This document shows, piece after piece, positions 1 to 64,000 of a stretch of 64,000 nucleotides of DNA. Under the pieces are notes generated by a model. It was not told the origin of the DNA. It saw only the letters and a list, made by a program, of their open reading frames with translations, and did no database searches. This stretch comes from a bacterium. Lineage in GTDB: Bacteria; Ratteibacteria; UBA8468; B48-G9; DTJG01. Each line of letters opens with the position of its first letter. Position 1 is the stretch's first letter. The translations under genes were made by a program, and so were the position numbers. The stretch lies in the NCBI GenBank assembly GCA_029552985.1, contig JAKPDB010000107.1, positions 15,170-79,169 on the forward strand, given 5' to 3'.

Positions 1-366
1 ATACATGCGGAAATAAAAAACAGGTTGCTGAAAAATTTTTCAAAAAATAGATTCGTGCATTTGAAATTTCATCCGTGGGAAATGAGCGCGATGGAATGTC
101 TCCTTTCAAGAGGAAACAGAAAACTCGGAGATGTTATTGTTGCTGTATGGGAGGCAGGCGGTAAAATGGAGAACTGGTCTGAAACATTCAATTTTAATAG
201 GTGGAAAAGTGCAATGGAAAGCAATGGCCTGGGTTTTGAGGATTATCTTGGAAACTCACCTGTGATATGCAACAGGTGGAAACATATCAGGGCATCCTTT
301 CCATTTGATAAATTGTCGAATATAAGAGATCGTTTTTATCAGAAATTGAATCATCACACTTCCTGA
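1..366 (+). CDS. C-terminal fragment of a radical SAM-associated protein (TIGR03960-like); the ORF is open to the window edge
   Basis: Reading frame is open from nt 1. The motif FHPWEMSAMECLLSRGNRKLGDVI...W..F.F.RW resembles the C-terminal region of B12-binding radical SAM proteins that normally sit next to DUF2344. Called from memory only. Confidence 0.35.
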   Translation: MHAEIKNRLLKNFSKNRFVHLKFHPWEMSAMECLLSRGNRKLGDVIVAVWEAGGKMENWSETFNFNRWKSAMESNGLGFEDYLGNSPVICNRWKHIRASFPFDKLSNIRDRFYQKLNHHTS

Positions 367-1784
367 ATGTCTGGGATTAATTGTTTCCACACATTGTACT
401 TCCATCCATTTCTCAGTGTTCTCATCGGATAGCAACCTGTTGCATCCCAGAGTCGTATTCTGGCGTGCGCAAACAAATCTCCCATATTTGAGTATTCCGG
501 ATATGTGGGACTTTTTTCTGTTAGATCATCACAAACTGCCAGGATTGTGTCTGGTTGTTTTCTATTTTTGCAGGGATAAACAATAGCAGAACCACCGCCA
601 GCATTCACTCTTACCCAGAAGGCATCAAGGTTTTCGCCAAGATTTCTGTATGAATTAACAATCTCTTTGATATTTCCTTTGAGTTTTCCACCAGCTGAAG
701 GATGTAAGCATAACCGTGCTCCGCCCATCACACCGATAGCCCATACATCCTGATAATGTCCATCATGACACACTCCGACAGCAACTTCTGTTCCACAGAC
801 CCTCTGTAAATTATAGTTCCTGCCATGCCACAGGCCTTCTTCACATGAATGTACCTTTGCCATCACCGGTCCCAGTGTTCCATCTGGTCTCACAAACCTG
901 TGGCAATTAATTCTTACTGAATCAAGGGTTGCTCCCTCAACATATCTTCCCGGTATCCACTCAGGATATCCGATGAGAACGTACGGAGCATTCTTGATTT
1001 TTGAAACTGCCTTTTGAAATCTGAGCAGTTGTTCCTGTATATGCTGTCTGTTATACAGTTCTGGTGCAATTCGCAGGCCTGTTAAACTTGTTTCTGGTGT
1101 CACAAGAATCTGTACTGCGTTTTCTGAAGCACGTTTTACGCCTTCAATCAGCGCATCAACATTTTCTTCTGTTGTTGGTTTTTTTGATTGTTGCCATATT
1201 CCAATATTTAGATATTCGGGTCTTGGCCGCAGGGGTCCTGAAATTTTGAAATGTGATATTGCAATTTTCCCTTTTCCTTTTAATCCAAGCATAAACAAAG
1301 ATTCTGGCAAAAAGTCAATGTTTCTTATTGTTCCGATGTTATGATTGTTAATTAGAATTTGTACTTGAGAACCTTCGTAAGGAAGGCCTTCAAGAATGTC
1401 TTGATTTCTGATAATGCTGATACTTGAAACATGAGAGACCTTATTATTAATAGAGTATCTTGGCTGTTGTTTATGAAATTCATGGGTGAAAAGTTTTAAT
1501 TCGCAATTTTTGAAATCAAAAGTGATATTTATGTATTCAAATCCTGCAAGAAAACCGCAGGTAAAAGTACCGACTTGCGGATGTCCTTCAGCAAACTGAA
1601 TATCAATTCTGTCTCCATATATTGAACATGGTCTCAAGTAGACAGGGGCCACGCCATCTGCAAAATTTTCAATGCACAATATTCCGTTTTCCCTCTTAAT
1701 GGAAAAATCCTTCTCAGAAATTGCTTCCCATGTATCGTCGAACTCGTGTTTGAAATCCCATTCTTTAATGTATGGATATCTCAT
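354..1784 (-). CDS. carbon-nitrogen hydrolase (nitrilase superfamily) protein with an N-terminal beta-sandwich domain
   Basis: The C-terminal half has E-K-C triad-like motifs (VTPETSLTGL ... GPVMAKVH ... VGVCHDGHY). The N-terminal ~200 aa are unassigned. Confidence 0.5.
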   Translation of the reverse strand: MRYPYIKEWDFKHEFDDTWEAISEKDFSIKRENGILCIENFADGVAPVYLRPCSIYGDRIDIQFAEGHPQVGTFTCGFLAGFEYINITFDFKNCELKLFTHEFHKQQPRYSINNKVSHVSSISIIRNQDILEGLPYEGSQVQILINNHNIGTIRNIDFLPESLFMLGLKGKGKIAISHFKISGPLRPRPEYLNIGIWQQSKKPTTEENVDALIEGVKRASENAVQILVTPETSLTGLRIAPELYNRQHIQEQLLRFQKAVSKIKNAPYVLIGYPEWIPGRYVEGATLDSVRINCHRFVRPDGTLGPVMAKVHSCEEGLWHGRNYNLQRVCGTEVAVGVCHDGHYQDVWAIGVMGGARLCLHPSAGGKLKGNIKEIVNSYRNLGENLDAFWVRVNAGGGSAIVYPCKNRKQPDTILAVCDDLTEKSPTYPEYSNMGDLFAHARIRLWDATGCYPMRTLRNGWKYNVWKQLIPDIQEV

Positions 1785-1849
1785 AAAGCTATTATAAAAT
1801 TTTTCTGTTTTGTTTCAAAATTTCCTGCTTTTTGTGATATAATAACAAC

Positions 1850-2860
1850 ATGGAACAGGTTACATGCATTCTTCCAGTTGCCGGGATAGGAAAACGACTT
1901 CAGCCGCATACTTTTACAATTCCAAAAGTACTGTTGCCCGTTGCTGGCAAGCCAATTCTTGGTTATCTGATTGACTATGTGAAAACACTGGGTATAAAGA
2001 GGTTTGTTTTTATCACCGGGCATCTGGGAAACAAAATTGTAAATTACGTAAGAGAATATTATTCGGATGTTGAGGCAATTTTTGTTAAGCAGGAGGAATT
2101 TATCGGGCTCGGTTATGCAATTTCTCTTGCAGCTGAACATGTGAAGGGACCTGTTTTTATTAACTTAGGTGATACTTTGATTGAGGCAGATGTCAAAGAT
2201 TTGATTGAGGATGGTATCAGCTGGATTGCCTTGAAAGAAGTAAAGGACCCGCGAAGATTCGGAGTTGCGGTGACAGATGGTGAAGGTATTATTACAAAGG
2301 TAGTTGAAAAGCCGTCAGAAATGATTTCTCATCACGCGTTGTGTGGAGTGTATTTTTTGAATAATAGTCACCTTCTCTTTGATTGTCTTAAGGCATTGAT
2401 TAGTTCAGGGAGAAAAACAGGAAATGAATTTCAGCTGACGGATGCGATACAGATGATGATAGAAAAAGGCGAAAAAATTCTTGGAATACCTGCAAAAATC
2501 TGGCTTGATTGCGGTAAACTTGAAACCCTTCTTGAAACAAATAGATACTTGCTCGAAAAACATAAGCCAGTTATTCCGTCACTGCCAAGTGTAGTAATTA
2601 ATGAGCCCGTTTTTATAGATCCCTCTGCCCAATTGAGAAATTGTGTAATTGGACCATTTGTTTCAATCGGCAAAAATGTTAACATGGTCAATGTTATTGT
2701 TCAGAACAGCATCATCAATGACAATGCCAGCATCAAGAATGTTGTCCTGACAGATTCAATAATAGGTTATTCAGCATACCTTACAGGTAATCTTCAAAAA
2801 ATAAATCTCGGAGATGCTTCTCAGGTCAGTTTAATGGGTGAGGAAGAAGCACTTTTTTGA
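1850..2860 (+). CDS. sugar-phosphate nucleotidyltransferase with a C-terminal left-handed beta-helix (hexapeptide) domain
   Basis: N-terminus LPVAGIGKRLQP matches the G-x-G-T/K-R-L NTP-transferase motif. The C-terminus has I/V-rich hexapeptide repeats. Confidence 0.7.
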   Translation: MEQVTCILPVAGIGKRLQPHTFTIPKVLLPVAGKPILGYLIDYVKTLGIKRFVFITGHLGNKIVNYVREYYSDVEAIFVKQEEFIGLGYAISLAAEHVKGPVFINLGDTLIEADVKDLIEDGISWIALKEVKDPRRFGVAVTDGEGIITKVVEKPSEMISHHALCGVYFLNNSHLLFDCLKALISSGRKTGNEFQLTDAIQMMIEKGEKILGIPAKIWLDCGKLETLLETNRYLLEKHKPVIPSLPSVVINEPVFIDPSAQLRNCVIGPFVSIGKNVNMVNVIVQNSIINDNASIKNVVLTDSIIGYSAYLTGNLQKINLGDASQVSLMGEEEALF

Positions 2861-2863
2861 AAT

Positions 2864-4069
2864 CTATTTAATAAATTCTTTATGAACTGCCTTCAATGCT
2901 TTCTGTCCATCCTGTTTTCTTACAATGCAAGATATTTTTATTTCAGATGTGCTGATCATCTCAATGTTAATGTTAGATTCTGCAAGGGCTTTAAACATTC
3001 TTGCCGCAACACCAGGGTGGTTCATCATGCCAAGACCTATTACAGTAATCTTTGCAATATCATTATCAGATGTAACTGACTTGCAACCCAATTCTGCGCC
3101 AATGGTTTTTGAAATTTCAAATGCTTTCTCGAGGTCAGAAATATTCACTGTAAATGATAGGTCAGTGTATCCGCTGGTACTGACGTTTTGCACGATGACA
3201 TCAACATTGATACTTGCTTCTCCAAGAGCGCCAAAAATTCTGGCAGCAATACCGGGTTTGTCTGGCACATTGAAAAAAGTAATTTTTGCCTGTTTTTCGT
3301 CAAGAGTTACTGATGATACCACAGCACCTTCTTTAAAATCAACTTCAGTGACCATGGTTCCTCCACTGTCAATAAATGTTGATTTAACAACAAATGGTAT
3401 ATGATACTTTTGGGCAAATTCAACAGCGCGTGATTGCATTACTTTTGCTCCTGTTGAAGCCATTTCAAGCATTTCCTGATAGGAAATGACTGGAATAATA
3501 CGAGCGTCAGGAACAATATTTGGGTCAGCAGTGAATACCCCAGGGACATCAGTATATATCTCGCAGATGTCTGCTTTCAATGCGCCTGCAATCGCAATGG
3601 CAGTCAGGTCTGAACCGCCCCTGCCAAGAGTTGTAATATTTTCTTCCATGCTTATTCCTTGAAAACCAGCAATGACCACAATTTTGCCCTTTTTTAATTC
3701 CTCAAGAATTCTTCGAGTATCAATGGCTCGGATTCTTGCTTTTGTATGAGTACTATCTGTACGAATGCCTGCGAGAAAGCCAGGAAGTCCTTCTGCTTCA
3801 TATCCCAGTTTTTCAATTGCCATACACAACAATGCCACTGAAACGATTTCTCCTGTTGAAAGTAGCAAGTCCATTTCTCTTGTGGGAGGAGAGTCATGAA
3901 CCTGTTTTGCAAGGTTAATAAGGTTGTCTGTTGATTTTCCCATGGCTGAGACAACGACAACCACTTTGTTGCCATTTTTGTATGTATTTACAATCTTTTC
4001 AGCAACCCTCTTAATTTTTTCGGTATCTGCAACCGAACTTCCACCGTATTTCTGGACAATCACTGGCAT
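2864..4069 (-). CDS. lysC: aspartate kinase
   Basis: VQKYGGSSV, the amino-acid kinase fold and two C-terminal ACT-like regions. Confidence 0.9.
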   Translation of the reverse strand: MPVIVQKYGGSSVADTEKIKRVAEKIVNTYKNGNKVVVVVSAMGKSTDNLINLAKQVHDSPPTREMDLLLSTGEIVSVALLCMAIEKLGYEAEGLPGFLAGIRTDSTHTKARIRAIDTRRILEELKKGKIVVIAGFQGISMEENITTLGRGGSDLTAIAIAGALKADICEIYTDVPGVFTADPNIVPDARIIPVISYQEMLEMASTGAKVMQSRAVEFAQKYHIPFVVKSTFIDSGGTMVTEVDFKEGAVVSSVTLDEKQAKITFFNVPDKPGIAARIFGALGEASINVDVIVQNVSTSGYTDLSFTVNISDLEKAFEISKTIGAELGCKSVTSDNDIAKITVIGLGMMNHPGVAARMFKALAESNINIEMISTSEIKISCIVRKQDGQKALKAVHKEFIK

Positions 4070-4141
4070 CCTTCATCCTTGTTCAAGAAGGTTTTTTAAA
4101 TAATATTTTACACGACAAAACTGAATTTTGCAATAACTGGC

Positions 4142-5080
4142 CTATTCAAAATGGCCATCTTTAAGAAGATGAAAATGACCATTGAGATAATCAAGAGCAT
4201 TTTGCTGTTTTTTCCCTTGTTCCTGAAGCCGTTCAATTCTCAAAATTCCCTCGCCACAGGCAACAAGGATTTTTTTGTTTAAATCAACAAATCTACCTGG
4301 CGACTCATAAATGCCAGTATCTTTTTCTACAGTAGATGAGATGATTTTTAACATTCTGCAGCCCTTGTTCGAAACCAGAAATGTATAGGTTCCTGGCCAG
4401 TCAGCAAAAGCGCGGATTCTATTATGAATTGAGGTTGCACTGTTTGACCAGTTAATTCGACCATCAGTTTTTTTTAGTTTCGGAGCATAGGAAACTTTTC
4501 CTTCCTGCTGTTTTCCTCTGTATCCATTTTTCAGTTTGACTAAACTATCAGTAAGAACATCAACTGCTATTTTTGATAATTTTTCTCTTAAAGTAAAAAT
4601 GTTATCTCGGTCTTCAATGAATGTTGATTTCTGACTGATAATATTTCCGGCATCCACATCATCGGTGACAAATATTACTGAAACACCGGTTTGTTTTTTG
4701 CCATCCATGAGAGCCCATTCCATCGGCGCAGGTCCTCGATATTCTGGAAGAAGGGATGGATGTACGTTAATGGGAGCAATTCTGGGTATTTTGAGATACT
4801 CTTTGGGAATAATCTTGCCATAGGATATTACAACAAACAGGTCAGGCTTAAGGGACTTTATAAGATTCAAGAACTCAATATTGTCTTTCAGTTTTTCTGG
4901 TTGCAATACCGGGATGTTGTTGTTTTGAGCCCAGATTTTTATTGGGCCAGGGGTAATTTTTAGATGTCTTCCTTTTGGTTTATCAGGACTGGTAACAACT
5001 GCTAGAATCTGGCAGGATTTTTTTAGTTCTTCAAGACAAGGAATTCCAAAGGCAGAACTACCCCAGTAAATAATTTTCAT
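4142..5080 (-). CDS. fmt: methionyl-tRNA formyltransferase
   Basis: MKIIYWGS... formyl-transferase N-domain plus the Fmt C-terminal domain. The start is placed at the internal Met just after the upstream ROK gene stop. Confidence 0.9.
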   Translation of the reverse strand: MKIIYWGSSAFGIPCLEELKKSCQILAVVTSPDKPKGRHLKITPGPIKIWAQNNNIPVLQPEKLKDNIEFLNLIKSLKPDLFVVISYGKIIPKEYLKIPRIAPINVHPSLLPEYRGPAPMEWALMDGKKQTGVSVIFVTDDVDAGNIISQKSTFIEDRDNIFTLREKLSKIAVDVLTDSLVKLKNGYRGKQQEGKVSYAPKLKKTDGRINWSNSATSIHNRIRAFADWPGTYTFLVSNKGCRMLKIISSTVEKDTGIYESPGRFVDLNKKILVACGEGILRIERLQEQGKKQQNALDYLNGHFHLLKDGHFE

Positions 5081-5084
5081 TTTT

Positions 5085-6020
5085 TTATTTTTGAAAGACC
5101 AGCGCAGCGCCTGAAATAATTCCAGCGTCTGTTCCAAGTCCAGCTGGTACCACCTGAACACTTGCAGATAGGACCTTCATACTTCTTTCTTGGATTGTTT
5201 TTCTTACTGTATCAAAAAGAATTTCGCCTGCCTGGGCAATGCCTCCTGCGAGAATAATTCTATCAGGATTTAACATGTTTACCATTCCAGCAAGAAATGC
5301 ACCAAGTGCAGTAGCCATTTCAATCCACACCTGTCTGGCAAGTTTGTCGTCTTTTTGATATGCTTCAGAAATCAGTTTTGGAGTAATCTCAGAAAGATTA
5401 TTCACCATGTGTGTGAGAATTGTTTTTTGCCCACGTTTAATTTTTCTTATGGCGCTACGTACAATGTAATCCCTTCCCACATACGCTTCAATACAGCCCT
5501 GCGAACCACAACCGCATTTGCGTCCTTTATAATCCACTGGCATATGACCAAGTTCTGCCGCAGAATATATTGCTCCGCGCAAAAGTTTTCCATTTATCAC
5601 AACTCCTCCGCCAAGTCCTGTACCAAGTGTAAGACATACGATTGTGCGTGTTCCTTTACCTGCTCCAAAAAGATATTCTCCCCAGGCAATGCTGTTGGCA
5701 TCATTTTCTACTGCGACCTTTTTATGGAACTTTTTTTCAAATACTTCCCTCACATTAAAGTTATGCCAGTCAGGAAGATTGGGAGATTCATATACCACGC
5801 CGTTATTGTCGACAATTCCTGGTGTCCCAATACCAATACCTTCTATATTTTCATTCCATACGTCATTGATAGCAAGAGACATTTGCTCTATCACAACATC
5901 GCGACTGCCACTTTCTGCTTTTGTTGGAAGCATCCCCTTTTTTATTAGGGTGCCTGTTTCGTTAACCAGTCCGTACTTGATATAGGTACCACCCAGGTCA
6001 ATCCCTATAGCAGTTTTCAT
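5085..6020 (-). CDS. glcK: ROK family glucokinase
   Basis: GIDLGGT N-terminus and the ROK zinc motif GHMPVDYKGRKCGCGSQGCIEAY. Confidence 0.8.
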   Translation of the reverse strand: MKTAIGIDLGGTYIKYGLVNETGTLIKKGMLPTKAESGSRDVVIEQMSLAINDVWNENIEGIGIGTPGIVDNNGVVYESPNLPDWHNFNVREVFEKKFHKKVAVENDANSIAWGEYLFGAGKGTRTIVCLTLGTGLGGGVVINGKLLRGAIYSAAELGHMPVDYKGRKCGCGSQGCIEAYVGRDYIVRSAIRKIKRGQKTILTHMVNNLSEITPKLISEAYQKDDKLARQVWIEMATALGAFLAGMVNMLNPDRIILAGGIAQAGEILFDTVRKTIQERSMKVLSASVQVVPAGLGTDAGIISGAALVFQK

Positions 6021-7354
6021 TTTTTCTTACCTTTTAGGAAACCAAATATTGATTTTTTCTCTTTCTTTTCGATTTTTTCTTCTGAAGCAGGTGCTGCAGG
6101 AGGTGTTTGTTGTTTTCTTGAAAACAAAGATCTTTTTTTGGTTTCTTCTGGTTTTACTTCTGACAGAACCTCTTTCGGCTCGACTGCTTTTTCTTCTTTC
6201 TTTCTTCCAAAGCCAAATTTTTTCTTTTTCTGTTCAACAGGCGCTTGCTGCTTTACTTCTTCAATGGCTGGAACTTCAGGAAGCGTTTCAGGATGTTCGT
6301 ATACCCCGTATTTTTTTACCAGTTCCATCACTATACAATAATCCTGGAAGCTTACAGTATTCGGGATGGAATGGTCAGAATGATAGATGTAGCCGCCATT
6401 TTTTTTGGCAACTTCAAATTTTGTTTTTATTTCCTGCTCAATTTTTGTTTTGTCAGGGTCGTTCATTAATCGTGTGTCAATGCCACCCATAAAAGCCAGT
6501 TTATCTCCATATTTTTCTTTCAGTTCGATAAGGTCCATTCCTGCTTTGACCTCAAGCGGCTGAAGACAATCAAGTCCTGCATCAATTAGCATTGGAATAA
6601 GTTCTTTTACGTTTCCACAGGAATGCAAAAGCACCTTCATGTTTTTTGAATGACAGAAGCCATATGCCATTTTGTCTGCTTGATAATGTGTTTTCAGGTA
6701 AGTATCAGGAGAAAACAGCGAGGCATTTCTGTACCCCATATCATTGAAAAAGAAAGCACCATCAAACGAAAAACCGTTTTTTATCATAAATTCCATCATA
6801 ATGAGATTTAATTCTGCAAGAGTCATAATCATTTCTTTTACCCAGCCAGGGTCTTCAATCATTGTAATTAACAGTTGCTCTGTTTTCATATAATTTTGCA
6901 GAATGTCATATCCAAATCCACCGCTATAGCATATAAACTTTCCTTCATCTTTTGCCTTATTGTAATAAGCGAGAGCACTTACCCAGTCAACTCTTCTAAA
7001 ATCAGGATTTAATCTTTTTTTGATTTCTATCCAGTCTTCTTTCGTCTTGATGGGCCAGTCAATAATTTCAGGAGTTGTGGTATAATCTCGGAAATTTTTC
7101 CTTTTTCCTCCCTGAGGCGTGGTCTGAATAATAAATTTTTCATTTTTTTCAATGACCTTCACAGGAAATCTGGGCGTACAATCAGCGCGCAAAAAGGCAA
7201 AATCCCACCCGAAATATTCGCTCACATCCGCGTCTTCAGGAAGTCCCTCGGTTTTCCATCTCTTGATTGTTGCTCCCCATGGAGAATCTTGCATCGGGAT
7301 TCTATCTGGTTCTTTATGGTTCAAAGCTAATAACACTCTTTCTCTGCTGGTCAT
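6017..7354 (-). CDS. uroporphyrinogen decarboxylase (URO-D) family / MtaA-CmuA-like methylcobamide methyltransferase with a ~100-aa Lys/Glu-rich C-terminal tail
   Basis: N-terminus RVLLALNHKEPDRIPM and overall URO-D-like TIM-barrel length. The C-terminus is low-complexity (KKKKFGFGRKKEEK...IFGFLKGKKK). Confidence 0.6.
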   Translation of the reverse strand: MTSRERVLLALNHKEPDRIPMQDSPWGATIKRWKTEGLPEDADVSEYFGWDFAFLRADCTPRFPVKVIEKNEKFIIQTTPQGGKRKNFRDYTTTPEIIDWPIKTKEDWIEIKKRLNPDFRRVDWVSALAYYNKAKDEGKFICYSGGFGYDILQNYMKTEQLLITMIEDPGWVKEMIMTLAELNLIMMEFMIKNGFSFDGAFFFNDMGYRNASLFSPDTYLKTHYQADKMAYGFCHSKNMKVLLHSCGNVKELIPMLIDAGLDCLQPLEVKAGMDLIELKEKYGDKLAFMGGIDTRLMNDPDKTKIEQEIKTKFEVAKKNGGYIYHSDHSIPNTVSFQDYCIVMELVKKYGVYEHPETLPEVPAIEEVKQQAPVEQKKKKFGFGRKKEEKAVEPKEVLSEVKPEETKKRSLFSRKQQTPPAAPASEEKIEKKEKKSIFGFLKGKKK

Positions 7355-7474
7355 ATATCCTCCTGGTTTTTAAAATCAATGTTATTGTACTTTTAATTCA
7401 ATGTTCAGTCAATCCATTTTTGCCATTGAATCAATATTGAATTACAATGATATCGAATACCCAATCAGTCAAAA

Positions 7475-8182
7475 ATGGAAATGAACACTGCGATTCTTGT
7501 CGGGAATACAAACACGAAAATTGCGCATGTAAATGAACGCTCAATTATTCGGGTGTTTAACATTAGAACTCAGGATATACCGCGGACAATAAGAAAACAT
7601 TTTTCTAATTATAATGACAGGATATACCTGGCTTCTGTGGTACCAGAGGCAACAGAGGTCATTAAAAGAAAACTTAACAACATTGAAGAAATTACCAGTA
7701 AAAAATTTCCATTTAGAATAAAAGTGAAGCAACCAGATAAAGTGGGAATTGATAGGCTTCTGAATGCGCTTGGAGCATGGCAATTATATAGAAGAGGGTG
7801 CGTAATTATTGATGCTGGTTCAGCGATCACCATTGACCTTATGAACGACAGTGGTGATTTTGAAGGCGGTGTAATTTTTCCTGGAGAGACATTGATTATT
7901 AACTCGTTGAGAACACTTGCTTTATTAAAAAATGTTAAAATGTCGACGCCTGTTTCTTTGGTAGGTAAAAATACATCAGAAGCAATTGGTTCCGGAATTG
8001 TTTATGGGCTTTCTTTTCTTGTGTCTGGCTATATCAGGGCTTTTAAGGAAAAAAACCCTGTTTTGCATGTTGTTTTTACTGGTGGTTCTGGCAGGTCACT
8101 CTGTCGCAGAGTAAAAGAAGGTTGTTATGTTGAACATCTTGGAATTATCGGAATGAGGTGTGTAATTTATGAAAATGTCTAA
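7475..8182 (+). CDS. coaX: type III pantothenate kinase
   Basis: The ...IDAGSAITID... motif, ~235-aa length and birA adjacency. Confidence 0.85.
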   Translation: MEMNTAILVGNTNTKIAHVNERSIIRVFNIRTQDIPRTIRKHFSNYNDRIYLASVVPEATEVIKRKLNNIEEITSKKFPFRIKVKQPDKVGIDRLLNALGAWQLYRRGCVIIDAGSAITIDLMNDSGDFEGGVIFPGETLIINSLRTLALLKNVKMSTPVSLVGKNTSEAIGSGIVYGLSFLVSGYIRAFKEKNPVLHVVFTGGSGRSLCRRVKEGCYVEHLGIIGMRCVIYENV

Positions 8183-8738
8183 AATGATTGGTTATACTAT
8201 CTTTTTCTTTGATAATGTAGCAAGTACAATGGACGTAGCAAGAACTTTGTGTGAAAAGGAAAACGAATTTGTAGTGGTTGCAAAAAAACAGACCCATGGC
8301 AGAGGCAGACAGGGAAGAGCGTGGATTTCAAATGAGGGAGGATTGTGGATGTCAGTGGCATGGAGAAATGTGGATGAGAAAATGTTGAGATATCTTTTCA
8401 TCATTGTTGCAAAGGCGGTTGTTGATACGCTTGAACAATTTGGCATTGTTTCACGAATAAAACTTCCAAACGACATATACGTAAAGAAATCAAAGATTGG
8501 TGGGATCCTTATTGAAAATCTCAGCCTGTGTGTTATAATAGGCATTGGTATAAACGTTAATAACACACTTGATGAAACCATGGATGATGCCACTAGCTGC
8601 AAAGAAATCCTCGGGAAAAATCTGGAAGTTGAAAGTGTACTGGCCTGTCTATTAAAAAACCTTCAGCAAGTAAGGAAGGAGTTTAAACTGAATGCTGAAG
8701 GTTTTCTGTCAAGTGTCAAAGGATATTTACTAAAATGA
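8169..8738 (+). CDS. birA: biotin--[acetyl-CoA-carboxylase] ligase (catalytic domain only)
   Basis: KQTHGRGRQGRAW BPL motif. No N-terminal HTH. Confidence 0.8.
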   Translation: MKMSKMIGYTIFFFDNVASTMDVARTLCEKENEFVVVAKKQTHGRGRQGRAWISNEGGLWMSVAWRNVDEKMLRYLFIIVAKAVVDTLEQFGIVSRIKLPNDIYVKKSKIGGILIENLSLCVIIGIGINVNNTLDETMDDATSCKEILGKNLEVESVLACLLKNLQQVRKEFKLNAEGFLSSVKGYLLK

Positions 8739-10000
8739 GCTCCATCGTTTTAGTAATTCAGTTAATTTTTCTTTTTATTCTAATTGGTCTTGCGGCGTTT
8801 TTTTCTGCTTCTGAAACGGCATTTGTCTCGCTCGGAACATATCACCTGAAAAAAATACCAGATGAAGACCCGAGGAAGAAAAAACTTGAATTCTGGTTAA
8901 AGTACCCTCATAGAGTTCTTGCAACTACACTGGTAGGAAATACGATTGTTGAATCGCTTGCTTCAATTCTTGCTGCTTCAATTGCATATAGAAGTTCAGG
9001 TAGAATCAGTTTAGGGTTTATGGCATTTCTCGTTATGTTTCTGATACTGGTGATCGGCGAGATTATTCCAAAAAGCCTTGCCAAAAAACATGCTGAAAAA
9101 TTTGTTAGTTATGCGATTGTTCCAATAAAACTTTTTACTTTGATTCTGGAACCTTTCAATCGTTTTTTGCTTGGATTTGCTGAGGTTTTTTTAAGTTTAT
9201 TCAGAATTAGCATAGATTCAATTCTTCCAGTGTTAACAGAACAGGATATCAAGGCGATGGTGTCTGCAGGAGAAGAAGAAGGACTGATAGAGGAAGAAGA
9301 AAGGCAGATGATTCACAGCATTTTTGAACTCGGAGACAAAATGGTTTCAGAAGTGATGATTCCAAGAGTGAATATTGTTGCTGTGGATGTAAATGCAACA
9401 ATCAAAGAAATTCTGTCTCTTGTGGCAAAAGAAGGGTATTCACGATATCCTGTCTATAGAGGAAATTTTGATATGATAGAAGGAATTGTGTATTTGAAGG
9501 ATATTATAGCAAGGGGTTTTGAACGTGAGGACCTTCTTGCAAAAGATATTATGCGAAAGGCATATTTTGTTCCTGAAACAAAAAAGATCAACGACCTGAT
9601 GAAGGAATTGCAAGCGCAGCAGATTCAGATGGCAATTGTGGTGGACGAATACGGAGGAACAGCAGGGCTTGTGACAATGGAAGACCTTGTAGAAGAAATT
9701 GTTGGTGAAATTTCAGATGAATATAAACATGATGCTGGTGATTATCAACAGCTCAGCGATGGCAGTTACCTTGTAAAGGGTTCAATGGAAATTGAGAAAG
9801 CCAATGCTTATCTTGATTTAGATTTACCAAAGGGAGAATTTGAAACTGTTGCCGGATTTATTATGGAATATCTCGGAAAATTGCCAAGAAAGGGTGAGAA
9901 ATTTATTTACAAAGGAAATATTTTCAACATCCATGAAGCACACGAAAAAACGATAAAATGGGTGAGAATAAGAAAATTTGCAGAGGAGAAAAATGAGTGA
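8735..10000 (+). CDS. hemolysin/CNNM family protein (DUF21 TM domain + CBS pair + CorC_HlyC)
   Basis: N-terminal polytopic TM region, CBS pair, and a C-terminal transporter-associated domain. Confidence 0.8.
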
Positions 10001-11417
10001 AGATGCACTGAGAAAAGAAAAGATGACAAAGATTGAATGGTGGAAATCACAGGGAATAGAGCCGTATGGTAGAAAATTTATCAGAGAACCAATTGTGTCT
10101 CTTACAGCTGAACGAAAGGGTCAGATATCTATTGCTGGCAGGATTATGACAATTCGCAGACATGGAAAGGCGGCTTTCTGCGATGTCATGGACCAGAGTG
10201 GAAAGATTCAGATTTACTTCAAGAAAGATATTCTGGGAGAAGTGCTTTTTGAAAGATTCAGAAATCTTGATGTGGGAGATATTATAGGAATAAAGGGTGA
10301 ACTTTTTACTACCCACACAGGACAATTAACGGTGCTTGTCAGGGATTTTGTTCTTCTTTCCAAAATTATAGGGACATTACCAGAAAAGTGGCATGGACTG
10401 AAGGATGTTGAAGTAAGATACAGAAAAAGGTATCTTGACCTCATCATGAATCCGCAGGCACAGAAAGTTTTTGAAACGCGAATAAAAATACTTAATCTCA
10501 TCAGGGACTTCCTTAACGAGGCCGGTTTTGTTGAGGTTGAAACACCAATGATGCATCCAATTCCTGGTGGCGCTGAAGCGAGGCCATTTATCACGCATCA
10601 CAACGCACTTGATATGGATCTGTATCTGAGAATTGCACCAGAACTGTATCTGAAAAAACTTCTTGTCGGGGGTATGGAAAGAGTTTATGAAATCAACAGA
10701 TCCTTCAGAAACGAAGGGATTTCAACCTTACATAATCCTGAATTTACAATGCTTGAATTATATTCAGCTTATGACGACTATCAGGAGATGATGAAACTGA
10801 CAGAAAAATTAATTTGTCACATTACACAGAACATTTTTGATACAGAAGAAATAGATTTTGGTGATACAAAAATTAACTTTCAATCACCGTGGAAAAAAAT
10901 TTATTGGCAAGATTGCTGGAAACAACTTGGCATTAACAACTGGAGGGATGTCAATGATGTAAAAAAAGCGTTTTCTGATTTGCACCTTGATACAGAAGGA
11001 AAACAGGACCTGTTTGAACTTCTTGATTTGCTTTTCAAAAGGGCCATTGAACCGAAGTTGATTGATCCCACATTCGTGATTAAATTTCCTGTTGAAACAT
11101 CGCCGCTTGCAAAGTCCTGGCCAGGCGAGCCATCAATGGTGGAAAGATTTGAACTTTTCATAGGCGGCCTTGAAGTGGCAAATGCCTATTCTGAATTAAA
11201 TGACCCGTTAGAGCAAAAAAAACGTTTCGAACAGGAACTTCAAAGACCTAGCGAAAGACCCAAAGTGATTGACCAGGACTATATAGAAGCGCTTGAGTAT
11301 GGCATGCCTCCTGCAGGCGGGCTTGGAATTGGCATCGACAGATTGGTGATGATTCTTACAGGATGCAATTCCATACGTGATGTCATTCTGTTTCCTTTAT
11401 TACGACCCAGACAATGA
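9993..11417 (+). CDS. lysS: lysine--tRNA ligase (class II)
   Basis: Class II aaRS motifs ([17 protein letters not shown]) and the OB anticodon-binding N-domain. An SD precedes the ATG at 9993. Confidence 0.9.
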
Positions 11418-12949
11418 CATTTGATAAAATCAGGAATTCCTTTTTCTGGTTTTCCATTGTGACGATTTTATGCCGTATTGTCGGGCTTGTCAGAGAAATC
11501 GTTACAGCAAGATTTTTTGGGACCACCGGCATCTACGACGCATTTTTGATCGCATTTATGATACCAAATTTTTTCCGGGGGCTTCTTGCAGAAGGTGCAT
11601 TAAGCACTGCTTTTATTCCGGTTGTTTCCGAACTGATTGCGACAGGAGAGAAAAGAGAGGAAATACTGAAGGTCACTGGAGCGGTGTTTACATTTTTCCT
11701 CGTTGTCACAGTACTATTGTACGCAGTTGTTCTTCTTGCAAGTCAGATTCTACTAAAATATTTTTCTCTGCCTGCAAGAATTTCAGAAATCATATTTTTG
11801 TTGAGATTTACATTCCCGTATCTCATTTTTGTATCTCTTGCAGCATGGGCAATGGGCGTGCTCAATGCGAGGCACAGGTTTATTCTACCAGGATTAAACC
11901 CAATTATTCTTGATTTCTGGTGGATAATCGGCTTGTTCTTTTTTACTCATTTTTTTGGAAATACCCTTGACCGGAAAATTTTCGCTCTTTTAATAGGTGT
12001 GTTGCTGGGTGGATTGAGCCAGTTTGTTTCTCAATTGCCAGCAGTGTTTTCTGTCCATGGACCGATTGTGTTAAACACCCGGTGGAAACATCCCGCTTTA
12101 ATAAAAATGCTGAAAATGTTCAGTCCTGTTATTATTGGAGTGTCGGTGGGTCCGATAAATTTGCTTGTTGACTATTCGCTTGCACGCAGCCTTGCAGAGG
12201 GTGCAGTATCAGCGTTGTGGTATGCGACAAGGATTTATCAACTTCCACTTGGGGTTTTCAGCATCTCTCTTGCCACAGTGCTTTTGCCGCATTTATCAGG
12301 GGATGTGGCGATAAAGAAGATACAGCAGGTAAAAGATAACATTCAGAAAGGACTTGACCAGACAATTTTTCTTCTTGTTCCTTCTGCGATTGGTATGATT
12401 GTTTTTCGAAGAGAAATGATAGAACTTTTTTTCAAAAGAGGCATGTTTACAGGACATTCTGTGGAACTTACCGCGTATCCTTTAATGCTTTATTCAATCG
12501 GCCTTGTATTCTATGGTGCAGCAATTATTATCACAAGGGCATTTTATGCTCATCACGATACTGCGACACCTGTAAAAGTAGGGCTTATAAGCATCGGCAC
12601 AAATGCGCTGTTTGATATGATATTGATGAAATTTATGGGGCACGGAGGTATTGCATTGTCAACATCACTGGTAGGAATTGAGAATTTTGTTTTACTGATA
12701 TGGTTGTTTAAGAAAAAATTTGGGTTACTTGAGATGGAACGCATGACAAAAAGTTTTTCACGTGTTTTTTTGATGAGTTGTTTCTGGGGTATAATAATTG
12801 AAGGAATAAGAAGAACATTGGTGCCTTATGGAAATTCTGTAACTGTCATAGCAGGGACAATAACCGGAATACTAATGTACTTTGCTCTTGCCGCTGTTTT
12901 GAAATTTCCGGAGCTTTCTGGTGTAAGGATATTGAAATGGAAAATGTGA
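11414..12949 (+). CDS. murJ: lipid II flippase MurJ
   Basis: N-terminus [28 protein letters not shown] plus a 14-TM MOP/MVF architecture. Confidence 0.9.
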
Positions 12950-13542
12950 TTTTATTTTTCTTTTTGATTTTTTCTGTTGTAATCCATGAATATTCACATG
13001 GTCTGGCTGCTTATTATAATGGAGATGACACTGCATATTTGATGGGAAGATTGACGTTAAACCCTGTTGCTCATCTTGACCCGATAGGAAGTATTCTGCT
13101 TCCTCTTGTTCTTGCTTTAACAGTGGGAGTACCTTTTGGATATGCAAAACCTGTGCCCATCAATCCGCTGCGTTTCAGGGATTACCAAAAAGGTATGATT
13201 ATGGTGGGTGCTGCGGGTTGTACGGCAAATTTTATTGCTGGATTTATTTTTTCTTTGATCAGCGGTATCGCAAAAGGAATGGCTTCTGAAATATTTCAAC
13301 TTGCGGCATTTATAAATTTTATTTTGTGTTTTTTCAACCTCATTCCAATTCCACCTCTTGACGGTTCAAGAATTGTTGCAGTCCTTTTGCCACCAAGATT
13401 TGGTGAATTGTTTAACAGGATTGAAAGATACGGTCTTTTTATCGTTTACGCACTTGTGTTTGCTGGCGGATTTAGATTTCTTGTTCCATTTTGTTCATCC
13501 CTTGTGAACCATTTTTCATCACTCATGCATCTTAATTTTTAG
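12937..13542 (+). CDS. site-2 protease family (peptidase M50-like) small membrane metalloprotease
   Basis: HEYSH (HExxH) and NLIPIPPLDGS (LDG) motifs. Confidence 0.7.
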   Translation: MENVILFFFLIFSVVIHEYSHGLAAYYNGDDTAYLMGRLTLNPVAHLDPIGSILLPLVLALTVGVPFGYAKPVPINPLRFRDYQKGMIMVGAAGCTANFIAGFIFSLISGIAKGMASEIFQLAAFINFILCFFNLIPIPPLDGSRIVAVLLPPRFGELFNRIERYGLFIVYALVFAGGFRFLVPFCSSLVNHFSSLMHLNF

Positions 13543-13562
13543 CAAATTAACCTGGAGTGAAT

Positions 13563-13886
13563 ATGGAAAAAACAGATTTTGTGGAACTGTTGCATTTTCT
13601 TCATGTCCTTTGTTGGCAGGCATTGGGAAAGATGGTAAACCCTGTTAGTGGAAAACCTGAAAAAAATTTACAGTTTGCAAAAAGGTTGATTGATATTCTT
13701 GAAACACTGCAGATGAAAACAAAGGGCAATCTTGAAGAAGATGAAGCAAGAATGCTTGAAGATATTCTTACTGACCTGAGGCTTAATTATGTGGATGAGT
13801 TGAATAAGGAGAGTAAAGAAAAAGAATCAAGCAGTCAAACTCAAGATGAAAGAAAAACTGAAACACAAGATAAAAACAATACCTGA
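13563..13886 (+). CDS. DUF1844-like small protein
   Basis: KTKGNL motif and an acidic C-terminus. Called from memory of the DUF1844 consensus. Confidence 0.45.
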   Translation: MEKTDFVELLHFLHVLCWQALGKMVNPVSGKPEKNLQFAKRLIDILETLQMKTKGNLEEDEARMLEDILTDLRLNYVDELNKESKEKESSSQTQDERKTETQDKNNT

Positions 13887-15108
13887 TTCCCCTGGTGTAT
13901 ATATCTTCAAAAATCGCAGTGGAGATGCAATTTATGTAGGAAAATCATCGCACCTTCGTAGCCGAATAAATTCCTATTTTACCACCCCATTTGAATACAA
14001 AAGGGCCTCGTTGCTTGAGGAAATTGATGACATTGAAGTCATTCCTGTTGCATCAGAAGGCGAAGCCCTTGTTCTGGAATGCTCTCTGATTAAAAAGTAC
14101 CAGCCCAGATACAATGTTGATCTGAAAGATGGTAAAACTTATCCATGGTTAAAAATTACGCATGACATTTTTCCTGCTGTTATGGTTGTGAGAGAGAAAA
14201 AGAAACTTGAACACCAGTACTTTGGGCCATTTACAGACGTCAAAGGACTGAAACAGGTGTTAAGATTTATCAGGAAGTATTATCCTGTAAGAACCTGTAG
14301 AAAAAAAATTGTTGAAGGAAAAACATCGAAACCATGTACATTTTTCTTCACAAAGCGCTGCTGTGGACCCTGTACCGGTAATGTAAATCCAGAAGAATAT
14401 AAAAAAATTGTTGAGGGAATTAAGGCGTTTTTTTCAGGAAAATACAAGCACTATTGCAAGCAATTAAAAAAACAATTGAATGAAGCAATAAAAACCTGGG
14501 ATTTTGAGAATGCAAAACTAATCGCTGAAAGAATTCATCTTCTTGAAAGGATGGAACAACGTCTTCCATGGAGAAGCGAGGATGAACTTCTTCTTTACAG
14601 AAAAGAAAATGTGCTACCTGCTCTTGCTGAAAAACTTTCACTTGGTAAAATACCAGCAGTGATTGAAGGGTATGACATTTCACACCTTGGGGCAAGCCAT
14701 GCCACAGGAAGCCGGGTTGTATTTAGGGGTGGGGTCCCGAGCAGGGCTGATTACAGGAAATTTCGAATTAAAACTGTTGACAAAGTCGATGATTACAGCA
14801 TGCTCAGGGAGGTAATAAGGAGAAGATTTACTGATCCTGAAATGACAGAAAAACCTGATTTAATTCTTGTGGACGGTGGGAAAGGTCAATTAAACGAAGT
14901 GATGAAAGAATTGGAAAATTTGAAACTCGATATTCCTGTTGTTGCGCTTGCGAAAAGAGAAGAAATCGTGTACTCAAGTTTGAGTAAGAAAGCAATTTTT
15001 TTTCCAAAGGACACAAGTGAACTTCATCTTCTTCAGGATATAAGAAACGAAGCTCACCGTTTTGCGCGGGCATATCACCTTAAGCTTCGTACAAAAGAAA
15101 TATCGTAA
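13846..15108 (+). CDS. uvrC: UvrC-like excinuclease (GIY-YIG + UVR + RNase H-like endonuclease domains; lacks C-terminal HhH)
   Basis: PGVYIF...GDAIYVGKS GIY-YIG motif and a UVR motif region. Only 420 aa. Confidence 0.75.
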   Translation: MKEKLKHKIKTIPDSPGVYIFKNRSGDAIYVGKSSHLRSRINSYFTTPFEYKRASLLEEIDDIEVIPVASEGEALVLECSLIKKYQPRYNVDLKDGKTYPWLKITHDIFPAVMVVREKKKLEHQYFGPFTDVKGLKQVLRFIRKYYPVRTCRKKIVEGKTSKPCTFFFTKRCCGPCTGNVNPEEYKKIVEGIKAFFSGKYKHYCKQLKKQLNEAIKTWDFENAKLIAERIHLLERMEQRLPWRSEDELLLYRKENVLPALAEKLSLGKIPAVIEGYDISHLGASHATGSRVVFRGGVPSRADYRKFRIKTVDKVDDYSMLREVIRRRFTDPEMTEKPDLILVDGGKGQLNEVMKELENLKLDIPVVALAKREEIVYSSLSKKAIFFPKDTSELHLLQDIRNEAHRFARAYHLKLRTKEIS

Positions 15109-15164
15109 ATCACGTGAATGTTTGTCCGCAAAGGTTCAACAACAAATGCAGTAGCAGCGCCAAA

Positions 15165-18100
15165 TTATAACATCTGATATGTGATAATTTCGACATCCTT
15201 TGTCAGACCACAGGGCACGATTTGATATTCATCAACAAACTCATTTCCTTCTGAAATAAACTGATATGGTCCTGTCCACACAGGATATTTCTGATAAAAA
15301 TGTAAAGGGCCATGAGAATTTCTTCTATGCCCGAGAAGTTCGATTTCAAGTAAATGAGATTCTCCATCCCTGACAAACTCTGTAATATCAATAGCATTTG
15401 GAGGCCATGCGATGATTCCTACCTGTTTTCCATCAACAAGAATTCTTACTGCTACGGCCCGGTATTCAGGGATGTTCACAAAAAGTTTTTGGTTCTGTTC
15501 AATTTTCACCTGTATCTGGTGAAGGTATGTCACATTCCCTGAATAAAACAACAGCCCCTGATGTGTCCAGTCACCAATAGTTAGTTTGTCCACTTTTTCT
15601 GTAATTACAGGGTTACCATTAACCATTTTTACTCCAAAGCTTCCAAGTAAGTAAACAATTTCAAATCCTGGATGGTCAGCATTGTAATCAGTTTCAATTA
15701 TTATTTCGTTTTCACCCTTTTTGAGAATGCACGGATCAAATTTTAATAGTTCCAGAGACCTGTCAACCCACCAACCTGACTTTATGTCAGTGGGTATTGA
15801 ATAGCCATTGATAGAAATTCTGTAAAGAGACGGTTTTTCAATGGCAAGGCATGTTTCTCCTGATGGAATGTTTTCGATAATAAAAGAGTATTTCAAAGTT
15901 ACAGGAGTTGATTTAAGTTTTTTATTTTTTTCCCTCGCCCATGGTTGTACCATTGTTCCACCGCGCAGGGATATGCCAAGTTGTTTTCTGACTTCCCTGT
16001 CGAGCTTAAGGATTTCTTTTTCTTCCTGCCAGGTATCTTTCCCAATTTTATAAGCCGCTCTATCAAGTACAAAAACATTTGGTTCTGAAAGGAGTATATC
16101 CCAGAAATCTTTCTCAATTTTTGTTCTTTGAATTTCTTTCAATCTTTCTCTTGTTTCGACATTCAGCTTTATTTCCTTTTTGGGTATAATAAAAAGTTTG
16201 CTTCCAATACCAGGAAAAGATGTTTTTATGGCATAGCCATTTTCCTTTTTGATTGCCTCCACTGAGTAAAGTTTTCCTGAATCAGGATCAAGTTCAATGG
16301 CTGGATATTGCCAATCAGGAATTCCTGAAATCATCACATTATTGAATTCTATGTTTCTTTCTAATGAAAGGGTGTGTCTTTCCGAAAGGTCTTTCCATTC
16401 CATAGAGGTATTACACAAGAACAAATAATATGCGTCATTGTCTTCCCTTAAAAAATAAAGGATTTGTTTCACTTCATTTCCATTTTCATCTTTGATTGAT
16501 ACCCTTTTTGCTTTACTTTCTAATTTTTTTACTGATTCTTCAAACGAACTGGCAATTTCAAAACCATCAAAAATGTTTCCTGTAGCTGGTAATGCATCCA
16601 CATACTCAGGGGTTTTTTCAACAAATAGAACTGTTCCACCTGCTTGTCTGAATTTCTTCAGCAAATTTAATGTGGTGCTTCTTATTGTATAAAGAGGGGG
16701 TACAACGACTGCTTTATATCTGGCTTGATTCACTTGAAATACTGGATAGTCGTCTACTTTAGTCACTTTTGCCCATTGCGAAAGAATTTCTTCGTCTCCA
16801 TAATCAAAATCAATGTGAGATGAGAGGAAACTATCGCACAGTTGCTGAAACATTCTATCATATTCGATAATGTCCTTATCTCTTCCAAGCAATTTTCTCT
16901 CACTATCAAGTTCTGGCATTCTAAAAATTGCCCACATACTTTCAATAGGATGAATTACAAGAAGGTCTCTTACTTCCCTCCCTTTTGTCATCACTACGTA
17001 AATTCTGGCAAAGTAGTTCTCAACTTTGCTATACAGGTGCCACCAGGGAGATTGATAAAAAATACTTGCGGGATAATCTCTTTTTGCCTCACCAAGCATT
17101 GTGTACCAGGATAAATGCTGGCATCGTAAATTGATTCCAAGTGCAGTTTGCCAGTCACCAATGGCTTTGTGACCTGAAAACGGAAAGTCCCAGCCAGTGC
17201 ATCCATATGTTTCTGTTAATCTCCATTTTCTTCCAAACTGGTTTGCCACAGAACTTACCTGTTTTGCAGTATTGAATTCTCTTCTGTGTTCAGTGAGAAT
17301 ATCCATTCCAGGTGCCTGCATAAACTGGTAAAATCTCATGGCGCTTCCAACAACATTCGTCTGGGAACTGAGTGTTTCTTCTGAAAGAACATGTCCTGTA
17401 AAAAGAATTTTATTTTTTTCGCACCAGTCGCCAATCTGTTTTGCAAAGGCACTCACAAAAAGATGCGTGATGCAATCAAAGTAATGGTATCTTACCCTTG
17501 ATATTTTCTGATTTTCAGTGTCAAAGTAAATTTCAGGCAGGTGATTCAATATGTCATAACCATATCGTTTTTTGAAGACATCTGGTAATTTTTCTGTCCA
17601 GCTAACAATAATATTTGCTTCTGGTTGAGCTGGCCAGATATAGTGAAAGTAATGGCTACCATAATTTGGCTCGTCAGTAAAGATGCCCGGTATGACAGTT
17701 CCAAGATATTTACCGCAATTTTTCTTGTATTGCTGGTGAGTAATGTTGATAAATTCCCTGACTGCTCTGTCGTTCATGGTATCAAGATAGGTATACCCAT
17801 TATACCAGTCAGAATTTTTTTGTACTTCAACAGAGAAAACAAGAATTTTTGAGCCCGGCGTTTGCGTTTCATTCCTTTTTATTCTCTTATAACTTTTTAT
17901 TTTTCTGCCTTCGAAGTTTACAGCAAACACGGCAAGGACATTGTTAGACCACTTTACCTGTTTTACATTATCAAATATTTTCATGCAAAGATATCTCATC
18001 CTGTATTCTGGATTTTTTGTAACAAGACCTCCTGCAGCTCCTGATGGCCATCTATCTTCGTCATATAGATAAGCAAGCATCCCGAGTTTTTCTGCTTCAT

Positions 18101-18329
18101 CAGCACAGGCATTGATACATTCAAACCATTCCTTTGAAAGATATGCTGTATCAAGACCCACTCTGGAGTGCATAAAAAATCCTCCAAGACCCATTTGATA
18201 CATAATCCTGATCTGTCTTGTTAATTCTTCTGGTTCAAGTTTTCCATTCCACGCCCAGAAAGGGGCACCTCGATAAACACTACCAGGGGATTTGAATTCC
18301 TCGAGCATTTTTTCTATTTTCTTATCCAT
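15165..18329 (-). CDS. large (1054 aa) cytoplasmic glycoside-hydrolase-like protein, family uncertain
   Basis: N-terminus YRGAPFWAWNGKLEPEEL...QMGLGGFFMHSR resembles the N-termini of some bacterial GH-like proteins. No signal peptide. Confidence 0.4.
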   Translation of the reverse strand: MDKKIEKMLEEFKSPGSVYRGAPFWAWNGKLEPEELTRQIRIMYQMGLGGFFMHSRVGLDTAYLSKEWFECINACADEAEKLGMLAYLYDEDRWPSGAAGGLVTKNPEYRMRYLCMKIFDNVKQVKWSNNVLAVFAVNFEGRKIKSYKRIKRNETQTPGSKILVFSVEVQKNSDWYNGYTYLDTMNDRAVREFINITHQQYKKNCGKYLGTVIPGIFTDEPNYGSHYFHYIWPAQPEANIIVSWTEKLPDVFKKRYGYDILNHLPEIYFDTENQKISRVRYHYFDCITHLFVSAFAKQIGDWCEKNKILFTGHVLSEETLSSQTNVVGSAMRFYQFMQAPGMDILTEHRREFNTAKQVSSVANQFGRKWRLTETYGCTGWDFPFSGHKAIGDWQTALGINLRCQHLSWYTMLGEAKRDYPASIFYQSPWWHLYSKVENYFARIYVVMTKGREVRDLLVIHPIESMWAIFRMPELDSERKLLGRDKDIIEYDRMFQQLCDSFLSSHIDFDYGDEEILSQWAKVTKVDDYPVFQVNQARYKAVVVPPLYTIRSTTLNLLKKFRQAGGTVLFVEKTPEYVDALPATGNIFDGFEIASSFEESVKKLESKAKRVSIKDENGNEVKQILYFLREDNDAYYLFLCNTSMEWKDLSERHTLSLERNIEFNNVMISGIPDWQYPAIELDPDSGKLYSVEAIKKENGYAIKTSFPGIGSKLFIIPKKEIKLNVETRERLKEIQRTKIEKDFWDILLSEPNVFVLDRAAYKIGKDTWQEEKEILKLDREVRKQLGISLRGGTMVQPWAREKNKKLKSTPVTLKYSFIIENIPSGETCLAIEKPSLYRISINGYSIPTDIKSGWWVDRSLELLKFDPCILKKGENEIIIETDYNADHPGFEIVYLLGSFGVKMVNGNPVITEKVDKLTIGDWTHQGLLFYSGNVTYLHQIQVKIEQNQKLFVNIPEYRAVAVRILVDGKQVGIIAWPPNAIDITEFVRDGESHLLEIELLGHRRNSHGPLHFYQKYPVWTGPYQFISEGNEFVDEYQIVPCGLTKDVEIITYQML

Positions 18330-18442
18330 AATGCCTTCCTTGTTATTTAAAAATTTTGTATTTGCGATTTGAAAAAATCATATAATATGGTTATGTTTTA
18401 GTCAACAGGAACTGATCTATGATGTTAGAAAGGAAAAATTTT

Positions 18443-18471
18443 TGACATATACTGTTGAAAAGTGTACAATA
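18443..18471 (+). promoter_or_regulatory. sigma70-type promoter (TTGACA-17-TACAAT) upstream of gap
   Basis: Exact consensus -35 and -10 hexamers with a 17-nt spacer, 38 nt upstream of the gap ATG. AAAGGAGG SD at 18496-18503. Confidence 0.55.
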
Positions 18472-18509
18472 ACAGCACCAACCTAACAAACACCTGAAAA
18501 GGAGGAATT

Positions 18510-19514
18510 ATGAGAGTTGCGATTAATGGTTTTGGGAGAATTGGAAGATTGGTATTGAGAGCCGCGATTGAAAAAGGAATGGAGGGTTTTGAAATAGTAG
18601 CATTTAATGATATAGCCGATGTTAAAACAAATGCGCATCTTTTTAAGTATGATTCAAACTATGGAATTTTTCAGGGCAGTGTTGAAGTAAGAGAAAAAGA
18701 AATTGTAATTAACGGAAAACCATACAGGGTTCTCGTTGAGAAAGATCCAAAAAACCTTCCCTGGAAGGATTTGAAGGTAGATGTAGTTGTTGAATCAACT
18801 GGACTTTTTACAGAAGCAGAAAAGGCAAAGGCGCACATTGAAGCAGGTGCAAAAAAGGTTGTTATCACTGCTCCCGCAAAGGGCGAGGATGTGATGATTG
18901 TGATCGGAGTTAATGACTCCATGTATGACCCATCAAGACACAACATTATCTCAAATGCATCCTGCACAACAAATTGTCTTGCTCCAATGGTAAAGGTTCT
19001 TGATGATTCATTCGGTGTTGTCAAAGGGCTGATGACGACCATTCATGCGTATACAAACGATCAGAGAATTCTTGACCTTCCCCACAAAGACCTTCGAAGG
19101 GCGAGAGCAGCGGCTTTATCAATGATTCCAACTACAACCGGGGCTGCGAAAGCAATAGGGAAAGTGATTCCAAAGTTAAACGGGAAACTGAATGGTATTG
19201 CAATAAGAGTTCCCACACCCACAGTGTCAATAGTTGATTTTGTTGCTCAACTCGAGAAAAAGGTTGATGATAAAACAGTGAACGAGGCATTCAAAAAGGC
19301 ATCAGAAACATCATTGAAAGGAATTCTGCAGTATTGTGACGAACCACTTGTTTCAAGGGATTTTGTCAGGAACGAACACTCCTGCATTTTTGATGCTCTA
19401 TCCACATATATAATTGATGGCGACATGGTGAAGGTTTTCGGCTGGTATGACAACGAGTGGGGATACAGTTGCAGGATTGTAGACCTATTGAAACTCATAG
19501 CCAGAAAGGGTTGA
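18510..19514 (+). CDS. gap: glyceraldehyde-3-phosphate dehydrogenase
   Basis: NGFGRIGR and SCTTNCLAP motifs. Confidence 0.95.
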
Positions 19515-19532
19515 GTTTTCCGGGAGGAAACA

Positions 19533-20717
19533 ATGGAACTGATAACAGTTAAGGACAAGGATTATTCAGGAAAGCGTGTGTTTGTCCGGGTCGATTTTAA
19601 TGTTCCTCTTGATAAAAATTTAAACATTACAGACGATACAAGAATCAGGGCTTCGCTGGATACAATCAATTATTTATTAAGCCAGAATGCGATTGTAATT
19701 TGTTCTTCCCATCTGGGAAGGCCAAAGGGAAAGCCAGTTCTTGAAATGAGTCTTGAACCTGTGGCAAAGCGGCTTTCTGAACTGACCGGCAAGCAGGTAA
19801 AATTTGCAAAGGATTGTATAGGAACAGAGGCAAAAAAGGTAGTTGATTCTGCAAAGCCAGGGGACATTATTTTGCTTGAAAATTTGAGATTTCATCCTGA
19901 AGAAGAGGAAAACGATGAGACATTTGCAAAAGAACTGGCAGGACTTGCGGATTGCTATGTCAACGATGCTTTTGGTTCATCCCATCGTGCACACGCATCA
20001 ATTGTTGGTATCACAAAATTTCTCCAGGATAAGGCAGCAGGTTTCTTAATCGAAAAAGAAGTCAATGCATTAAGCAAACTTCTCGAAAATCCTGAAAGAC
20101 CTTTCTTATTGATTATAGGTGGAGCAAAGGTTGCTGACAAAATAGGGATGATCAGGAATTTGCTTGACAGGGTGGACACCATTATTACTGGTGGAGTGAT
20201 GGCTTATACCTTTATCAGGGCGAATAACTGGGAAACAGGAAACTCAAAGGTCGAAATTGATGCAATTCCTCTTGCAAAAGAGATTTATAAGGAATTGAGG
20301 AAACGGCATCTTGAATTCCATACTCCCCTTGACCACGTTGTTGCTGACAAAATAGCAGAAGATGCTCACTATTTTACAACTGAAAGGGGCACTGTTCCAA
20401 TTGGCTGGACTGGTGTGGACATAGGACCACAGGCAATTGAAGAGTATGTTGATTGCATCAGAAGGGCAAGGACAATATTCTGGAACGGACCGATGGGTGT
20501 TTTTGAAATCGAAGCATTTGCAAAAGGAACTATTGAAATCGCAAAAGCTATTGCAGCGACGAATGCGTTTTCTGTTGTCGGTGGAGGTGATTCAATCGCA
20601 GCAATAAATAAAGCCGGAGTTGCAGACAAGATTTCTCACATCTGTACAGGTGGCGGAGCATCTCTTGAATTTCTTGAAGGAAAGGGGCTACCGGGTATAG
20701 ACGTTCTTAAAAAGTGA
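19533..20717 (+). CDS. pgk: phosphoglycerate kinase
   Basis: RVDFNVP and FWNGPMGVFE motifs. Confidence 0.95.
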   Translation: MELITVKDKDYSGKRVFVRVDFNVPLDKNLNITDDTRIRASLDTINYLLSQNAIVICSSHLGRPKGKPVLEMSLEPVAKRLSELTGKQVKFAKDCIGTEAKKVVDSAKPGDIILLENLRFHPEEEENDETFAKELAGLADCYVNDAFGSSHRAHASIVGITKFLQDKAAGFLIEKEVNALSKLLENPERPFLLIIGGAKVADKIGMIRNLLDRVDTIITGGVMAYTFIRANNWETGNSKVEIDAIPLAKEIYKELRKRHLEFHTPLDHVVADKIAEDAHYFTTERGTVPIGWTGVDIGPQAIEEYVDCIRRARTIFWNGPMGVFEIEAFAKGTIEIAKAIAATNAFSVVGGGDSIAAINKAGVADKISHICTGGGASLEFLEGKGLPGIDVLKK

Positions 20718-20724
20718 GGAGACA

Positions 20725-21477
20725 TTGATAAAACCACTTATTGCGGGCAACTGGAAAATGTACAAAACGCCTTCAGAAGCAGAACTATTTGCTCTGGAGT
20801 TGAAAAAAATTCCACAACAAAATGATAGGGATGTTCTTGTTTGCGTACCGTTTCCTGCACTGGTGGGCGTAAGTAGAATCCTGAAAGATTCTGGAATTTT
20901 TGTTGGAGCGCAAAATGTTTATCCCGCAAAAGAGGGTGCCTTTACCGGTGAGGTGAGTCCATTAATGATAAAGGATGCTGGAGCATCTTTTGTCATTTGC
21001 GGACATTCAGAACGAAGGCAGATTTTTGAGGAAACAGACCAGTTTATATCAGAAAAGGTTAAAATTGTCGTTGATTGCGGGATGACACCGATTTTGTGCG
21101 TGGGTGAAACACTCCAGCAGAATGAAGAAGGTAAAACCTTTTCTGTGGTTGAAAGCCAGTTGAAAATTGGTTTGCAGCACATTTCCAGTTCTTTGATTAA
21201 CAATGTTGTGATTGCATATGAACCTGTCTGGGCGATAGGCACAGGCAAGAATGCAAGTCCGCAACAGGCACAGCAGGTCCACCTTTTTATAAAAAGAGTA
21301 CTTGAGAAAATTTATGGAGGATCTTCCACAATGGTCCGGGTTCTTTATGGCGGCAGTGTAAAGCCAGAAAACATAGATGAATTAATGTCTCAACCAGATA
21401 TCAATGGTGTTCTTGTAGGTGGAGCAAGTTTGAAGATTGAATCTTTTTCAAGAATCGTATCTTTCAAAAAAAATTAA
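20725..21477 (+). CDS. tpiA: triosephosphate isomerase (TTG start)
   Basis: IAGNWKM, AYEPVWAIGTG and GGSV motifs. TTG start follows a GAGGAG SD. Confidence 0.95.
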   Translation: MIKPLIAGNWKMYKTPSEAELFALELKKIPQQNDRDVLVCVPFPALVGVSRILKDSGIFVGAQNVYPAKEGAFTGEVSPLMIKDAGASFVICGHSERRQIFEETDQFISEKVKIVVDCGMTPILCVGETLQQNEEGKTFSVVESQLKIGLQHISSSLINNVVIAYEPVWAIGTGKNASPQQAQQVHLFIKRVLEKIYGGSSTMVRVLYGGSVKPENIDELMSQPDINGVLVGGASLKIESFSRIVSFKKN

Positions 21478-21492
21478 AATCGTGAGGTTTGT

Positions 21493-21840
21493 ATGATAAC
21501 ACTGTTAATTGTTGTCCATTTGATTGTGTCAATCTTGCTGATTGTGGCGGTGCTTCTTCAGAGTGGAAAAGGTTCTTCAATGGCAAATGTTTTCGGCGGT
21601 GGAGGAATGGAAACCGTATTTGGTGCAGAAACGCCTGCAATTATGAATAGAATCACAACTGTGCTTGCCATTTTGTTCATGATCAATTGTATTTTGCTTA
21701 CTACTGTGTCTTTCAAGTACAGTGGTGGTTCAGTGATTCAACGTGAAGTGCAAAAGGGTTCGATACCTCAGTCAGAAGAACCACTGCGACAGGTTCCAAC
21801 AACACCTTCCACAAATGTGCCACCGGCACAGAATAAGTAG
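21493..21840 (+). CDS. secG: preprotein translocase subunit SecG
   Basis: LLQSGKG...GGG.....FG motif, two TM segments, classic position after tpiA. Confidence 0.85.
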   Translation: MITLLIVVHLIVSILLIVAVLLQSGKGSSMANVFGGGGMETVFGAETPAIMNRITTVLAILFMINCILLTTVSFKYSGGSVIQREVQKGSIPQSEEPLRQVPTTPSTNVPPAQNK

Positions 21841-23506
21841 ACTTTGTTTTTTGTTTTTCTTTATTTTTGTATGTGCTGGTACTCCGGCAGAAATAAAACC
21901 TGGCGGGTCAATTGTCATTTCGGCGTCTTCAATACCAAAGTCATTCAATCCTATAGTGGCAAAGGAAACAAGTACAACTTTTGTTACAGGATTTATTTTT
22001 GAAGGTTTAATTGCGACTGATGGGGTCAGTTTAAAGGTTAAGCCAAATCTTGCTAAATCCTGGGATGTTGATGCCACTGGTAAAATATGGACATTTCATT
22101 TGAGAAGGGATGTTTACTGGAATGACGGTGTTCAGTTTACTGCAAAAGATGTGGAGTTTACATTCAATCGCTTGATTTTTAATCCTGATATCCCAACCAG
22201 TAGCCGGGACGTTTTCACAATAAACAATCAGTCAATCAAAGTGAAGGCAATTGATCAATTCACAGTACAGTTTATCCTTCCAGATCGATTTGCTCCATTT
22301 CTCAGGTTAATGGGTCAGGAAATACTGCCTGAACATAAATATAAAAAAGATGTTGATGAAAAAAGATTTTCGTCTGCCATGGGTCTCAATTCAAAACCGC
22401 AGGATATTGTTGGAACAGGTCCTTTTATGCTTGAGGATTTTCGTCCCGGAGAATGGGTAATATTAACGAAGAACAAATTGTACTGGAAACATGATTTAAA
22501 TGGAAATCAGCAGCCCTACCTTGATAGGATCATTATTCTGACAATTCCCGATCAAAATATGGCATTGTTGAAGTTTAAGAAAGGTGAACTTGACATGATT
22601 TCATTAAGAGCACAGGATTATTTGTTGCTCAAAAAAGCAAATCTTTCAGGGGTGAAATTTTATAATGTGGGACCTTCATTAAGTTCAGAGTTTCTTGTTT
22701 TCAATCAAAATCTTGACAGTAACATTCCTGAATATAAAAAAGAATGGTTTAGAAATATAAACTTCAGAAGAGCTGTTGCCTGCGCGATTGACAGGCAAAC
22801 AATTATCAACAATATTTTTGCTGGTCTCGGATACCCACTTTATGGACCAGTAAATGAATCTGTTCAGGAGTTTTACAATCCCAGGATAAAAAAATTTCCA
22901 TATAACATTGACCAGGCAAAAAAATATTTGATGGAAGGAGGTTTCCAATTAAGAAGAGATGGTCTTCTCTATGATTCAAAAGGAAATCAGGTTTCTTTTT
23001 CCCTCATCACCAACAGTAATAATTCTGAAAGGATTGAGCAGGCAAATTTGATTAGAAATGACCTTGAAAAACTTGGCATGAAGGTGAATTTTCTTCCGGT
23101 TGATTTTAATTCTCTCGTTACAAGAATAAATGCAACGAAAGATTGGGAATCCGTCATTATTGGATTGACAGGTGGCATTGACCCCCATTTCGGAAAGAAT
23201 GTGTGGGTGACAACAGGGCATCTTCATTTATGGAATTTAGGTTCTCCAAGATCTGTTTATGAATGGGAAAAAGAGGTCGATAGAATTTTTGAAGACGCAG
23301 CAAGAGAAATGGACCAGAAAAAGCGAAAACTTCTTTATGACAGATGGCAGGAATTGATGTGTGAAAATCAGGTAATGATTTTCACTGCCACACAGGCAGT
23401 TTTATATGCAGTCAGGGACAAATTTGGTAATTTGAAACCCACAGTATACGGTGGCTTGTTCCATAATATAGAAGAAATCTACATAAAAAGCCGATGCCAG
23501 TATTGA
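21815..23506 (+). CDS. ABC transporter substrate-binding protein, family 5 (Opp/Dpp/Nik type)
   Basis: Signal peptide (MCHRHRISRLCFLFFFIFVCAG) followed by the SBP_bac_5 pattern (ILPDRFAPF, LDRIII..IPD). The start overlaps the 3' end of secG. An alternative TTG start is at 21851. Confidence 0.8.
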   Translation: MCHRHRISRLCFLFFFIFVCAGTPAEIKPGGSIVISASSIPKSFNPIVAKETSTTFVTGFIFEGLIATDGVSLKVKPNLAKSWDVDATGKIWTFHLRRDVYWNDGVQFTAKDVEFTFNRLIFNPDIPTSSRDVFTINNQSIKVKAIDQFTVQFILPDRFAPFLRLMGQEILPEHKYKKDVDEKRFSSAMGLNSKPQDIVGTGPFMLEDFRPGEWVILTKNKLYWKHDLNGNQQPYLDRIIILTIPDQNMALLKFKKGELDMISLRAQDYLLLKKANLSGVKFYNVGPSLSSEFLVFNQNLDSNIPEYKKEWFRNINFRRAVACAIDRQTIINNIFAGLGYPLYGPVNESVQEFYNPRIKKFPYNIDQAKKYLMEGGFQLRRDGLLYDSKGNQVSFSLITNSNNSERIEQANLIRNDLEKLGMKVNFLPVDFNSLVTRINATKDWESVIIGLTGGIDPHFGKNVWVTTGHLHLWNLGSPRSVYEWEKEVDRIFEDAAREMDQKKRKLLYDRWQELMCENQVMIFTATQAVLYAVRDKFGNLKPTVYGGLFHNIEEIYIKSRCQY

Positions 23507-24009
23507 GAATGATTTATGAAAGACAGGGTGTTGCCAGGTTCATATCTGTAAATTACATTGGGAAAATTTTTGAAAGAGCAGTGAGAAGATTACAGGTAAA
23601 CCTTGAATTTTCTTATGGATATAGCCGCAGAGTGAGAATCAGTCTTGGTCCGCCTGTTGCGGTTGGTATTTCTGGTGTTAACGAGGTTATTGATATACAT
23701 GTAAAAGATAGAAGTATTTCAGCTGATGTTATTAAAAACAGTTTGAATGAGGTTCTACCTGAGGGGTTGAAGATTACAGAATGTCGTTATCTCATAGATG
23801 GTGAAAAATCACCACCTGAAATTAAGAAAGCCCGGTATAGAATTAGACAATTTCCTGATAATATTGGTGATATGCCAGAATCATGGGATGTGATTAGTAA
23901 AAACTCAGACATGATTGAAATTGAGGTCTGGATTGAAAAATTCAAACACAGGGACCTGTTTGACATTTTCGGCACATCCTGCCAGATAGAAAGAAAATTG
24001 ATTTTTTGA
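23494..24009 (+). CDS. DUF2344 (TIGR03936, radical SAM-linked) family protein
   Basis: ERAVRRLQVNLEFSYGYSRRVRISLGPPVAVG and LNEVLPEGLKI match the remembered DUF2344 consensus. Confidence 0.55.
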   Translation: MPVLRMIYERQGVARFISVNYIGKIFERAVRRLQVNLEFSYGYSRRVRISLGPPVAVGISGVNEVIDIHVKDRSISADVIKNSLNEVLPEGLKITECRYLIDGEKSPPEIKKARYRIRQFPDNIGDMPESWDVISKNSDMIEIEVWIEKFKHRDLFDIFGTSCQIERKLIF

Positions 24010-24068
24010 GCAAATTCAGTATAATTTATTCGTGGGATTTCTTATTCCACGATAATCCAGGAGATATT

Positions 24069-24848
24069 ATGTCAATGAGGTTTTCAATTTCAAAGAGGCA
24101 TGGTTTTGAAAAAAAAATTGTCTCACCGAGAAATTCTGATCTTAAATTTCTTTCATTCAGTTATTTGTTTTCAATGTTTTCGCTCCAGTTTGAACAAAAT
24201 ACTGAAGATGAAGAATGGTTGTGGGTGATTATGTCAGGGAAAATCAATATTACAATAGGAGAAAGTTCCTTTTGTATGGAAAGAAAGGGAGTGTTCAATG
24301 ATAGACCAGTATCTCTATATATTCCTGCGGGTACAAAATATGTCGTGAAATCTGAGGGATTTTCAGAAGCAGTGGCGGTCTCCGCACCATCAGGGAAAAA
24401 TTTTTCTCCTGTATTTATTTCATCTGACGGCATAGAGGTTCAAAGGGCAGGAAAATTGAATTATCAGCGTTCAATTTTTAATATCATGCCTCAGGATTTT
24501 CCTGCTTCCAAAATTATAGCAGGCGAGACAATTCATGATACTGGTCACTGGTCCTGTTTTCCTCCACATAAGCACGATGAAGACAGGATGCCAGAAGAGA
24601 GCAAACATGAGGAACTATATTTTTTCAAATGCGAACCAGAAAAAACAGGCTTCGGACTGATGCGTGTTTACGATGATACACAGGATGTCGCATTTCCGAT
24701 TCTTCCCAATGATGTGATTACCATTCCAAAAGGTTATCATCCAGTAAGTGTGATACCCGGTCATAAACTTTATTATTTCTGGGCGCTTGCTGGTGAAAAA
24801 CGGCCATTTCAAAGACACACGCATCCTGATTATCTTAAGTATGAATAA
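24069..24848 (+). CDS. iolB: KduI/IolB family isomerase (5-deoxy-glucuronate isomerase-like)
   Basis: WSCFPPHKHDEDRMPEESKHEELYFF...RVYDD...IPKGYHPV closely matches B. subtilis IolB (PPHKHDQDNLPEES..EETYYH). SD CCAGGAGA lies before the ATG at 24069. Confidence 0.7.
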   Translation: MSMRFSISKRHGFEKKIVSPRNSDLKFLSFSYLFSMFSLQFEQNTEDEEWLWVIMSGKINITIGESSFCMERKGVFNDRPVSLYIPAGTKYVVKSEGFSEAVAVSAPSGKNFSPVFISSDGIEVQRAGKLNYQRSIFNIMPQDFPASKIIAGETIHDTGHWSCFPPHKHDEDRMPEESKHEELYFFKCEPEKTGFGLMRVYDDTQDVAFPILPNDVITIPKGYHPVSVIPGHKLYYFWALAGEKRPFQRHTHPDYLKYE

Positions 24849-24858
24849 AGGGGGATAT

Positions 24859-25686
24859 ATGAACAAGGAAATTATAGATTTATTCAGTCTTGATGGAATG
24901 AATGCGGTAGTAACAGGGGCAGCAGGAGTACTAGGATTCAGCATATGCGCAGGACTGGCAGGTGCAGGAGCATCCGTGGCCATCGCCGATATAAAAAATT
25001 TTAAAGAAGCAGCAGAGCAGTTGAAAAAAAAAGGTCTTGATGCAGAAGGGTTTTACATTGATGTACTGAAAAAAGACAAGATTATTGAGTGCGCAAAAGA
25101 GATTATGGAGAAATATAAAAAAATTGATATTCTCGTTAATTGCGCTGGGGGCAACTTAAAGGAAGCAACAACATCTCCTGAATTAAGTTTTTTTGATCTT
25201 CCTGTTGAGGGTCTGGAACGGGTTGTGGCTTTGAATCTTTTTGGAGGAGCGATACTACCATCTCAGGTATTTGGCAGGGAAATGGTAAAAAACCCTGACG
25301 GTGGATCTATCATCAATATATCTTCCATGAATGCGTTCAGACCTCTTACGAGAATTCCTGGTTATTCTGCAGCAAAAGCAGCAGTGAGTAATTTTACTCA
25401 ATGGCTCGCAGTGCACTTTGCAATGGAATACAACAAATTGTTAAGAGTTAATGCAATAGCGCCTGGTTTTTTTCTTACTCAACAAAATCGGTATCTTCTG
25501 ATAGACGAAAACAATGATCTTACTCCAAGAGGCAAGACAATTATCAATCACACTCCAATGGGAAGATTTGGTGAGCCAGATGATTTAATAGGAAGTTGTA
25601 TATGGCTTGCATCAAGAGCATCAAAGTTTGTGACAGGCGTTGTAATTCCTGTCGATGGCGGCTTTAATGCATATTCGGGTGTTTAA
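24859..25686 (+). CDS. SDR family oxidoreductase (KduD/mannonate-type sugar-acid dehydrogenase-like)
   Basis: TGAAGVLG Rossmann motif, NCAGG, and the YSAAK catalytic motif. Confidence 0.8.
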   Translation: MNKEIIDLFSLDGMNAVVTGAAGVLGFSICAGLAGAGASVAIADIKNFKEAAEQLKKKGLDAEGFYIDVLKKDKIIECAKEIMEKYKKIDILVNCAGGNLKEATTSPELSFFDLPVEGLERVVALNLFGGAILPSQVFGREMVKNPDGGSIINISSMNAFRPLTRIPGYSAAKAAVSNFTQWLAVHFAMEYNKLLRVNAIAPGFFLTQQNRYLLIDENNDLTPRGKTIINHTPMGRFGEPDDLIGSCIWLASRASKFVTGVVIPVDGGFNAYSGV

Positions 25687-25709
25687 TTTTTACCAAAAAG
25701 GAGCAGAAA

Positions 25710-27197
25710 ATGAAAAAAGCAAATATTGCGATAATTGGAATGGAAGTTATGGGAAGAAGCCTTGCCCTCAATATGGAAAGCAAAAACTATACTGTGGCAG
25801 TTTATAACAGAACAGCAGAAAAAACAAAAGCGTTTGTTGAAGGTCCTGCCAGGGGGAAAAATATTATTCCTACCTATGAGTTAAAAGATCTGGTTGATTC
25901 TCTGGAAAGTCCGAAAAAGATTATGTTGATGGTAAAAGAGGGCCAGCCGGTGGACAATTTTATAGAAATGCTTCTTCCCTATCTGAAGCCTGGAGACCTT
26001 ATTATCGATGGAGGCAATTCATTCTTTAAGGACACAATCAGAAGAAACAAAATGTTATCAGAAAAGGGAATTCTTTTTATTGGAACAGGCGTGTCAGGGG
26101 GAGAAGAAGGTGCATTGAAAGGGCCAGCCATTATGCCTGGAGGACAAAAGGAAGCATATCGACTTGTAGAGAAGATATTCAGGGATATTGCGGCAAAGGC
26201 ATACGACGGTGAGCCGTGCGTTGATTACATAGGTCCTGATGGAGCAGGGCACTTTGTGAAAACTATTCACAACGGAATTGAGTACGGCGATATGCAGTTG
26301 ATTGGTGAGGTTGTGTGGTTTTTTAAAAACATTGGAATGAAGGCAGATGAAATTGCTGATATCATGGCAAAATGGAACGATAGGGACGACATTTTGAGAT
26401 CATACCTGATAGAAATTACTGCTGACAGTATGAAACAAAAACATCAGGGTTCTGACGAATTTCTTGTTGACAGGGTCGCGGATATTACGAGAATGAAAGG
26501 GACTGGCACCTGGACTGTCCAGAGTGCGCTGGAACTATTGGTGCCGATTCCAACAATTGCTGCAGCAGTATTTTCAAGAGAGATGTCTCAGGATAAACAG
26601 TTGCGCCTTGCAATGGCAAAGAAACTAACGATCGCGTCCGGCAAATTCAATGGTGACAAAAAAGAAATTATTGAAATAGCTCACGATGCACTATACATAG
26701 CCAAGATTTCATCATATGCCCAGGGAATTGCTTTGCTTCAGGCTGCTTCAAAAGAGTACAATTTTCACCTGAATATTGGTAGAATTGCAAAAATATGGCG
26801 TGCAGGATGCATCATCAGGGCTCAATTTCTTGATGAAATTACTAAAGCGTATGAATCTGACCCAGACCTTCCAAATCTTCTTGCTGCACCAAAATTTGCC
26901 AGTTTCGTTGAATCTAACACCTGGAAGCTTGCAAAGTTCATTGATGTTGCTCATCAATGCGGAGTGCCTGTTCTGGCTATGTCTGGTGCGCTTGATTACA
27001 TAATGCAGATTACATCGCCTGTGATGCCATCTGCTCAGGTTTCTGCTCTTCAAAGAGATTACTTTGGAGCCCATGGTTATTTCAAAATTGGCGGACCAAA
27101 AGACCCTGAACTTGTTGTAAATGAAGAAGGAAAGGTGCGTGAATTCCATACTGAATGGTTACTTCCAGGAAGACCAGAAAGAGAAATCACAAAGTAA
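25710..27197 (+). CDS. gnd: 6-phosphogluconate dehydrogenase (decarboxylating)
   Basis: IGMEVMGRSLALN, the 495-aa length and a C-terminal 6PGD domain. Confidence 0.9.
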   Translation: MKKANIAIIGMEVMGRSLALNMESKNYTVAVYNRTAEKTKAFVEGPARGKNIIPTYELKDLVDSLESPKKIMLMVKEGQPVDNFIEMLLPYLKPGDLIIDGGNSFFKDTIRRNKMLSEKGILFIGTGVSGGEEGALKGPAIMPGGQKEAYRLVEKIFRDIAAKAYDGEPCVDYIGPDGAGHFVKTIHNGIEYGDMQLIGEVVWFFKNIGMKADEIADIMAKWNDRDDILRSYLIEITADSMKQKHQGSDEFLVDRVADITRMKGTGTWTVQSALELLVPIPTIAAAVFSREMSQDKQLRLAMAKKLTIASGKFNGDKKEIIEIAHDALYIAKISSYAQGIALLQAASKEYNFHLNIGRIAKIWRAGCIIRAQFLDEITKAYESDPDLPNLLAAPKFASFVESNTWKLAKFIDVAHQCGVPVLAMSGALDYIMQITSPVMPSAQVSALQRDYFGAHGYFKIGGPKDPELVVNEEGKVREFHTEWLLPGRPEREITK

Positions 27198-27244
27198 TTG
27201 AGAAACGAAAAAGGTCTTAGTGGTTCGGAGGCAATTTACTGGTT

Positions 27245-28297
27245 GTGTCTTTGTATATGTTTGAAAAATTAGCAAAACAGAAATTACAGGAAACTCCGCA
27301 AGAATATTTGAAAACGTTCGAAAGAACTAAAGATTTTCTTGTGGCAATTGATACGGATGGATGCATTGCCGACAATATGAATGCTAAACAGATATTGATA
27401 TTCCACCCGTTATACATGGAATTCTATCAGCTGTGGGAAATTGAGTCCTACTTCAGAGAGATTGCTGAATTTTATAATCTTTTTTCTGTTCACAGGGGTT
27501 GCAATAGATTTCTTGCTATCAGGTACACATTAAATGCTTTGCACAGTCGTCAGGATGTTCGAAATGAAGTAAAAAAACTAAATGTAACTCTACCAGAAAT
27601 TAAGCCAGTTGAGCAATACATTGAATTTTGTAGAAAGAATAACTACGGCATGGGAAATGTTTCTCTGGACCAATTTCTGTCAACGCGAGTTTTTGATTCT
27701 GGACTTTATAAACTATCAGGGTGGAGTCAGGCGGTTAATAAAGCACTTGAGTATATCGTTGATAAAGTTCAACCTTTTGAGAATGTGAGGGAGTGTCTTG
27801 AAATAATTTACAAGCACGCGGACATTGCTGTGATTTCTCAAACTCCTTATGAAGATTTATTTAATTACTGGAATACACATGGTCTTTTGAAATATGTAAA
27901 AGTGATTTGCGGTCAGGAGATGGGAAGCAAAACGTATCATATAGAGATGTTGAAAAAGGTTGGCAAATATTCTGATGAGGCGGTACTAATGGTTGGTGAT
28001 GCTATCGGGGATTTTGAGGCAGTTAAGAAAAATAACGGACTTTTCTATCCTGTTGTTCCTGGGAATGAAAACGATTCCTGGAAAAAATTTCCAGAGGTGT
28101 TTGAATTGTTTTTGACGGGTAAGTATCATGGGGAATTAGAGCAATACTTGATTGGTGAATTTTCAAAAAAATTACCTGATAGGCCACCGTGGCAAACACA
28201 GGGTTATGATCATACCGCTTCTTACAGAAAAAATCAGGAAATCAGGAAATCTCTTTATAAACAATTTAATCCTGACGGGAGGTTACTCATTTTATGA
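27245..28297 (+). CDS. HAD superfamily hydrolase (putative phosphatase) with a large cap domain
   Basis: Motif I VAIDTDGCI and motif IV MVGDAIGDFEA. The GTG start is 14 nt after GGAGG; an alternative ATG is at 27257. Confidence 0.6.
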   Translation: MSLYMFEKLAKQKLQETPQEYLKTFERTKDFLVAIDTDGCIADNMNAKQILIFHPLYMEFYQLWEIESYFREIAEFYNLFSVHRGCNRFLAIRYTLNALHSRQDVRNEVKKLNVTLPEIKPVEQYIEFCRKNNYGMGNVSLDQFLSTRVFDSGLYKLSGWSQAVNKALEYIVDKVQPFENVRECLEIIYKHADIAVISQTPYEDLFNYWNTHGLLKYVKVICGQEMGSKTYHIEMLKKVGKYSDEAVLMVGDAIGDFEAVKKNNGLFYPVVPGNENDSWKKFPEVFELFLTGKYHGELEQYLIGEFSKKLPDRPPWQTQGYDHTASYRKNQEIRKSLYKQFNPDGRLLIL

Positions 28298-29580
28298 AAA
28301 TAGGAACAGGCAATAAGAATGAGGTTCTGTCTGAACAGAAATTTGGTTCTATTTTACAGAATATTGTGATATCTCTTGGTCTGGAGAAAAAGGAAAAGGT
28401 TCTGGTTATTATACCTGATAGTACTCGTTCAGGTCCAACAGGAGATGTTTTTAGAGTCATAGTTGATACTCTTTACCACAGGGTTAAAAAGCTGGATTTT
28501 ATGATCGCACTTGGAACTCATCCAGTAATGACAGTGGAAAACATTGAAAAATTGCTTGGAATTAACTGTCAGAAGTTCCAGGAGAAATATCCGCAGACGC
28601 AGATATTTCAACACTGCTGGGATGATGAAAAAACGATAGTGGAAATTGGTACCATTACAGCCAGCGAAATTTCGAGAATTTCTCGTGGGCTTTTAAACGA
28701 GGATATCCCTGTGACAATTAACAGAACCATACTTGATTATGACCACATTATTCTCGCAGGACCTGTTTTTCCTCACGAGGTTGTTGGGTTTTCTGGTGGA
28801 TATAAGTATCTTTTTCCTGGAATTTCAGGTCCTCATTTCCTTCACAAATTCCACTGGCTCGGCGCTTTAATTACAAATCCTAAGATCAATGGCGTGAAAG
28901 ATACTCCTGTCAGAGAAGCAATAAACAAAGCAGTTTCTTTTATAAATAAGCCAATCACACAGATATGTTATGTGGTAAAAGAAAAAAAGGTCTATGGAAT
29001 ATTCGCAGGAGACAATGAGGCATGGTCTGCAGCAGCAGATCTATCTGCGCAATTGAATATTGAATATGTCGACAGAAGTTATAACGAGGTTCTTTCAATG
29101 GCGCCAGTGATGTATGATGACATATGGACTGCCGGTAAATGTATGTATAAACTTGAACCGATTGTTTCTGATGGTGGAAATTTAATTATCTATGCTCCAC
29201 ATATCACAGAGGTTTCTTATACACACGGAAAGTACATCAGACAGGTTGGATATCATACGCGTGACTATTTTCTTAAACAATGGGAAAGATTTAAGAATTT
29301 TCCAGGCGGTATCCTTGCCCATTCCACTCATGTCAAGGGTATCGGCACTTTTCTTGATGGAATTGAAACTCCAAGAATCAACGTTTATCTTGCAACTGGC
29401 ATAAGTAAACAGGTGTGCCAGCAAATTAACCTCGGCTATATCAATCCAGATGAGATCAACATTGATGATTTTCGAAAGAAACAGGATACTTTTGTTGTGG
29501 AAAATGCAGGAGAGATACTATTCAGATTGAAAAGTGGCCAAGTTCCAGACATTGATAAACTTTATGAGAGGCGAAAATGA
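28294..29580 (+). CDS. LarA family (lactate racemase-like) nickel-pincer-nucleotide-dependent hydroxyacid racemase/epimerase homolog
   Basis: N-terminal DUF2088-like motifs IIPDSTRSGP and ALGTHP. The FPHEVVGFSGGYKYLFPG segment matches the LarA H..GxSGGxK cofactor-tethering region. 428 aa. Start overlaps the HAD stop (ATGA). Confidence 0.65.
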   Translation: MKIGTGNKNEVLSEQKFGSILQNIVISLGLEKKEKVLVIIPDSTRSGPTGDVFRVIVDTLYHRVKKLDFMIALGTHPVMTVENIEKLLGINCQKFQEKYPQTQIFQHCWDDEKTIVEIGTITASEISRISRGLLNEDIPVTINRTILDYDHIILAGPVFPHEVVGFSGGYKYLFPGISGPHFLHKFHWLGALITNPKINGVKDTPVREAINKAVSFINKPITQICYVVKEKKVYGIFAGDNEAWSAAADLSAQLNIEYVDRSYNEVLSMAPVMYDDIWTAGKCMYKLEPIVSDGGNLIIYAPHITEVSYTHGKYIRQVGYHTRDYFLKQWERFKNFPGGILAHSTHVKGIGTFLDGIETPRINVYLATGISKQVCQQINLGYINPDEINIDDFRKKQDTFVVENAGEILFRLKSGQVPDIDKLYERRK

Positions 29581-30947
29581 GTTATTTATTTAAAAAACAA
29601 TATCCAGATTTTAGACTTTTTGAAAGTTCCTTGAGAAAGCATGGTGACGATTATTACTTTGTTGCTGAAAAAAATGGAAGGATGTATCTGGTTATTGGAA
29701 ACAATTCCTTTCGGTTTATTGAACGAGAGGAATCACCTGAAATATTAAGAAAAACGTTTTCATTTCTCACCCCGGTCTGTGCAGGTATGAAAAATTCCTT
29801 TGGCTTTGGCGACCGGACAGGTTTTGCAACCCCAGGGCATATCCGTGCAGTAGAGGGAAGTGGGCTTTTCCCAATTTTTGCGCAGCAGTCAGCAAGGGAA
29901 CTCGAAAGAACAGGAAGGACATTCAAACAGGTTCTTGACGATGTAATTTTTTGGTGTTTTGCCTTTGGCTGGATAAATGGTTTTGGAGCGGATGCTGACC
30001 ATGCGAAAAATTTTGATGTTTTACAGGAAGCAATTTCTGCTGGCTACACATTTTTCACCATTGACCCCTCTGATAAAATCAGAAACCCATCAGACATTGC
30101 ATCGTGCAAAAAGCAAAGTATCGACAAATACATTAAGGAATATTCTGGTAAGAATTTCGCATGTAATGGATTTTCTTTTGTTTTCACTGAAGAAATGGTT
30201 TCTGAACTTGCTATTACATATGGGCAAGCTATTGATTTCATTGAGGAGTGTTATTTATTTATTTCTGACAGGAAAAAGAATTTTGATTTTGAGGTTTCTG
30301 TTGATGAAACAAAAGTCCCGACAACTGTTTATGCCCATGTATTTATTGTTATGGAGCTTCGCAGGAGAAATATTGAATTCAATAGCCTTGCTTTGCGTTT
30401 TTCCGGAAGATTTGAAAAGGGGATAGATTATATTGGAGATATTAATGAATTTGCCAGAGAACTGGAAATTCATAATAAAATACGGAATCATCTTGGACCA
30501 TATAAGATTTCACTCCATTCTGGAAGCGACAAATTCAGTATATATGGTGCGTTCAAAAAAACACTTGGAGACATGTTTCATGTCAAGACATCTGGGACTT
30601 CGTGGATTCAGGCGATGAAAACCATTGCAGCAATTGACAGGGAATTTTTTATGAAGTGTCTGGAAGTTGCGCTGAAGGACTTTGAAAAAAATTCAAGGTC
30701 CTATGAAATTTCCACAGATATTTCAAGGATAAATTTAGAAAAAATAAGGAACGAAAATCTTGATGAGATATTTTCCGATAATCATATCAGGCAGTTGATT
30801 CATATCAGTTATGGAAGTATTATTGGAAACGCTCCTGAGAGTCAGGAAATGAAACAACATTACAACATCCTGATTGAAAAAAATTGTGAGCTTTATTTTC
30901 GTTTTATTGAAGAACATTTGAAGAAACATGTTCAACTGCTTACATGA
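29577..30947 (+). CDS. GatZ/KbaZ-like TIM-barrel protein (candidate sugar-acid/sugar-phosphate epimerase, UxaE/tagatose-6P epimerase-like)
   Basis: Local resemblance to E. coli GatZ segments (GADADHAKN..AISAGYTFFTIDPS vs GGDHLGPN..YVAAGFSKIHLDAS; LHSGSDKF..HVKTSGTSW vs EAHSTDY..ILKVGPAL). Start overlaps the LarA stop (ATGA). Confidence 0.45.
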   Translation: MSYLFKKQYPDFRLFESSLRKHGDDYYFVAEKNGRMYLVIGNNSFRFIEREESPEILRKTFSFLTPVCAGMKNSFGFGDRTGFATPGHIRAVEGSGLFPIFAQQSARELERTGRTFKQVLDDVIFWCFAFGWINGFGADADHAKNFDVLQEAISAGYTFFTIDPSDKIRNPSDIASCKKQSIDKYIKEYSGKNFACNGFSFVFTEEMVSELAITYGQAIDFIEECYLFISDRKKNFDFEVSVDETKVPTTVYAHVFIVMELRRRNIEFNSLALRFSGRFEKGIDYIGDINEFARELEIHNKIRNHLGPYKISLHSGSDKFSIYGAFKKTLGDMFHVKTSGTSWIQAMKTIAAIDREFFMKCLEVALKDFEKNSRSYEISTDISRINLEKIRNENLDEIFSDNHIRQLIHISYGSIIGNAPESQEMKQHYNILIEKNCELYFRFIEEHLKKHVQLLT

Positions 30948-30957
30948 AAGGAGAAAT

Positions 30958-32880
30958 ATGAACAAAAAAAGATTTCCTTATAGCCAGTTGCCTGAAAGTG
31001 AAATTAAGAAACTTCAGGAATTCAGCAATCTCTGTCGAAGGGATGTGCTGACAATGACAACTCTTGCTGGTTCTGGGCATCCTGGTGGTTCAATGTCTGC
31101 TATGGAAATTTACAATGTTGTCTTCCATTATGCAGCAATCAGTCCTGATGCCCCAGATGATCCTGAGAGAGATAAAATTGTTGTCAGTTTTGGCCATACT
31201 TCTCCTGGTGTGTATGCTGTGTTAGGAAGGCTTGGTTTTTTTGACCTTGATACAGCCATTGCTTCCTTCAGACAGGCAGGTAGTATTTTTGAAGGGCACA
31301 TTGTGAGAAAAGTGCCAGGGGTTGAATGGGGCACAGGAAATCTGGGGCAGGGACTATCTGCGGGTTGTGGTTTTGCTCTGATTGATAAAATAAAAAATCG
31401 GGATACTTTTACCTTCGTGTTGATGAGTGATGGTGAACAGACAAAGGGTCAAGTGGGCGAGGCACGTCGTTTTGCAATCAAATACAAACTTAACAATCTC
31501 AGGGTTATTATTGATTATAACAGAATTCAAATCAGCGGCTGTATTTTTGATATCATGCCTAACAACATTAAGGAAAACTATCTTGCTGATGGATGGGAAG
31601 TAATGGAGACCGATGGTCATGACATATCCGACCTTTACGACACGATTAGAAGAAGTTTAGAAATTGATAAACCTGTTTGTATCATTGCCAGCACAGTTAT
31701 TGGAAAGGGTGTTTCTTTTATGGAAGGTAAATGTGCCTATCATGGAAAAGTTTTGAAGGAAGACGAGTACATGAAAGCCGTGGAAGAACTTGGTCTTTGT
31801 AGCGAACTTGAAAAATACAGAGAAATCAGAAAAAATAAAATGTATTCATTTCCAGACAGAACGTTCGATATTAAAATTTCAGCGCTTCAGGGCTCTATCC
31901 GGGTGTATCAGCCAGGTACAAAAATTGATAATCGCACAGCATTTGGAAACGCATTGCTTGACATTGGAATAGCCAATAAGGATAACAAAGACAATCCAGT
32001 AATTGTTTTTGATTGCGACCTTGCAAGTTCTGTTAAAACAGATTTATTTGCAAAACAATTTCCTGAAAGATTTTTTCAATGTGGTGTTCAGGAACATCAT
32101 GCAGCGACTGTAGCAGGGGCTGCTTCTGTTGATGGCGCCATCAGTTTTTTTGCTGATTTTGGGGTTTTTGGAGTGGATGAAACTTACAATCAGCACCGGT
32201 TGAATGACCAGAATTATACAAATTTGAAAATTGTGTGTACGCATCTTGGGCTTGATGTGGGAGAAGATGGAAAGACTCATCAGTGCATTGATTATGTGGG
32301 ACTATTCAGAAATGTTTTTGGAATAAGACTCATTATACCCGCAGATGCCAATCAAACCGATAGAGTAATCAGATATGTTGCCACTCATCCTGGAAATTAT
32401 TTTGTTGGAATGGGTCGTTCCTATACACCGATTATAACAACTTCTGATGGGAAACCATTTTTTGGAGAAAAATATCAATTCGAATACGGCAAGGCAGATA
32501 TTTTAAGAGATGGGAAACATGGATTTATTTATACTTTGGGAGCACTGGTGCCAAGAGCAGTTGCTATTTCTGACCGGCTCAGGCAGGATGGAGTTAGTAT
32601 TGGTGTTATCAATTGCTCATGCCCTGTTATAATTGATAGGGAAGCAATGGAATTGGGCATAAAAACTGGTTTGATCATATCATATGAAGACCATGTGGTT
32701 GATTCAGGGCTTGGTATGACAATTGCTGCATATATTGCTGAAAAACAAGTTAACGTGAAATTTCACAGGTTTGGTATTAGGAAATACGGTAGTTCAGGAA
32801 CACCTGATGAACTTTATGCTGAACATGGGCTTGACCCTGAAACAATGATATCTTTTATTAAAAGCATTATTAAAAAATAA
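30958..32880 (+). CDS. tkt: transketolase (single-chain, ~640 aa)
   Basis: GSGHPGGSMS TPP motif. SD AAAGGAGA precedes the ATG at 30958. Confidence 0.85.
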   Translation: MNKKRFPYSQLPESEIKKLQEFSNLCRRDVLTMTTLAGSGHPGGSMSAMEIYNVVFHYAAISPDAPDDPERDKIVVSFGHTSPGVYAVLGRLGFFDLDTAIASFRQAGSIFEGHIVRKVPGVEWGTGNLGQGLSAGCGFALIDKIKNRDTFTFVLMSDGEQTKGQVGEARRFAIKYKLNNLRVIIDYNRIQISGCIFDIMPNNIKENYLADGWEVMETDGHDISDLYDTIRRSLEIDKPVCIIASTVIGKGVSFMEGKCAYHGKVLKEDEYMKAVEELGLCSELEKYREIRKNKMYSFPDRTFDIKISALQGSIRVYQPGTKIDNRTAFGNALLDIGIANKDNKDNPVIVFDCDLASSVKTDLFAKQFPERFFQCGVQEHHAATVAGAASVDGAISFFADFGVFGVDETYNQHRLNDQNYTNLKIVCTHLGLDVGEDGKTHQCIDYVGLFRNVFGIRLIIPADANQTDRVIRYVATHPGNYFVGMGRSYTPIITTSDGKPFFGEKYQFEYGKADILRDGKHGFIYTLGALVPRAVAISDRLRQDGVSIGVINCSCPVIIDREAMELGIKTGLIISYEDHVVDSGLGMTIAAYIAEKQVNVKFHRFGIRKYGSSGTPDELYAEHGLDPETMISFIKSIIKK

Positions 32881-32893
32881 ACAGGAGGTTCAA

Positions 32894-33094
32894 ATGAAAT
32901 GTAATAGAGACACTAATCTAAAACATTGTACCTGCACATATGTTTCATGCAGTAAACGTGGTATGTGCTGTGAATGCGTTGCCTATCACAGAGACAGTGG
33001 TGAAATTCCGGGTTGCTTTTTTCCGCCTGAAGCAGAAAAAAGTTATGATAGGTCAATCAAAAATTTTATCAATGTGTGGAACAAAAAAGTGTAG
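32894..33094 (+). CDS. small Cys-rich protein (C-x-C...C..C-C-E-C)
   Basis: 66 aa with 8 Cys (CTCTYVSCSKRGMCCECVAYHR...GCFFP). A strong AGGAGG SD is present. Confidence 0.4.
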   Translation: MKCNRDTNLKHCTCTYVSCSKRGMCCECVAYHRDSGEIPGCFFPPEAEKSYDRSIKNFINVWNKKV

Positions 33095-33100
33095 GCATTG

Positions 33101-34027
33101 CTAATACCATAGCCAGAGGTACTTCCATCGTTTGCTGTAGAATGTCGCGACATCTGGTTTTCTTATGATAATCAGTGTTTCGATATTTTTTCTTGCTGAT
33201 TCTGTGTAATTAAACGAGCCAGTTAACACAATTTTTTCATCAATGATCGTGAACTTATCATGAATGTTTTCCACGAAACAATCTTTTTTTATATGGAAAA
33301 AGTGAAATCGTTTTAAAAATTCATATTCGTTTGATGCTGGATTTTGAGAATTCTCAAAAATTCCATAAATTTGTACCCCTTTCAGTCCCACTTTGCAAAT
33401 CTCTTCTGCAATTGAATCAGAGGTAAATGAAAACATTGCGAATTTTATATTTTTTTCTGCCTTGCCTATTTCATTTCTTATAATTTGAGCGCAATCAGTG
33501 GTAGGGGAAAAATATATTTCAACAACCTGATCCTTATAAGTGTTGCAATCCATTGAACCACTCCACAAAAGCAAAAAATTTTTCGCAAAAAACTTTCCTA
33601 TATTTCCATCGTTAAAAAATACGATATTATTTGAGTCCCACATCAGGGAGGATTCAGTAAAATTGGCAGAACCCACAAATACATATCTTTCATCAATGAC
33701 AATGAACTTTGCGTGTAAATGGCAGGATTTTTTATCCCACTGTTTTATTTTTGTTTGAGTAATCTTAATGGAAACATTTTCCTGTGGAAACTGCAGCAGT
33801 ATTTTGACATCAATTCCTTTTCTGGAAAGTTTTTCAAGAGTTTCAAAACCATCACTCCAGCCGAATGTATAAGTTGCGATATAAACTGATTTTTTCGCCT
33901 GCAGCAACCTATTTATGATTAATCTATCAACTTTCTGGCAAGGAGAAAAATACACTTTGATATCTGAACAATAGACAATGGATTGAAGTAGCAACAGGGG
34001 AATGAAAAATTGACGAAACTTTTTCAT
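33101..34027 (-). CDS. secreted phospholipase D/nuclease family protein with two HKD motifs
   Basis: Signal peptide, then HAKFIVID..GSANFT and HDKFTIID..GSFNYT HxK(x)4D motifs. Confidence 0.75.
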   Translation of the reverse strand: MKKFRQFFIPLLLLQSIVYCSDIKVYFSPCQKVDRLIINRLLQAKKSVYIATYTFGWSDGFETLEKLSRKGIDVKILLQFPQENVSIKITQTKIKQWDKKSCHLHAKFIVIDERYVFVGSANFTESSLMWDSNNIVFFNDGNIGKFFAKNFLLLWSGSMDCNTYKDQVVEIYFSPTTDCAQIIRNEIGKAEKNIKFAMFSFTSDSIAEEICKVGLKGVQIYGIFENSQNPASNEYEFLKRFHFFHIKKDCFVENIHDKFTIIDEKIVLTGSFNYTESARKNIETLIIIRKPDVATFYSKRWKYLWLWY

Positions 34028-34105
34028 AAAGAAATTTTAATGTTTTCATAACAATTTTTCAATACGTACAATTTTCATAAATTGGCAAATTGAAGTAAAA
34101 TAATA

Positions 34106-35182
34106 ATGAAAATTACTAAAAAGGAGGAGATTTTGAGAGCCGCTATTTTCCATGGTCCAGAAAAAATTTCTGTAGAGAACTGGAAATTACCAGTGTGTGC
34201 AGACGACGAGATTTTGATAAAAGTGAATTATTGTGCGATATGCGGTACAGATGTTAGAACCTTTTTCCATGGACATAAGAAAGTGATTCCTCCTGCTATT
34301 ATCGGGCATGAAATAACAGGAGAAATTGTTGAAATCGGAAAAGAGGTAAAAACAAACCTGAAAGTTGGTGATAGAATCACGCCTGTTACTTCTATTGGTT
34401 GCGGTGTCTGTCGACTATGTCAGAAAGGACTTTATAATCTATGTCCTGATACAAAGGCGCTTGGATATTACTGGGCTGGAGGATTTGCTGAGTACATGAT
34501 TATTCCAGGACCTGCTGTAAAACAAAATGCCTGGGTACTTTTACCTGAAAATGTTTCTTTGCTTGAGGGGGCTCTCATTGAACCTCTTTCTTGTGTCATC
34601 AATGCTCAAAATTACTTAAACATACAGGATGGAGATACAGTTGTGATTTATGGTGGAGGACCCATTGGATTTATGCACGCTGTTATGGCTCAGACATCAG
34701 GCGCAGAAAAACTTATTATGGTGGACCCTGCGTTTGATCGTCTTGAGAAATTTGCGAGGAATTTCGACAATATTATTCTGATAAATCCAAATACTGAAAA
34801 TACTGTTGCAAAAATAAAAGATATTACCAGAAATTTTGGTGCGGATGTGGTTATCACTGCATGTCCTGCAAAGCAGGCACAGATTGAGGCATTTTCTATT
34901 GCGGCACCGCACAGTAGAATCAGTTTCTTCGGCGGGCTTCCAAAAGATGATTCAATGATTACGATTGACAGCAATCTGATTCATTACCTGGAAATCTCAG
35001 TTTTTGGAGCATTTGCGTCAAATCGAAAAGATTATCAGAAAGCAGTGGATTTAATATCTTCAAGAAAAATAGATCCGTCAAAATTCATCACTGAAGTAAT
35101 TTCTCTTGAAGAGATTGAAAAGGGAATTCGTCTTGTGAAGAATGGCAGTGTATTAAAGGTTGTGGTGAAGATACAGGAGTAA
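34106..35182 (+). CDS. zinc-dependent alcohol dehydrogenase (sorbitol/threonine dehydrogenase-like MDR)
   Basis: CAICGTD...GHE Zn motifs and the GGGPIG NAD motif. The likely true start is the in-frame TTG at 34133, 5 nt after AAGGAGG. Confidence 0.85.
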   Translation: MKITKKEEILRAAIFHGPEKISVENWKLPVCADDEILIKVNYCAICGTDVRTFFHGHKKVIPPAIIGHEITGEIVEIGKEVKTNLKVGDRITPVTSIGCGVCRLCQKGLYNLCPDTKALGYYWAGGFAEYMIIPGPAVKQNAWVLLPENVSLLEGALIEPLSCVINAQNYLNIQDGDTVVIYGGGPIGFMHAVMAQTSGAEKLIMVDPAFDRLEKFARNFDNIILINPNTENTVAKIKDITRNFGADVVITACPAKQAQIEAFSIAAPHSRISFFGGLPKDDSMITIDSNLIHYLEISVFGAFASNRKDYQKAVDLISSRKIDPSKFITEVISLEEIEKGIRLVKNGSVLKVVVKIQE

Positions 35183-35185
35183 ATC

Positions 35186-35977
35186 ATGAAATCAGAGGTT
35201 TTGAAAGACAAAATTACAATTATCACAGGTGCAGGAAGAGGTCTTGGAGAGGCATTAAGTTATGGATTTGCACAAGAGGGTGCAATCATATGTCCATGGG
35301 ACATTGATGAAAACAATCTAAATAGGGTTGCAGAAGAATTGAAAAAACTTAACAGGCTTGGAAGAAAAGCAAAACTTGATATTACTGACGAACATCAGGT
35401 GAAAAAAGAAATTGAAGCGATTGAATCAGAATTCAGGAAAATTGATATTTTAATTGCTAATGCAGGTATTTTGAGGTCCTATGAAATCACAGATTTTCCA
35501 GAAGAGGATTGGAGGAAAATTATTGAGGTAAATCTCACAGGATATTTTATTTGTGCAAAGTATACTGCAAGGGTAATGAAGAAACAACGTAGTGGAGTGA
35601 TTATTCAAATTAACTCAAAGTCAGGAAAAAAAGGAAGCTACTGGAATTGCGCGTATGCGGCAAGCAAATTTGGCGGTATCGGGCTTACACAGAGCATTGC
35701 ACTTGATCTTGCACCGTTTAATATCAGAGTTAATGCGATATGCCCCGGGAATATTCTTGAAAGTCCTCTATGGCAGACAAGTTTGTTTCAGCAGTATGCA
35801 AAAAAATGGGGCATTTCCATAGAGGAGGTTAAGAAAAAATATATTGACCAGGTACCTCTCGGCAGGCCGTGCACATACAAGGATGTGATTAATGTGGCTG
35901 TTTTTCTTGCAAGCGATTATGCCAGTTACATGACAGGCCAGGCAATTAACGTGACCGGTGGTCAGGAAATGAGATGA
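35186..35977 (+). CDS. srlD: sorbitol-6-phosphate 2-dehydrogenase-like SDR
   Basis: IIQINSKSGKKGS, AAKFGGIGLTQSIALDL and ASYMTGQAINVTGGQEM closely match E. coli SrlD. Confidence 0.75.
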   Translation: MKSEVLKDKITIITGAGRGLGEALSYGFAQEGAIICPWDIDENNLNRVAEELKKLNRLGRKAKLDITDEHQVKKEIEAIESEFRKIDILIANAGILRSYEITDFPEEDWRKIIEVNLTGYFICAKYTARVMKKQRSGVIIQINSKSGKKGSYWNCAYAASKFGGIGLTQSIALDLAPFNIRVNAICPGNILESPLWQTSLFQQYAKKWGISIEEVKKKYIDQVPLGRPCTYKDVINVAVFLASDYASYMTGQAINVTGGQEMR

Positions 35978-37092
35978 AACCATCCAGGGATGAAATTTTC
36001 CTGAAAAAATGTCTTTCTCTTGCCAACAATGGCCTCGGACTGGTCAGTCCAAATCCAATGGTTGGTGCTGTTGTTGTTAAGGGAAATCATGTCGTTGGAC
36101 AGGGCTGGCATAGAGCGTATGGGCTGGCCCATGCAGAAGTGGAAGCACTAAAAATGGCAGGTTCAAAGGCAAAAAATGCTACCCTTTACGTAAATCTTGA
36201 ACCCTGTTGTCATTATGGAAAAACCCCTCCCTGCACTGATGCAATTATCAAAGCAGGTATAAAAAAGGTTGTTTTCTGTACCATTGATCCCAATCCTTTT
36301 GTAAACGGTAAGAGTGTTGGCATGTTAAGAAATCATGGTATTGAAGTAAGGCATGGATTACTGGAAAGACAAGCCATAGACTTAAACAAAGCCTATTTTA
36401 CATATATGAAAAAGAAAAGGCCTTTTATTGCCTTGAAGTGGGCTATGAGTATTGATGGCAAGATTGCCGATGCTTCTGGCAATTCGAAGTGGATTACATG
36501 TGATGACGCAAGAGCATTTAATAGAAATCTGAGATTTGAATACGATGCAATAATGACTGGGGTAGAAACTATTATCAAAGATAATCCTGAACTGAATTAT
36601 TCTGTTCCTTACGGAGGAAGAAAATCTCTTTTAAAAAACAAACGTTATTCAAAGATTATCCTTGATACATCCCTGAGATGTCCGCGTGATGCAAAAATTT
36701 TTTTAGAGACATCTAAAAAAGTGATCGTTTTTACAGGTAGAGGTACAAGGTCCTTGCAGACAGAATACCCGGAAAATGTTGAATTTGTTGAGGTTGATAA
36801 AAACTCTGCTGGATTTCTTGATATTCAGCAGGTAATTCAAAATTTGTATGAAAGGGGCATTGGTAAACTATTTGTTGAAGGAGGTACAAAGGTTTTAACT
36901 TCCTTTTATGATTGCGAGCTCTTTGATAAAATTTATGTTTTTATTGGAAGTAAAATTATTGGTGGGGATGCTGTATATCCGCCATTGAAGGGTAAAACCA
37001 TACCCCTGGGAATGTCTGGTCTTGAACTTAAAGAAATTATCAGGTTTTCAAACGATATATTGATTGTTCTGGAAAAATGTTCTCAGGAATAA
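35974..37092 (+). CDS. ribD: bifunctional diaminohydroxyphosphoribosylaminopyrimidine deaminase / 5-amino-6-(5-phosphoribosylamino)uracil reductase
   Basis: HAEVEAL and PCxxC deaminase motifs plus a C-terminal reductase domain. Confidence 0.9.
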   Translation: MKPSRDEIFLKKCLSLANNGLGLVSPNPMVGAVVVKGNHVVGQGWHRAYGLAHAEVEALKMAGSKAKNATLYVNLEPCCHYGKTPPCTDAIIKAGIKKVVFCTIDPNPFVNGKSVGMLRNHGIEVRHGLLERQAIDLNKAYFTYMKKKRPFIALKWAMSIDGKIADASGNSKWITCDDARAFNRNLRFEYDAIMTGVETIIKDNPELNYSVPYGGRKSLLKNKRYSKIILDTSLRCPRDAKIFLETSKKVIVFTGRGTRSLQTEYPENVEFVEVDKNSAGFLDIQQVIQNLYERGIGKLFVEGGTKVLTSFYDCELFDKIYVFIGSKIIGGDAVYPPLKGKTIPLGMSGLELKEIIRFSNDILIVLEKCSQE

Positions 37093-37700
37093 TTGAAGAA
37101 AAAGGCATCGTTGTTGAAAAGAAACCGATTGGGCAGACATCTATCATTGGCATCAGCGCTGTAAAAGTTTTTGATGATTTGCAACAGGGAGACAGTATCA
37201 GTGTGGATGGGGTATGTTTGACTGTTGAAAAAATTACTCAACATATATTTTATGCAACAATCTCCTATGAAACAATGAAGTTGACAACCCTCGGACAGAT
37301 TAGGATTGGAACAAGAGTCAACCTTGAACGTGCATTGAAATATGGTGATAGGGTAGGGGGACATTTTCTTTTAGGACATATTGATTTTACTGGTACACTT
37401 TCAGGAAAAAAAGATGAAAAAGACCATTATGTAATCAGGATACAGGTACCTGCTCCTTTTATAAAATACTTTGTTCGAAAATGTTCTGTGGGAATTGATG
37501 GAATTTCTCTTACTGTTGCAGATATTACGGGTAATCAAATTATTGTATGGTTAATTCCATATACAGTTGAGAATACCACAATTGGGGAGAAACGTGTGGG
37601 AGATAGGGTGAATGTAGAAACTGATGTTATTGTGAAATCTGCAATAGAAGGCAGAACATACAGGGAAAAACATGAAATCAACAAGGAAGCAATTTTTTGA
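37077..37700 (+). CDS. ribE: riboflavin synthase
   Basis: MFSGIIEE N-terminus and a duplicated lumazine-binding domain. Confidence 0.9.
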   Translation: MFSGIIEEKGIVVEKKPIGQTSIIGISAVKVFDDLQQGDSISVDGVCLTVEKITQHIFYATISYETMKLTTLGQIRIGTRVNLERALKYGDRVGGHFLLGHIDFTGTLSGKKDEKDHYVIRIQVPAPFIKYFVRKCSVGIDGISLTVADITGNQIIVWLIPYTVENTTIGEKRVGDRVNVETDVIVKSAIEGRTYREKHEINKEAIF

Positions 37701-38925
37701 AATCAGCACTGTCGAAAAGGCAATAGAGGATTTGAAAAAGGGGAAATTTATCATTGTTGTTGATGATGCAAAAAGAGAAAACGAAGGGGATTTGATTTGT
37801 TCAGCTCAAAAGGTCACCCCGCAGCACATCAACTTTATGGCTAAACATGCCAGGGGATTAATATGTGTAGCATTAACCCAAGAAAGAATAAGACAGTTAA
37901 ACTTAACTCCGATGGTGGAGGATAATACAGCACTTCATCGAACCGGTTTTACTGTTTCTGTTGATGCCAAAAAAGGAGTGACGACAGGGATTTCTGCACA
38001 TGATAGAGCAAAGACGATAAAACTTTTGATTAATTCTGCCACAAAGCCAGAGGATCTTGCAAGACCAGGGCATGTGTTTCCCATTCAAGCAAAACAGGGA
38101 GGCGTGCTTGTACGTGCCGGGCATACTGAAGCAGCCGTTGACCTTGCAAGAATAGCAGGACACTATCCAGCAGGAGTGATATGTGAAATTATGGCAGACG
38201 ATGGTTCCATGGCGCGAATGCCAGAATTATTGAAATTTGCGAAAAAACATAACTTGAAAATCATTACGATTGCGGATTTAATCAAGTTCAGAAGGATGAG
38301 GGAAAAACTGATTGAAAGGGTTTTATCTGTTGAGTTACCAACAAAATTTGGAACTTTTGATCTTTATCTTTACAGAGATAAAATTGAAAACAACAATCAC
38401 CTGGCTCTGGTAAAGAAATTGCCTGATAATAAAAAAATACCTCTGGTCAGAGTTCATTCACAATGCCTTACTGGAGACATTTTTCATTCTTTTCGATGCG
38501 ATTGTGGGGAGCAATTGCACAAGTCCCTTGAAATGATTTCCCAGCAGGGAGGCGCGTTAATATATTTGCCTCAAGAGGGCAGGGGAATAGGACTTGCGGA
38601 TAAACTCAGAGCGTATAAACTTCAGTCAGAGAAAAAGATGGATACTGTTGAGGCAAATCTTTATCTTGGTTATCCGGACGACCTGAGGGATTATGGCATT
38701 GGTGCTCAGATTCTTCTTGATTTGGGACTAACAAATATTCGGCTTCTTACCAATAATCCCAGAAAAATTATCGGTCTTGAGGGTTATGGAATACGCATTA
38801 TTGAACGAGTACCCATCGAGGTGCCGCCGAATCCTCATTCCATTAAATACCTTGAAACAAAAAAATTGAAAATGAAACATTTAATTAGAAATGTAAGTTT
38901 ATGTCAACCAGGAGGAAAAAAATGA
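37672..38925 (+). CDS. ribBA: bifunctional 3,4-dihydroxy-2-butanone-4-phosphate synthase / GTP cyclohydrolase II
   Basis: DDAKRENEGDLI DHBP motif and a C-terminal GCH-II domain with the C..C.C zinc motif. Confidence 0.9.
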   Translation: MKSTRKQFFEISTVEKAIEDLKKGKFIIVVDDAKRENEGDLICSAQKVTPQHINFMAKHARGLICVALTQERIRQLNLTPMVEDNTALHRTGFTVSVDAKKGVTTGISAHDRAKTIKLLINSATKPEDLARPGHVFPIQAKQGGVLVRAGHTEAAVDLARIAGHYPAGVICEIMADDGSMARMPELLKFAKKHNLKIITIADLIKFRRMREKLIERVLSVELPTKFGTFDLYLYRDKIENNNHLALVKKLPDNKKIPLVRVHSQCLTGDIFHSFRCDCGEQLHKSLEMISQQGGALIYLPQEGRGIGLADKLRAYKLQSEKKMDTVEANLYLGYPDDLRDYGIGAQILLDLGLTNIRLLTNNPRKIIGLEGYGIRIIERVPIEVPPNPHSIKYLETKKLKMKHLIRNVSLCQPGGKK

Positions 38926-39386
38926 GAATTTTAGAAGGACATCTTTCCGCAGAAGGAAAGCATTTTGGAATCGTGGTAAGCAGATTTAATGAATTTTTGA
39001 CGAAAAATCTTCTTGATGGTGCACTGGACTGTCTTAAAAGACACGGTGCATCAGACGAAAGTATTGATGTTGTCTGGGTACCAGGTTCATTTGAGATTGG
39101 TTTTGCGGCAAGAAAAATGGCTTCTTTGAAAAAGTATCACGCTCTGATATGTCTTGGAGTGATTATTCGTGGGGCAACGCCGCATTTTGAATATGTGGCA
39201 GGACAGGTTACAAGGATTTTAGGTCAAATTAATAGCGAGGGGATTGTTCCTGTCACTTATGGAATTATCATTGCAGACAGTCTTGAACAGGCAACAGAAA
39301 GAGTGGGGACAAAAATGGGAAATAAGGGCTGGAATGCCGCGCTTTCAGCCATTGAAATGGCAAACATTAATGATTTACTGAAATGA
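38922..39386 (+). CDS. ribH: 6,7-dimethyl-8-ribityllumazine synthase
   Basis: FGIVVSRFNEF and VPGSFEIG motifs. Start overlaps the ribBA stop (ATGA). Confidence 0.85.
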   Translation: MRILEGHLSAEGKHFGIVVSRFNEFLTKNLLDGALDCLKRHGASDESIDVVWVPGSFEIGFAARKMASLKKYHALICLGVIIRGATPHFEYVAGQVTRILGQINSEGIVPVTYGIIIADSLEQATERVGTKMGNKGWNAALSAIEMANINDLLK

Positions 39387-39805
39387 AAAAGACATTTCGG
39401 AGTGCAAGAATCGCTGCTTTAAAGGCCTGTTATCAACTTGATATTCAAAATTCAATGGTTGAGGAAAAGATTGACGATGTGTTGAAAGAAGAAGAAACAA
39501 ACAAACAAATTTATCGGTTTTCCAGGGCCCTTGTCACCGGAGTGATAAAAAATTTACAATTCATCGATGGATTGCTCGCGAAATATTGCAGAAACTGGGA
39601 TATTTCAAGGTTGAGCTATATTGATCGTAATATCTTAAGAATTGCTATTTACGAAATGGCTTTTGTTCCTGAAACCCCTGACATTGTGGCGATCAATGAG
39701 GCGATTGAAATTTCTAAAATTTATAGCTCTTTAGATGCCGGCAAATTCATCAACGGAGTCCTTGATAGCATAAGGAAGGAACTTGTTTCTATCAGAACCC
39801 GATAA
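39383..39805 (+). CDS. nusB: transcription antitermination factor NusB
   Basis: RSARIAALKACYQ N-terminus; follows rib genes. Confidence 0.85.
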   Translation: MKKTFRSARIAALKACYQLDIQNSMVEEKIDDVLKEEETNKQIYRFSRALVTGVIKNLQFIDGLLAKYCRNWDISRLSYIDRNILRIAIYEMAFVPETPDIVAINEAIEISKIYSSLDAGKFINGVLDSIRKELVSIRTR

Positions 39806-39825
39806 AGTGCTGGTTGATACAAAAA

Positions 39826-40770
39826 ATGAAGCGATTGGTAAGCATTTTCATTAAAGTATTCGTAAGCGGGTTTTTTATATTCCTTATTACCAAGAAGATT
39901 GATATCCCGCAGATGATTGAAATTTTGCAAAATGTAGATGTTCCATTTTTCATAGTCATCATTCTGATTAATTACGTGGTGACTTTTTTTATGGCTCTCA
40001 GATGGTACTTTATTCTGGACGAATTCAGAAAAAAAATGCCATTTGCTAAAGTGTGGCAATTGTCTCTTATTGGAATGTATTTTAATATCATTTTACCGAC
40101 TGGAGCAGGCGGAGATGCCGTCAAAATTTTTTATATTACCAGAAATCAGGAGGAAAAATTGAAACTTGGTACATCTGTAATTTTTGATCGATTTATTGGT
40201 TCGTCATCTATCATTTTTATGGCTATACTCAGTTTATTATATTATCAGGGACACTTGCCTCAAAAATTGAAAATTACCCTTGTATTTCTTTTCATTCTTG
40301 CGCTGTCTGTCTGGCTTTTGATCGTCTGGGATAAACTTGCCATTTTGACGGGGAAACTTTTTCCTCGTAGAATCAGAGAAAAGTTAAGGGCATTCTATAA
40401 TCATCTCAGGGATTATGGGATTAATCGAAGGGTTTTTACCAATGCCTTTCTGGCAAGCATGGCTGTTCAGGTGATTTCGATTTATGTTCAGTATTTATGT
40501 GTAATACTCATTTCTCATGCGGATAAAGCATTTGTTCCTTTCCCTTTGTTTTTTATATTCATTCCCATTATATGGCTTTCAGCAATGATTCCTTCCCTCG
40601 GCGGGCTTGGAATAAGGGAATATGGTTATCTTTTTTTCTTTAAACCTTTTATCGGTCAGGAAGCAGCAATTGCAATGGCACTGATTAATCTGTTTTTAAT
40701 TTTTTCCCAGGCATTTCTCGGGGGATTGATTTTTTTATTTCTTCGTCAAGGTCTTCGAGACCGCAAATAA
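39826..40770 (+). CDS. flippase-like / lysylphosphatidylglycerol-synthase TM-region (UPF0104) membrane protein
   Basis: Polytopic membrane protein with a GGDAVK motif in the first loop. Confidence 0.5.
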   Translation: MKRLVSIFIKVFVSGFFIFLITKKIDIPQMIEILQNVDVPFFIVIILINYVVTFFMALRWYFILDEFRKKMPFAKVWQLSLIGMYFNIILPTGAGGDAVKIFYITRNQEEKLKLGTSVIFDRFIGSSSIIFMAILSLLYYQGHLPQKLKITLVFLFILALSVWLLIVWDKLAILTGKLFPRRIREKLRAFYNHLRDYGINRRVFTNAFLASMAVQVISIYVQYLCVILISHADKAFVPFPLFFIFIPIIWLSAMIPSLGGLGIREYGYLFFFKPFIGQEAAIAMALINLFLIFSQAFLGGLIFLFLRQGLRDRK

Positions 40771-41703
40771 ATGTGTTTTTCAGCAATTGTATTACCTCGT
40801 CAGGACTTGGAAAATCTGTAAAAGCCCTTGCTGCCTTTGCTGTTGCGGATGCAACTGCAAACCTTAACGATTCTTTGAAATTGCCTGTTTGAGAAAAAGA
40901 CAAAACGAATCCAGCAAGAAGGACATCACCACACCCGACAGAACCAGGATTATTAACGACTGGACCGTTTGCATAAAAAAAGCCATCCTTTGAGAATCCA
41001 ATAGCTCCTTTGTCTCCCATTGTGACGATAATAAATGGAATCCCTGATTTTAGCAGTTTTTCCCCTGTCTGACATAGATGTTCAAAATTGAGAATCCGTT
41101 CCGACATAAGTCTTTCAAGTTCCCAGATATTGGGCTTTATTAAATCAGGTTTTTCGCCAACGCCATAACGAAGAAATTTTCCATCTGTATCAAGGCCAAT
41201 CAACGTATTTTTTCCTCTTCGGCGGATTTCTTTTATTAATCTGGCGTATAAATCTTCAGGCATTCCAGGAGGTAAACTACCAGAAATGAGAATCCATTTT
41301 GCAGGATTAAAATCAATACTGAATATAAATTTAAGTATTTCCTTCAGGGACTGTTTGTTTATGGTAGGACCAGGTTCATTGAATCGTAAGACTGTACCGT
41401 TTTCAAAAAAAAATTGTAATTTTCTCTGGTTTCTCCCTCTATATCAATTATGAAATCAGTGGAAATGCCTGATTTTTTTAAAAGATTTTTGAAACGGGTT
41501 CCGTTAAAACCGCCTGCAATGCCAACTGATTGTACATCTACATTAAACTTGCTCAGAAATTTTGCAATATTAATCGCCTTACCGCCCGCAGATACAATCT
41601 TTTTGCTGATTCGGATAATATCGTCTGTTTTGAATTCTTTGGCAAAACAGTTAACGTCCAGACACGGATTCAAGCCAATTGTAATAAAACTATTTTGCGG
41701 CAT
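40685..41703 (-). pseudogene. PfkB-family sugar kinase (1-phosphofructokinase / tagatose-6-P kinase / KDG-IolC-like), frame disrupted at a T9 homopolymer
   Basis: The N-terminal ORF (41703-41359) and C-terminal ORF (41263-40685) are both PfkB-like. Reading through the 9-nt A/T run at 41405-41413 with one extra base gives a continuous ...NYNFFFENGTVLRFNEPGPTINKQSLKEILKF...ISGSLPPGMPEDLY PfkB sequence. Confidence 0.7.
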
Positions 41704-41711
41704 GGAACTTT

Positions 41712-41879
41712 CTATGCTGATTGAGTTCGATATTTTTTGATTTTTTTGCGACGTCTCAACTGGCTGGGTTTTTCATAGAACTCTCGTTTCTTGATTTCTC
41801 TGATAATGCCTTCCTTTTCAACCTCGCGTTTGAATTGTTTGAAAATTTTTTCAAAGTGTTCGTGGTGTTGTTTTTCCAC
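41712..41879 (-). CDS. rpsU: 30S ribosomal protein S21 (GTG start; absent from the ORF track)
   Basis: Translation ...[43 protein letters not shown] carries the S21 hallmark R(R/K)EFYEKPS. GGGAGGGGG lies upstream. Confidence 0.7.
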
Positions 41880-41900
41880 AGAGATACAGTCACCCCCTCC

Positions 41901-42065
41901 CTAATACCTGTCTATTTCAAACAGGCGGGCACCGCAATGCCTGCATTTCTTTTCGTCAGGATAATATCCATCAACGATGAAACAAACCCTGCAGCGGATG
42001 TTAATTCTTTCCAGCGGTGGTCGTATTGTTTTTACTTCTGGTTTTGATTTTTCCTTTTCACTCAT
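41901..42065 (-). CDS. small zinc-ribbon protein (54 aa, CxxC...CxxC)
   Basis: MSEKEKSKPEVKTIRPPLERINIRCRVCFIVDGYYPDEKKCRHCGARLFEIDRY, immediately upstream of rpsU. Below the ORF-track size cutoff. Confidence 0.35.
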   Translation of the reverse strand: MSEKEKSKPEVKTIRPPLERINIRCRVCFIVDGYYPDEKKCRHCGARLFEIDRY

Positions 42066-42075
42066 TTGTTATCCT

Positions 42076-42894
42076 TTAAAGCTTAATTATAATATTTTCA
42101 AAAAGATCTGTCAAGAAAGGCTCTGCTGCTGCAGCTGTCGCCAGAATTTCCTCGAATGTTGTCACCTTTAGAGCATCAGGCAGACACATATCGCTAATTA
42201 CAGATGCTCCAAAAACTTTTAAACCTGCATGCACTGCAGCAATAACCTCAATAACCGTGGACATACAAACCATATCAGCGCCGATCGCTCTTAAAAATCT
42301 GTATTCTGCTCTTGTTTCAAGATTTGGCCCGGTTAATCCTACGATGACTCCCTTTTTGACTGGAATTTTTTTCTCAAGGGCAATGTTTTCGGCAAGCTCA
42401 ATGATTCCAGCATCATACACATTTGACATATCAGGGAACCTTACCCCGATTTCTTCATAATTGGGTCCTATTAACGGATTATGTCCGGTAAGATTAATAT
42501 GGTCAGTGATAATTACAATGTTTCCAGGTTTAAACATAGGGTTCAAACCGCCCGCAGCATTAGATTCAAGAAGAATTTTCACTCCAAGAAATTTTAGAAC
42601 TCTGATGGGAAGAGCAATTTCCTGTGCGGTATAGCCCTCATAAAGGTGAAACCTACCTTGGAACGCAACGATGCTTTTATCTCCAATTGTTCCAAAAATG
42701 AGGTTGCCTGCATGACCTTCGACTGTAGAAACAGGAAAATTGGGAATAGAATCATAAGAAACAACTTTCTCAATATTGATTCTATCTGTAAATTTACCAA
42801 GCCCTGTTCCAAGAATAATTCCTATTTCTGGTTTTGTCCTAGTAATTGTTTTCAGAAATGCAGCTGTTTCTTTAATTCTGGATAGTTCATCCAT
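42076..42894 (-). CDS. purine nucleoside phosphorylase (PNP/MTAP family)
   Basis: GIILGTGLG, HAGNLIFG and ESNAAGGLNP motifs. Confidence 0.8.
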   Translation of the reverse strand: MDELSRIKETAAFLKTITRTKPEIGIILGTGLGKFTDRINIEKVVSYDSIPNFPVSTVEGHAGNLIFGTIGDKSIVAFQGRFHLYEGYTAQEIALPIRVLKFLGVKILLESNAAGGLNPMFKPGNIVIITDHINLTGHNPLIGPNYEEIGVRFPDMSNVYDAGIIELAENIALEKKIPVKKGVIVGLTGPNLETRAEYRFLRAIGADMVCMSTVIEVIAAVHAGLKVFGASVISDMCLPDALKVTTFEEILATAAAAEPFLTDLFENIIIKL

Positions 42895-42917
42895 ATTTCC
42901 TCCTGATATTGGTTGTA

Positions 42918-43730
42918 TTATTTTGATAGTTCAATTGCTCTTTTTTCGGCTGCTTCAAAAGCCTCTTCCAAAATTTTATCCAGATGATTTTCCATCAGTT
43001 TAGTAATTCCTGCCACGGTTGTTCCTGCTGGAGAACACACCCGTTCCTTTAAAGTCGATGGTTTTTCTTTAGATCTCGAAAGCATCGTTCCTGTCCCTTC
43101 AAAAAGCATGGCAACAACCTTTCTTGAAATGTCTTCAGAAAAGTTTTTCTTTATCAGAAATTCGTATATCAGTTCAGCAATATAAAAGAGAAAACCGGGT
43201 CCGCTACCAGTAACTGCCGTTACAAGAAACATTTCGTTTTCCCTAACATGAAAACAAAATGAAATTTTGGAAAATGTTTCGATGACTTCTCTGACAATGA
43301 AATCAGGTACATTTTCAAAACAATAGCCAATAATTCCTTTACCATATTCAACTGCAAGATTTGGCATCATTCTAAAAATGGATATTTTTTTCCCAAGATT
43401 TTTGTACAGTGACTCTATTGTTATGCCGGCAGCAACGCTTATGACAACCGAAGAATTATCAAGAAAACAAGATATATTATGGCACAATTCAGAAATATCT
43501 TTTGGTTTAACAGCAAGTATAATAAAGCGTGATTCTTTTACAAGGTCAATAGGTGGCAAAATCTGAATATTCAGTTGTTCCTTACATCTGTTTGTCTTTG
43601 ATGGATCTATATCATGAGCGCAGATAGAAGTAGCAGGAATATTTCCATATTTTAACAGTCCATTGATGAACGCATAACCGATATTGCCGCATCCAATGAT
43701 TCCAAAAGTATATTTCCTATTGTACATCAA
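42918..43730 (-). CDS. proC: pyrroline-5-carboxylate reductase
   Basis: FGIIGCGNIG N-terminus and a ProC C-terminal dimerisation domain. Confidence 0.9.
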   Translation of the reverse strand: MMYNRKYTFGIIGCGNIGYAFINGLLKYGNIPATSICAHDIDPSKTNRCKEQLNIQILPPIDLVKESRFIILAVKPKDISELCHNISCFLDNSSVVISVAAGITIESLYKNLGKKISIFRMMPNLAVEYGKGIIGYCFENVPDFIVREVIETFSKISFCFHVRENEMFLVTAVTGSGPGFLFYIAELIYEFLIKKNFSEDISRKVVAMLFEGTGTMLSRSKEKPSTLKERVCSPAGTTVAGITKLMENHLDKILEEAFEAAEKRAIELSK

Positions 43731-44467
43731 CCTGCTTCCTCTCCCTCCACTTCACCCACTTTAATCTGTAGGTTTTCTCTGTCTTCTATTCTTTCAATCA
43801 TACCATCTCTAATCCATATGATTCTATCTGACACATCAAGCATTTTTAGATCATGCGTTGCCGTGATAATACTGACTTCCTTATTTTTATTCATTTCCTT
43901 CAGAAGGTGAATAATTTCCTTGCCCGTTTTCAGGTCAAGGTTTCCTGTTGGTTCATCAGCAAGAATAATCGCTGGATCATTTGCAAGTGCCCTTGCAATT
44001 GCCACGCGTTGCTGTTGTCCACCTGACAATTCAAATGGTTTATGATGCAATCGTTCACCAAGACCGACTGTTTCAAGTAATTCCTTTGCTTTGTTCATTG
44101 CTTCATCATTTTCCATCCCACCAAAAATCATAGGAAGCATAACATTTTCGAGAGCTGTCATAACCGGTATCAGATTAAATGTTTGAAAAATGTAACCAAT
44201 TTTTCTGCATCTTAACCATGCCAGTTCGTATGCATCAAGCTGTGCAATATCAACCTCATCAATATAAACCTTTCCTTCTGTTGGTTTGTCAAGACCACCT
44301 ATCATGTTGAACAATGTTGTTTTTCCACTTCCAGAAGGTCCCATAATTGAAATGTATTCTCCCCTATAAATTTCAATGTCAATACCTTTCAAAACATGGA
44401 GCGGAATTTTTCCAAGTAAAAATGTTTTCTTCAATCCTATCGTTCTTACAATTGCTTCTTTTGGCAT
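43727..44467 (-). CDS. ABC transporter ATP-binding protein (LolD/MacB-type)
   Basis: Walker [10 protein letters not shown], signature [15 protein letters not shown] and Walker [12 protein letters not shown]. Start taken at MPKEAIV. Confidence 0.8.
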
Positions 44468-44480
44468 AGTGTTCTCCTTT

Positions 44481-45134
44481 TTAAACCTCCCTGCGAATTG
44501 CTTCGGCTGGTTCCATTTTTGCCGAAACATAGGCAGGGTAAATGGCTCCAATGACAGATATAGCGATTCCCAGAATTATACTGAAAGCAGAATATTTTAG
44601 TAATAAACCTGCAGGAAAGATACTCCATATCAGTCCTTTATACCTTAAAAGATAAATGATGAATGTGGCAGTACCACCAAATATCACTCCTATTATTGAA
44701 CCTGCCAACCCCTGCATTGATGATTCAAGAAGAAAAAGTTCAACGACAAATTTATCAAGGGCGCCGAGGCACTTCATTGTTCCAATTTCTCTTGACCTTT
44801 CAGTCACAGCCATCAGCATTGCATTAACAATTCCAACGACGCAGACAAGCAGTGAAAGTGAGACCAGCCACATTTGACGAGTTCTTATTTCTTCCAGATT
44901 TTGCTGGAGAGCGATTTTTATATTTTCCGGTCCTTTTTCCAGAATTCCAGTTACAAATGCATTACTGCTCAATATGGACATTAGAAACGCTATACCGAGC
45001 ACAATGGACATCGTCACTATGATAGACCTGCCAAATCTTATTCTTATGCTACGAATACTCATGTGAAACGCATGGCTGAGTGGCAATGTAAGCTGTCTCT
45101 GAATTTTTTTGGTTTCTGGTACCTCTGTTGCCAT
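44481..45134 (-). CDS. short FtsX-like ABC transporter permease (4 TM, minimal periplasmic loop)
   Basis: Four predicted TM helices and an FtsX-like C-terminal pattern. Cognate to the downstream ATPase. Confidence 0.55.
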   Translation of the reverse strand: MATEVPETKKIQRQLTLPLSHAFHMSIRSIRIRFGRSIIVTMSIVLGIAFLMSILSSNAFVTGILEKGPENIKIALQQNLEEIRTRQMWLVSLSLLVCVVGIVNAMLMAVTERSREIGTMKCLGALDKFVVELFLLESSMQGLAGSIIGVIFGGTATFIIYLLRYKGLIWSIFPAGLLLKYSAFSIILGIAISVIGAIYPAYVSAKMEPAEAIRREV

Positions 45135-45172
45135 TTTCTCTCCTTTTTGATTAAATTTTAACCTAATTTATT

Positions 45173-46081
45173 TTATTCGTAAAGAAAACACGAAACAAGG
45201 TGTCCATTTTCTTTATCTTTTAGCTCAGGAGATTGATGAAAACATTTTTCCATTCTGAATATGCATCTGTGAAGGAAGGGACATCCATAATTGTACTTCT
45301 GCTGTTGTCTGACGAATTTTTCAGATTCTGGATTCCAAAGCAATCGTGTGTATGGATGGAGTGGATTTTTTAATATCTGTTCAACTGAACCCTGTTCAAC
45401 GATGTGACCCCTGTACATCACCATAATCCTTTCACAAAATTCTGCTATAATCTTGAGGTTATGTGAAATGAACACATAGGTGAGCCCAAAACGCTTTTTT
45501 AATTCGTCAAGTAATGTCAAAATATATATCTCAGTCATTGCGTCAAGACTCCCTGTTGGTTCATCGGCAATGATACATTCCGGATTTCCTACCAGGGCTC
45601 TTGCAATCGCTACCCTCTGTCTTTCTCCTCCACTCAACTGATGAGGATATTTATCTTTATATTCAGGTGGCAGTCCAACATGTGAAAGTATGTCGTCAAC
45701 TGTTTCTGATGTTTTTGTTTCAGTCAGCATAGCTTCCTTTATTACCCTTTCAACGGTTGACCGTGGATTTAAAGATTTGTATGGATTCTGAAAAATTATT
45801 CTTACGCGATTTCTGAAAAATCGGAGTTTCCTATCAGGCAATTTTGTTATTTCATTACCTCTATAATAAATAAGTCCTGAATCAGGTCTGACCAGTAATG
45901 TCAATGTTTTTGCCAGAGTTGTTTTTCCTGATCCTGATTCTCCAACGATACCAGTGTTCACACCCTGATTTATACTGAGAGAAATATTATTGATAGCTGT
46001 GAGCTTTCTCTTGCTGATACCAAGAGGGTCCTTGATCATAAAATTCTTACTAATTTTTTCACACCTGAGAATTTCTTCCAT
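45173..46081 (-). CDS. Opp/Dpp/Nik-type ABC transporter ATP-binding protein (OppF-like) with Cys-rich C-terminal extension
   Basis: Walker [25 protein letters not shown], and a C-terminal C..C...C motif. Confidence 0.8.
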   Translation of the reverse strand: MEEILRCEKISKNFMIKDPLGISKRKLTAINNISLSINQGVNTGIVGESGSGKTTLAKTLTLLVRPDSGLIYYRGNEITKLPDRKLRFFRNRVRIIFQNPYKSLNPRSTVERVIKEAMLTETKTSETVDDILSHVGLPPEYKDKYPHQLSGGERQRVAIARALVGNPECIIADEPTGSLDAMTEIYILTLLDELKKRFGLTYVFISHNLKIIAEFCERIMVMYRGHIVEQGSVEQILKNPLHPYTRLLWNPESEKFVRQQQKYNYGCPFLHRCIFRMEKCFHQSPELKDKENGHLVSCFLYE

Positions 46082-46982
46082 GTTTTATACACCTAATTCC
46101 CGTCATATCTTGATACCACGTAAAAGCAATTTGTTTTTCACATTCACTATCTCTTTCAGGACATTTTTCAAAAAACGGGCATATATCAGATTGCCAGGAT
46201 AACGTTGCTTCAGATATCCTAGAATATTTGTATTCAGTACCCATTAAAATACTGGAATACGGATGAGCTGGCCTGGTTTTACCTGGAATAAAAATTTCCA
46301 CGATGTATCCATTGTACATGATTCCTGTACGGGTTCCGATTTTTGTGGCAAGTTTCAGGTCATGGGTGATAAAAAGCATACCTGGATGATACTTTTTGCG
46401 TATGGTGTCTAACAGATTAATAATTTGATAAGTTGTTAAAATGTCAAGAGCAGTTGTTGGCTCATCAGCTATTACCAGTGACGGTTTATTGATCAGTGCC
46501 ATTGCAATCATCACTCTTTGTTGCTGGCCTCCGCTCAGCTGGTGTGGGTAACTATGTAACATATAAGGTTCAAGACCGACCTCTTTCAACGCAGATGTCA
46601 TCAAAACTTGTTGTTGTTTTGTGTCTCCATGAAACGCTTCTTTCATATGCACTCCAATTGTAAAGAGTGGATCGAGATATGCACCTGGATCCTGAAAAAT
46701 AATACTCATTTCTCTACCCCTCATGCTTCTTATTGATTGTTCATCCATCGCCAGAATGTTTTTCCCATTGACGAAAATTTCGCCTGACTTTACTGTGAAA
46801 CTTTTGGGAAGAAGTTTCATTATAGAAAGTGCAAGGCTTGTTTTGCCACAACCGGATTCACCGACAAGACAGAATAACTCATCTTTTTCAATAGAGAAAT
46901 TGATATCGTTCAATACTGGTACAAATTTTTCTTTTTGTTTTCTGATAACCGATAGATTTTTGATTTCAAGAATTTTTTCCAT
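46059..46982 (-). CDS. Opp/Dpp/Nik-type ABC transporter ATP-binding protein (OppD-like)
   Basis: Walker [25 protein letters not shown], and a C-terminal Cys-rich tail. Confidence 0.8.
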   Translation of the reverse strand: MEKILEIKNLSVIRKQKEKFVPVLNDINFSIEKDELFCLVGESGCGKTSLALSIMKLLPKSFTVKSGEIFVNGKNILAMDEQSIRSMRGREMSIIFQDPGAYLDPLFTIGVHMKEAFHGDTKQQQVLMTSALKEVGLEPYMLHSYPHQLSGGQQQRVMIAMALINKPSLVIADEPTTALDILTTYQIINLLDTIRKKYHPGMLFITHDLKLATKIGTRTGIMYNGYIVEIFIPGKTRPAHPYSSILMGTEYKYSRISEATLSWQSDICPFFEKCPERDSECEKQIAFTWYQDMTGIRCIKHGRNSQV

Positions 46983-46984
46983 GT

Positions 46985-48043
46985 TTACCAGTTTTTTGGG
47001 TCAAGGACATTTCTGAGCGCATCCCCGAGAAGATTGAAATTAATCAACACAGCAAATATAAATACTCCAGCAAGTAAAAGCCACGGTGCATCTCCGACAA
47101 CTTTCAGATTTCCGATTGTTGAAGATAGGATATTACCCCAGCTTGGATATGGTTCCTGTATCCCAAGGCCGAGAAGACTCAATGCGGCTTCACCAATAAT
47201 ATATCCAGGTACGCTGATGGTCAATGCGGTGATTGTGTAAGAAAACGTGTTTGGAAATATGTGAAAAAATAAAATCCTCCAGTGAGAAAGCCCGAGGGAT
47301 TTTGCAGCCAGTACATAGTCCTCTTCCTTAATAGAAAGTACCATGCCCCTGATAATTCTTGCAAGTCCCGCCCAGCCAATCAAACTGAGAATAAGTACGA
47401 TAAGAAAATACACCTGAATGCTTGAAAGATTGAGTGGAAACATTGCCCTGAGAGAAAGCATAAGATAAAAAGAAGGAAAGACCATAAGAATTTCCACAAA
47501 TCTCATGAGAATCTGGTCAATTAATCCACCGAAATAGCCTGCAATACCTCCTGTAATCATACCGAGTGTGAAGGAAATTAATACCCCGACTATGCTGATA
47601 GACAGAGAAATTCTTCCACCATACAACAATCTTGAGAATATATCTCTGCCATAGGTATCTGTTCCGAACAGGAAAATACCAGCTGGTTCATCAACACCAA
47701 AAAGATATTTGCTGGTTTTAAAAACAAAAAATATTTTCCTTTCAGGACCATTGACGATAAATTTTACAGGGTATCTGGTGGACTGATCCTCCCTGTATGT
47801 TCTGAAAACAGGGTCATCTATAATCATGTTGTAAACAAATGGTCTGATGTGAAAATGGCCGCTTTCATCAATAAAATGAATTTTTGTTGGTGGCTGATAT
47901 GGTTTATTTCTGAATTGATAATCAAAGTGATAGGGCGCAAGGATATCAGCAAAAAACGAGACAATATAAAAGAAAACAAGGAACCAGAAGCTGAAATACG
48001 CCAGTTTGCTGTGATTTCTTAATCTTTGGAAAAATCTTTTCAT
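46985..48043 (-). CDS. Opp/Dpp/Nik-type ABC transporter permease (OppC-like)
   Basis: BPD_transp_1 permease with an N-terminal extension typical of OppC/DppC. Confidence 0.8.
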   Translation of the reverse strand: MKRFFQRLRNHSKLAYFSFWFLVFFYIVSFFADILAPYHFDYQFRNKPYQPPTKIHFIDESGHFHIRPFVYNMIIDDPVFRTYREDQSTRYPVKFIVNGPERKIFFVFKTSKYLFGVDEPAGIFLFGTDTYGRDIFSRLLYGGRISLSISIVGVLISFTLGMITGGIAGYFGGLIDQILMRFVEILMVFPSFYLMLSLRAMFPLNLSSIQVYFLIVLILSLIGWAGLARIIRGMVLSIKEEDYVLAAKSLGLSHWRILFFHIFPNTFSYTITALTISVPGYIIGEAALSLLGLGIQEPYPSWGNILSSTIGNLKVVGDAPWLLLAGVFIFAVLINFNLLGDALRNVLDPKNW

Positions 48044-49005
48044 GTTAATCTGATTCTTGGGTCAAAAATGGTTAGCAAAATATCGCCGATAAGGTTTCCA
48101 ATAATTAAAAGAAAGCCACTGATCACAAGTGCGCCCATTACAAGATACAGGTCGTGCGAAAGCACTGCTTCAAGTATCAAACTTCCCATGCCTGGCCATC
48201 CACATATGATTTCTGTAAGCGCGGCACCATTAAGGATGCTTCCAATTTCCATTCCGAGAATTGTAAACATCGGATTTAGTGCATTTCTTAATGTATGTTT
48301 GAATATGATGGAACTTGCAGGAAGTCCTCTTGCCCAGGCAGCCAGTATATAAGGAGTATTAAATACTTCAACAAAATTATTTTTCATAAGTCGAAAAAGC
48401 CATCCAATGTTCACAAAACACAGTACCAATCCTGGTACAAGCAGGTGTTTCATGTAATCTTTAAAAATTAAGAAGGCGCTTGCGTTAACATCAAAAATAC
48501 TCCTTGTGCCTCCAAGAGGTAAAACACCTGTTTTGCTGATGAAATAGACAAACAGCAGGGCGACAAAAAAAGATGGCAGAGATATTGAAAGATATGCAAA
48601 TATGGACAGCATTCTGTCGATGTTTGTTCCTTCTTTATACCCCGCAAGAACTGCCAGTGGAACCGCTATTACCCAGCTGAGAAAAAGGGAAAAAATGGCC
48701 AGACATAATGTATTTTTGAGTCGAAACTTGATTAATGTTGTTACTGGAATGTGATACGCAAAGGAAATGCCGAAATCCATTCTGCACATATTTTTCAGCC
48801 AGAGTAAATATTGAACAAGGACCGGCTTGTCAAGTCCGAAGTTGATTTTCATCATTTCTATTGTTTCTGGAGATATTTCTGGATTCATTTTCATCTGCGC
48901 AAAATAATCTCCAGGGGAAGATTGTATGATCATGAAGGAAATAAAACTCATTCCTATTAACATCGGAATCAGTTGTAGCAATCTTTTCAGTATAAACGTT
49001 TTCAT
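48040..49005 (-). CDS. Opp/Dpp/Nik-type ABC transporter permease (OppB-like)
   Basis: OppB-like N-terminus MKTFILKRLLQLIPML and 6-TM permease architecture. Confidence 0.8.
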   Translation of the reverse strand: MKTFILKRLLQLIPMLIGMSFISFMIIQSSPGDYFAQMKMNPEISPETIEMMKINFGLDKPVLVQYLLWLKNMCRMDFGISFAYHIPVTTLIKFRLKNTLCLAIFSLFLSWVIAVPLAVLAGYKEGTNIDRMLSIFAYLSISLPSFFVALLFVYFISKTGVLPLGGTRSIFDVNASAFLIFKDYMKHLLVPGLVLCFVNIGWLFRLMKNNFVEVFNTPYILAAWARGLPASSIIFKHTLRNALNPMFTILGMEIGSILNGAALTEIICGWPGMGSLILEAVLSHDLYLVMGALVISGFLLIIGNLIGDILLTIFDPRIRLT

Positions 49006-49481
49006 GGAAATATGATAGTGATTTTTCTTCGTGTCAAACTGACAAAACTCATCATCACTTTCAATGAATTTTCCGGGATTTTTTCATAAGCAGATTCTGG
49101 CCATTCAATAAGCAACAAACCTTTCTCATATTCTTTGAATCCAAAGCTTTCAAGCTCGACAGGGCTTTTTATCCTGTAAAAATCGCAGTGAAACACTGGA
49201 AATTCTCCTTCTGTATATTCGCAAACTAGGGTGAACGACGGACTAGTAACATGGTTTTTCCCTGTCAGTTTTTTGATAATACCTCTGATTATTGTTGTCT
49301 TTCCTGAACCAAAAGGACCTGTAAAAATCGCACAACGAATACCATATTTTTTTATCATATGTGCAATTTTGAAACCCAGTTTTTCTGTTTCCTTCGCAGA
49401 GTTTGTTTCAAACACCAGGATCTTTTTTCTGTTATTCAAAGTGCCTGAATTTTTCTTTTGATATTTTGTTTGTGCTTCCAT
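49002..49481 (-). CDS. tsaE: tRNA threonylcarbamoyladenosine biosynthesis protein TsaE
   Basis: GPFGSGKTT P-loop and ...HCDFYR... motif; ~155 aa. Confidence 0.75.
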   Translation of the reverse strand: MEAQTKYQKKNSGTLNNRKKILVFETNSAKETEKLGFKIAHMIKKYGIRCAIFTGPFGSGKTTIIRGIIKKLTGKNHVTSPSFTLVCEYTEGEFPVFHCDFYRIKSPVELESFGFKEYEKGLLLIEWPESAYEKIPENSLKVMMSFVSLTRRKITIIFP

Positions 49482-50328
49482 TTGTATGTTTCAGTACAAA
49501 TACTTTTTTCTTTGTTAGTTTACCTATTTCTGTTAGTGGTACACCGTTGATGCTGGCAGGCACACGACTGACAGATTTAGGCGAAATTGCCATTAGCAAT
49601 TCATAGTCCTCACCATCATAGAGAGCAGAACTAATTCTATTTTTTTCTGAAGCGTCCTGAGATACAGGTATTTTTGAAATTTCTATTTCAAAACCACATC
49701 CAGATGCTTCAGCAAGTTTTTTTGCATCTGCAGCCAGTCCATCAGAAAGGTCAATCATAGCAGTGGGTTTTATGTGACTAATGATTGTCTGTGCTTCCTT
49801 AACTCTTGGAATGAACTCGAATTGCTTTTTTTTCTGGGAACCGCCCAATTGTCCTGTTACAAAAAGAATGTCTTCTGGCTTTGCGGTACTTCGTAGGACA
49901 AGATTTTTCTTTTTTACGGTTCCTGCAAGAAAAATGTCCACAAATAATATTTCTGAACGGGATAGATTACCGCCGATGATATCTACGTTAAACAATTTCG
50001 CCATATCACGAATTCCTCTGTATATTTCCCTGTATGCTGAAACGATTTTCTGAGGTATACCAATAGAAACAAGTGCCCACAGTGGACTGCCTCCCATTGC
50101 TGCAATGTCACTGATATTGACTCCCAGGGCTTTCCACCCAATCTGATAAAAACTTGCCTGGTCAATTTTGAAATGCACATTTTCCACGACGGCGTCTGTT
50201 GTCAGCAACAGGTAGTGAGTTTTATTAAGGTTGATGACAGCTGCGTCATCTCCAATACCAATTTGTACTTCTTTCCTTTCTGGCAAACAGTGAGATTTTA
50301 ACCATTTGATGATTTTTTCTTCTTCCAT
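49432..50328 (-). CDS. thiL: thiamine-monophosphate kinase
   Basis: IGDDAAV motif and AIR-synthase-related fold. Confidence 0.8.
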   Translation of the reverse strand: MEEEKIIKWLKSHCLPERKEVQIGIGDDAAVINLNKTHYLLLTTDAVVENVHFKIDQASFYQIGWKALGVNISDIAAMGGSPLWALVSIGIPQKIVSAYREIYRGIRDMAKLFNVDIIGGNLSRSEILFVDIFLAGTVKKKNLVLRSTAKPEDILFVTGQLGGSQKKKQFEFIPRVKEAQTIISHIKPTAMIDLSDGLAADAKKLAEASGCGFEIEISKIPVSQDASEKNRISSALYDGEDYELLMAISPKSVSRVPASINGVPLTEIGKLTKKKVFVLKHTNGSTNKISKEKFRHFE

Positions 50329-50329
50329 A

Positions 50330-51532
50330 TTACTTTTCTTTTTTTCTGATTCTTCTGCCTTCCAGAATTAAAGGCAGGCCATAAATATCAATGAAACCTT
50401 TTGATGCTCTGTGGTCAAAAATGTCCTTTTCAGTGTATGTGGAAAGTTTTTCCTCATATAAAGAAAATGGAGATTTCCTGCCGACCACTGTGCATTGTCC
50501 CTTAAATAATTTTATTCTTACAGTCCCGGTCACGTATTTCTGGGTTTCGTTGATAAACTTTTCAAGACAGATTCTGAAATCGCTGAACCAATATCCATAA
50601 TAAATCAGTTCTGAATACTTCTGACTGACTATCGTTTTGAAGTGTAATAGTTCCCTTTCAAGAATCAGTTTTTCAAGTTCTGAATGCGCAGTATGAAGAA
50701 TCACTGCAGCCGGTGCTTCATAAATTTCTCTTGACTTGATGCCGACAAGACGATTCTCAATCATATCAATTCTACCCACGCCATGTTTACCACCAATTTC
50801 ATTAAGCATAGAAATAAGTTTTAGACCATTAACATGTCTTCCATTGATTCCTACAGGGATTCCTTCACAGAATTCGATTTCTATGTACTCTGGCTTTGAC
50901 GGTGCATTTTCGGGATTTTGTGTAATTTGATAAGCATCTTCAGGAGGTTCATGCCATGGGTCTTCAAGGACACCGCATTCTATGGAAATTCCCCACAGGT
51001 TCCAATCAATACTGTAGGGTTTTTTCTTTGTCACGCTGACAGGAATATTGTGTTTTTTTGCATATGCAATTTCTTCTTCCCTTGATTTGAACTCCCATTC
51101 TCTGACAGGCGCGATGATCTCCTTTTCAGGCGCAAGATTTTTAAATGCAAGTTCAAATCTTACCTGGTCATTTCCTTTCCCTGTGCATCCGTGTGCGAAG
51201 GCATCTGCATTTTCTTTTTTTGCAACCTCAACCATGTTTTTTGCAATCAGTGGCCGGGAAAGAGCTGTTGCCAGGGGGTATTTGCCTTCATAAAGCGCAG
51301 AACCTTTTAATGACGGGAATATGTAATTGTTGATAAACTCATCCTTGAGGTCTACAAAATAAAATTTTTTTGCACCTGTCTGGAGCGCTTTTTTTTCAAG
51401 CAGCGCCGGATTTTCTCTCTGTCCGACATCTGCTGTGAAGGCAATAATTTCTGCCTGATACTTTGTTTGTAACCATTTAATGATGACAGAGGTATCGAGA
51501 CCTCCAGAATATGCTACGACAATTTTTTTCAT
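50330..51532 (-). CDS. argG: argininosuccinate synthase
   Basis: [11 protein letters not shown]-loop motif; 400 aa. Confidence 0.95.
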
Positions 51533-51546
51533 TTTGCTTCTCCCTG

Positions 51547-52668
51547 TTATATTAGATTTTGTTTTTTCAATGTCAGAAACATGCGAATTCTACCAACAGC
51601 AAATCCACCGAATCCGAAAACCAGAAATGGCACCTGAACAATCACACCTGCCTTTGGTATTGCAGTGAAAAGAACAAAAACTCCGGTTCCAACAAATATG
51701 GCAAGAATCAGTTTCAATTTGCTTTCTTTCAGCTTGAAAAGAATAATTCTTCCCAGTGCAATGCAAGTGAATCCACGACACAAATATAGAAGAGATATAT
51801 AAAATGTTAATAATATCAATCCGATCGGAGCACCAATCACAGTGACCATCAAGAGTATCATGATTAATGGAGTAATCAACAGTAGTAGGATACCACTGAA
51901 AAAAATCCAGATGGGTTTTTTTTCTATAATTTCTATTGTTTCCTGAAGGACCCTTGGCGTAATGATCGTCATTAAAAGAAAAGGGAAACACAAACTCAAA
52001 AACGAATATAATTTTCTGAATTTAGACGAAAAAAAGATCTGTGCCTTTTGAGGAATAGGTGGTTCATATTTGAAGTTGCAATGTTTAAGCACATTTATAG
52101 GAAGAGAAGGTTTCGTCTGACTCTGTACAAAAAGGTCTTTGATCTCAATATTTTTTGTAAAAATAATATCTCTGGTTTTTATGTGAACAGTTTTATAATG
52201 TCCACCCATCTGAATATCTCTTGACCATATTTTGGTACTATTTTTGCATCTTACGCTGTCAGCCATCAGTATTTCAGGTGAAACGATATTAACATTGCCA
52301 TCAATTTCACAATTTTCTACTATTAAATTTCTTGCCATTACCTTCAGATTTCCCTTAATTGTTCCAGAAATTCTCACGGTGTCACCTGCGATATAAACGT
52401 CTTTGTTTGATATTCCATTAAAGTTAATAGTAATGCCGAATAAAATCACATCTTCATATGAAGTGCCTGAAAATTCCAAATTTTTTCCAATAGCAATCAT
52501 GTTGTTCATAAAACTGCGTTGCATTTTTAAATCCCTACCAGACAAAAAATCTTCGAGCTCCTGGTTTGTGGCCATATCCATCATTGCATGAACCTGAAAC
52601 CCGAACAAGAAAACCAGAATCAATAGAAGTTTTTTCATATTTTTTTTAGCATTGGTATTTCGTCGCAT
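51547..52668 (-). CDS. membrane protein with signal peptide, bactofilin-like beta-helical repeat region and C-terminal polytopic TM domain
   Basis: Repeating short beta-strand segments ([31 protein letters not shown]) followed by ~5 TM helices. Confidence 0.4.
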
Positions 52669-53096
52669 CTCGGAAATTTTGGGCAGTTAATACAATCAAT
52701 CCATATTTTATGTGGAAGTTTTGTCTTTTCTATTCGAACAAAACCAAACTTTTCAAAAAATTCAGGAACATATGTAAGTACAAAAATTTTTTTTGTGCCA
52801 ATTTTTTTTGCCTCATTTAATAATGTTTCAACCAGCAGTGAACCATATCCCTTTTTTTGCTTTGAATTTTTAATGGCAAGGGATCTGATTTCGCCAAGGT
52901 CCTTCCATACAATTTTCAAACATCCACAACCCAAGATTTTCCCTTTTTTATCACAGATTACCCAGAAGTTTCTCAAATTTTCAAATACCTGATTTATTGA
53001 AACAGGAAGCATTTTTCCTTTTTTTGCCTGGTCGTTTATGAGATTTTTTATAAAATACGCATCAGCAACTACAGCTGGTCTGATGTCAATCTTCAT
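52635..53096 (-). CDS. GNAT family N-acetyltransferase (short ArgA-like, C-terminal CxxC motif)
   Basis: GNAT acetyl-CoA motif (GYGSLLVETLLNEAKK) and C-terminal [10 protein letters not shown]. Sits next to argG. Confidence 0.6.
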   Translation of the reverse strand: MKIDIRPAVVADAYFIKNLINDQAKKGKMLPVSINQVFENLRNFWVICDKKGKILGCGCLKIVWKDLGEIRSLAIKNSKQKKGYGSLLVETLLNEAKKIGTKKIFVLTYVPEFFEKFGFVRIEKTKLPHKIWIDCINCPKFPRCDEIPMLKKI

Positions 53097-53700
53097 ATAT
53101 CATCACTCTCCTTCCTTCGACAACAACGTTATTTTCAGAAATGAGTTTTATGGCGAGAGGATAAATGATATGTTCTTTTTCCTGGATTCTCTTATGCAAA
53201 CTTTCTGGACTATCATCGGACAATACAGGAACAACTGCCTGAAGTACGATTGGTCCGGTATCAATATCTTCTTCAACAAAATGGACAGTACATCCAGTAA
53301 ATTTCACTCCATAGTCAATAGCTTGTTTCCATGCTTCAAGCCCTCGAAAAGCAGGCAGTAGAGATGGATGAATATTAATAATTCTCCCCTGATATGCATT
53401 GAAAAACTCTTTTTTAATGACCCTCATAAAACCAGCCAGGCAAACCAGCTCAACATGATGTTCCTTTAGACACTGAACATATTTTTTTTCTTGATTTGGA
53501 TCAAGGAAAGTTTTATGTTTCCCTGGTTCTATATATTCGGCAGGAATTTTTTCAGAACGTGCAATTTCCAGAGCGTACGCCTGCGGATTATCACTAATGA
53601 CCACACCTATTTTAACATTCAAAAATCCTGTTTTAATCTGATCTATAATTGCTTGAAGATTGCTTCCTTTTCCTGAGGCAAGAACACCTATGGTAAACAT
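53086..53700 (-). CDS. purN: phosphoribosylglycinamide formyltransferase
   Basis: VLASGKGSNLQAI N-terminus and NIHPSLLP motif. Confidence 0.9.
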   Translation of the reverse strand: MFTIGVLASGKGSNLQAIIDQIKTGFLNVKIGVVISDNPQAYALEIARSEKIPAEYIEPGKHKTFLDPNQEKKYVQCLKEHHVELVCLAGFMRVIKKEFFNAYQGRIINIHPSLLPAFRGLEAWKQAIDYGVKFTGCTVHFVEEDIDTGPIVLQAVVPVLSDDSPESLHKRIQEKEHIIYPLAIKLISENNVVVEGRRVMIYED

Positions 53701-54014
53701 TTTTCGATCTCCTTTATGTATCGAAGAATTTTTTTCAACAATGCTGATGAATTCTGTTTATTCTTTTTCTGCGTGTTATGGATATCATGGAATTTTTTTT
53801 TAACACCTACGATTTTGTATCCATTCTGGTATAGCAATTTTTGAATTTGTTTGATTCTTTCAACATCCTTTGCAGAATATATTCTTCTTCCAGCAGGATC
53901 CCTCTGAATTTTCAAAAAAGAAAACTGTTTCTCCCAGTATCTTAAAATATGCGTGCCGACTCCTGTAATTTCAGAAACCTCACTGATACTGTAATAACGG
54001 TTATGCTCACTCAT
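53688..54014 (-). CDS. MerR family transcriptional regulator
   Basis: N-terminal HTH YSISEVSEITGVGTHILRYWE. Confidence 0.7.
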   Translation of the reverse strand: MSEHNRYYSISEVSEITGVGTHILRYWEKQFSFLKIQRDPAGRRIYSAKDVERIKQIQKLLYQNGYKIVGVKKKFHDIHNTQKKNKQNSSALLKKILRYIKEIEKCLP

Positions 54015-54984
54015 TTTTCAATTCTCTTGTCATAAGTTTGTCAATCTCGTCGGGTGGTTTTGCATTTTCATGTACAATTCGATACACTGCTGCGGCAATA
54101 GGAATATCTATGTTGTACGTGTTAGCCATTTTCACAATGGCTTTTGAAGCAGATATTCCCTCAACCACCATTCTGGTTTGAGCAAGAAATTGCTCTTTTT
54201 TAGCCATTGCTATTGCCTGACCAAATCTGTGATTTCTGCTGCTGGGGCTGAATGAGGTTGTGATCAGGTCGCCAATTCCGGCAAGTCCCAAAAATGTTTT
54301 ATCTTTTGCGCCAAAAATTTTTCCAAATCTTTTCATTTCTTCTACGCTTCTTGTCAAATAAGATGCCTTTGCGTTATCACCCAGTTTGAGTCCATCAATG
54401 ATTCCCGAGCCAATTGCGATCACATTTTTATAGCCACCACATATTTCAACACCACACACGTCATCGCTTGTATATAATCTCAGTACTTTTGAGGAAAACA
54501 TATTCTGTATTTCTCTCGCCATATGTGTATCGTCAGAAGCCACTACCGCAGCAGTCGGTTTTCCTGCGGCAACCTCAGAAGCAATTGTGGGTCCTGAAAT
54601 CACTGCAAATTTACACCTGCCTATTTCATTATACAATATTTCTGACATTCTCATTCCTGTCTCTGGTTCAAGTCCTTTAGTGGCGATCAAAATTTTCTGC
54701 CTTTTATAAAAAGGTTTTAGATTTCTGAGTGTTTCTCTGAAATACTGAGAAGGTACAACGATTATAAGCAAACTGTTATTACAGACAGTTTGAATATCAC
54801 TTGTAATTGTTACATCATCGGGTATTTTGAACCCAGGAAGAAACTCAATATTTTCTTTCGTATTTGAAAGCACAGAAGCATATTCAGGGAACTTTTCCCA
54901 CAGTGTTACCTCAAATTTGCCAGAAAGTATTATTGATAGGGCAGTACCCCAGCCACCTGCACCGACAATGCCTATTTTTTCCAT
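54007..54984 (-). CDS. gpsA: NAD(P)H-dependent glycerol-3-phosphate dehydrogenase
   Basis: IGIVGAGGWGTAL N-terminus; the plsY-gpsA arrangement. Confidence 0.9.
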   Translation of the reverse strand: MEKIGIVGAGGWGTALSIILSGKFEVTLWEKFPEYASVLSNTKENIEFLPGFKIPDDVTITSDIQTVCNNSLLIIVVPSQYFRETLRNLKPFYKRQKILIATKGLEPETGMRMSEILYNEIGRCKFAVISGPTIASEVAAGKPTAAVVASDDTHMAREIQNMFSSKVLRLYTSDDVCGVEICGGYKNVIAIGSGIIDGLKLGDNAKASYLTRSVEEMKRFGKIFGAKDKTFLGLAGIGDLITTSFSPSSRNHRFGQAIAMAKKEQFLAQTRMVVEGISASKAIVKMANTYNIDIPIAAAVYRIVHENAKPPDEIDKLMTRELKNE

Positions 54985-55583
54985 AGGCTGAACCTGTTTT
55001 CAGTGCCACCAATTAACCTTTTTATGTTATCTCTGTGGGCAAAAATTACAACGATACAGATCACAATTCCTACAAAAAGAAGATGTATATCGTTTTGCAA
55101 AATGAATATCAGAAAAGGTAATGCGATTGCTGCAGTTATGGATGCCAGCGAAACATAACCAGTGAGAGCAAATATCACAAGCCATACAAACAAACTGAAT
55201 ATTGCTTCAACAGGCATCATGGCAAGTATTACACCAAAGCTGCAATTTACTGATTTTCCGCCTTTACCCTTAAGGAACAAAGAAAATTTACTACCAATAA
55301 TTGCTGCTACTCCAACAGCAATCAGTGTGATTTGATTGACATTTTCTCCATAGATACTTTTCATCAGTATTATTGGCAGAGCGCCCTTTAACACATCAAG
55401 TATAAAAGTAAAAATTCCGGGCACTGGTCCCAGCACCCGGAATACATTTGTCGCACCTATATTACCGCTGCCTTTGTTTCTCAGGTCGATTTTATAAAAG
55501 TACCTTCCTATCCAGTAACCCCATACTAAGCTACCTGAAACATAACCCAGTAAAATCCAGTATATCGTTGAGAAACAAGACAC
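54972..55583 (-). CDS. plsY: glycerol-3-phosphate acyltransferase PlsY
   Basis: GSGNIGATNVFR motif; ~200-aa membrane protein. Confidence 0.85.
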   Translation of the reverse strand: MSCFSTIYWILLGYVSGSLVWGYWIGRYFYKIDLRNKGSGNIGATNVFRVLGPVPGIFTFILDVLKGALPIILMKSIYGENVNQITLIAVGVAAIIGSKFSLFLKGKGGKSVNCSFGVILAMMPVEAIFSLFVWLVIFALTGYVSLASITAAIALPFLIFILQNDIHLLFVGIVICIVVIFAHRDNIKRLIGGTENRFSLWKK

Positions 55584-55599
55584 GGTTCATATGCCTATA

Positions 55600-56229
55600 T
55601 TACTGAAGCCCGAGCAGTTCTTTGGCTTTGTCAACAGCAGATCCTGCATCAGGCGCGTATCCATCAGCACCAATTTCATCTGCATATGCTTGTGTTACAG
55701 GAGCTCCTCCTATGATGACTTTTACCTTATCTCTGATTCCTTCTGCTTTTAATTTTTCAATAACATCCTTCATTGCTGGCATTGTGGTTGTCAGAAGGGC
55801 TGAAAGCCCAATCAACTGAGCGCCATTTTTGGCCGCCTCTACAAACTTTTCTTCAGGAACATCAATGCCAAGGTCAATAACTTCAAAGCCTGCTCCTTTC
55901 CACATCATGGAGACGAGATTTTTTCCAATGTCATGGAGGTCTCCTTTTACTGTTCCTATAGCCACTTTCCCCTGAGGTTTTATGCCTGCCTTGGCAATTT
56001 CTGGCTGCAGTATCGCCATTGCCTGGTTCATGGCTCTGGCAGCGATCAGGACTTCAGGAACATAAAATTCATTATTTTTGAATTTTACTCCAACAACATT
56101 CATTCCAGCGATTAACCCTTCATTCAAAATTTTTTCAACGCTGATGTTTTCAGCCAGAGCCTTAGAAACAAGCTCTGTGGCTTTCTTTGCATCTCCTCTA
56201 ATTATTGCTTGCTTAATTTCCTCTAACAT
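55600..56229 (-). CDS. corrinoid (cobalamin-binding) protein of methyltransferase systems (MtaC/MtbC-like)
   Basis: N-terminal B12-binding_2 helical cap plus a Rossmann B12-binding domain with DxHxxG (GDLHDIGKN). Confidence 0.75.
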   Translation of the reverse strand: MLEEIKQAIIRGDAKKATELVSKALAENISVEKILNEGLIAGMNVVGVKFKNNEFYVPEVLIAARAMNQAMAILQPEIAKAGIKPQGKVAIGTVKGDLHDIGKNLVSMMWKGAGFEVIDLGIDVPEEKFVEAAKNGAQLIGLSALLTTTMPAMKDVIEKLKAEGIRDKVKVIIGGAPVTQAYADEIGADGYAPDAGSAVDKAKELLGLQ

Positions 56230-56290
56230 TTTGCCCCCCTGATCTGTAAAAAAATTTATTTAAAACATTTTATACAGCAAATTAAAATGT

Positions 56291-56318
56291 TTGTCAAGTT
56301 TTATTATCAGAGTAAAAT
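56291..56318 (+). promoter_or_regulatory. putative promoter TTGTCA-16-TAAAAT upstream of tRNA-Val
   Basis: Near-consensus hexamers 13 nt upstream of the tRNA 5' end. Confidence 0.3.
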
Positions 56319-56331
56319 ATATATAGATGAC

Positions 56332-56405
56332 AGGCGGTTAGCTCAGTCGGCAAGAGCGCTTCCCTTACAAGGAAGAGGTCGTGGGTTCGATTCCCTCACC
56401 GCCTA
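56332..56405 (+). tRNA. tRNA-Val (anticodon TAC); CCA not encoded
   Basis: Cloverleaf folded by hand. Acceptor AGGCGGT/ACCGCCT, D-stem GCTC/GAGC, anticodon stem CTTCC/GGAAG with loop CTTACAA, T-loop TTCGATT. One U-U mismatch in the T-stem. Confidence 0.8.
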
Positions 56406-56547
56406 TTGACGGGTATATTCCAGCACATCCTTTACACAATATTCCATGCATCAATGTTTTTCAATACAGAAAAAATGAAACTGTGCTGGATAAAAATTCA
56501 TCTAAAATTGTGAAATGTAAAAATAAAAATTGAAAAAAGGAGTCAAC

Positions 56548-58422
56548 ATGGAAAAAATCATTGGTATAGACCTTGGAACAAGTAATTCAGCAGCTGCAAT
56601 AATGGAAGGCGGTAAAATTGTTGTGATACCGAGTGCAGAAGGTACAACCATTGTCGGCGGAAAGGCGTTTCCTTCATACGTAGCATTTACAAGGGATGGT
56701 CAGATTCTTGTGGGTGAACCAGCAAGAAGACAGGCAGCTGTGAATCCTGAACGCACAATTTTCGGTGCAAAAAGGAAAATGGGGACTGATTTTAAGTATA
56801 CAATTGATGGCAAAACGTATACCCCCCAGCAAATTTCTGCTTTCATTCTCCAGAAAATCAAAAAAGATGCAGAAAGTTTTCTCGGCTATTCGATTCACAA
56901 AGCAGTAATCACTGTCCCTGCATATTTTAACGATAACCAAAGGCAGGCCACTAAAGATGCTGGAACGATTGCAGGTCTGGAAGTTGTGAGATTAATCAAT
57001 GAACCCACAGCAGCAGCATTTGCCTATGGTTTGGATAAGTTGAATCAGGAATTAAAAATCATGGTGTTTGACCTCGGTGCAGGAACCCTGGATGTGACGA
57101 TTATGGAAATGATGGGAGGTGGAGTTTTTAAGGTACTTTCTACCAGCGGTGACACACAACTTGGTGGAACTGATATGGACCAGGATGTTATTGACTTTAT
57201 CGTGAAGGACTTTAAAATGCAAACCGGTATCGACTTGACAAATGACAAGATGGCAATGCAAAGAATCAGGGAAGCAGCTGAAAAGGCAAAGATAGAGCTT
57301 TCTTCTACTCTTGAGACAGAAATCAATCTTCTTTTTATTACTGCAAATGACAAAGGTCCGCAGCATCTTTCCATGAAAATAAGGCGGGCGCAACTTGAAG
57401 AACTTGTTAGAGGAAGAGTGGAAAAATGTCGCGGTCCAATGGAACAGGCACTTGCAGATGCAAAACTAACTCCTTCACAGATTGACAAAATTATTCTTGT
57501 TGGTGGCCCCACAAGAATGCCAATTATACAGAAATTCATTGAAGATTTTATGGGTAAAAAACCCGAGAGAGGAGTTGATCCCATGGAATGTGTTGCCACA
57601 GGGGCAGCAATTCAGGGTGCAATTCTTGCAGGAGATCTAAAGGACAAAGATATTTTATTGCTTGATGTAACGCCTTTGTCCCTCGGTGTTGAAACTCTTG
57701 GTGGAGTGTTTACCAAAATCATAGAGAGAAACACAACCATTCCAACAAAAAAGAGCCAGATATTTACGACCGCCACAGACAATCAGACGTCAGTGGAAAT
57801 TCATGTGTTGCAGGGCGAACGTCCGATGGCAGCGCATAATACCAGTCTCGGAAGATTTCATTTAGACGACATTCCTCCTGCTCCCAGGGGAGTGCCGCAA
57901 ATTGAGGTGACATTTGATATCGATTCAAATGGAATTTTGTCAGTCACTGCAAAAGACCTTGCAACGAAAAAAGAACAATCAATTCGCATTACTGCTTCAA
58001 AAAAATTAACTAAAGAAGAAATCGATAGAATGATTAAGGAAGCAGAGCAATTTGCAGAACAGGATAGAAAACAGAAGGAGCTGGTTGAACTATGCAATCA
58101 AGCTGATGCACTTGCCTATAGTGTTGAGAAAACTCTGAAAGAGCATGAAAGCAAAATTCCTGAAGCAGAAAGAAATACAGTGAGAGAAAAAATTTCTGCT
58201 TTGAGAAAAGCGATAGAAACAAAGAATGAATCCGAAATAAGGTCGCGTATGCAGGAAGTGGAACAAAGTTCTCATCGTATAGCCGAGATTCTGTATAAAC
58301 AATCGACGCAATCCAGTCAGGCACAACAGCAGACAACGTCACATTCATCTGAACCACAGTCCGAACAGAGCGATAAGAAAGTTGTGGATGCTGATTATCG
58401 GGAAGTAGATGGTAATAAATAA
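56548..58422 (+). CDS. dnaK: molecular chaperone DnaK
   Basis: [10 protein letters not shown] and DLGGGTFD-like motifs; full Hsp70. SD AAAAGGAG precedes the ATG at 56548. Confidence 0.95.
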
Positions 58423-58442
58423 TTTCGGAAATCTGGATTACT

Positions 58443-58474
58443 ACGGGCGGAATCATATCCGCCCGTTTTTTATT
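58443..58474 (+). terminator. rho-independent terminator after dnaK
   Basis: ACGGGCGG-AATCATAT-CCGCCCGT hairpin followed by a TTTTTTATT run. Confidence 0.6.
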
Positions 58475-58527
58475 GATCTTATGCGATAAATGGTATAATG
58501 ATATCGTAACGTTTAAAAAGGTAAGCC

Positions 58528-59574
58528 ATGATCACTTACAAAAAATCCGGTGTGAACGATGATAAAGCAGAAATGCTTGTTGCACTGATCAAACAACGGG
58601 TAAAGCAGGCATCATTTCCCCGGAAAATGTCCACAGACATTGGTTTTTTTGGAGGATTTATACCGTTCTCAACCAAAAACAAAAAAAGTTATCTTGTTGC
58701 TTCCTGTGATGGTGTGGGAACAAAAATTCTTATCGCGAAAGCGTTTGAAAAATACGATACAATTGGTATTGATCTGGTGGCAATGAACTGTAACGATGTG
58801 GCTGTCTGTGGAGCAAAGCCACTATTTTTTCTTGATTATATTGCAGTTGGCAAATTGAAAATAGAAAGAGAAAAGAAGATTGTTGAAGGAATAATCAAGG
58901 GTTGTGAAATGTCGCAATGTGTTCTTGCCGGGGGTGAAACAGCGCAGATGCCTGATGTATATTCTGAAGATGACTTTGACCTGGCAGGTTTTTGTACTGG
59001 TGTAGTTGAAGCAGATGGAATACTGGGACCAATGAAAGTGAAAAACGGTGACGTACTGCTTGGTGTTGCTTCAAATGGGCTTCATTCAAATGGATTTTCA
59101 CTTGTAAGAAAAGTTCTTCTCTCAGGTAGGGGTGTGAAAAAGATGCTTGGGGCATACCAGATACCATTGGGAAGGTCTCTGGGAGAAGAATTGTTACGAC
59201 CCACATACATTTATTCGACACTACTTTCTTTTCTTGCTGAAAATAAGTTAATTCATGCAGCTGCACATATTACTGGTGGCGGCATCCCTGGTAATCTGGT
59301 GAGGATTCTGCCTGAACATCTGGATGCTGAAATTTATCTTAATTCCTGGCAGATACCTCAAATATTTTATATGATACAGAGTAATGGAAAGATTACGAAA
59401 AAGGAAATGTTCAATGTTTTCAATATGGGAATAGGATTAATTATGGCACTTCCTGAACGCAATGTTGACAGGGTACAATCAATCATTCAGAAATACGGCT
59501 TCAGGTCTTTTAAAATTGGTTGGATGTGTCCGGGTAAAGGAAAAGTGAGATTTCTCAAGAAGTCAGTTGGTTAA
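58528..59574 (+). CDS. purM: phosphoribosylformylglycinamidine cyclo-ligase
   Basis: YKKSGVN N-terminus and AIR-synthase fold. Confidence 0.9.
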   Translation: MITYKKSGVNDDKAEMLVALIKQRVKQASFPRKMSTDIGFFGGFIPFSTKNKKSYLVASCDGVGTKILIAKAFEKYDTIGIDLVAMNCNDVAVCGAKPLFFLDYIAVGKLKIEREKKIVEGIIKGCEMSQCVLAGGETAQMPDVYSEDDFDLAGFCTGVVEADGILGPMKVKNGDVLLGVASNGLHSNGFSLVRKVLLSGRGVKKMLGAYQIPLGRSLGEELLRPTYIYSTLLSFLAENKLIHAAAHITGGGIPGNLVRILPEHLDAEIYLNSWQIPQIFYMIQSNGKITKKEMFNVFNMGIGLIMALPERNVDRVQSIIQKYGFRSFKIGWMCPGKGKVRFLKKSVG

Positions 59575-59599
59575 ATTTGTTTTTTAAAAAGGGGGAAAG

Positions 59600-59887
59600 A
59601 TGGATGAAAAAAAGAATGTGCTGTACAAGGTACTTGCTCTCGGGATTGCTTCCCTTTCTCTTGCCGGAAAAAAGGGAAAAGAAATTTTGGAAAATCTCGA
59701 AAAAGAAGTAAAAGAAAAAAATCTTGAAGAAAAAATTGAGAAAAGTTTCTCCCGGATACTTGGAAAAATGTCAAGAATAAAAGAAATAGAAAAAGAGAAA
59801 ATTGCGGAAGTTTTTGGTGTTGCGACAAAAGAAGAAATAGAGAACTTGAAGAAAGAAATAGAGAATATCAAGCATGGTAACCAATGA
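59600..59887 (+). CDS. phasin-like small coiled-coil protein (often paired with ABC1/UbiB kinases)
   Basis: 95 aa, Lys/Glu-rich coiled coil with an amphipathic N-terminus. Overlaps the ubiB-like start. Confidence 0.4.
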   Translation: MDEKKNVLYKVLALGIASLSLAGKKGKEILENLEKEVKEKNLEEKIEKSFSRILGKMSRIKEIEKEKIAEVFGVATKEEIENLKKEIENIKHGNQ

Positions 59888-61524
59888 ACATCCTTGGAGT
59901 CAGAAGAAAATATCGCCTTGCCAGTCGTGTCAGTTTTGTTCTGCGAACAATTATCAAACACGGCCTTGGATATTTTATTGACAGAATTTTTAGAGAACCC
60001 CATTTCAGAATTCTTCGTTTTCATAGAGCAGCAGTACCCAAAAGGAAACAGTTATTAAGCACAGCAGAAAGATTACGTTGTGTTATTGAAGAACTTGGTC
60101 CTACATACATAAAAATTGGACAATTTTTCAGTACGCGAGCTGATATTCTATCTGAAGATTTTCTTAAGGAATTGTCTAAACTGCAGGATAGTGTATCTCC
60201 TTTTTCCTTTGAAGAGGTGAAAAAAACGATTGTTGAAGATTTCGGGACACAGATAGAAGACATTTTTGTTGAATTTTCAAAACAACCCCAATTTTCTGCT
60301 TCAATCGGGCAGGTGCATTTTGCCAGGCTTTCCTCTGGACAGAGGTGTGTTGTCAAGGTGCGGAGACCTGGTATTGAAGAGGTTGTTGCAGCAGATATCG
60401 AGGTATTAAAGGAAATTTTGCGGCTTGCTTCAAAGCATATTCCTGAATTGAAACAGTGGAATATATCAAATCTGCTGGAAGAAGCAGGAGAATATTTGAG
60501 AAGGCAGATGGATTTTATTTATGAAGCAGGAATGATGGAGAAATTAAAGGCATTTTATGAGAAAGTCGATATCATGGTGCCACACGTATTGTGGGAATAT
60601 ACCTCCAGAAGGGTTCTTACAATGGAGCAGATACACGGAATGAAAATTTTTGATGTTTCTCATCCAGAACAAAATATACCGCAGCGTCTTGTGAAAGGAT
60701 TGTTTCAAACACTTTTTGAAACAGGTTATTTCCATGGAGACCTTCATCCTGGAAATATCATGCTGACAGATGATGGGAAAATTGCATTTGTTGACTTTGG
60801 TATGGTTGGGTACCTGTCCTTTGAAAAAAGAAAACAAATGGCGGGAATCATTTCTGGCGTGTTAAATGGCAATCTTTCAGAAGCTCTTCCGCATCTGAAA
60901 AAATTTTTTGGTGTGTCATATCATGTGCCAGAAAATTTTGAAAAAGATGTAGGTTTTATCGTTGATAAGTATGGATCTCTTCCTCTGAAAAAAGTGCATC
61001 TGGCAGACATTGTCTACGATTTAATGACCCTGGCAAGAAAAATGAATATGAGGCTTGATTCTGAAATAGGATTGCTTGCAAGAAACCTTATGAGTCTTGA
61101 AGCAATATGTGCCAGAATTAATCCAGGAGAAAGTTTGTTGAATCTCAGCAGGTCATACTGGCAACCAGTATTGGAAACAGGGGTTTTTCAACGTTTCTGG
61201 ATAGAGGATATAAAAAACCTTTTTATTTCTTACAGAAATCTTTTTGCAGAATTTCCTGAAAACTGGGAGGAATTTTTAAGACTCAACAGGGAAAGAGTGG
61301 AAACTGAACAAAAAATTGTCAGCCGTCTTGAGAGATATAACAGGAGTCTTGAACACGCAAGCACAAACATTAGCTTGGCTATCTTGCTATTACCTGTTCT
61401 CAGTGTTTTTTTGTTGATGGGTATCCGAATAATGCACATGGGTTTATTGATTCTGTCGGTTGCAGTATTTATACTCTTTGCGTTTCTTGCTTTTAAGTTG
61501 ACCGCGGGGAAATATGATGATTGA
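59884..61524 (+). CDS. ubiB: ABC1/UbiB family atypical kinase
   Basis: ABC1 motifs (GPTYIKIGQFFSTRADIL, ASIGQVH, HGDLHPGN) and C-terminal TM segments. Confidence 0.85.
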   Translation: MNILGVRRKYRLASRVSFVLRTIIKHGLGYFIDRIFREPHFRILRFHRAAVPKRKQLLSTAERLRCVIEELGPTYIKIGQFFSTRADILSEDFLKELSKLQDSVSPFSFEEVKKTIVEDFGTQIEDIFVEFSKQPQFSASIGQVHFARLSSGQRCVVKVRRPGIEEVVAADIEVLKEILRLASKHIPELKQWNISNLLEEAGEYLRRQMDFIYEAGMMEKLKAFYEKVDIMVPHVLWEYTSRRVLTMEQIHGMKIFDVSHPEQNIPQRLVKGLFQTLFETGYFHGDLHPGNIMLTDDGKIAFVDFGMVGYLSFEKRKQMAGIISGVLNGNLSEALPHLKKFFGVSYHVPENFEKDVGFIVDKYGSLPLKKVHLADIVYDLMTLARKMNMRLDSEIGLLARNLMSLEAICARINPGESLLNLSRSYWQPVLETGVFQRFWIEDIKNLFISYRNLFAEFPENWEEFLRLNRERVETEQKIVSRLERYNRSLEHASTNISLAILLLPVLSVFLLMGIRIMHMGLLILSVAVFILFAFLAFKLTAGKYDD

Positions 61525-62512
61525 TTTTGTTGATGAAGCAAGAATATGGATAAAGGCAGGTGATGGAGGTTCTGGTTGCATCGCTTTTAGAAGAGAAAAA
61601 TTTGTGCCAAAAGGTGGACCATCAGGTGGAGATGGTGGAAAGGGTGGATCTGTATATTTCAGAGCGTGCAACAACGTAAAAACACTGAGGGAGTACTATT
61701 ATCACAGGCATTTTAAAGCTGAAAGCGGAAAACCGGGTGAAGGTAATAATCGTACTGGAGCTGATGGCAAAGACATGATTCTGAAGGTTCCGCCTGGAAC
61801 AGTTGTTATTGAAATCAGAGAAGGAGAAAAGGAAGTTATACTGGCAGATCTTGACAGAGATGGTGCCCAAGTACTTGCAGCCAAAGGTGGAAAAGGTGGA
61901 AAGGGCAATGCAAGTTTTAAGAGTTCGACAAATCAAACGCCACGGATAGCCACTCCAGGGGAACCTGGCGAAGAAAAATTTATCAAGCTTGAGTTGAAGC
62001 TAATCGCAGAGGTTGGTATTATTGGATATCCAAACGCCGGTAAGTCCACGCTTCTTTCAAAAATTTCAAATGCCAGGCCAAAAATTGCAGAATATCCATT
62101 TACAACATTGAATCCAAATCTCGGAGTTGTGGTTGTGGACAATGAAAGGCAATTTGTTGCTGCTGATATACCGGGTCTCATTGAAGGAGCTTCTTCTGGA
62201 GCGGGACTCGGGTTGAAATTTTTGCGCCATATTGAAAGGACAAAGGTTCTGGTTCACCTTATTGATCTTTCTCTCCCGGATGTGGCAAAAAGATATCATA
62301 ACATCAGAAACGAAATCGGCTGTTATGATGTCACATTGCTTGAAAAACCAGAAATTGTAGTAGGCACAAAAATCGATTTACCGGTGTCTCACAATAACAT
62401 TCGAGAATTAGAAAAAATCACAGGTAGATATTTTCTTATTTCCAGTGTGACCAACGAAGGTATTAACACATTGCTTGAGGAAATCTGGAGGGTTCTTACG
62501 CGGGAATCTTGA
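61514..62512 (+). CDS. obg: GTPase Obg (N-terminal Obg fold + G domain; no C-terminal TGS-like domain)
   Basis: FVDEARI, Gly-rich Obg fold, [10 protein letters not shown]-loop and DIPGLIEGA motif. Confidence 0.9.
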
Positions 62513-62514
62513 TT

Positions 62515-63624
62515 ATGGAACAGACATTAAAAACCAAAAGCGAACAATTGTTTGCCACATTTGAGGATATCAAGAAAAGAATAAAATGGGATCAGCAAGA
62601 ACAGAGATTTTTGTCTCTCGAGAATGAGAAAAATGAAAAGGGGTACTGGGATCCCAAAATGGATGGCGAAAAAATGAAGGAATGGAGTCAACTTGTTGAG
62701 AAACGCATAAAAATTGATAAAATCACCAGGTTATTTGAAAATTTTTCTGCAAGTATTGAACTCCTTGATGAAAATCCAGATCCTGAACTTGAAAAAGAAG
62801 CATCTGGTATTCTTGACGAAATTTCAAAGGAAATTGAAAATTTTAAGATGGAAATTTATTTTTCTGACCCTGCAGATAGAAATAATGCAATTCTTACGCT
62901 TCATGCCGGTGCCGGTGGTACAGAAGCGTGTGATTGGGTAAGTATGCTTTTTAGAATGTATTCGAAGTGGGCAGCGCGAAAAAATATAAAAGTTGAAGTG
63001 GTTGATTTTTTACCCGGAGAAGAAGCGGGTTTGAAAAGGATTACAGCAGTGTTTTCCGGTAATTATGCATATGGATATTTAAAAGGTGAAACAGGAGTTC
63101 ATCGGCTTGTGAGAATATCTCCTTTTGATGCCAACAAACGGCGTCACACCAGTTTTGCTGCTGTAAATGTGATTCCAGAAGTGGACAGGGACATCAAAAT
63201 AGAAATCAAAGAGGAAGATATCGAACTTGAGACATTTCGTTCTGGAGGCAAGGGCGGTCAGAATGTCAATAAAGTTGAGACAGCAGTACGAATAAGACAT
63301 ATACCAACAGGAATTGTTGTACAATGTCAGAACGAAAGAAGTCAGTATAAAAATCGTGAGATGGCGATGAAAATCTTGCGAAGCCGACTGTATCAGATGC
63401 AAATTGAGAAAGAAAAGAAAAAAGAAGCAGAACAATGGGATGCTCAAAAGGAAATTGCCTGGGGAAGTCAAATTAGATCCTATGTATTCTGTCCCTATAC
63501 AATGGTGAAAGACCACCGTACGCAGGTTGAAACAGGTAATGTTGAGGCAGTTATGGATGGTGAAATAGACCAATTTATTCATGCTGAGATTGAATATTTT
63601 GCTCTTGAAAAAAGTGAAAAATGA
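62515..63624 (+). CDS. prfB: peptide chain release factor 2 (single in-frame ORF, no programmed +1 frameshift)
   Basis: SPF motif ([15 protein letters not shown]) and GGQ motif ([11 protein letters not shown]). The N-terminus aligns with E. coli RF2 without a frameshift. Confidence 0.9.
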
Positions 63625-64000
63625 AGATACTTATCACAGCAGGACCAACAAGAGAATATATTGACCCGGTTAGATTTATCAGCAATCCTGCCACAGGAAC
63701 TCTTGGTTATTTTATAGCGAAAAAAGCCAAGGAAGAAGGACATTCAGTGGTGATTGTTTCAGGCCCTTGTGACATGCCAGAACTTAAAGGGGTTGAAAGA
63801 ATTCAGATAGAATCAGCACTACAGATGAAACATGAAGTGGAAAAAATGTTTCCAGAAATGGATGTGTTGGTGATGACTGCGGCAGTTTCTGACTGGAGAC
63901 CGGCAAAGAAATTTCCTGAAAAATTGAAACTCAAAAAATCCTGGACGTTAAAACTTGTGCCAAACCCTGATATTTTGAAAAGTGTTTCAAAGAAAAAGAA
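63621..64000 (+). CDS. coaB: phosphopantothenate--cysteine ligase (CoaB domain); 3'-partial at window end
   Basis: [20 protein letters not shown] matches the CoaB N-terminus. Start overlaps the prfB stop (ATGA). Confidence 0.7.

Follow-up and report, generated by a model that had tools for sequence, protein, structure and literature searches.

Genes and Features of the Locus

The window, meaning the whole 64-kb stretch of bacterial DNA analyzed here, carries a gene whose product combines a methyltransferase-like core of the uroporphyrinogen decarboxylase (URO-D) fold with a disordered C-terminal tail, and, at a distance of 48.2 kb, the gene of a stand-alone corrinoid protein (CP) (Table 1). 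An identical copy of the URO-D-like protein is on record in three metagenome contigs, and no mention of the protein was found in published work on Ratteibacteria and Fervidibacter. Its gene lies in a housekeeping operon with ROK, fmt, and aspartokinase genes, and the order URO-D-like, ROK, fmt is kept through the tail-bearing clade only; the ROK gene is probably a cotranscribed neighbor rather than a functional part of the system. The CP gene is transcribed with plsY-gpsA, which are phospholipid-synthesis genes. No riboswitch or other RNA element was detected upstream of either gene, nor in the orthologous loci L064, L078, L088, and L092, the only RNA feature being a tRNA-Val at 56332-56405.

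Table 1. Positions of the genes, protein segments, and candidate residues in the window
Feature	Position	Strand	Basis
ROK-family sugar kinase; start overlaps the URO-D-like stop (ATGA)	5085..6020	(-)	ORF listing, Pfam
URO-D-like protein, complete ORF, 445 aa: URO-D-fold methyltransferase-like core and disordered tail	6017..7354	(-)	ORF listing
Tail, residues 353-445 (93 aa), Lys/Glu/Pro-rich, disordered, net charge +8	6020..6298	(-)	Composition, AF2
Tail motif 3, KKSIFGFLKGKKK, residues 433-445, extreme C-terminus	6020..6058	(-)	Basic-hydrophobic peak 1.43
Tail motif 2, KKRSLFSRK, residues 406-414	6113..6139	(-)	Basic-hydrophobic peak 0.97
Tail motif 1, KKKKFGFGRKK, residues 376-386	6197..6229	(-)	Basic-hydrophobic peak 1.48, highest in the protein
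Catalytic core, residues 1-352, (β/α)8 URO-D/MtaA/MetE-like barrel	6299..7354	(-)	Pfam, AF2, Foldseek
Segment with the candidate metal/catalytic residues	6371..6625	(-)	Alignments, AF2 strand ends
Candidate residue H328	6371-6373
Candidate residue D327	6374-6376
Candidate residue H325	6380-6382
Candidate residue E268	6551-6553
Candidate residue C246	6617-6619
Candidate residue H244	6623-6625
Sigma-70-like promoter match TTGACT-17-TACAAT, ~30 nt upstream of the URO-D-like start codon	7384..7412	(-)	10/12 positions, consensus match only
Stand-alone CP, 209 aa, B12-binding cap and Rossmann domain, DxHxxG	55600..56229	(-)	Pfam, NCBIfam

The CP had been described from the sequence as a stand-alone, MtaC-like protein with a DxHxxG motif, and the suggested HMM search identified it as a genuine MtbC/MtgC/MetH-cap-type CP: both PF02607 and PF02310 are found, and the motif is present as GDLHDIG, so that the B12-binding cap, the B12-binding domain, and the DxHxxG signature of the CP of a three-component methyltransferase system are all in place. 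Pfam and tblastn probes detected no second CP in the window. Consistent with the preliminary description, which saw no MtaB/MttB-like methyltransferase, no MttB/MtaB/MtbB-type methyltransferase I (MT1), RACo activase, DUF1638, PF00809, or PF02574 protein is encoded in the 64 kb or just past its ends, as judged from Pfam scans of 35 ORFs, precomputed Pfam matches for the window ends, and tblastn probes.

Fold and Family of the Catalytic Core

The Pfam URO-D family (PF01208) matches the protein with E = 1.9e-15 and 57.1 bits against a cutoff of 23.9, the match covering residues 156-349 only. In the AlphaFold2 (AF2) model the block-mean pLDDT of the core is at least 90 over most of its length, and the best Foldseek matches of this model are MtaA (4ay8; E = 2e-13, TMt 0.72), then HemE, then MetE, with a probability of 1.00 against the MtaA and HemE structures. 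The family match and the (β/α)8 barrel place the protein in the URO-D superfamily, and that it is a member other than HemE appears to us close to certain. The earlier designation as an MtaA/URO-D-like methyltransferase therefore holds for the superfamily and for the exclusion of HemE, but not for MtaA in the family sense. Although MtaA and CmuA are the nearest curated families in NCBIfam, the scores of 37-43 bits fall far under the cutoffs of 235-244, the values for TIGR01463 and NF040654 being 36.9 bits against 235.4 and 25.9 against 400, the distal Cys ligand is missing, and the identity to 4ay7/4ay8 is 15% by Foldseek, with a phmmer E-value of 0.023. Membership in the MtaA/MtbA/MtsA group and among its Mlp relatives, which are delimited by more than 25% identity to a characterized SCMT (PMC10418091), is thereby ruled out. 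A weak NCBIfam match to the short archaeal-type methionine synthase PRK00957 was also recorded.

The HemE N-terminal signature (PROSITE PS00906) reads P-[LIVM]-W-[LIVMF]-M-R-Q-A-G-R. That the protein might be a genuine uroporphyrinogen decarboxylase of heme/siroheme biosynthesis, as the preliminary description had considered, is suggested by the JGI names of several homologues ("uroporphyrinogen decarboxylase") and by the match of the fold to HemE structures, but the signature (P-x-W-x-M-R-Q-A-G-R) occurs in 0 of 120 homologues, the PF01208 match is partial, no HemE model is among the NCBIfam matches, and phmmer against HemE 3cyv gives E = 0.42. Moreover, HemE is a non-metalloenzyme (PMC539065), whereas the URO-D-like protein has a conserved HxC/Glu/His cluster of metal type, and no tetrapyrrole or heme genes occur in any of the locus neighborhoods examined. 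On signature, HMM coverage, and context, the HemE identity is ruled out, with a residual probability that we consider negligible.

By sequence comparison, the core is a member of a widespread, conserved, and uncharacterized subfamily of the URO-D superfamily. Tailless orthologues across many phyla are 55-67% identical to it, and members of the subfamily occur in no fewer than 560 species genomes from bacteria and some archaea, where the gene is usually encoded alone and nearly always annotated as "uroporphyrinogen decarboxylase family" or "hypothetical".

Candidate Metal Site

All six candidate residues of Table 1 are invariant in alignment A1, and in alignment A2 all are invariant except C246, which is at least 90% conserved; the motifs H-x-C-G and GGY[IV]YH[ST]DHS[IV]P are each found in 119 of 120 homologues. 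In the AF2 model, H244-x-C246, E268, and H325/D327/H328 each sit at or just past the end of a consecutive barrel strand, and the HSCGN of the protein aligns with LHICGN of MtaA. The ligands of MetE are H618, C620, E642, and C704, and MT2-A uses the same set (PMC539065). When compared with this His-x-Cys...Glu(+22)...Cys arrangement, His244, Cys246, and Glu268 are conserved and correctly placed, E268 lying at +22 from C246 as does Glu642 in MetE, whereas the distal Cys gives way to the invariant His325, Asp327, and His328 (H325-S-D-H328). As far as residue conservation and placement indicate, the core is predicted to bind a metal, probably zinc. It has to be noted that a 29%-identical paralogue keeps the HxDH but has no HxC, which, together with the missing distal Cys, leaves these residues as a candidate metal site only; zinc is altogether absent from some UroD-type MTIs, e.g. 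CdmB (PMC13222342).

Neighborhoods of Orthologues and the Probable Corrinoid Partner

In other lineages, an orthologue of the enzyme directly adjoins an orthologue of the window CP in 11 of 160 sampled loci (L064, L078, L101, L121, L128, L132, L155, L161, L168, L172, and L174), and in one further locus, L167, it is adjoined by a RACo activase alone, so that any corrinoid-system neighbor is seen in only 12 of the 160. The order is often CP then enzyme, in a tight operon with a gap of 6-41 nt in four loci, and the window CP is 49-65% identical to the CPs encoded directly beside the enzyme. Around these orthologues further components are found, namely DUF1638 in L064, L078, and L132, PF02574 in L064 and L078, RACo in L064, and the pterin-binding methyltransferase PF00809 in L101, a second methyltransferase or a RACo activase thus standing beside orthologues in L064, L101, and L167; in L050 and L155, arrays of URO-D paralogues surround one CP. 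In about 41 tail-bearing loci, no CP, activase, or acceptor module was present within 8-10 kb; this, the housekeeping operon in the window, and the small share of 12 in 160 count against the explanation favored below. A URO-D gene that follows argG in the CP-syntenic contig L094 was rejected as linkage evidence, being a different paralogue of 23% identity.

The adjacency of the two orthologues elsewhere supports the partnership, put forward in the preliminary description, between the enzyme and the distant CP: that they work together is very probable, and the enzyme is probably corrinoid-dependent in its host. That it is a CP-dependent methyltransferase is, on the same comparative grounds, a likely assignment. 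The earlier concern that the CP might be part of a methionine synthase-like module proved partly justified, since this CP subfamily does occur with PF02574, DUF1638, and RACo elsewhere; the URO-D-like protein, however, is present in the same methionine-synthase-type clusters, by which the partnership is qualified and not refuted.

Direction of Methyl Transfer

The protein had been likened to methylcobamide:acceptor methyltransferases, i.e. given a methyltransferase II (MT2) role, but the logic of the clusters favors the substrate side (MT1) instead. An acceptor-side module is already present in L101 and in L064 and L078, which argues for MT1 as the role of the enzyme itself, and such a role would explain why no MT1 is otherwise visible in the window. 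The arrays of URO-D paralogues around a single CP were counted in favor of the same assignment, and the MTI of bacterial demethylase systems is a UroD-superfamily component (PMC13222342; PMC10418091). From this comparative evidence, a substrate-side MT1 rather than an MtaA-type MT2 seems to us a slightly better than even bet.

The same corrinoid-dependent enzyme could instead act on the acceptor side, transferring the methyl group from the methyl-CP to a zinc-activated thiol (homocysteine or another small thiol) as do MtaA/MT2-A or the single-domain "core" MetE-type enzymes. A site of the MetE/MT2-A kind classically activates a thiol acceptor, and the H-x-C...E(+22) match to it argues for MT2 over MT1; the top sequence and fold matches to MtaA, the weak match to PRK00957, and the loosely methionine-related operon neighbors fmt and aspartokinase point the same way. 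This direction is nevertheless rather unlikely, given that the homocysteine methyltransferase adjoining in L064 and L078 is a dedicated one and L101 has its pterin-binding MT2, that no donor-side enzyme besides URO-D-type proteins is visible in these three loci, and that His/Asp take the place of the distal Cys ligand.

The C-Terminal Tail

The preliminary description had reported a Lys/Glu-rich, FG-containing tail of about 100 aa as unusual for the family, and this is borne out by the 93 aa that follow the core, in which the strings KKKKFGFGRKKEEK and IFGFLKGKKK are both present. The tail contains 25 Lys and Arg, 17 Asp and Glu, 5 Phe, and 9 Pro residues, and for most of residues 365-445 AF2 gives a pLDDT below 50 and no secondary structure. 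As to whether orthologues retain it, the tail is kept in 60 homologues of one clade, down to 59% core identity, and in none outside it, which indicates that it arose once, in the Ratteibacteria-type clade. Each tail carries one to three motifs such as KKxΦFGKKK, some 30 residues apart, the first always 25-41 residues past the core, and while the flanking sequence drifts, the motif is conserved. Altogether 100 motifs occur in 62 tails against 6.2 in composition-preserving shuffles, and in 50 of the 62 the last motif falls in the terminal 12 residues, for which the shuffles give an expectation of 0.63 and a maximum of 4. There is no tandem duplication of the motifs at the DNA level. Elsewhere in the window the motif does not recur, and among the 908 ORFs contained in 664 kb of sequence from tail-bearing genomes it was found on no other protein save one evidently spurious ORF in L043; it can, for that reason, not be called a general targeting signal. 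In one homologue, P0055, a transmembrane segment follows the tail, but it comes from a single 3.9-kb contig, has no domain match, and may be an artifact, for which reason it was kept out of the evidence.

Of the two functions suggested previously, membrane association and nucleic-acid binding, the former is better supported by the sequence comparisons, and a peripheral membrane tether is our tentative reading of the tail, to which we give somewhat less than even odds. The protein has its highest basic-hydrophobic peaks at the three motifs, and on the scale used, which is a reconstructed one, these generally exceed the peaks of E. coli MinD and FtsY; the membrane-targeting sequence (MTS) of E. 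coli MinD, KKGFLKRLFGG, peaks at 1.03, against 1.48 and 1.43 for motifs 1 and 3 and 0.97 for motif 2. The sequences KKGFKLPFGKK and KKSIFGFLKGKKK resemble both the MinD MTS and the FtsY sequence KKRGFFSWLGFG, and the tail has the hallmark of an MTS of this type, a short terminal motif of basic and hydrophobic (Phe/Leu) residues conserved amid drift. The helical hydrophobic moment is 0.31 for motif 3 and 0.27 for MinD, but motifs 1 and 2 have low values (0.09 and 0.15), which count against the tether. AF2 predicts no helix in the motifs, as peptides of this kind would be expected to form none away from a membrane. One MinD MTS by itself binds too weakly, while stable binding is seen with dimers or with MTS repeats in tandem (PMC8155659).

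Alternatively, the motifs could be short linear docking sites for a protein partner, which might be the CP, the activase, a transporter, or some other hub, and the disordered spacer would then serve as a fly-casting tether. Short conserved motifs in fast-evolving disorder, regularly spaced and terminally placed, are typical of docking, and the dispersal of the partner genes in the tail-bearing lineage makes a physical recruiting device plausible; however, the acidity of the CP is mild (net charge -3.4), the motifs form degenerate patches of basic and aromatic residues (FGFG, LFGK, IFGF, LPFGK) and not one defined peptide, their likeness to proven lipid-binding sequences is close, and no candidate partner was found, so that we consider docking unlikely. 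More improbable still is the binding of a nonmembrane polyanion (RNA, DNA, the ribosome, or polyphosphate) or the formation of condensates through aromatic stickers, a reading that takes in the earlier nucleic-acid suggestion: the net charge of +8, the lysine clusters, and the blocky polyampholyte pattern with Phe "stickers" would fit, but with 17 of 93 residues acidic, and Asp and Glu at 17% across all tails, the tail is unlike histone-like or RNA-binding tails, conservation falls on the Phe/Leu-Gly core and its flanking Lys and not on overall charge, and the gene context has no nucleic-acid link.

In a further reading, the tail would be functionally neutral low-complexity sequence, its terminal Lys-rich motif constrained only because its coding DNA overlaps the ROK start codon and ribosome-binding site; the ATGA overlap and the AAAGG formed by Lys-Gly codons about 10 nt upstream of the ROK start speak for this. 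The comparative data largely refute this account, since the motif is still found in L030, L035, L037, and L045, where ROK begins 56-251 nt downstream, internal copies are remote from any start codon, conservation extends to Phe/Leu-Gly and not to Lys codons alone, enrichment of the motif over shuffles is 80-fold, and the tail is kept across the clade; we give it a very small chance. Three further identities were provisionally set aside: a beta-clamp-binding motif (QL[SD]LF), as the tail motifs have no Gln; an encapsulin cargo peptide, as they have no Leu-x-Ile-Gly-Ser-Leu; and a microcompartment encapsulation peptide, as an 18-residue helix is more than such short, Gly-containing motifs could form. 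Neither shell nor encapsulin genes were seen in the annotated neighborhoods.

Proposed Mechanism and Relation to Known Systems

The explanation that we favor as a whole, a corrinoid-dependent MT1-type enzyme with a membrane-tethering tail, has in our estimate a probability of about 0.5. In this model, a metal-dependent, probably zinc-containing, methyltransferase would exchange methyl groups with the stand-alone CP encoded 48 kb away, most likely as a substrate-specific methyl-donor:cob(I)amide methyltransferase on the demethylase side, from which the methyl would pass to a folate- or homocysteine-type acceptor module encoded elsewhere in the genome, while reduction of the cobalt would be maintained by a RACo-type activase. 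The tail of the Ratteibacteria-type lineage has polyampholyte spacers, some 30 residues long, between one to three motifs (KK-x-Phi-F-G-KKK), the last at the very C-terminus, and these motifs may act as multivalent, individually weak lipid binders, the Lys contacting anionic headgroups and the Phe/Leu inserting into the bilayer. The enzyme would thereby be held at the cytoplasmic membrane face, as MinD is by its C-terminal MTS and FtsY by two A-domain motifs.

With MtaA/MtbA/MT2-A (PDB 4ay7/4ay8) and the bacterial "Mlp" of Kountz and Balskus, the enzyme shares the URO-D (β/α)8 fold, H-x-C-G-N (LHICGN in MtaA), a Glu one strand later, and a separate CP and RamA/RACo activase; it differs in its ~15% identity, which leaves it outside the Mlp limit, in having H-S-D-H for the distal Cys, and in the opposite half-reaction that its clusters suggest. 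The UroD-superfamily MTI demethylases (OdmB, VdmB, MtvB, MtoB, CdmB, and CmuA), here compared by description and not by sequence, are likewise encoded with a CP, a pterin-binding MTII, and a RACo-type activase, with several paralogues around one CP and zinc in some MTIs, whereas the present subfamily is unusually conserved (55-67% across phyla), is usually encoded alone, and has a unique tail. To our knowledge, CoM is absent from the organisms concerned, and we know of no MtaA/MtbA/MT2-A/Mlp protein with such a tail.

With the C-terminal (homocysteine) barrel of MetE and the single-domain archaeal-type methionine synthases, three of four metal-ligand positions are shared (His at a strand end, Cys at +2, and Glu 22 past the Cys at the next strand end), but the fourth, a Cys in the loop after β8, is His/Asp here, the MetE fold match is weaker (TM 0.4, E about 1e-5), and MetE needs no CP. 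The three-part split methionine synthase of Phaeobacter inhibens, reportedly described by Price et al. in 2018, is said to comprise a PF02574 protein, a PF00809 protein, and the CP "MtbC", with a RamA-like protein and DUF1638. It has the same type of CP, and its accessory set recurs around the orthologues in L064, L078, and L132, but a URO-D-type protein is no part of the described system, and of its components the window encodes the CP only.

The tail, in turn, shares with the MinD MTS and the FtsY A-domain motifs short Lys/Arg, Phe/Leu, and Gly motifs at a chain terminus, unstructured in solution and in need of multivalency, and with FtsY also the separation of two lipid-binding motifs by a long, charged, disordered region (the acidic A domain). 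It differs in sitting on a metabolic enzyme, in having as many as three copies with a spacing of about 30 residues, and in the slight helical amphipathicity of two of its three motifs, which in this respect recall an unstructured cluster of basic and aromatic residues; that the tail binds membranes is a prediction.

Implications

The range of methylated compounds open to an anaerobe is set by its corrinoid methyltransferase systems, whose substrate-specific enzymes are the unknowns in most uncultured phyla; to a subfamily of at least 560 species genomes, the neighborhood evidence now assigns a role that can be tested and a defined protein as partner. On a broader and speculative view, to which we attach only a low probability, the subfamily would be an unrecognized methyl-entry module that loads a common methyl donor onto a MetH-type CP and so feeds methionine synthesis (PF02574) or the folate pool (PF00809) in many uncultured anaerobic phyla and some archaea, working in the Ratteibacteria-type lineage at the membrane by means of a MinD/FtsY-like tether. 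If that is true, the membrane-held enzyme could link demethylation with uptake of the substrate, or with a substrate that is a lipid or dissolves in the membrane; the CP gene is, as noted, cotranscribed with phospholipid-synthesis genes. On the best reading, the tail is predicted to show cleanly how, in nature, a soluble enzyme of metabolism gains a MinD/FtsY-like multivalent tether. These findings extend known systems and do not overturn current understanding; should membrane binding be confirmed, such motifs would be used beyond cell division and protein targeting and would offer a compact, portable tag of about 12 residues.

Fold and Family of the Enzyme

The URO-D-like protein (hereafter, the enzyme) is a putative corrinoid-protein-dependent methyltransferase of the UroD superfamily; the subfamily to which it belongs is uncharacterised and has a modified form of the MetE-type metal site. 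Its ORF is as the preliminary description had it in all details, and residues 156–349 match the URO-D family PF01208 (Pfam, E = 1.9e-15). An AlphaFold2 model (51 sequences) has a block-mean pLDDT of at least 90 over most of the core, and the Foldseek ranking places M. mazei MtaA structures ahead of HemE structures and then MetE, the best match being MtaA 4ay8 (E = 2e-13, TM 0.72, 15% identity). The URO-D-type fold class proposed earlier is thus right, whereas the MtaA-like label has to be dropped, as this low identity is accompanied by scores of only 37–43 bits against the nearest NCBIfam models, the MtaA/CmuA families, with cut-offs of 235–244. Nor does the enzyme belong to the bacterial “Mlp” group, for which an MtaA relative must share >25% identity with a CoM methyltransferase (PMC10418091). 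That it is HemE is ruled out: the N-terminal HemE signature occurs in none of 120 homologues, no HemE model is among the NCBIfam matches, and no tetrapyrrole genes occur in any examined neighbourhood.

More than 3,200 homologues are present in databases, and relatives are encoded in at least 560 species-representative genomes, with labels including Ratteibacteria, Omnitrophota, Aerophobetes, Latescibacterota, Brocadiia, Chloroflexota, Verrucomicrobiota, Clostridia and Desantisbacteria, in the cultured Fervidibacter sacchari, and on at least one archaeal contig, identified as such by an adjoining TBP gene. Core identity across phyla is unusually high (55–67%).

Coordinates and gene content of the features and loci discussed (L-numbers, sampled loci; CP, corrinoid protein)
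Feature or locus	Position	Strand	Content
Enzyme ORF	6017-7354	-	445 aa
Enzyme tail	residues 353-445		EHPETLPEVPAIEEVKQQAPVEQKKKKFGFGRKKEEKAVEPKEVLSEVKPEETKKRSLFSRKQQTPPAAPASEEKIEKKEKKSIFGFLKGKKK
Sugar-acid/pectin-type genes	15165-18329	-	
Sugar-acid/pectin-type genes	28294-30947	+	
PfkB-like ORF	41359-41703 (region 40770-42076)	-	114 aa
Conserved ORF	51547-52668	-	373 aa
CP-plsY-gpsA block	54007-56229	-	
CP-plsY interval	55583-55600	-	17 nt
CP	55600-56229	-	B12-binding cap and domain, DxHxxG motif
tRNA-Val	56332-56405	+	anticodon TAC
Conserved ORF	59600-59887	+	95 aa
L064 (Latescibacterota)	URO-D paralogue 3870-5054		CP, RACo, DUF1638, URO-D paralogue, nitroreductase, enzyme, PF02574 homocysteine methyltransferase
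L078 (Chloroflexi)	glycyl-radical genes 8294-12174		PF02574 and CP on one strand; enzyme divergent, then DUF1638
L101	URO-D paralogue 4529-5638		MTHFR-C-like, PF00809 pterin-binding methyltransferase, CP, RACo, DUF1638, URO-D paralogue; enzyme further along
L161, L168, L172, L174			CP then enzyme, gaps 6-41 nt; L172 archaeal
L167			enzyme then RACo
L155	array 1-11000		CP then seven URO-D-superfamily genes, enzyme included
L050	array 1-16000		four or five URO-D paralogues
L088 (F. sacchari PD1)	NZ_CP130454.1 354456-375538		386-aa URO-D-type gene, then orthologue

Putative Metal Site

The motif H244-[S/C]-C246-G and the block G-G-Y-I-Y-H325-S-D327-H328-S-x-P are each conserved in 119 of the 120 homologues, and E268 is conserved family-wide. 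In the model, H244 ends a strand, with C246 two residues later, E268 comes after the next strand, exactly 22 residues beyond C246, and H325–H328 come after the last strand. The zinc ligands of T. maritima MetE are His618 at the end of β5, Cys620 on the next loop, Glu642 (+22) at the end of β6, and Cys704 on the loop after β8, and the ligands of MT2-A are reportedly identical (PMC539065). The enzyme keeps three of these four ligands in place, whereas the fourth, a cysteine in MetE, becomes His/Asp, and this correspondence in sequence and model strongly suggests that it would bind a metal. Some UroD-type methyltransferases, such as CdmB, are zinc-free (PMC13222342). A 29% identical URO-D paralogue in L064 and L101 keeps H-x-D-H while having DCDGN for HSCGN, so that the role of the HxDH block may be independent of the HxC pair.

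Corrinoid Protein and Its Probable Link to the Enzyme

The stand-alone corrinoid protein (CP) noted in the preliminary description is confirmed by its domains, and it scores 211 bits, just below the cut-off of 215, against TIGR02370 (“methyltransferase cognate corrinoid protein”). It is highly conserved, with 72–79% identity across matches labelled Omnitrophica, Ratteibacteria and Armatimonadota, and in Armatimonadota its gene adjoins that of the reductive activase RACo. In the window, the gene ends just upstream of plsY, followed by gpsA, and the order CP, plsY, gpsA, MerR, purN, GNAT, DUF8173-like, argG is kept in Omnitrophica/Ratteibacteria-labelled contigs (L090, L094, L099); a B12 carrier thus appears to be co-transcribed with phospholipid-synthesis genes. 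A tRNA-Val gene, the sole Rfam match in the window, lies between the CP gene and dnaK. Two conserved ORFs lack a Pfam match in the scan, the 373-aa one having a weak DUF8173 match in precomputed data, and the 114-aa ORF, which aligns with the first ~100 of 302 positions of the PfkB carbohydrate-kinase model, probably results from truncation or a frameshift.

Further genes of a methyltransferase system were sought by Pfam on 35 window ORFs, in precomputed Pfam annotations covering the two ends of the window and a further 7 kb outside it, and by tblastn with RACo, DUF1638, a PF02574 protein, and the four E. coli MetH modules as probes. By these routes no MT1 (substrate-side methyltransferase), activase, folate-binding or homocysteine-binding gene was found within the window, in agreement with the earlier remark that no substrate-specific methyltransferase is visible there. 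The enzyme and CP genes lie 48 kb apart, each inside a housekeeping-looking operon, and adjacency is therefore uninformative in this lineage; the enzyme gene has a promoter-like site upstream of itself, and its end is overlapped (ATGA) by ROK, followed by fmt and aspartokinase, an order kept throughout the tail-bearing clade. Among 160 loci sampled from reference genomes and metagenomes and probed by tblastn, with domains in the informative loci confirmed by Pfam, a CP 49–65% identical to that of the window adjoins the enzyme orthologue in 11, and a twelfth has the RACo activase alone beside it. These neighbourhoods make a good case for the subfamily acting together with CPs of this type, and the suggested partnership with the distant window CP gains support from them.

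Both the L050 and the L155 arrays (the family member being counted) look like multi-substrate demethylase islands, the former also having an aldo-keto-reductase/4Fe-4S fusion and the latter a CP fragment. In the Chloroflexi MAG of L078, a glycyl-radical enzyme (PFL-like plus Gly_radical) and its radical-SAM activase adjoin the PF02574-CP-enzyme-DUF1638 cluster. The second URO-D-type gene preceding the F. sacchari orthologue is likewise always ahead of it in related metagenome contigs (L124, L131, L135, L138–L140, L163, L164).

Which Half-Reaction

The substrate-specific MTI of bacterial demethylase systems is a UroD-superfamily protein, and their acceptor-side MTII is pterin-binding (PMC13222342, PMC10418091); split methionine synthase uses a PF02574 protein as acceptor module, accompanied by a CP, a RamA-like activase and DUF1638 (PMC5764234). 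Since the clusters of L101 (PF00809) and of L064 and L078 (PF02574) already hold an acceptor module, and the only donor-side candidates in them are URO-D-type proteins, we favour, at a probability of about 0.55, an enzyme that acts as MT1, i.e. as a methyl donor:cob(I)-CP methyltransferase. The methylcobamide:acceptor half-reaction assigned in the preliminary description is accordingly probably wrong. Such an acceptor-side (MT2) function would suit the MetE/MT2-A-like site, since sites of this kind classically serve to activate a thiol acceptor; we keep it as the less likely reading. A methyl-thioether donor would reconcile the MT1 role with a site of this type.

The window also carries genes of sugar-acid/pectin-type catabolism (a 1054-aa GH106-like α-L-rhamnosidase relative, a LarA-N-like protein and the tagaturonate epimerase UxaE), suggesting that the source organism degrades plant polysaccharides. 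With such a lifestyle O-methylated sugars become conceivable as the methyl donor of the enzyme, which is pure speculation.

The C-Terminal Tail

The tail of the window protein contains 25 Lys+Arg, 17 Asp+Glu, 5 Phe and 9 Pro (net charge +8). Extensions of 34–311 aa occur in 62 of the 120 closest homologues, and the 60 tailed homologues whose cores are complete group as one clade in a paralogue-rooted neighbour-joining tree, the sole non-tailed member inside it being P0029, with a 14-aa stub. The tail is thus retained by orthologues and, as had been remarked, odd for the family; its confinement to one clade indicates that it was gained once, in the lineage with the ROK-fmt synteny.

For nearly the whole tail AlphaFold gives pLDDT <50 and no secondary structure. 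The spacers (Lys 23%, Glu 16%, Pro 13%) drift freely in sequence and length, and what persists is a motif of a Phe/Leu pair then Gly (or Ser/Ala), with Lys/Arg runs on either side, e.g. KKKFGFGRKK, KRGLFGKK, KKFSLFGKKK, KKGFKLPFGKKK, KKGIKIFGRKKG and KKSIFGFLKGKKK. It lies within the final 12 residues in 50 of the 62 tails, against 0.63 expected from per-tail shuffles (maximum 4 in 500), and occurs 100 times in all, against 6.2 expected by shuffling. The first motif is found 25–41 residues beyond the core, with a motif-to-motif spacing of ~25–35 residues, and the shortest tails (34–47 aa) have one spacer and one terminal motif. There is no tandem repeat at the DNA level in the tail, and in 664 kb from tail-bearing genomes the motif is on no other protein save one evidently spurious ORF. 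At the end of the tail, the Lys codons coincide with the ribosome-binding region of ROK; this overlap is ruled out as the cause of conservation, because the motif is kept with ROK 56–251 nt downstream and at internal positions.

Among the homologues, P0055 (663 aa, on a 3.9-kb ENA contig) has a motif-bearing tail that leads on to a transmembrane segment, as predicted, of sequence IAISIAAIIIIIASWTLMLT, and then a ~190-aa domain without Pfam match; it is a true membrane-anchored fusion or else an assembly/frameshift artefact. P0022 (547 aa) and P0032 (532 aa) have tails of 170–190 aa with Pro-rich repeats, KPQVEPPVKPEKTTPEIPIAPPQ (twice), after the first motif, ending in an acidic Glu/Lys run without terminal motif.

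For comparison, E. coli MinD and FtsY were translated from the K-12 genome. The motif is close to theirs in chemistry (cf. KKGFKLPFGKK-COOH of homologue P0047), and the tail resembles FtsY, which starts MAKEKKRGFFSWLGFGQKE, continues with ~185 acidic disordered residues and then has KEGFFARLKRSLLKTKE and GFISLFRGKK, in having short basic-aromatic motifs split by a long charged disordered region. On a basic-hydrophobic scale that is approximate (Wimley-White interfacial values, Lys/Arg set favourable), the protein as a whole has its three highest peaks at the tail motifs (1.48, 0.97 and 1.43), those of motifs 1 and 3 lying above the MinD and FtsY motifs (1.03–1.06). A single MinD membrane-targeting sequence binds too weakly alone, and becomes stably bound when dimerised or repeated in tandem (PMC8155659); a tail with two or three copies, on an enzyme with the dimeric relative CdmB (PMC13222342), would fit this. 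What speaks against a membrane tether is the little helical amphipathicity of motifs 1 and 2, which suggests an unstructured basic-aromatic cluster and not a MinD-like helix.

By this analogy the enzyme could be held at the membrane by a multivalent MinD/FtsY-like tail, a reading that we advance tentatively, at somewhat less than even odds. That the tail is instead a protein-docking motif seems unlikely, and polyanion binding or condensate formation less likely still. Were the tail a membrane tether, such siting might bring the enzyme close to an importer or to a substrate that partitions into the membrane, both of which are guesses. We infer both the MT1 role and the tethering, and nothing in the enzyme, the CP link or the tail contradicts established understanding. 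The subfamily is large and unannotated, the tail found in one of its lineages is a neat, testable case, and the cultured F. sacchari would make the tail-less form accessible to genetics or biochemistry.

Follow-up and report, generated by a model that had tools for sequence, protein, structure and literature searches.

Gene organization and translation signals

The analyzed window is a 64-kb stretch of DNA from an uncultivated bacterium. Between 24.0 and 33.1 kb, directly downstream of gap-pgk-tpi-secG, it carries eight genes, all located on the + strand, which encode a KduI/IolB-type protein, an SDR, Gnd, a HAD-like protein (HAD347), a LarA homolog, UxaE, a transketolase and a DUF6485 protein. 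These genes and the two preceding ones are:

21743-23506, + strand: SBP_bac_5 protein (Pfam/NCBIfam)
23494-24009, + strand: DUF2344 protein (Pfam/NCBIfam)
24006-24848, + strand: KduI/IolB-family cupin isomerase (Pfam PF04962)
24787-25686, + strand: SDR oxidoreductase, D-mannonate oxidoreductase (fructuronate reductase) subfamily (NCBIfam NF006132)
25710-27197, + strand: Gnd, decarboxylating 6-phosphogluconate dehydrogenase (NCBIfam NF006765, TIGR00873; Pfam)
27245-28297, + strand: HAD347, HAD-superfamily phosphatase-like protein (start GTG 27245 or ATG 27257)
28294-29580, + strand: LarA homolog (LarAH), GntE branch, group-19-like (Pfam Lar_N, match to PDB 4NAR)
29577-30947, + strand: UxaE-family D-tagaturonate/D-fructuronate epimerase (Pfam PF16257)
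30958-32880, + strand: transketolase (NCBIfam NF004556, Pfam)
32894-33094, + strand: DUF6485 Cys-rich protein of 66 aa, last gene of the operon (Pfam PF20095)

Translational coupling and ribosome binding sites could be read directly from the operon sequence. The HAD347 gene is preceded by GGAGG, and its database copy (P0121) begins at 27257. It shares an ATGA overlap (28294-28297) with the LarA homolog gene, which has GGGAGG upstream and is connected to the UxaE gene by a second ATGA overlap (29577-29580). The longest transketolase ORF begins at 30928; the ATG at 30958 is located 5 nt after the RBS AAGGAG and 11 nt after the UxaE stop codon. An AGGAGG RBS was found upstream of the DUF6485 gene, on which a PLD gene of the - strand converges. 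The start of the KduI/IolB gene could be either TTG 24006 or ATG 24069, the latter suggested by homologs of 260 aa, and the likely true start of the SDR gene is ATG 24859. Both overlaps and the transketolase start 11 nt past the preceding stop had been reported in the initial annotation and are present in the sequence; likewise, the Pfam and NCBIfam matches agree with the genes it named upstream on the + strand (gnd, SDR, KduI/IolB, DUF2344 and SBP).

At least seven further species-level genomes (55-92% protein identity) have the same order from gap-pgk-tpi-secG through the DUF6485 gene, so chance alone does not explain the arrangement. The region is most likely an operon leading from hexuronates to pentose phosphates by the nickel-dependent epimerase route known from Thermotoga.

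Assignment of the encoded enzymes

According to profile searches, the identities initially given as HAD, LarA family, SDR, KduI/IolB, Gnd and Tkt are essentially right. The SDR scored 344.6 bits with NF006132 (cutoff 281) and stayed under the cutoffs of the KduD (TIGR01832; 168, cutoff 338.85) and gluconate 5-dehydrogenase models. Since its score with 1VL8 was just 126 bits, it is not an ortholog of T. maritima UxaD. Gnd contains the Pfam domains 6PGD and NAD_binding_2 and was identified with NF006765 (596, cutoff 413) and TIGR00873 (568, cutoff 427). The transketolase (NF004556, 939 bits, cutoff 575) has all three Pfam transketolase domains. The DUF6485 protein matched PF20095 with 40.7 bits, and the conservation of its gene downstream of tkt is limited to the closest syntenic genomes.

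The 29577-30947 protein had been described as GatZ/KbaZ-like or UxaE-like. The latter assignment stands, based on PF16257 (465.5 bits) and on matches to the solved tagaturonate/fructuronate epimerases 9LHW (E 1.6e-110) and Cohnella UxaE 6ILB (E 6.5e-79); the GatZ/KbaZ identity was rejected.

The KduI/IolB-family protein reached 208.5 bits with PF04962, 186.6 with iolB TIGR04378 (under the cutoff of 205) and 23 bits with the KduI equivalog NF002091 (cutoff 250). We infer that this cupin isomerizes an aldo-uronate to a keto-uronate, where UxaC normally would stand, and such a replacement appears to be new. A KduI/IolB-family gene directly followed by an SDR with partial scores in KduD models would also fit the standard KduI/KduD pathway, in which unsaturated uronates from pectin or alginate lyases are converted to KDG and the other genes are unrelated. 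This is highly improbable, given the scores in the KduI equivalog and KduD models compared to that in the D-mannonate oxidoreductase subfamily. Furthermore, kdgK and kdgA were not found, KDG is a 2-keto acid and hence not a LarA-type substrate, and LarAH, 6PGD and SDR co-occur in 29-33 of the 33 related loci described below.

The LarA homolog

The initial annotation had considered that the LarA-like ORF might fail to match the LarA family HMMs; it was detected by Pfam Lar_N with 87.6 bits and can be aligned along its whole length with GntE2 of T. maritima (PDB 4NAR, E 4e-64, residues 10-414). The identity is 48-51% to members of LarAH group 19 (GntE1 of C. glutamicum, Plim_2304 and Trad_0660; Desguin et al., 2020), 34-35% to group 20 and 28% to group 18. 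All catalytic and NPN-binding residues are retained. The conserved signature D72 R75 H108 H174 E V K184 H200 V W T G K298 is identical to the published group-19 signature D R H H E V K H V W (T/V) (G/A) K, and the protein falls with this group (GntE1-type). Judged from its sequence, it is predicted to be a nickel-pincer-nucleotide-dependent hexonate 2-epimerase acting on D-mannonate to give D-gluconate, or on the 6-phosphates. None of the NPN biosynthesis genes larB, larC and larE is located within the 64-kb window.

GntE (PDB 4NAR) turns D-mannonate into D-gluconate in vitro (PMC7583248), an epimerization described for GntE1, GntE2 and LarAH15 (PMC7583248; PMC11770544). The Km of all assayed GntEs for free D-mannonate is in the millimolar range (9-120 mM; PMC7583248; PMC11770544). 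GntE1 of Corynebacterium glutamicum, for which D-gluconate 2-epimerase activity was shown (Desguin et al., 2020), is the sole assayed group-19 enzyme, and due to its Km of 120 mM (PMC7583248) the native substrate of the group is uncertain.

HAD347 and gene context across lineages

The HAD347 family comprises proteins of 346-350 aa (347 aa here). Their identity to HAD-IA C1-capped phosphatases (phosphoglycolate phosphatase, YniC, AlnB, CbbY, beta-phosphoglucomutase) is only 11-17%. Relative to these enzymes, HAD347 is longer by about 150 residues, which lie in an enlarged cap and a C-terminal extension. Neither a curated family or subfamily nor a close solved structure was found for it. In all 33 species-level genomes with enough flanking sequence, from about nine phyla, HAD347 adjoins a GntE-type LarA homolog. 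The other neighbors are SDR (31), 6PGD (29), UxaE (27), a PFK paralog (22) and Tkt (12), and the KduI/IolB gene upstream of SDR-6PGD is kept in 9. HAD347 is an obligate, cross-phylum genomic partner of GntE-type LarA homologs, and as a conserved partner outside curated families it appears to be new. It is predicted to be a catalytically intact phosphoryl-transfer enzyme, which most likely removes the phosphate of a phospho-hexonate by hydrolysis or passes it on to an acceptor. The initial annotation had suggested that it would trim a phosphorylated intermediate.

In at least five species of Latescibacterota, a five-gene core (SDR, 6PGD, PFK paralog, HAD347 and LarA homolog) lies within the S10 ribosomal operon, flanked by rpsS and rplV, and no isomerase or UxaE gene was found with it. 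This position is not typical of an inducible catabolic operon, and neither is that after gap-pgk-tpi-secG in the window and its relatives. The core could serve constitutive central carbon metabolism with no dedicated route for external uronates, and could supply 6-phosphogluconate and pentose phosphates in an alternative way, with the PFK paralog as a sedoheptulose-7-phosphate kinase of a transaldolase-free pentose phosphate pathway. The recurrent transketolase genes are in line with this, as is the absence of a regulator and a dedicated permease from the window's operon, which, together with the missing uxaC, also speaks against hexuronate catabolism. We nevertheless regard a housekeeping function as improbable, because the same module is clearly part of catabolic loci: the Atribacterota versions begin with UxaC and include an ABC transporter, and those of Pseudothermotoga adjoin a DeoR regulator and IolM, IolN and IolG, which yield tagaturonate. 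Moreover, no plausible way of making fructuronate or mannonate from a glycolytic intermediate could be devised with these enzymes alone.

The missing kinase

The initial annotation included a phosphorylation of the epimerized product. No kinase is encoded in the operon, however, and no GntK or FGGY homolog was found in 92 related loci. The divergent PFK-family paralog of the relatives is absent from the window. It scored 340 bits with the PRK14072 subfamily (cutoff 273). Its nucleotide/PPi motifs are kept as in the PPi-dependent PRK14072 enzymes 3HNO and 3K2Q, and so are the catalytic motifs TIDND and MGR; unlike these enzymes, it has an insertion after TIDND and is always linked to a LarA homolog and HAD347. 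Among 57 copies, at least 90% show a degenerate sugar-binding motif FGHxQLGG and a Pro in place of the Lys of 3HNO and 3K2Q. We take the position of this Pro to be the 6-phosphate-binding Arg162 of E. coli PfkA. In Pseudothermotoga (uxaE-SDR-gntE-PFK-HAD347), the PFK paralog and HAD347 take the place of GntK in the T. maritima order uxaE-uxaD-gntE-gntK. The absence of a gluconate kinase, with a PFK paralog in relatives instead, appears to be new.

This replacement and the altered PFK motifs are consistent with a route in which phosphorylation of the keto-uronate or of D-mannonate comes first. The LarA homolog would then be a 6-phospho-D-mannonate/6-phospho-D-gluconate 2-epimerase, and HAD347 would act on a phospho-hexonate, either as a phosphatase for proofreading or overflow or by transferring phosphate in place of a gluconate kinase. 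The high Km values for free D-mannonate (PMC7583248; PMC11770544), the published assays having covered non-phosphorylated substrates (PMC11770544), fit as well, and such activities were found in Lactobacillus suebicus extracts (PMC6978723). However, GntE2 acts on free mannonate with a turnover of about 200 per second (PMC7583248), and the PFK/HAD347-linked group-20 LarAH Tlet_0823 shares the signature of the GntK-linked GntE2 except for one A/S position, which argues for the same substrate. In addition, the window contains no PFK paralog, and a phosphatase is hard to rationalize where the pathway needs the phosphate. A phosphorylated route is considered rather unlikely.

Comparison with known systems and proposed pathway

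The T. maritima galacturonate operon aldH-pelB-gnd-uxaR-uxaE-uxaD-gntE-gntK (TM0438-TM0443; Rodionova 2012; Rodionov 2013; Desguin 2020) encodes a pathway that PMC7583248 and PMC6978723 credit to Rodionova et al. (2012), who proposed it; gnd-uxaRED-gntEK is pectin-induced and UxaR-regulated (PMC3750489). Both operons contain genes for UxaE, for a fructuronate/mannonate oxidoreductase of the SDR type, for a hexonate 2-epimerase of the LarA family and for 6PGD, and share the sequence keto-uronate, mannonate, gluconate, 6-phosphogluconate and ribulose-5-phosphate. A LarA epimerase co-operonic with 6-phosphogluconate dehydrogenase, initially regarded as undescribed, is thus already present in aldH-pelB-gnd-uxaRED-gntEK (PMC3750489). 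With homologous clusters belonging to this characterized pathway, the idea of an undescribed pathway cannot be upheld in its strong form. The window differs in that GntK, the UxaR regulator and pectinases are missing, the LarA homolog is group-19-like (GntE2 belongs to group 20), the SDR is in another subfamily than TM0441, and the context is housekeeping. Furthermore, it adds the KduI/IolB-type isomerase, HAD347, transketolase and DUF6485.

[quoted passage not shown] It shares with the window UxaE, fructuronate reductase, 6PGD, the link to the pentose phosphate pathway and the need for a 2-epimerase and a non-canonical kinase. In contrast, L. suebicus uses GntK-like kinases and phosphoketolase, and neither HAD347 nor the PFK paralog was reported for it.

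Overall, the operon probably serves hexuronate catabolism into the pentose phosphate pathway, as a variant of the T. maritima UxaE/UxaD/GntE/GntK/Gnd route. This is in agreement with the SDR, Gnd, Tkt and UxaE assignments over curated cutoffs and with the uronate genes of the Atribacterota and Pseudothermotoga versions. Besides the missing kinase and the housekeeping context, the lack of larB, larC and larE in the window, the high Km of GntE1 for D-mannonate and the SDR not being orthologous to UxaD speak against it. The initially suggested chemistry (UxaE, SDR, LarA homolog, then Gnd/Tkt) is the best-supported reading. The cupin would form the keto-uronate from glucuronate or galacturonate, and UxaE, with a strong family assignment, would interconvert D-tagaturonate and D-fructuronate. 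The latter would be reduced to D-mannonate by the SDR, as indicated by its subfamily. In analogy to the in vitro data for GntE1, GntE2 and LarAH15, the LarA homolog with its nickel-pincer nucleotide would invert C2 to give D-gluconate. A kinase encoded outside the operon, for which the PFK paralog is the candidate in relatives, would form 6-phosphogluconate. Finally, Gnd would release ribulose-5-phosphate and CO2, and transketolase would pass the carbon on to glycolysis.

Published group-19 contexts consist of LarB, LarE, LarC, UxaC, altronate dehydrogenase and LacI and, unlike those analyzed here, contain no 6PGD, HAD347 or PFK. For GntE1, another native substrate, e.g., an aldarate, was suspected (Desguin et al., 2020). 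The context in the window points to a hexonate that feeds 6-phosphogluconate dehydrogenase, rather than an aldarate.

Layout and conservation of the gene unit

The initial annotation had described a run of HAD, LarA-like, GatZ/KbaZ-like, transketolase and Cys-rich genes. This layout was confirmed by the ORF map and by direct reading of the junctions, with one gene renamed (see below).

Genes of the unit (window positions)
GTG 27245 or ATG 27257 to 28297, + strand: HAD347 gene (working name for a family of 346-350 aa HAD-like proteins), 3′ end in an ATGA overlap with the LarA-like gene
28294-29580, + strand: LarA-like gene, 3′ end in a second ATGA overlap, with the UxaE gene
29577-30947, + strand: UxaE gene (formerly "GatZ/KbaZ-like"), from the ORF map and junction reading
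ATG start at 30958, + strand: transketolase gene, AAGGAG ahead of the start, 11 nt past the UxaE stop
32894-33094, + strand: Cys-rich DUF6485 ORF (66 aa), AGGAGG upstream, last gene of the unit with a convergent PLD gene beyond

Upstream on the same strand lie gap-pgk-tpi-secG and the genes for an SBP_bac_5 protein, DUF2344, a KduI/IolB-family protein, an SDR and Gnd. The position after gap-pgk-tpi-secG is the same in the window and in close relatives. Identical gene order was found in at least seven other species-level genomes with protein identities of 55-92%, and the arrangement is therefore conserved and not fortuitous. MAGs that carry the labels Ratteibacteria, Omnitrophota and related candidate phyla are the nearest relatives. 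Predicted promoters and terminators between 18 and 36 kb were at chance level (61 vs. 52.6±7.6 and 11 vs. 12.9±4.0, respectively).

The SBP_bac_5 and DUF2344 genes (21743-24009, +), which the initial annotation had listed with the unit, were set aside as pathway parts since DUF2344 is a radical-SAM-associated housekeeping family (TIGR03936); in relatives, RNase G comes after it. The DUF2344 gene overlaps the SBP stop and no permease adjoins the SBP gene. The opposite strand carries Opp-type permease and ATPase genes at 45173-49005 (-), at a distance of about 22 kb.

Several further genes of the window were noted. Conservation of the DUF6485 mini-protein directly 3′ of transketolase is confined to the sub-lineage with clusters devoid of the PFK paralog described below. 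The genes for a Zn-dependent alcohol dehydrogenase and a following SDR (34106-35977, +) lie 3′ of the operon, where the closest relatives have them too, with the riboflavin operon just beyond. For the dehydrogenase, the IolM and Tdh models score equally and both below cutoff; the SDR scores 353 against the equivalog cutoff of 307 for sorbitol-6-phosphate dehydrogenase. Immediately upstream of gap, a 1054-aa protein (15165-18329, -) shows a weak match to GH106 alpha-L-rhamnosidases (54 bits) and may thereby connect the locus to the breakdown of pectin or rhamnogalacturonan. A URO-D-like protein of the MtaA/CmuA type (6017-7354, -) and a separate B12-binding-domain protein (55600-56229, -) suggest a corrinoid methyltransferase system. 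A 373-aa ORF (51547-52668, -) between argG and a GNAT acetyltransferase gene has no Pfam match.

The LarA homolog belongs to the GntE branch

The LarA-family assignment held in the HMM check. Homology to the LarA fold extends over the full length, with a moderate Pfam Lar_N score of 87.6 bits (cutoff 23.3), and PDB entry 4NAR aligns with residues 10-414 (E 4e-64); for the LarA structures 5HUQ and 6C1W, the E value is 1e-6. 4NAR is Thermotoga maritima TM0442 (GntE2, LarAH20), an enzyme for which Desguin et al. (PMC7583248) demonstrated epimerisation of D-mannonate to D-gluconate, the cofactor being the nickel-pincer nucleotide (NPN).

For classification, the window protein was aligned (MAFFT) with Lactobacillus plantarum LarA and the group 18, 19 and 20 sequences of Desguin Dataset S2, from which the signature positions were also taken (L. 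plantarum numbering). The catalytic residues His108 and His174 are kept, as are the NPN-binding Asp72, Arg75, Lys184 (covalent tether), His200 (Ni ligand) and Lys298. The signature tested for group 19 was Glu175, Val176, Val220, Trp294, Thr/Val295 and Gly/Ala297, and the observed pattern, D R H H E V K H V W T G K, is that of this GntE1-type group. The closest sequences are the group-19 members Plim_2304 and Trad_0660 (48-51% identity), ahead of group 20 (34-35%) and the group-18 proteins ACP_2683 and Acid345_4308 (28%). Based on signature and closest identity, the protein is therefore assigned to the GntE branch as a group-19-like homolog and is a predicted D-mannonate/D-gluconate 2-epimerase. 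Membership of group 18 was ruled out by the putative hexonate epimerase model NF052594 (188 bits vs. cutoff 500). The NPN biosynthesis genes larB, larC and larE were not found among the ORFs of the 64-kb window.

Comparison with the uronate route of T. maritima

The GatZ/KbaZ label had to be dropped: the sole Pfam match at E<=0.01 is UxaE (PF16257, 465.5 bits vs. cutoff 27.1), and solved tagaturonate/fructuronate epimerases match the protein (9LHW, E 1.6e-110; 6ILB, E 6.5e-79). The SDR belongs to the D-mannonate oxidoreductase subfamily (NCBIfam, 344.6 bits vs. cutoff 281), the KduD and gluconate 5-dehydrogenase models being below cutoff. Gnd (596 vs. 413 bits) and transketolase (939 vs. 575 bits) both pass their equivalog cutoffs.

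The cupin is a member of the KduI/IolB family which falls just under the IolB cutoff (TIGR04378, 186.6 bits vs. 205) and is far from KduI proper (NF002091, 23 vs. 250). Together with the KduD result for the SDR (TIGR01832, 168 vs. 338.85), this led us to reject the KduI/KduD pathway for unsaturated uronates. No iolC, iolD, iolE or iolJ was found near the cupin gene.

In the route proposed for T. maritima, which three papers credit to Rodionova et al., 2012, UxaE converts tagaturonate to fructuronate, the SDR UxaD yields mannonate, GntE gluconate, GntK 6-phosphogluconate and Gnd ribulose-5-phosphate (PMC7583248, PMC6978723, PMC3750489). The corresponding operon, aldH-pelB-gnd-uxaRED-gntEK, is induced by pectin and regulated by UxaR (PMC3750489), and GntE activity has been demonstrated for three enzymes (PMC7583248, PMC11770544). 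Hence the earlier statement that a LarA homolog with Gnd is not a described pathway does not stand. The chemistry that had been proposed for the unit is, step for step, that of T. maritima and this part of the interpretation is retained; its novelty was overstated, since the core pathway is already known. Transketolase as a neighbour is new but trivial.

Like T. maritima, the window combines the genes for UxaE, a fructuronate reductase, an epimerase of the GntE type and Gnd, a co-occurrence seen again in 27-33 of 33 related loci. Unlike T. maritima, the unit has neither GntK nor UxaC. UxaC is absent from the window, where the KduI/IolB-family protein occupies its place, and is present in the Atribacterota versions of the cluster. 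The best-supported reading is a route from a hexuronate, or an inositol-derived keto-uronate, into the pentose-phosphate pathway. The IolB-like cupin would plausibly take over the aldose-ketose isomerisation of the uronate from UxaC, because IolB performs the same type of isomerisation on a uronate, converting 5-deoxy-glucuronate to 5-deoxy-fructuronate. UxaE, the SDR, the LarA homolog, a kinase, Gnd and transketolase would then act in turn.

Distribution and gene neighbourhoods of HAD347

A profile scan with one genome per GTDB species detected 96 HAD347 relatives in Omnitrophota, Ratteibacteria, Firestonebacteria, Latescibacterota, TA06, Aerophobetes, Atribacterota, Thermotogota and Actinomycetota MAGs; Pseudothermotoga sp. 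U03pept is an isolate among the carriers. Neighbours were counted where the sequence reached at least 6 kb upstream and at least 3 kb downstream of HAD347, which was the case for 33 loci.

Genes found beside HAD347 (loci out of 33)
LarA homolog: 33/33
SDR: 31/33
6PGD: 29/33
UxaE: 27/33
PFK-family gene: 22/33
transketolase: 12/33
KduI-like: 9/33
UxaC: 3/33

HAD347 is thus an obligate partner of GntE-type LarA homologs, tightly linked to them across about nine phyla. Compared to the T. maritima operon, what is new is a widespread variant without GntK, in which HAD347 accompanies the nickel-pincer epimerase as its obligate partner, usually with a PFK paralog as well, and a cupin isomerase stands in for UxaC. 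No paper describing this PFK/HAD variant was found in a literature search.

Two architectures can be distinguished. The first (Thermotogota, Atribacterota, Actinomycetota) reads [UxaC]-UxaE-SDR-6PGD-LarAH-PFK-HAD347, and its LarA homolog falls in group 20: that of Pseudothermotoga matches 4NAR with 569 bits and shares 77% identity with Tlet_0823. The second (Omnitrophota, Ratteibacteria, Latescibacterota, Firestonebacteria) reads [KduI]-SDR-6PGD-[PFK]-HAD347-LarAH-[UxaE]-[Tkt] and has a group-19-like homolog. The window represents a sub-type of the latter, in which PFK is absent and UxaE-Tkt-DUF6485 is present.

In the cultured Pseudothermotoga sp. U03pept, the operon DeoR-uxaE-SDR-gntE-PFK-HAD347 (locus L072, 888-11035) is divergent from the genes for IolM (529 bits), an IolG-like protein and IolN (538 bits), with IolM and IolN above their equivalog cutoffs. 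These neighbours link the module to the Thermotoga-type myo-inositol pathway, which yields tagaturonate. In at least five Latescibacterota species-level genomes the core SDR-6PGD-PFK-HAD347-LarAH is inserted between rpsS (S19) and rplV (L22) of the S10 ribosomal-protein operon (L005, 4865-11671; also L038, L058, L074, L029, L050 and L006). This placement suggests constitutive expression in those lineages, for which reason a housekeeping role of the module is retained as an alternative, whereas its catabolic embedding in Atribacterota and Thermotogota argues for uronate catabolism.

The HAD347 family

In total 503 HAD347 homologs were found, nearly all 345-348 aa in length and 53-61% identical across phyla. 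The HAD motifs I (DxDG), II (S/T), III (K) and IV (GDxxxD) are all invariant and a Rossmannoid fold with a cap is present, as is characteristic of the HAD superfamily; many Arg, Asn and Trp residues of the enlarged cap are invariant as well. For 21 members searched, no NCBIfam match to a characterised HAD subfamily was better than E 0.002, the only matches being marginal ones to phosphoglycolate phosphatases. A PDB sequence search returned no relative and Foldseek gave TM-scores of just 0.3-0.4. Judged by these comparisons, HAD347 is a tight family without a characterised member.

A phosphatase is not obviously needed in the uronate route. Possible functions are a proofreading or overflow phosphatase acting on phospho-hexonates, a phosphotransferase or a mutase. 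A role as NPN-cofactor maturation factor was set aside since T. maritima GntE2 and the published group-19 loci lack HAD347.

A candidate replacement for gluconate kinase

No kinase gene of any kind, gluconate kinase included, was found in the unit (24.0-33.1 kb). In 92 related loci (L001-L092), phmmer searches with E. coli GntK and XylB gave nothing at E<=1e-3 for GntK/FGGY kinases, a result which very distant members could escape since XylB was the single FGGY query. Apart from a ROK gene 18 kb upstream and a disrupted PfkB gene, the window has no sugar-kinase genes. The PfkB gene (40685-41703, -) is split into an N-terminal ORF (41359-41703, profile positions 12-99) and a C-terminal ORF (40685-41263, profile positions 148-299) with about 95 nt between them, and may be a pseudogene, a frameshift or an assembly error.

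In the Pseudothermotoga operon, the position of gntK in T. maritima is taken by PFK and HAD347. This agrees with Desguin Table S1, in which a COG1070 kinase is listed at 6 of 7 group-20 loci (PMC7583248); the seventh, without this kinase, would be that of T. lettingae. The published signature residues of group-20 LarA homologs are nearly identical between the GntK-linked protein (T. maritima) and that linked to PFK and HAD347 (T. lettingae), so both probably share one substrate. A shared substrate favours the PFK paralog, with or without HAD347, as a functional stand-in for gluconate kinase.

The cluster PFK is a member of the PPi-PFK subfamily PRK14072, with 340 bits against a cutoff of 273, and reaches about 220 bits with the solved PPi-PFKs 3HNO and 3K2Q. 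It has 57 cluster copies (L008, 5603-6937, and 56 other loci), none of them in the window. At least 90% of these carry a Pro where 3HNO and 3K2Q have Lys, and in at least 90% the FGHxQLGG motif is degenerate; an insertion follows TIDND. In an alignment that includes E. coli PfkA, the Pro position would correspond to Arg162, the residue which in E. coli binds the 6-phosphate of fructose-6-phosphate. The Pro position and the degenerate motif are hints, not proof, that the paralog may use a substrate other than fructose-6-phosphate.

A further-reaching and rather unlikely reading is that HAD347 and the divergent PFK paralog of most relatives form a previously unrecognised enzyme pair in place of gluconate kinase in the GntE route, and, as part of the same proposal, that the module is now constitutive central metabolism in some phyla, wired into the ribosomal-protein operon. 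One option would be that the PFK phosphorylates a hexonate or keto-uronate whose carboxylate lies in the former 6-phosphate site; HAD347 would subsequently transfer or edit the phosphate on a phospho-hexonate.

The main rival to the T. maritima order of steps is phosphorylation before epimerisation, as in L. suebicus extracts (PMC6978723). It is favoured by the millimolar Km for free mannonate in every enzyme measured (9-120 mM; PMC7583248, PMC11770544), and published GntE assays were confined to non-phosphorylated substrates (PMC11770544). A literature search for phosphomannonate yielded Valk 2020 as its sole find. If the pair reading were true, GntE-type LarA homologs may use 6-phospho-hexonates in vivo, and the genes so far lacking for the "mannonate kinase / 6-phosphomannonate 2-epimerase" chemistry of the L. 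suebicus type would be at hand.

Significance

The SDR and 6PGD place the LarA homologs of group 19 in a physiological context, after the 2020 work had left their native substrate undecided. A highly conserved, uncharacterised HAD-like family of fixed length (about 347 aa), with 53-60% identity across about nine phyla, is now tied to nickel-pincer hexonate epimerases as their obligate partner, and a PFK-family paralog is indicated as a non-orthologous replacement of gluconate kinase. Pseudothermotoga offers a cultivable test system, and NPN-loading systems already exist. The findings are relevant to the redox-neutral fermentation of galacturonate, a process of interest in biotechnology. Metabolic reconstructions would also gain for Omnitrophota, Ratteibacteria, Latescibacterota and Atribacterota, in which the genes now carry the annotations "lactate racemase" and "HAD hydrolase".

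Follow-up and report, generated by a model that had tools for sequence, protein, structure and literature searches.

A predicted UxaE-family tagaturonate/fructuronate epimerase in a conserved, probable sugar-acid gene cluster of a Ratteibacteria genome

In the scheme proposed for Thermotoga maritima, tagaturonate is converted successively to fructuronate, mannonate, gluconate and 6-phosphogluconate; we took this route from two papers (PMC6978723, PMC7583248) and checked it against the locus of Thermotoga sp. KOL6 (L093, of the TM0438-TM0443 type), which reads DctPQM-Gnd-GntR-UxaE-SDR-LarA homolog-FGGY gluconokinase. The LarA homolog GntE2 of T. maritima was shown experimentally to be a D-gluconate/D-mannonate 2-epimerase, leading mannonate through gluconate into the pentose phosphate pathway (PMC7583248). 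The hybrid galacturonate isomerase-phosphoketolase pathway of L. suebicus is similar in that UxaE and a fructuronate reductase send mannonate to 6-phosphogluconate and Gnd, not to KDG; there, however, a kinase acts first on mannonate, and the 6-phosphomannonate 2-epimerase has yet to be assigned (PMC6978723). UxaE enzymes are known from Thermotoga maritima and T. petrophila, from Cohnella laeviribosi (PDB 6IL9, 6ILA and 6ILB) and from a Thermotogota 'TsT4Ease' (9LHU, 9LHW and 9LHY). Glu126 and Asp159 are the proposed catalytic acid/base pair of the Cohnella enzyme (PMC11194214), and a Zn-dependent retro-aldol/aldol logic is common to UxaE, GatZ/KbaZ and the class II aldolases (PMC11907403, PMC11194214).

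We analysed a 64,000-nucleotide stretch of DNA, hereafter the window, in which genes for an IolB-like cupin, an SDR, Gnd, an HAD protein, a LarA homolog, UxaE and a transketolase form a co-directional, tightly packed cluster (Table 1). The UxaE reading frame is uninterrupted in the ORF listing and its translation, and encodes 456 aa from an ATG start preceded by a Shine-Dalgarno-like GAGAGG. In the junction GAGAGGCGAAAATGAGTT, this ATG (29577-29579) overlaps the TGA (29578-29580) of the upstream 428-aa LarA homolog, forming an ATGA. An AAAATGA junction is also found in four related species-level genomes (L004, L011, L012 and L013; UxaE identity 64-67%), and the junction is still tight in more distant relatives, with a 1-nt gap in one (L091) and a 14-nt overlap in another (L092). 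The reading frame and the stop/start overlap described in an earlier note on this DNA are thus confirmed, and the two genes are tightly co-transcribed and coupled. A second ATGA joins the end of the HAD gene to the start of the LarA homolog at 28294, again as expected for translational coupling. Downstream of UxaE, the transketolase gene is kept in L004 and L011-L014; its start, an AGGAG followed by ATG, agrees with gene calls in identical contigs. The start of the cupin is uncertain (24006, 24069 or 24075), the calls in identical contigs being 24069 or 24075. Scanning positions 18000-34200 for promoters and terminators gave counts equal to those in shuffled sequences. Rfam yields a single tRNA in the window.

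Table 1. The cluster genes and their positions in the window
Predicted product	Positions	Strand	Basis
IolB-like cupin (Pfam KduI/IolB family)	24069..24848	+	PF04962 208.5 bits
SDR oxidoreductase, D-mannonate oxidoreductase (fructuronate reductase) type	24859..25686	+	PRK08277 344.6 bits, cutoff 281
Gnd, NADP-dependent decarboxylating 6-phosphogluconate dehydrogenase	25710..27197	+	PRK09287, TIGR00873, Pfam 6PGD + NAD_binding_2
HAD-superfamily protein, 346 aa, uncharacterised	27257..28297	+	weak HAD_2 match only
LarA homolog, GntE type: putative nickel-pincer-nucleotide-dependent hexonate 2-epimerase, D-mannonate <-> D-gluconate	28294..29580	+	Lar_N, 4NAR
UxaE family D-tagaturonate/D-fructuronate epimerase (predicted)	29577..30947	+	PF16257, PDB matches, AF2 model
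Transketolase	30958..32880	+	PRK05899.2-2 939 bits; 10 nt downstream of UxaE

The PF16257 profile matches the UxaE protein with 465.5 bits (cutoff 27.1, E = 2.4e-139) over profile positions 58-475 of 475, and phmmer searches of the PDB retrieve 9lhw (E = 1.6e-110) and the Cohnella UxaE (6.5e-79; 6ila/6ilb at E of about 7e-79). An AF2 model (pLDDT 92.8, pTM 0.91) contains eight beta/alpha units, and Foldseek aligns it with 9lhu, 9lhw, 6il9, 6ila and 6ilb at TMq 0.91-0.94 and rmsd 2.4-3.1 A. Homology to the known enzymes is full-length, with the same N-terminal beta domain, TIM barrel and C-terminal helical domain. Residues E108 and D141-H142 align with Cohnella Glu126 and Asp159-His160, the His being the adjacent metal ligand; these and E239, D243-E244, H314, D318-K319, H335 and K337 are invariant across 22 diverse homologs, and the protein keeps all 72 of the 72 family-invariant residues. 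However, it is only 31-39% identical to the characterised enzymes or their close relatives. A truncated N-terminus was considered because the Pfam match begins at profile position 58. The alignment speaks against it: the N-terminus is complete, but this clade (454-466 aa), unlike known UxaE, lacks an insertion of about 24 residues in the N-terminal beta domain. Our literature search found no paper giving the substrate-pocket residues of UxaE.

Judged by sequence and predicted structure, the protein is a clear, ordinary member of the UxaE family, as its annotation in NCBI already correctly states. The earlier note had seen in it a metal-dependent TIM barrel akin to the tagaturonate/fructuronate epimerases of thermophiles, and both the profile match, far above cutoff, and the TIM barrel of the model (TM 0.93 to UxaE structures) bear this out. 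It is probably a divalent-metal (beta/alpha)8-barrel enzyme that interconverts D-tagaturonate and D-fructuronate, in a sugar-acid cluster feeding 6-phosphogluconate and the pentose phosphates, and it would work by retro-aldol/aldol chemistry like that of class II aldolases.

Is the protein also a relative of GatZ/KbaZ, as the same note proposed? Membership of that family can be ruled out: the PF08013 profile gives no match even at E<=10, the best BLASTP segment against E. coli GatZ (from MG1655) covers 28 residues (E = 0.049), and hhalign of a 22-sequence profile with E. coli GatZ returns a probability of 0.8% (E = 0.068). GatZ/KbaZ systems have an aldolase partner gene of the GatY/KbaY type, whereas no class II aldolase is present in the 64-kb window and the neighbours of UxaE are the LarA homolog and the transketolase, not genes for tagatose or galactitol use. 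The segment-level similarity to GatZ is therefore marginal in sequence, the 28 residues corresponding to the strand-helix-strand after the Asp-His motif; what the comparison of folds supports is a remote relationship. Foldseek pairs the model with E. coli GatZ (2fiq_C, E = 8e-6, TMq 0.45) and with 3txv (E = 2e-6, TMq 0.50), class II FBP aldolases are no better neighbours than the GatZ structures, and TMq reaches only 0.37-0.50 over GatZ/KbaZ and class II aldolases together. The GatZ/KbaZ 4-epimerases of fructose 6-phosphate and tagatose 6-phosphate and the class II FBP/TBP aldolases share with UxaE the TIM barrel and the Asp-His ending strand 3, but act on phosphosugars and show no detectable sequence-family relationship to it. 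As far as the model tells, the relation to GatZ is thus remote, at the level of a fold common to class II aldolases.

The same comparisons bear on whether the protein could be a 4-epimerase of hexoses (fructose/tagatose) or of their phosphates (F6P/T6P), the partner of an HAD phosphatase in a scheme of phosphorylation, epimerisation and dephosphorylation. UxaE enzymes also accept fructose and tagatose, with a side activity from the one to the other (PMC11907403), and UxaE depositions bear the names 'tagatose 4-epimerase' or 'tagose isomerase'; an HAD protein is indeed encoded nearby, and a PfkB gene, frameshifted, 10 kb downstream. However, the known F6P/T6P epimerases are of the GatZ/KbaZ type that our protein fails to match, and the partners found across phyla (UxaC, SDR, GntE-type LarA homolog and Gnd) fit only uronate and hexonate substrates. 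The gene context lends no support to the tagatose-6-phosphate epimerase that the note had offered as an alternative, and we regard the whole scheme as highly improbable.

The coupled LarA homolog matches Lar_N (87.6 bits) and, over its full length, T. maritima GntE2 (4NAR, E = 4e-64). Its residues D42, R45, H76, H161, K171, H187 and K282 correspond to the nickel-pincer-nucleotide-binding and catalytic residues D72, R75, H108, H174, K184, H200 and K298 of LarA, as mapped through 4NAR and 5HUQ, with the numbering cross-checked against R41, K164 and H180 of GntE2 (PMC7583248). GntE specificity has been associated with E, V, A and H at LarA positions 175, 176, 358 and 359 (PMC11770544); this signature is present as H161-E162-V163 and A342-H343, the A-H equivalence coming from the 4NAR alignment and not from structure superposition. 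No larB, larC or larE, the genes for the cofactor, occurs within the 64-kb window. UxaE and the LarA homolog had been suggested to act as consecutive epimerases: both do fit a single pathway, but they are not strictly consecutive because a fructuronate reductase acts between them in the established Thermotoga scheme (PMC6978723, PMC7583248). The SDR of the cluster matches this intermediate step. With the SDR of Pseudothermotoga (L029), which scores 358 bits with PRK08277 and is encoded between UxaE and the LarA homolog, it shares 67% identity. Gnd scores above cutoff with both PRK09287 (596 bits) and TIGR00873 (568 bits); it and the transketolase match models of equivalog rank.

In the route that we infer, as regards both its substrates and its direction of flux, a hexuronate or another tagaturonate source would be isomerised to a keto-uronate, UxaE would convert tagaturonate to fructuronate, and the SDR would reduce this to D-mannonate. 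The nickel-pincer LarA homolog would then epimerise D-mannonate at C2 to D-gluconate; after phosphorylation to 6-phosphogluconate, Gnd would decarboxylate the product and transketolase would process the pentose phosphates. For the first step, the cluster offers the IolB-like cupin as a candidate uronate aldose-ketose isomerase in place of UxaC: Pfam and profile scans detect no uxaC in the 64-kb window, and all loci of this clade have the IolB-like gene and lack UxaC.

The cupin also raises the possibility of another source, in which tagaturonate or a related 5-keto-hexonate would come from inositol or unsaturated uronates rather than galacturonate, the cupin being a true 5-deoxyglucuronate or KduI-type isomerase that belongs to a different branch. 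Its score lies just under the TIGR04378 IolB equivalog cutoff (186.6 against 205 bits) and far from that with KduI PRK00924 (23 bits); three Anaerolineales loci carry an IolB-like gene and a second SDR beside UxaC, resembling KduI/KduD; and the genes downstream at 34106-35977 encode a Zn-ADH with weak similarity to IolM and an SDR. Inositol catabolism in T. maritima is reported to end in tagaturonate (Rodionova 2013). However, the window holds no iolG, iolE, iolD, iolC, iolJ, kduD, kdgK or kdgA, and relatives do not share the ADH/SDR pair. Such a source, which would leave the reaction assigned to UxaE unchanged, seems very unlikely to us.

How widespread is the arrangement? A LarA homolog lies within 10 kb of UxaE at 28 of 80 species-level UxaE loci and Gnd is found at 20 of 80, so that linkage of UxaE with a LarA homolog is common; the same partners (SDR, GntE-type LarA homolog and Gnd) recur at 20-31 of the 80. 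Like the Thermotoga module, ours unites UxaE, SDR, a GntE-type LarA homolog and Gnd in one co-directional cluster. Gene order differs, however, with the LarA homolog upstream of UxaE and overlapping it by 4 nt. The cluster lacks the GntR regulator, TRAP transporter and FGGY kinase of the Thermotoga module, and encodes neither UxaC nor a gluconate kinase, nor any other regulator or transporter; its additional genes are those for the IolB-like cupin, transketolase and the HAD protein. The SDR is of another subtype, only 34% identical to that of Thermotoga, and the LarA homologs, of subtypes 'LAHSTH' here and 'AAHVIN' in Thermotoga, are 33% identical. Most likely, this conserved cluster channels sugar acids towards the pentose phosphate pathway in a manner similar to that of Thermotoga. 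Because housekeeping genes surround it (gap-pgk-tpi on the upstream side, tkt on the downstream side), its role may be endogenous instead of catabolic.

What, then, would supply the phosphorylation? Neither gntK nor PFK was detected in the 64-kb window, and no FGGY or GntK homolog between 14 and 44 kb; elsewhere in the window, Pfam scans show only a ROK kinase (5085-6020) and the frameshifted, FruK/LacC-like PfkB gene (40685-41703). UxaE chemistry could be the same and the downstream steps phosphorylated, either by a kinase acting before the LarA homolog, which would then turn 6-phosphomannonate into 6-phosphogluconate, or with phosphate supplied by the HAD protein and a PPi-PFK-like enzyme. 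Extracts of L. suebicus do turn mannonate into 6-phosphomannonate and then 6-phosphogluconate, by an epimerase whose gene is still to be found (PMC6978723); our cluster, unlike that pathway, encodes a GntE-type LarA homolog and no kinase. Across phyla, FGGY, GntK or PfkB kinases accompany none of the 12 LarA-homolog loci with the HAD gene, against 18 of the 24 without it, and a PRK14072-type PPi-PFK-like gene lies directly upstream of the HAD gene in 7 of the 12, counts that are uncorrected for phylogeny. The PFK-like gene is, however, absent from the cluster in the clade of the window. In locus L054, moreover, the order is UxaC-UxaE-SDR-LarA homolog-GntK-Gnd: next after a LarA homolog of the same subtype (50% identical to ours) comes a genuine gluconokinase of the GntK type, above cutoff, suggesting that the intermediate is free gluconate, and free mannonate is the substrate of Thermotoga GntE2 (PMC7583248). 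A phosphorylated route is on this evidence unlikely, and the route through free mannonate and gluconate is the one we retain.

The HAD protein is the only unexplained element of the cluster, and the pathway as known assigns it no role. It has no NCBIfam match and no PDB sequence match, and its AF2 model (pLDDT 89) shows a generic HAD-IA, beta-PGM-like fold. The family is 54-61% identical over about six phyla, always within clusters of Gnd and the LarA homolog, and its four HAD motifs (DTDGC, S194/T196, K225 and GDxxGD) are all invariant. It is conceivable, though in our estimate rather doubtful, that the HAD protein is a non-orthologous replacement of gluconate kinase in the UxaE-GntE-Gnd pathway, here and in at least five other phylum-level lineages, with the IolB-like cupin replacing UxaC in the same clade. 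One possible mechanism would be that of an aspartyl-phosphate phosphotransferase whose acceptor is gluconate or mannonate and whose donor is either acetyl phosphate or fructose-1,6-bisphosphate, the latter being regenerated by PPi-PFK. If true, sugar acids would enter the pentose phosphate pathway independently of ATP, and phosphorylation supplied by the HAD protein would represent an entry reaction of a new type. The question might also bear on the L. suebicus pathway enzymes yet to be identified and be of interest for the engineering of redox-neutral galacturonate fermentation. A useful by-product is the recognition of a small, highly conserved HAD family that stands, often with a PPi-PFK-like gene, in the place of a sugar-acid kinase.

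Sugar-acid use in Ratteibacteria/Omnitrophota-like MAGs is not known to have been described before; our literature search found no paper linking UxaE with Omnitrophota, Ratteibacteria or Atribacterota. The loci bear out that the UxaE/GntE/Gnd route, which was elucidated in Thermotoga and is biochemically confirmed for GntE, is widespread and extends to these uncultured candidate phyla.

The 456-residue product of the ORF that abuts the LarA homolog (LarAH) is, judging from its family match, modelled fold and residues, a bona fide UxaE family epimerase. Its score against the Pfam profile for UxaE tagaturonate epimerases, PF16257, is 465.5 bits (E 2.4e-139), where the gathering score is 27.1. 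Among PDB sequences, phmmer retrieves 9lhw/9lhu/9lhy, a tagaturonate/fructuronate epimerase from Thermotogota (E 1.6e-110), and the Cohnella laeviribosi UxaE (6il9/6ila/6ilb, E about 7e-79). An AlphaFold2 model made from 22 homologs (mean pLDDT 92.8, pTM 0.91) has eight beta/alpha units, preceded by a beta domain of four strands at the N-terminus and followed by a helical domain at the C-terminus; Foldseek gives TM 0.91-0.94 against UxaE crystal structures. The TIM barrel and the UxaE relationship raised in an earlier note are both borne out. Glu126 and Asp159, proposed for retro-aldol/aldol epimerisation in the Cohnella enzyme (PMC11194214), align with E108 and D141, the neighbouring His being H142. 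All three are invariant in the 22 homologs aligned (40-87% identity), as are E239, D243-E244, H254, H314, D318-K319, H335 and K337. An N-terminal truncation was ruled out: the whole clade (454-466 aa) is without an insertion of about 24 residues in the N-terminal beta domain. Public annotation already names the ORF as UxaE-type, since NCBI lists an identical sequence, from an unclassified MAG, under the name 'tagaturonate epimerase family protein'. An 87% relative comes from Candidatus Ratteibacteria, and further ones from Omnitrophica and TA06 MAGs.

Is the protein also GatZ/KbaZ-like, as the earlier note had titled it? Not as a family: PF08013 has no match in the ORF, even at E<=10, the best BLASTP alignment with E. 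coli GatZ (MG1655) is a 28-residue segment (E 0.049), and hhalign of the UxaE profile against the GatZ sequence returns a probability of 0.8%. This segment is the helix-strand after the Asp-His motif, and is probably the source of the GatZ impression. In Foldseek, GatZ (2fiq_C, E 8e-6, TMq 0.45) ranks far under the UxaE structures, alongside the S. meliloti GatZ homolog 3txv and many class II FBP aldolases. As seen in the model, kinship with GatZ is real yet remote, at fold level. This fits the published idea that a Zn-dependent aldolase-like mechanism is common to UxaE, GatZ/KbaZ and class II aldolases (PMC11194214, PMC11907403).

The reported stop/start overlap with LarAH is exact to the base: the UxaE ATG overlaps the upstream TGA in AAAATGA, with GAGAGG ahead. 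A second overlap (ATGA) joins the HAD gene to LarAH, and tkt starts 10 nt past the UxaE stop. From gap (18510) to tkt (32880), every gene lies on the + strand with short gaps, in the order gap, pgk, tpi, secG, SBP_bac_5 protein, DUF2344, IolB-like cupin, SDR, gnd, HAD, LarAH, UxaE, tkt. The overlapping LarAH-UxaE arrangement is specific to the super-clade of the window, within which LarAH is kept directly 5' of UxaE at 48% to 100% UxaE identity.

Features of the window and, where an L number is given, of UxaE/LarAH loci in other genomes
Feature	Location	Strand	Length (aa)	Remark
GH106-like protein	15165-18329	-	1054	weak GH106 (alpha-L-rhamnosidase) match, 54 bits
SBP_bac_5 protein, then DUF2344	21851-24009	+		
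IolB-like cupin	24069-24848	+		TIGR04378 186.6 bits, just below cutoff
SDR	24859-25686	+		NCBIfam 'D-mannonate oxidoreductase' 344.6 bits, cutoff 281
Gnd	25710-27197	+		above NCBIfam equivalog model
HAD-superfamily protein	27257-28297	+	346	between gnd and LarAH
LarAH	28294-29580	+		Pfam Lar_N, 87.6 bits
UxaE	29577-30947	+	456	unbroken ORF, start ATG
Tkt	30958-32880	+		above NCBIfam equivalog model
PLD-like nuclease/phosphodiesterase	33101-34027	-		two domains; PLDc_2 132 bits, weak DrmC/NucT-like matches
ribD, ribE, ribBA, ribH	35974-39386	+		riboflavin operon, directly after an SDR gene
FruK/LacC-like PfkB gene, split	40685-41263 and 41359-41703	-	192 (C-terminal), 114 (N-terminal)	different frames
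Opp/Dpp-type permeases and ATPases	45173-49005	-		
ORF without Pfam match	51547-52668	-	373	between argininosuccinate synthase and GNAT acetyltransferase
tRNA	56332-56405			only one in the window
PFK-family genes directly upstream of HAD	L007:7576-8898, L008:7658-8977, L009:7677-9011, L091:6205-7518		437-444	
GalK-like GHMP kinase	L091:3057-4562	+	501	SDR position of the cluster
Second GalK-like gene	L091:11418-12602	-		after UxaE

Several neighbours deserve mention. The GH106-like protein, just upstream of gap, could be a glycosidase related to rhamnogalacturonan that sits close to the sugar-acid genes. No permease or ATPase gene adjoins the SBP_bac_5 gene, the Opp/Dpp-type genes lying about 22 kb away on the opposite strand; the SBP-DUF2344 pair upstream of the cluster is conserved, with RNase G added in relatives. 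Between tkt and the dehydrogenases further downstream, the PLD-like gene alone lies on the minus strand; its presence is not conserved among relatives. Rfam at gathering threshold found no FMN riboswitch in the window, and only the one tRNA.

LarAH aligns along its full length with 4NAR (E 4e-64), the structure of GntE2 from T. maritima, for which D-gluconate/D-mannonate 2-epimerase activity has been demonstrated (PMC7583248). Its D42, R45, H76, H161, K171, H187 and K282 correspond to LarA D72, R75, H108, H174, K184, H200 and K298, and the E,V...A,H signature of GntE specificity (PMC11770544) is present as H161-E162-V163 and A342-H343; nearly all LarAHs linked to UxaE have GntE motifs. In the T. 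maritima route proposed by Rodionova et al. (2012), as cited in PMC6978723 and PMC7583248, UxaE turns tagaturonate into fructuronate, which a reductase takes to mannonate; GntE makes gluconate from this, and pentose phosphates are reached through a kinase and Gnd. The locus of Thermotoga sp. KOL6 (DctPQM-Gnd-GntR-UxaE-SDR-LarAH-FGGY gluconokinase) has exactly the layout of this proposed route, and its proteins are 39% (UxaE), 33% (LarAH), 44% (Gnd) and 34% (SDR) identical to those of the window. The Pseudothermotoga SDR, encoded between UxaE and LarAH, is 67% identical to ours. UxaE and LarAH are in one pathway, but they are not the consecutive epimerases first envisaged, because the reductase acts between them in the Thermotoga-type route. 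The general chemistry and the LarAH partner proposed earlier are retained, while the family name is replaced and the pathway order slightly revised.

Within 10 kb of UxaE in 80 species-representative genomes, LarAH is found in 28, SDR in 31, Gnd in 20 and UxaC in 21; counting just the 40 UxaE loci flanked by 5 kb or more on each side, 17 have LarAH. A Deltaproteobacteria MAG has the order UxaC-UxaE-SDR-LarAH-GntK-Gnd, with a LarAH 50% identical to that of the window and a GntK exceeding the TIGR01313 cutoff, which points to free gluconate as a likely pathway intermediate. The GalK-like genes of L091 suggest further variation in sugar entry to the module.

UxaC is absent from every locus of the window clade, and all of them have the IolB-like cupin (TIGR04378 186-205 bits, cutoff 205). 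IolB carries out the same aldose-ketose isomerisation on 5-deoxyglucuronate; it is therefore chemically plausible that the cupin may act as a non-orthologous uronate isomerase.

What, then, performs the phosphorylation step? The UxaE cluster contains no regulator, transporter or sugar-acid kinase, and beyond the cluster the window has just a ROK kinase and the frameshifted FruK-like PfkB gene to offer. Independent assemblies of the same organism likewise call just a 192- or 210-aa product for the latter, so the split is a frameshift or pseudogene and not a one-off sequencing error.

The HAD protein has a weak HAD_2 match, nothing in NCBIfam and no relative among PDB sequences. Its four catalytic motifs are all invariant, as are several cap arginines. 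The HAD model (pLDDT 89) has just a generic likeness to HAD-IA enzymes (beta-phosphoglucomutase, phosphoglycolate phosphatase). The family (about 305 matches, of uniform length) is 54-61% identical across MAGs of about six phyla (Omnitrophota, Ratteibacteria, Firestonebacteria, Aerophobetes, Atribacterota, Thermotogota), and its gene lies in a Gnd/LarAH/(UxaE) cluster in every context examined. Usually directly 5' of it is a PFK-family gene of 440 aa, one that passes the 'PPi-PFK' subfamily model PRK14072 and has the PPi-type GGxDS motif; those tabulated, from other phyla, score 350 bits and carry GGNDS/GGEDS, PKTIDND and MGR motifs. The window clade has the cluster without the PFK-family gene. 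Among 36 non-duplicate LarAH loci, an FGGY/GntK/PfkB-type kinase homolog occurs at none of the 12 with HAD and at 18 of the 24 without it (Fisher one-tailed about 1.5e-5, estimated from counts and uncorrected for phylogeny). This mutual exclusion suggests the hypothesis that the phosphorylation step is provided or replaced by HAD, either by itself or together with the PFK-like enzyme; a mechanistic precedent is the HAD enzyme beta-PGM, whose aspartate receives its phosphate from fructose-1,6-bisphosphate or acetyl phosphate (PMC7608592). Alternatively, the kinase could be the PFK-like enzyme by itself, with HAD an unrelated phosphatase. The window cluster is a divergent version of the known, widespread hexuronate-to-6-phosphogluconate module, with the conserved HAD gene as its single part that has no place in any known scheme.
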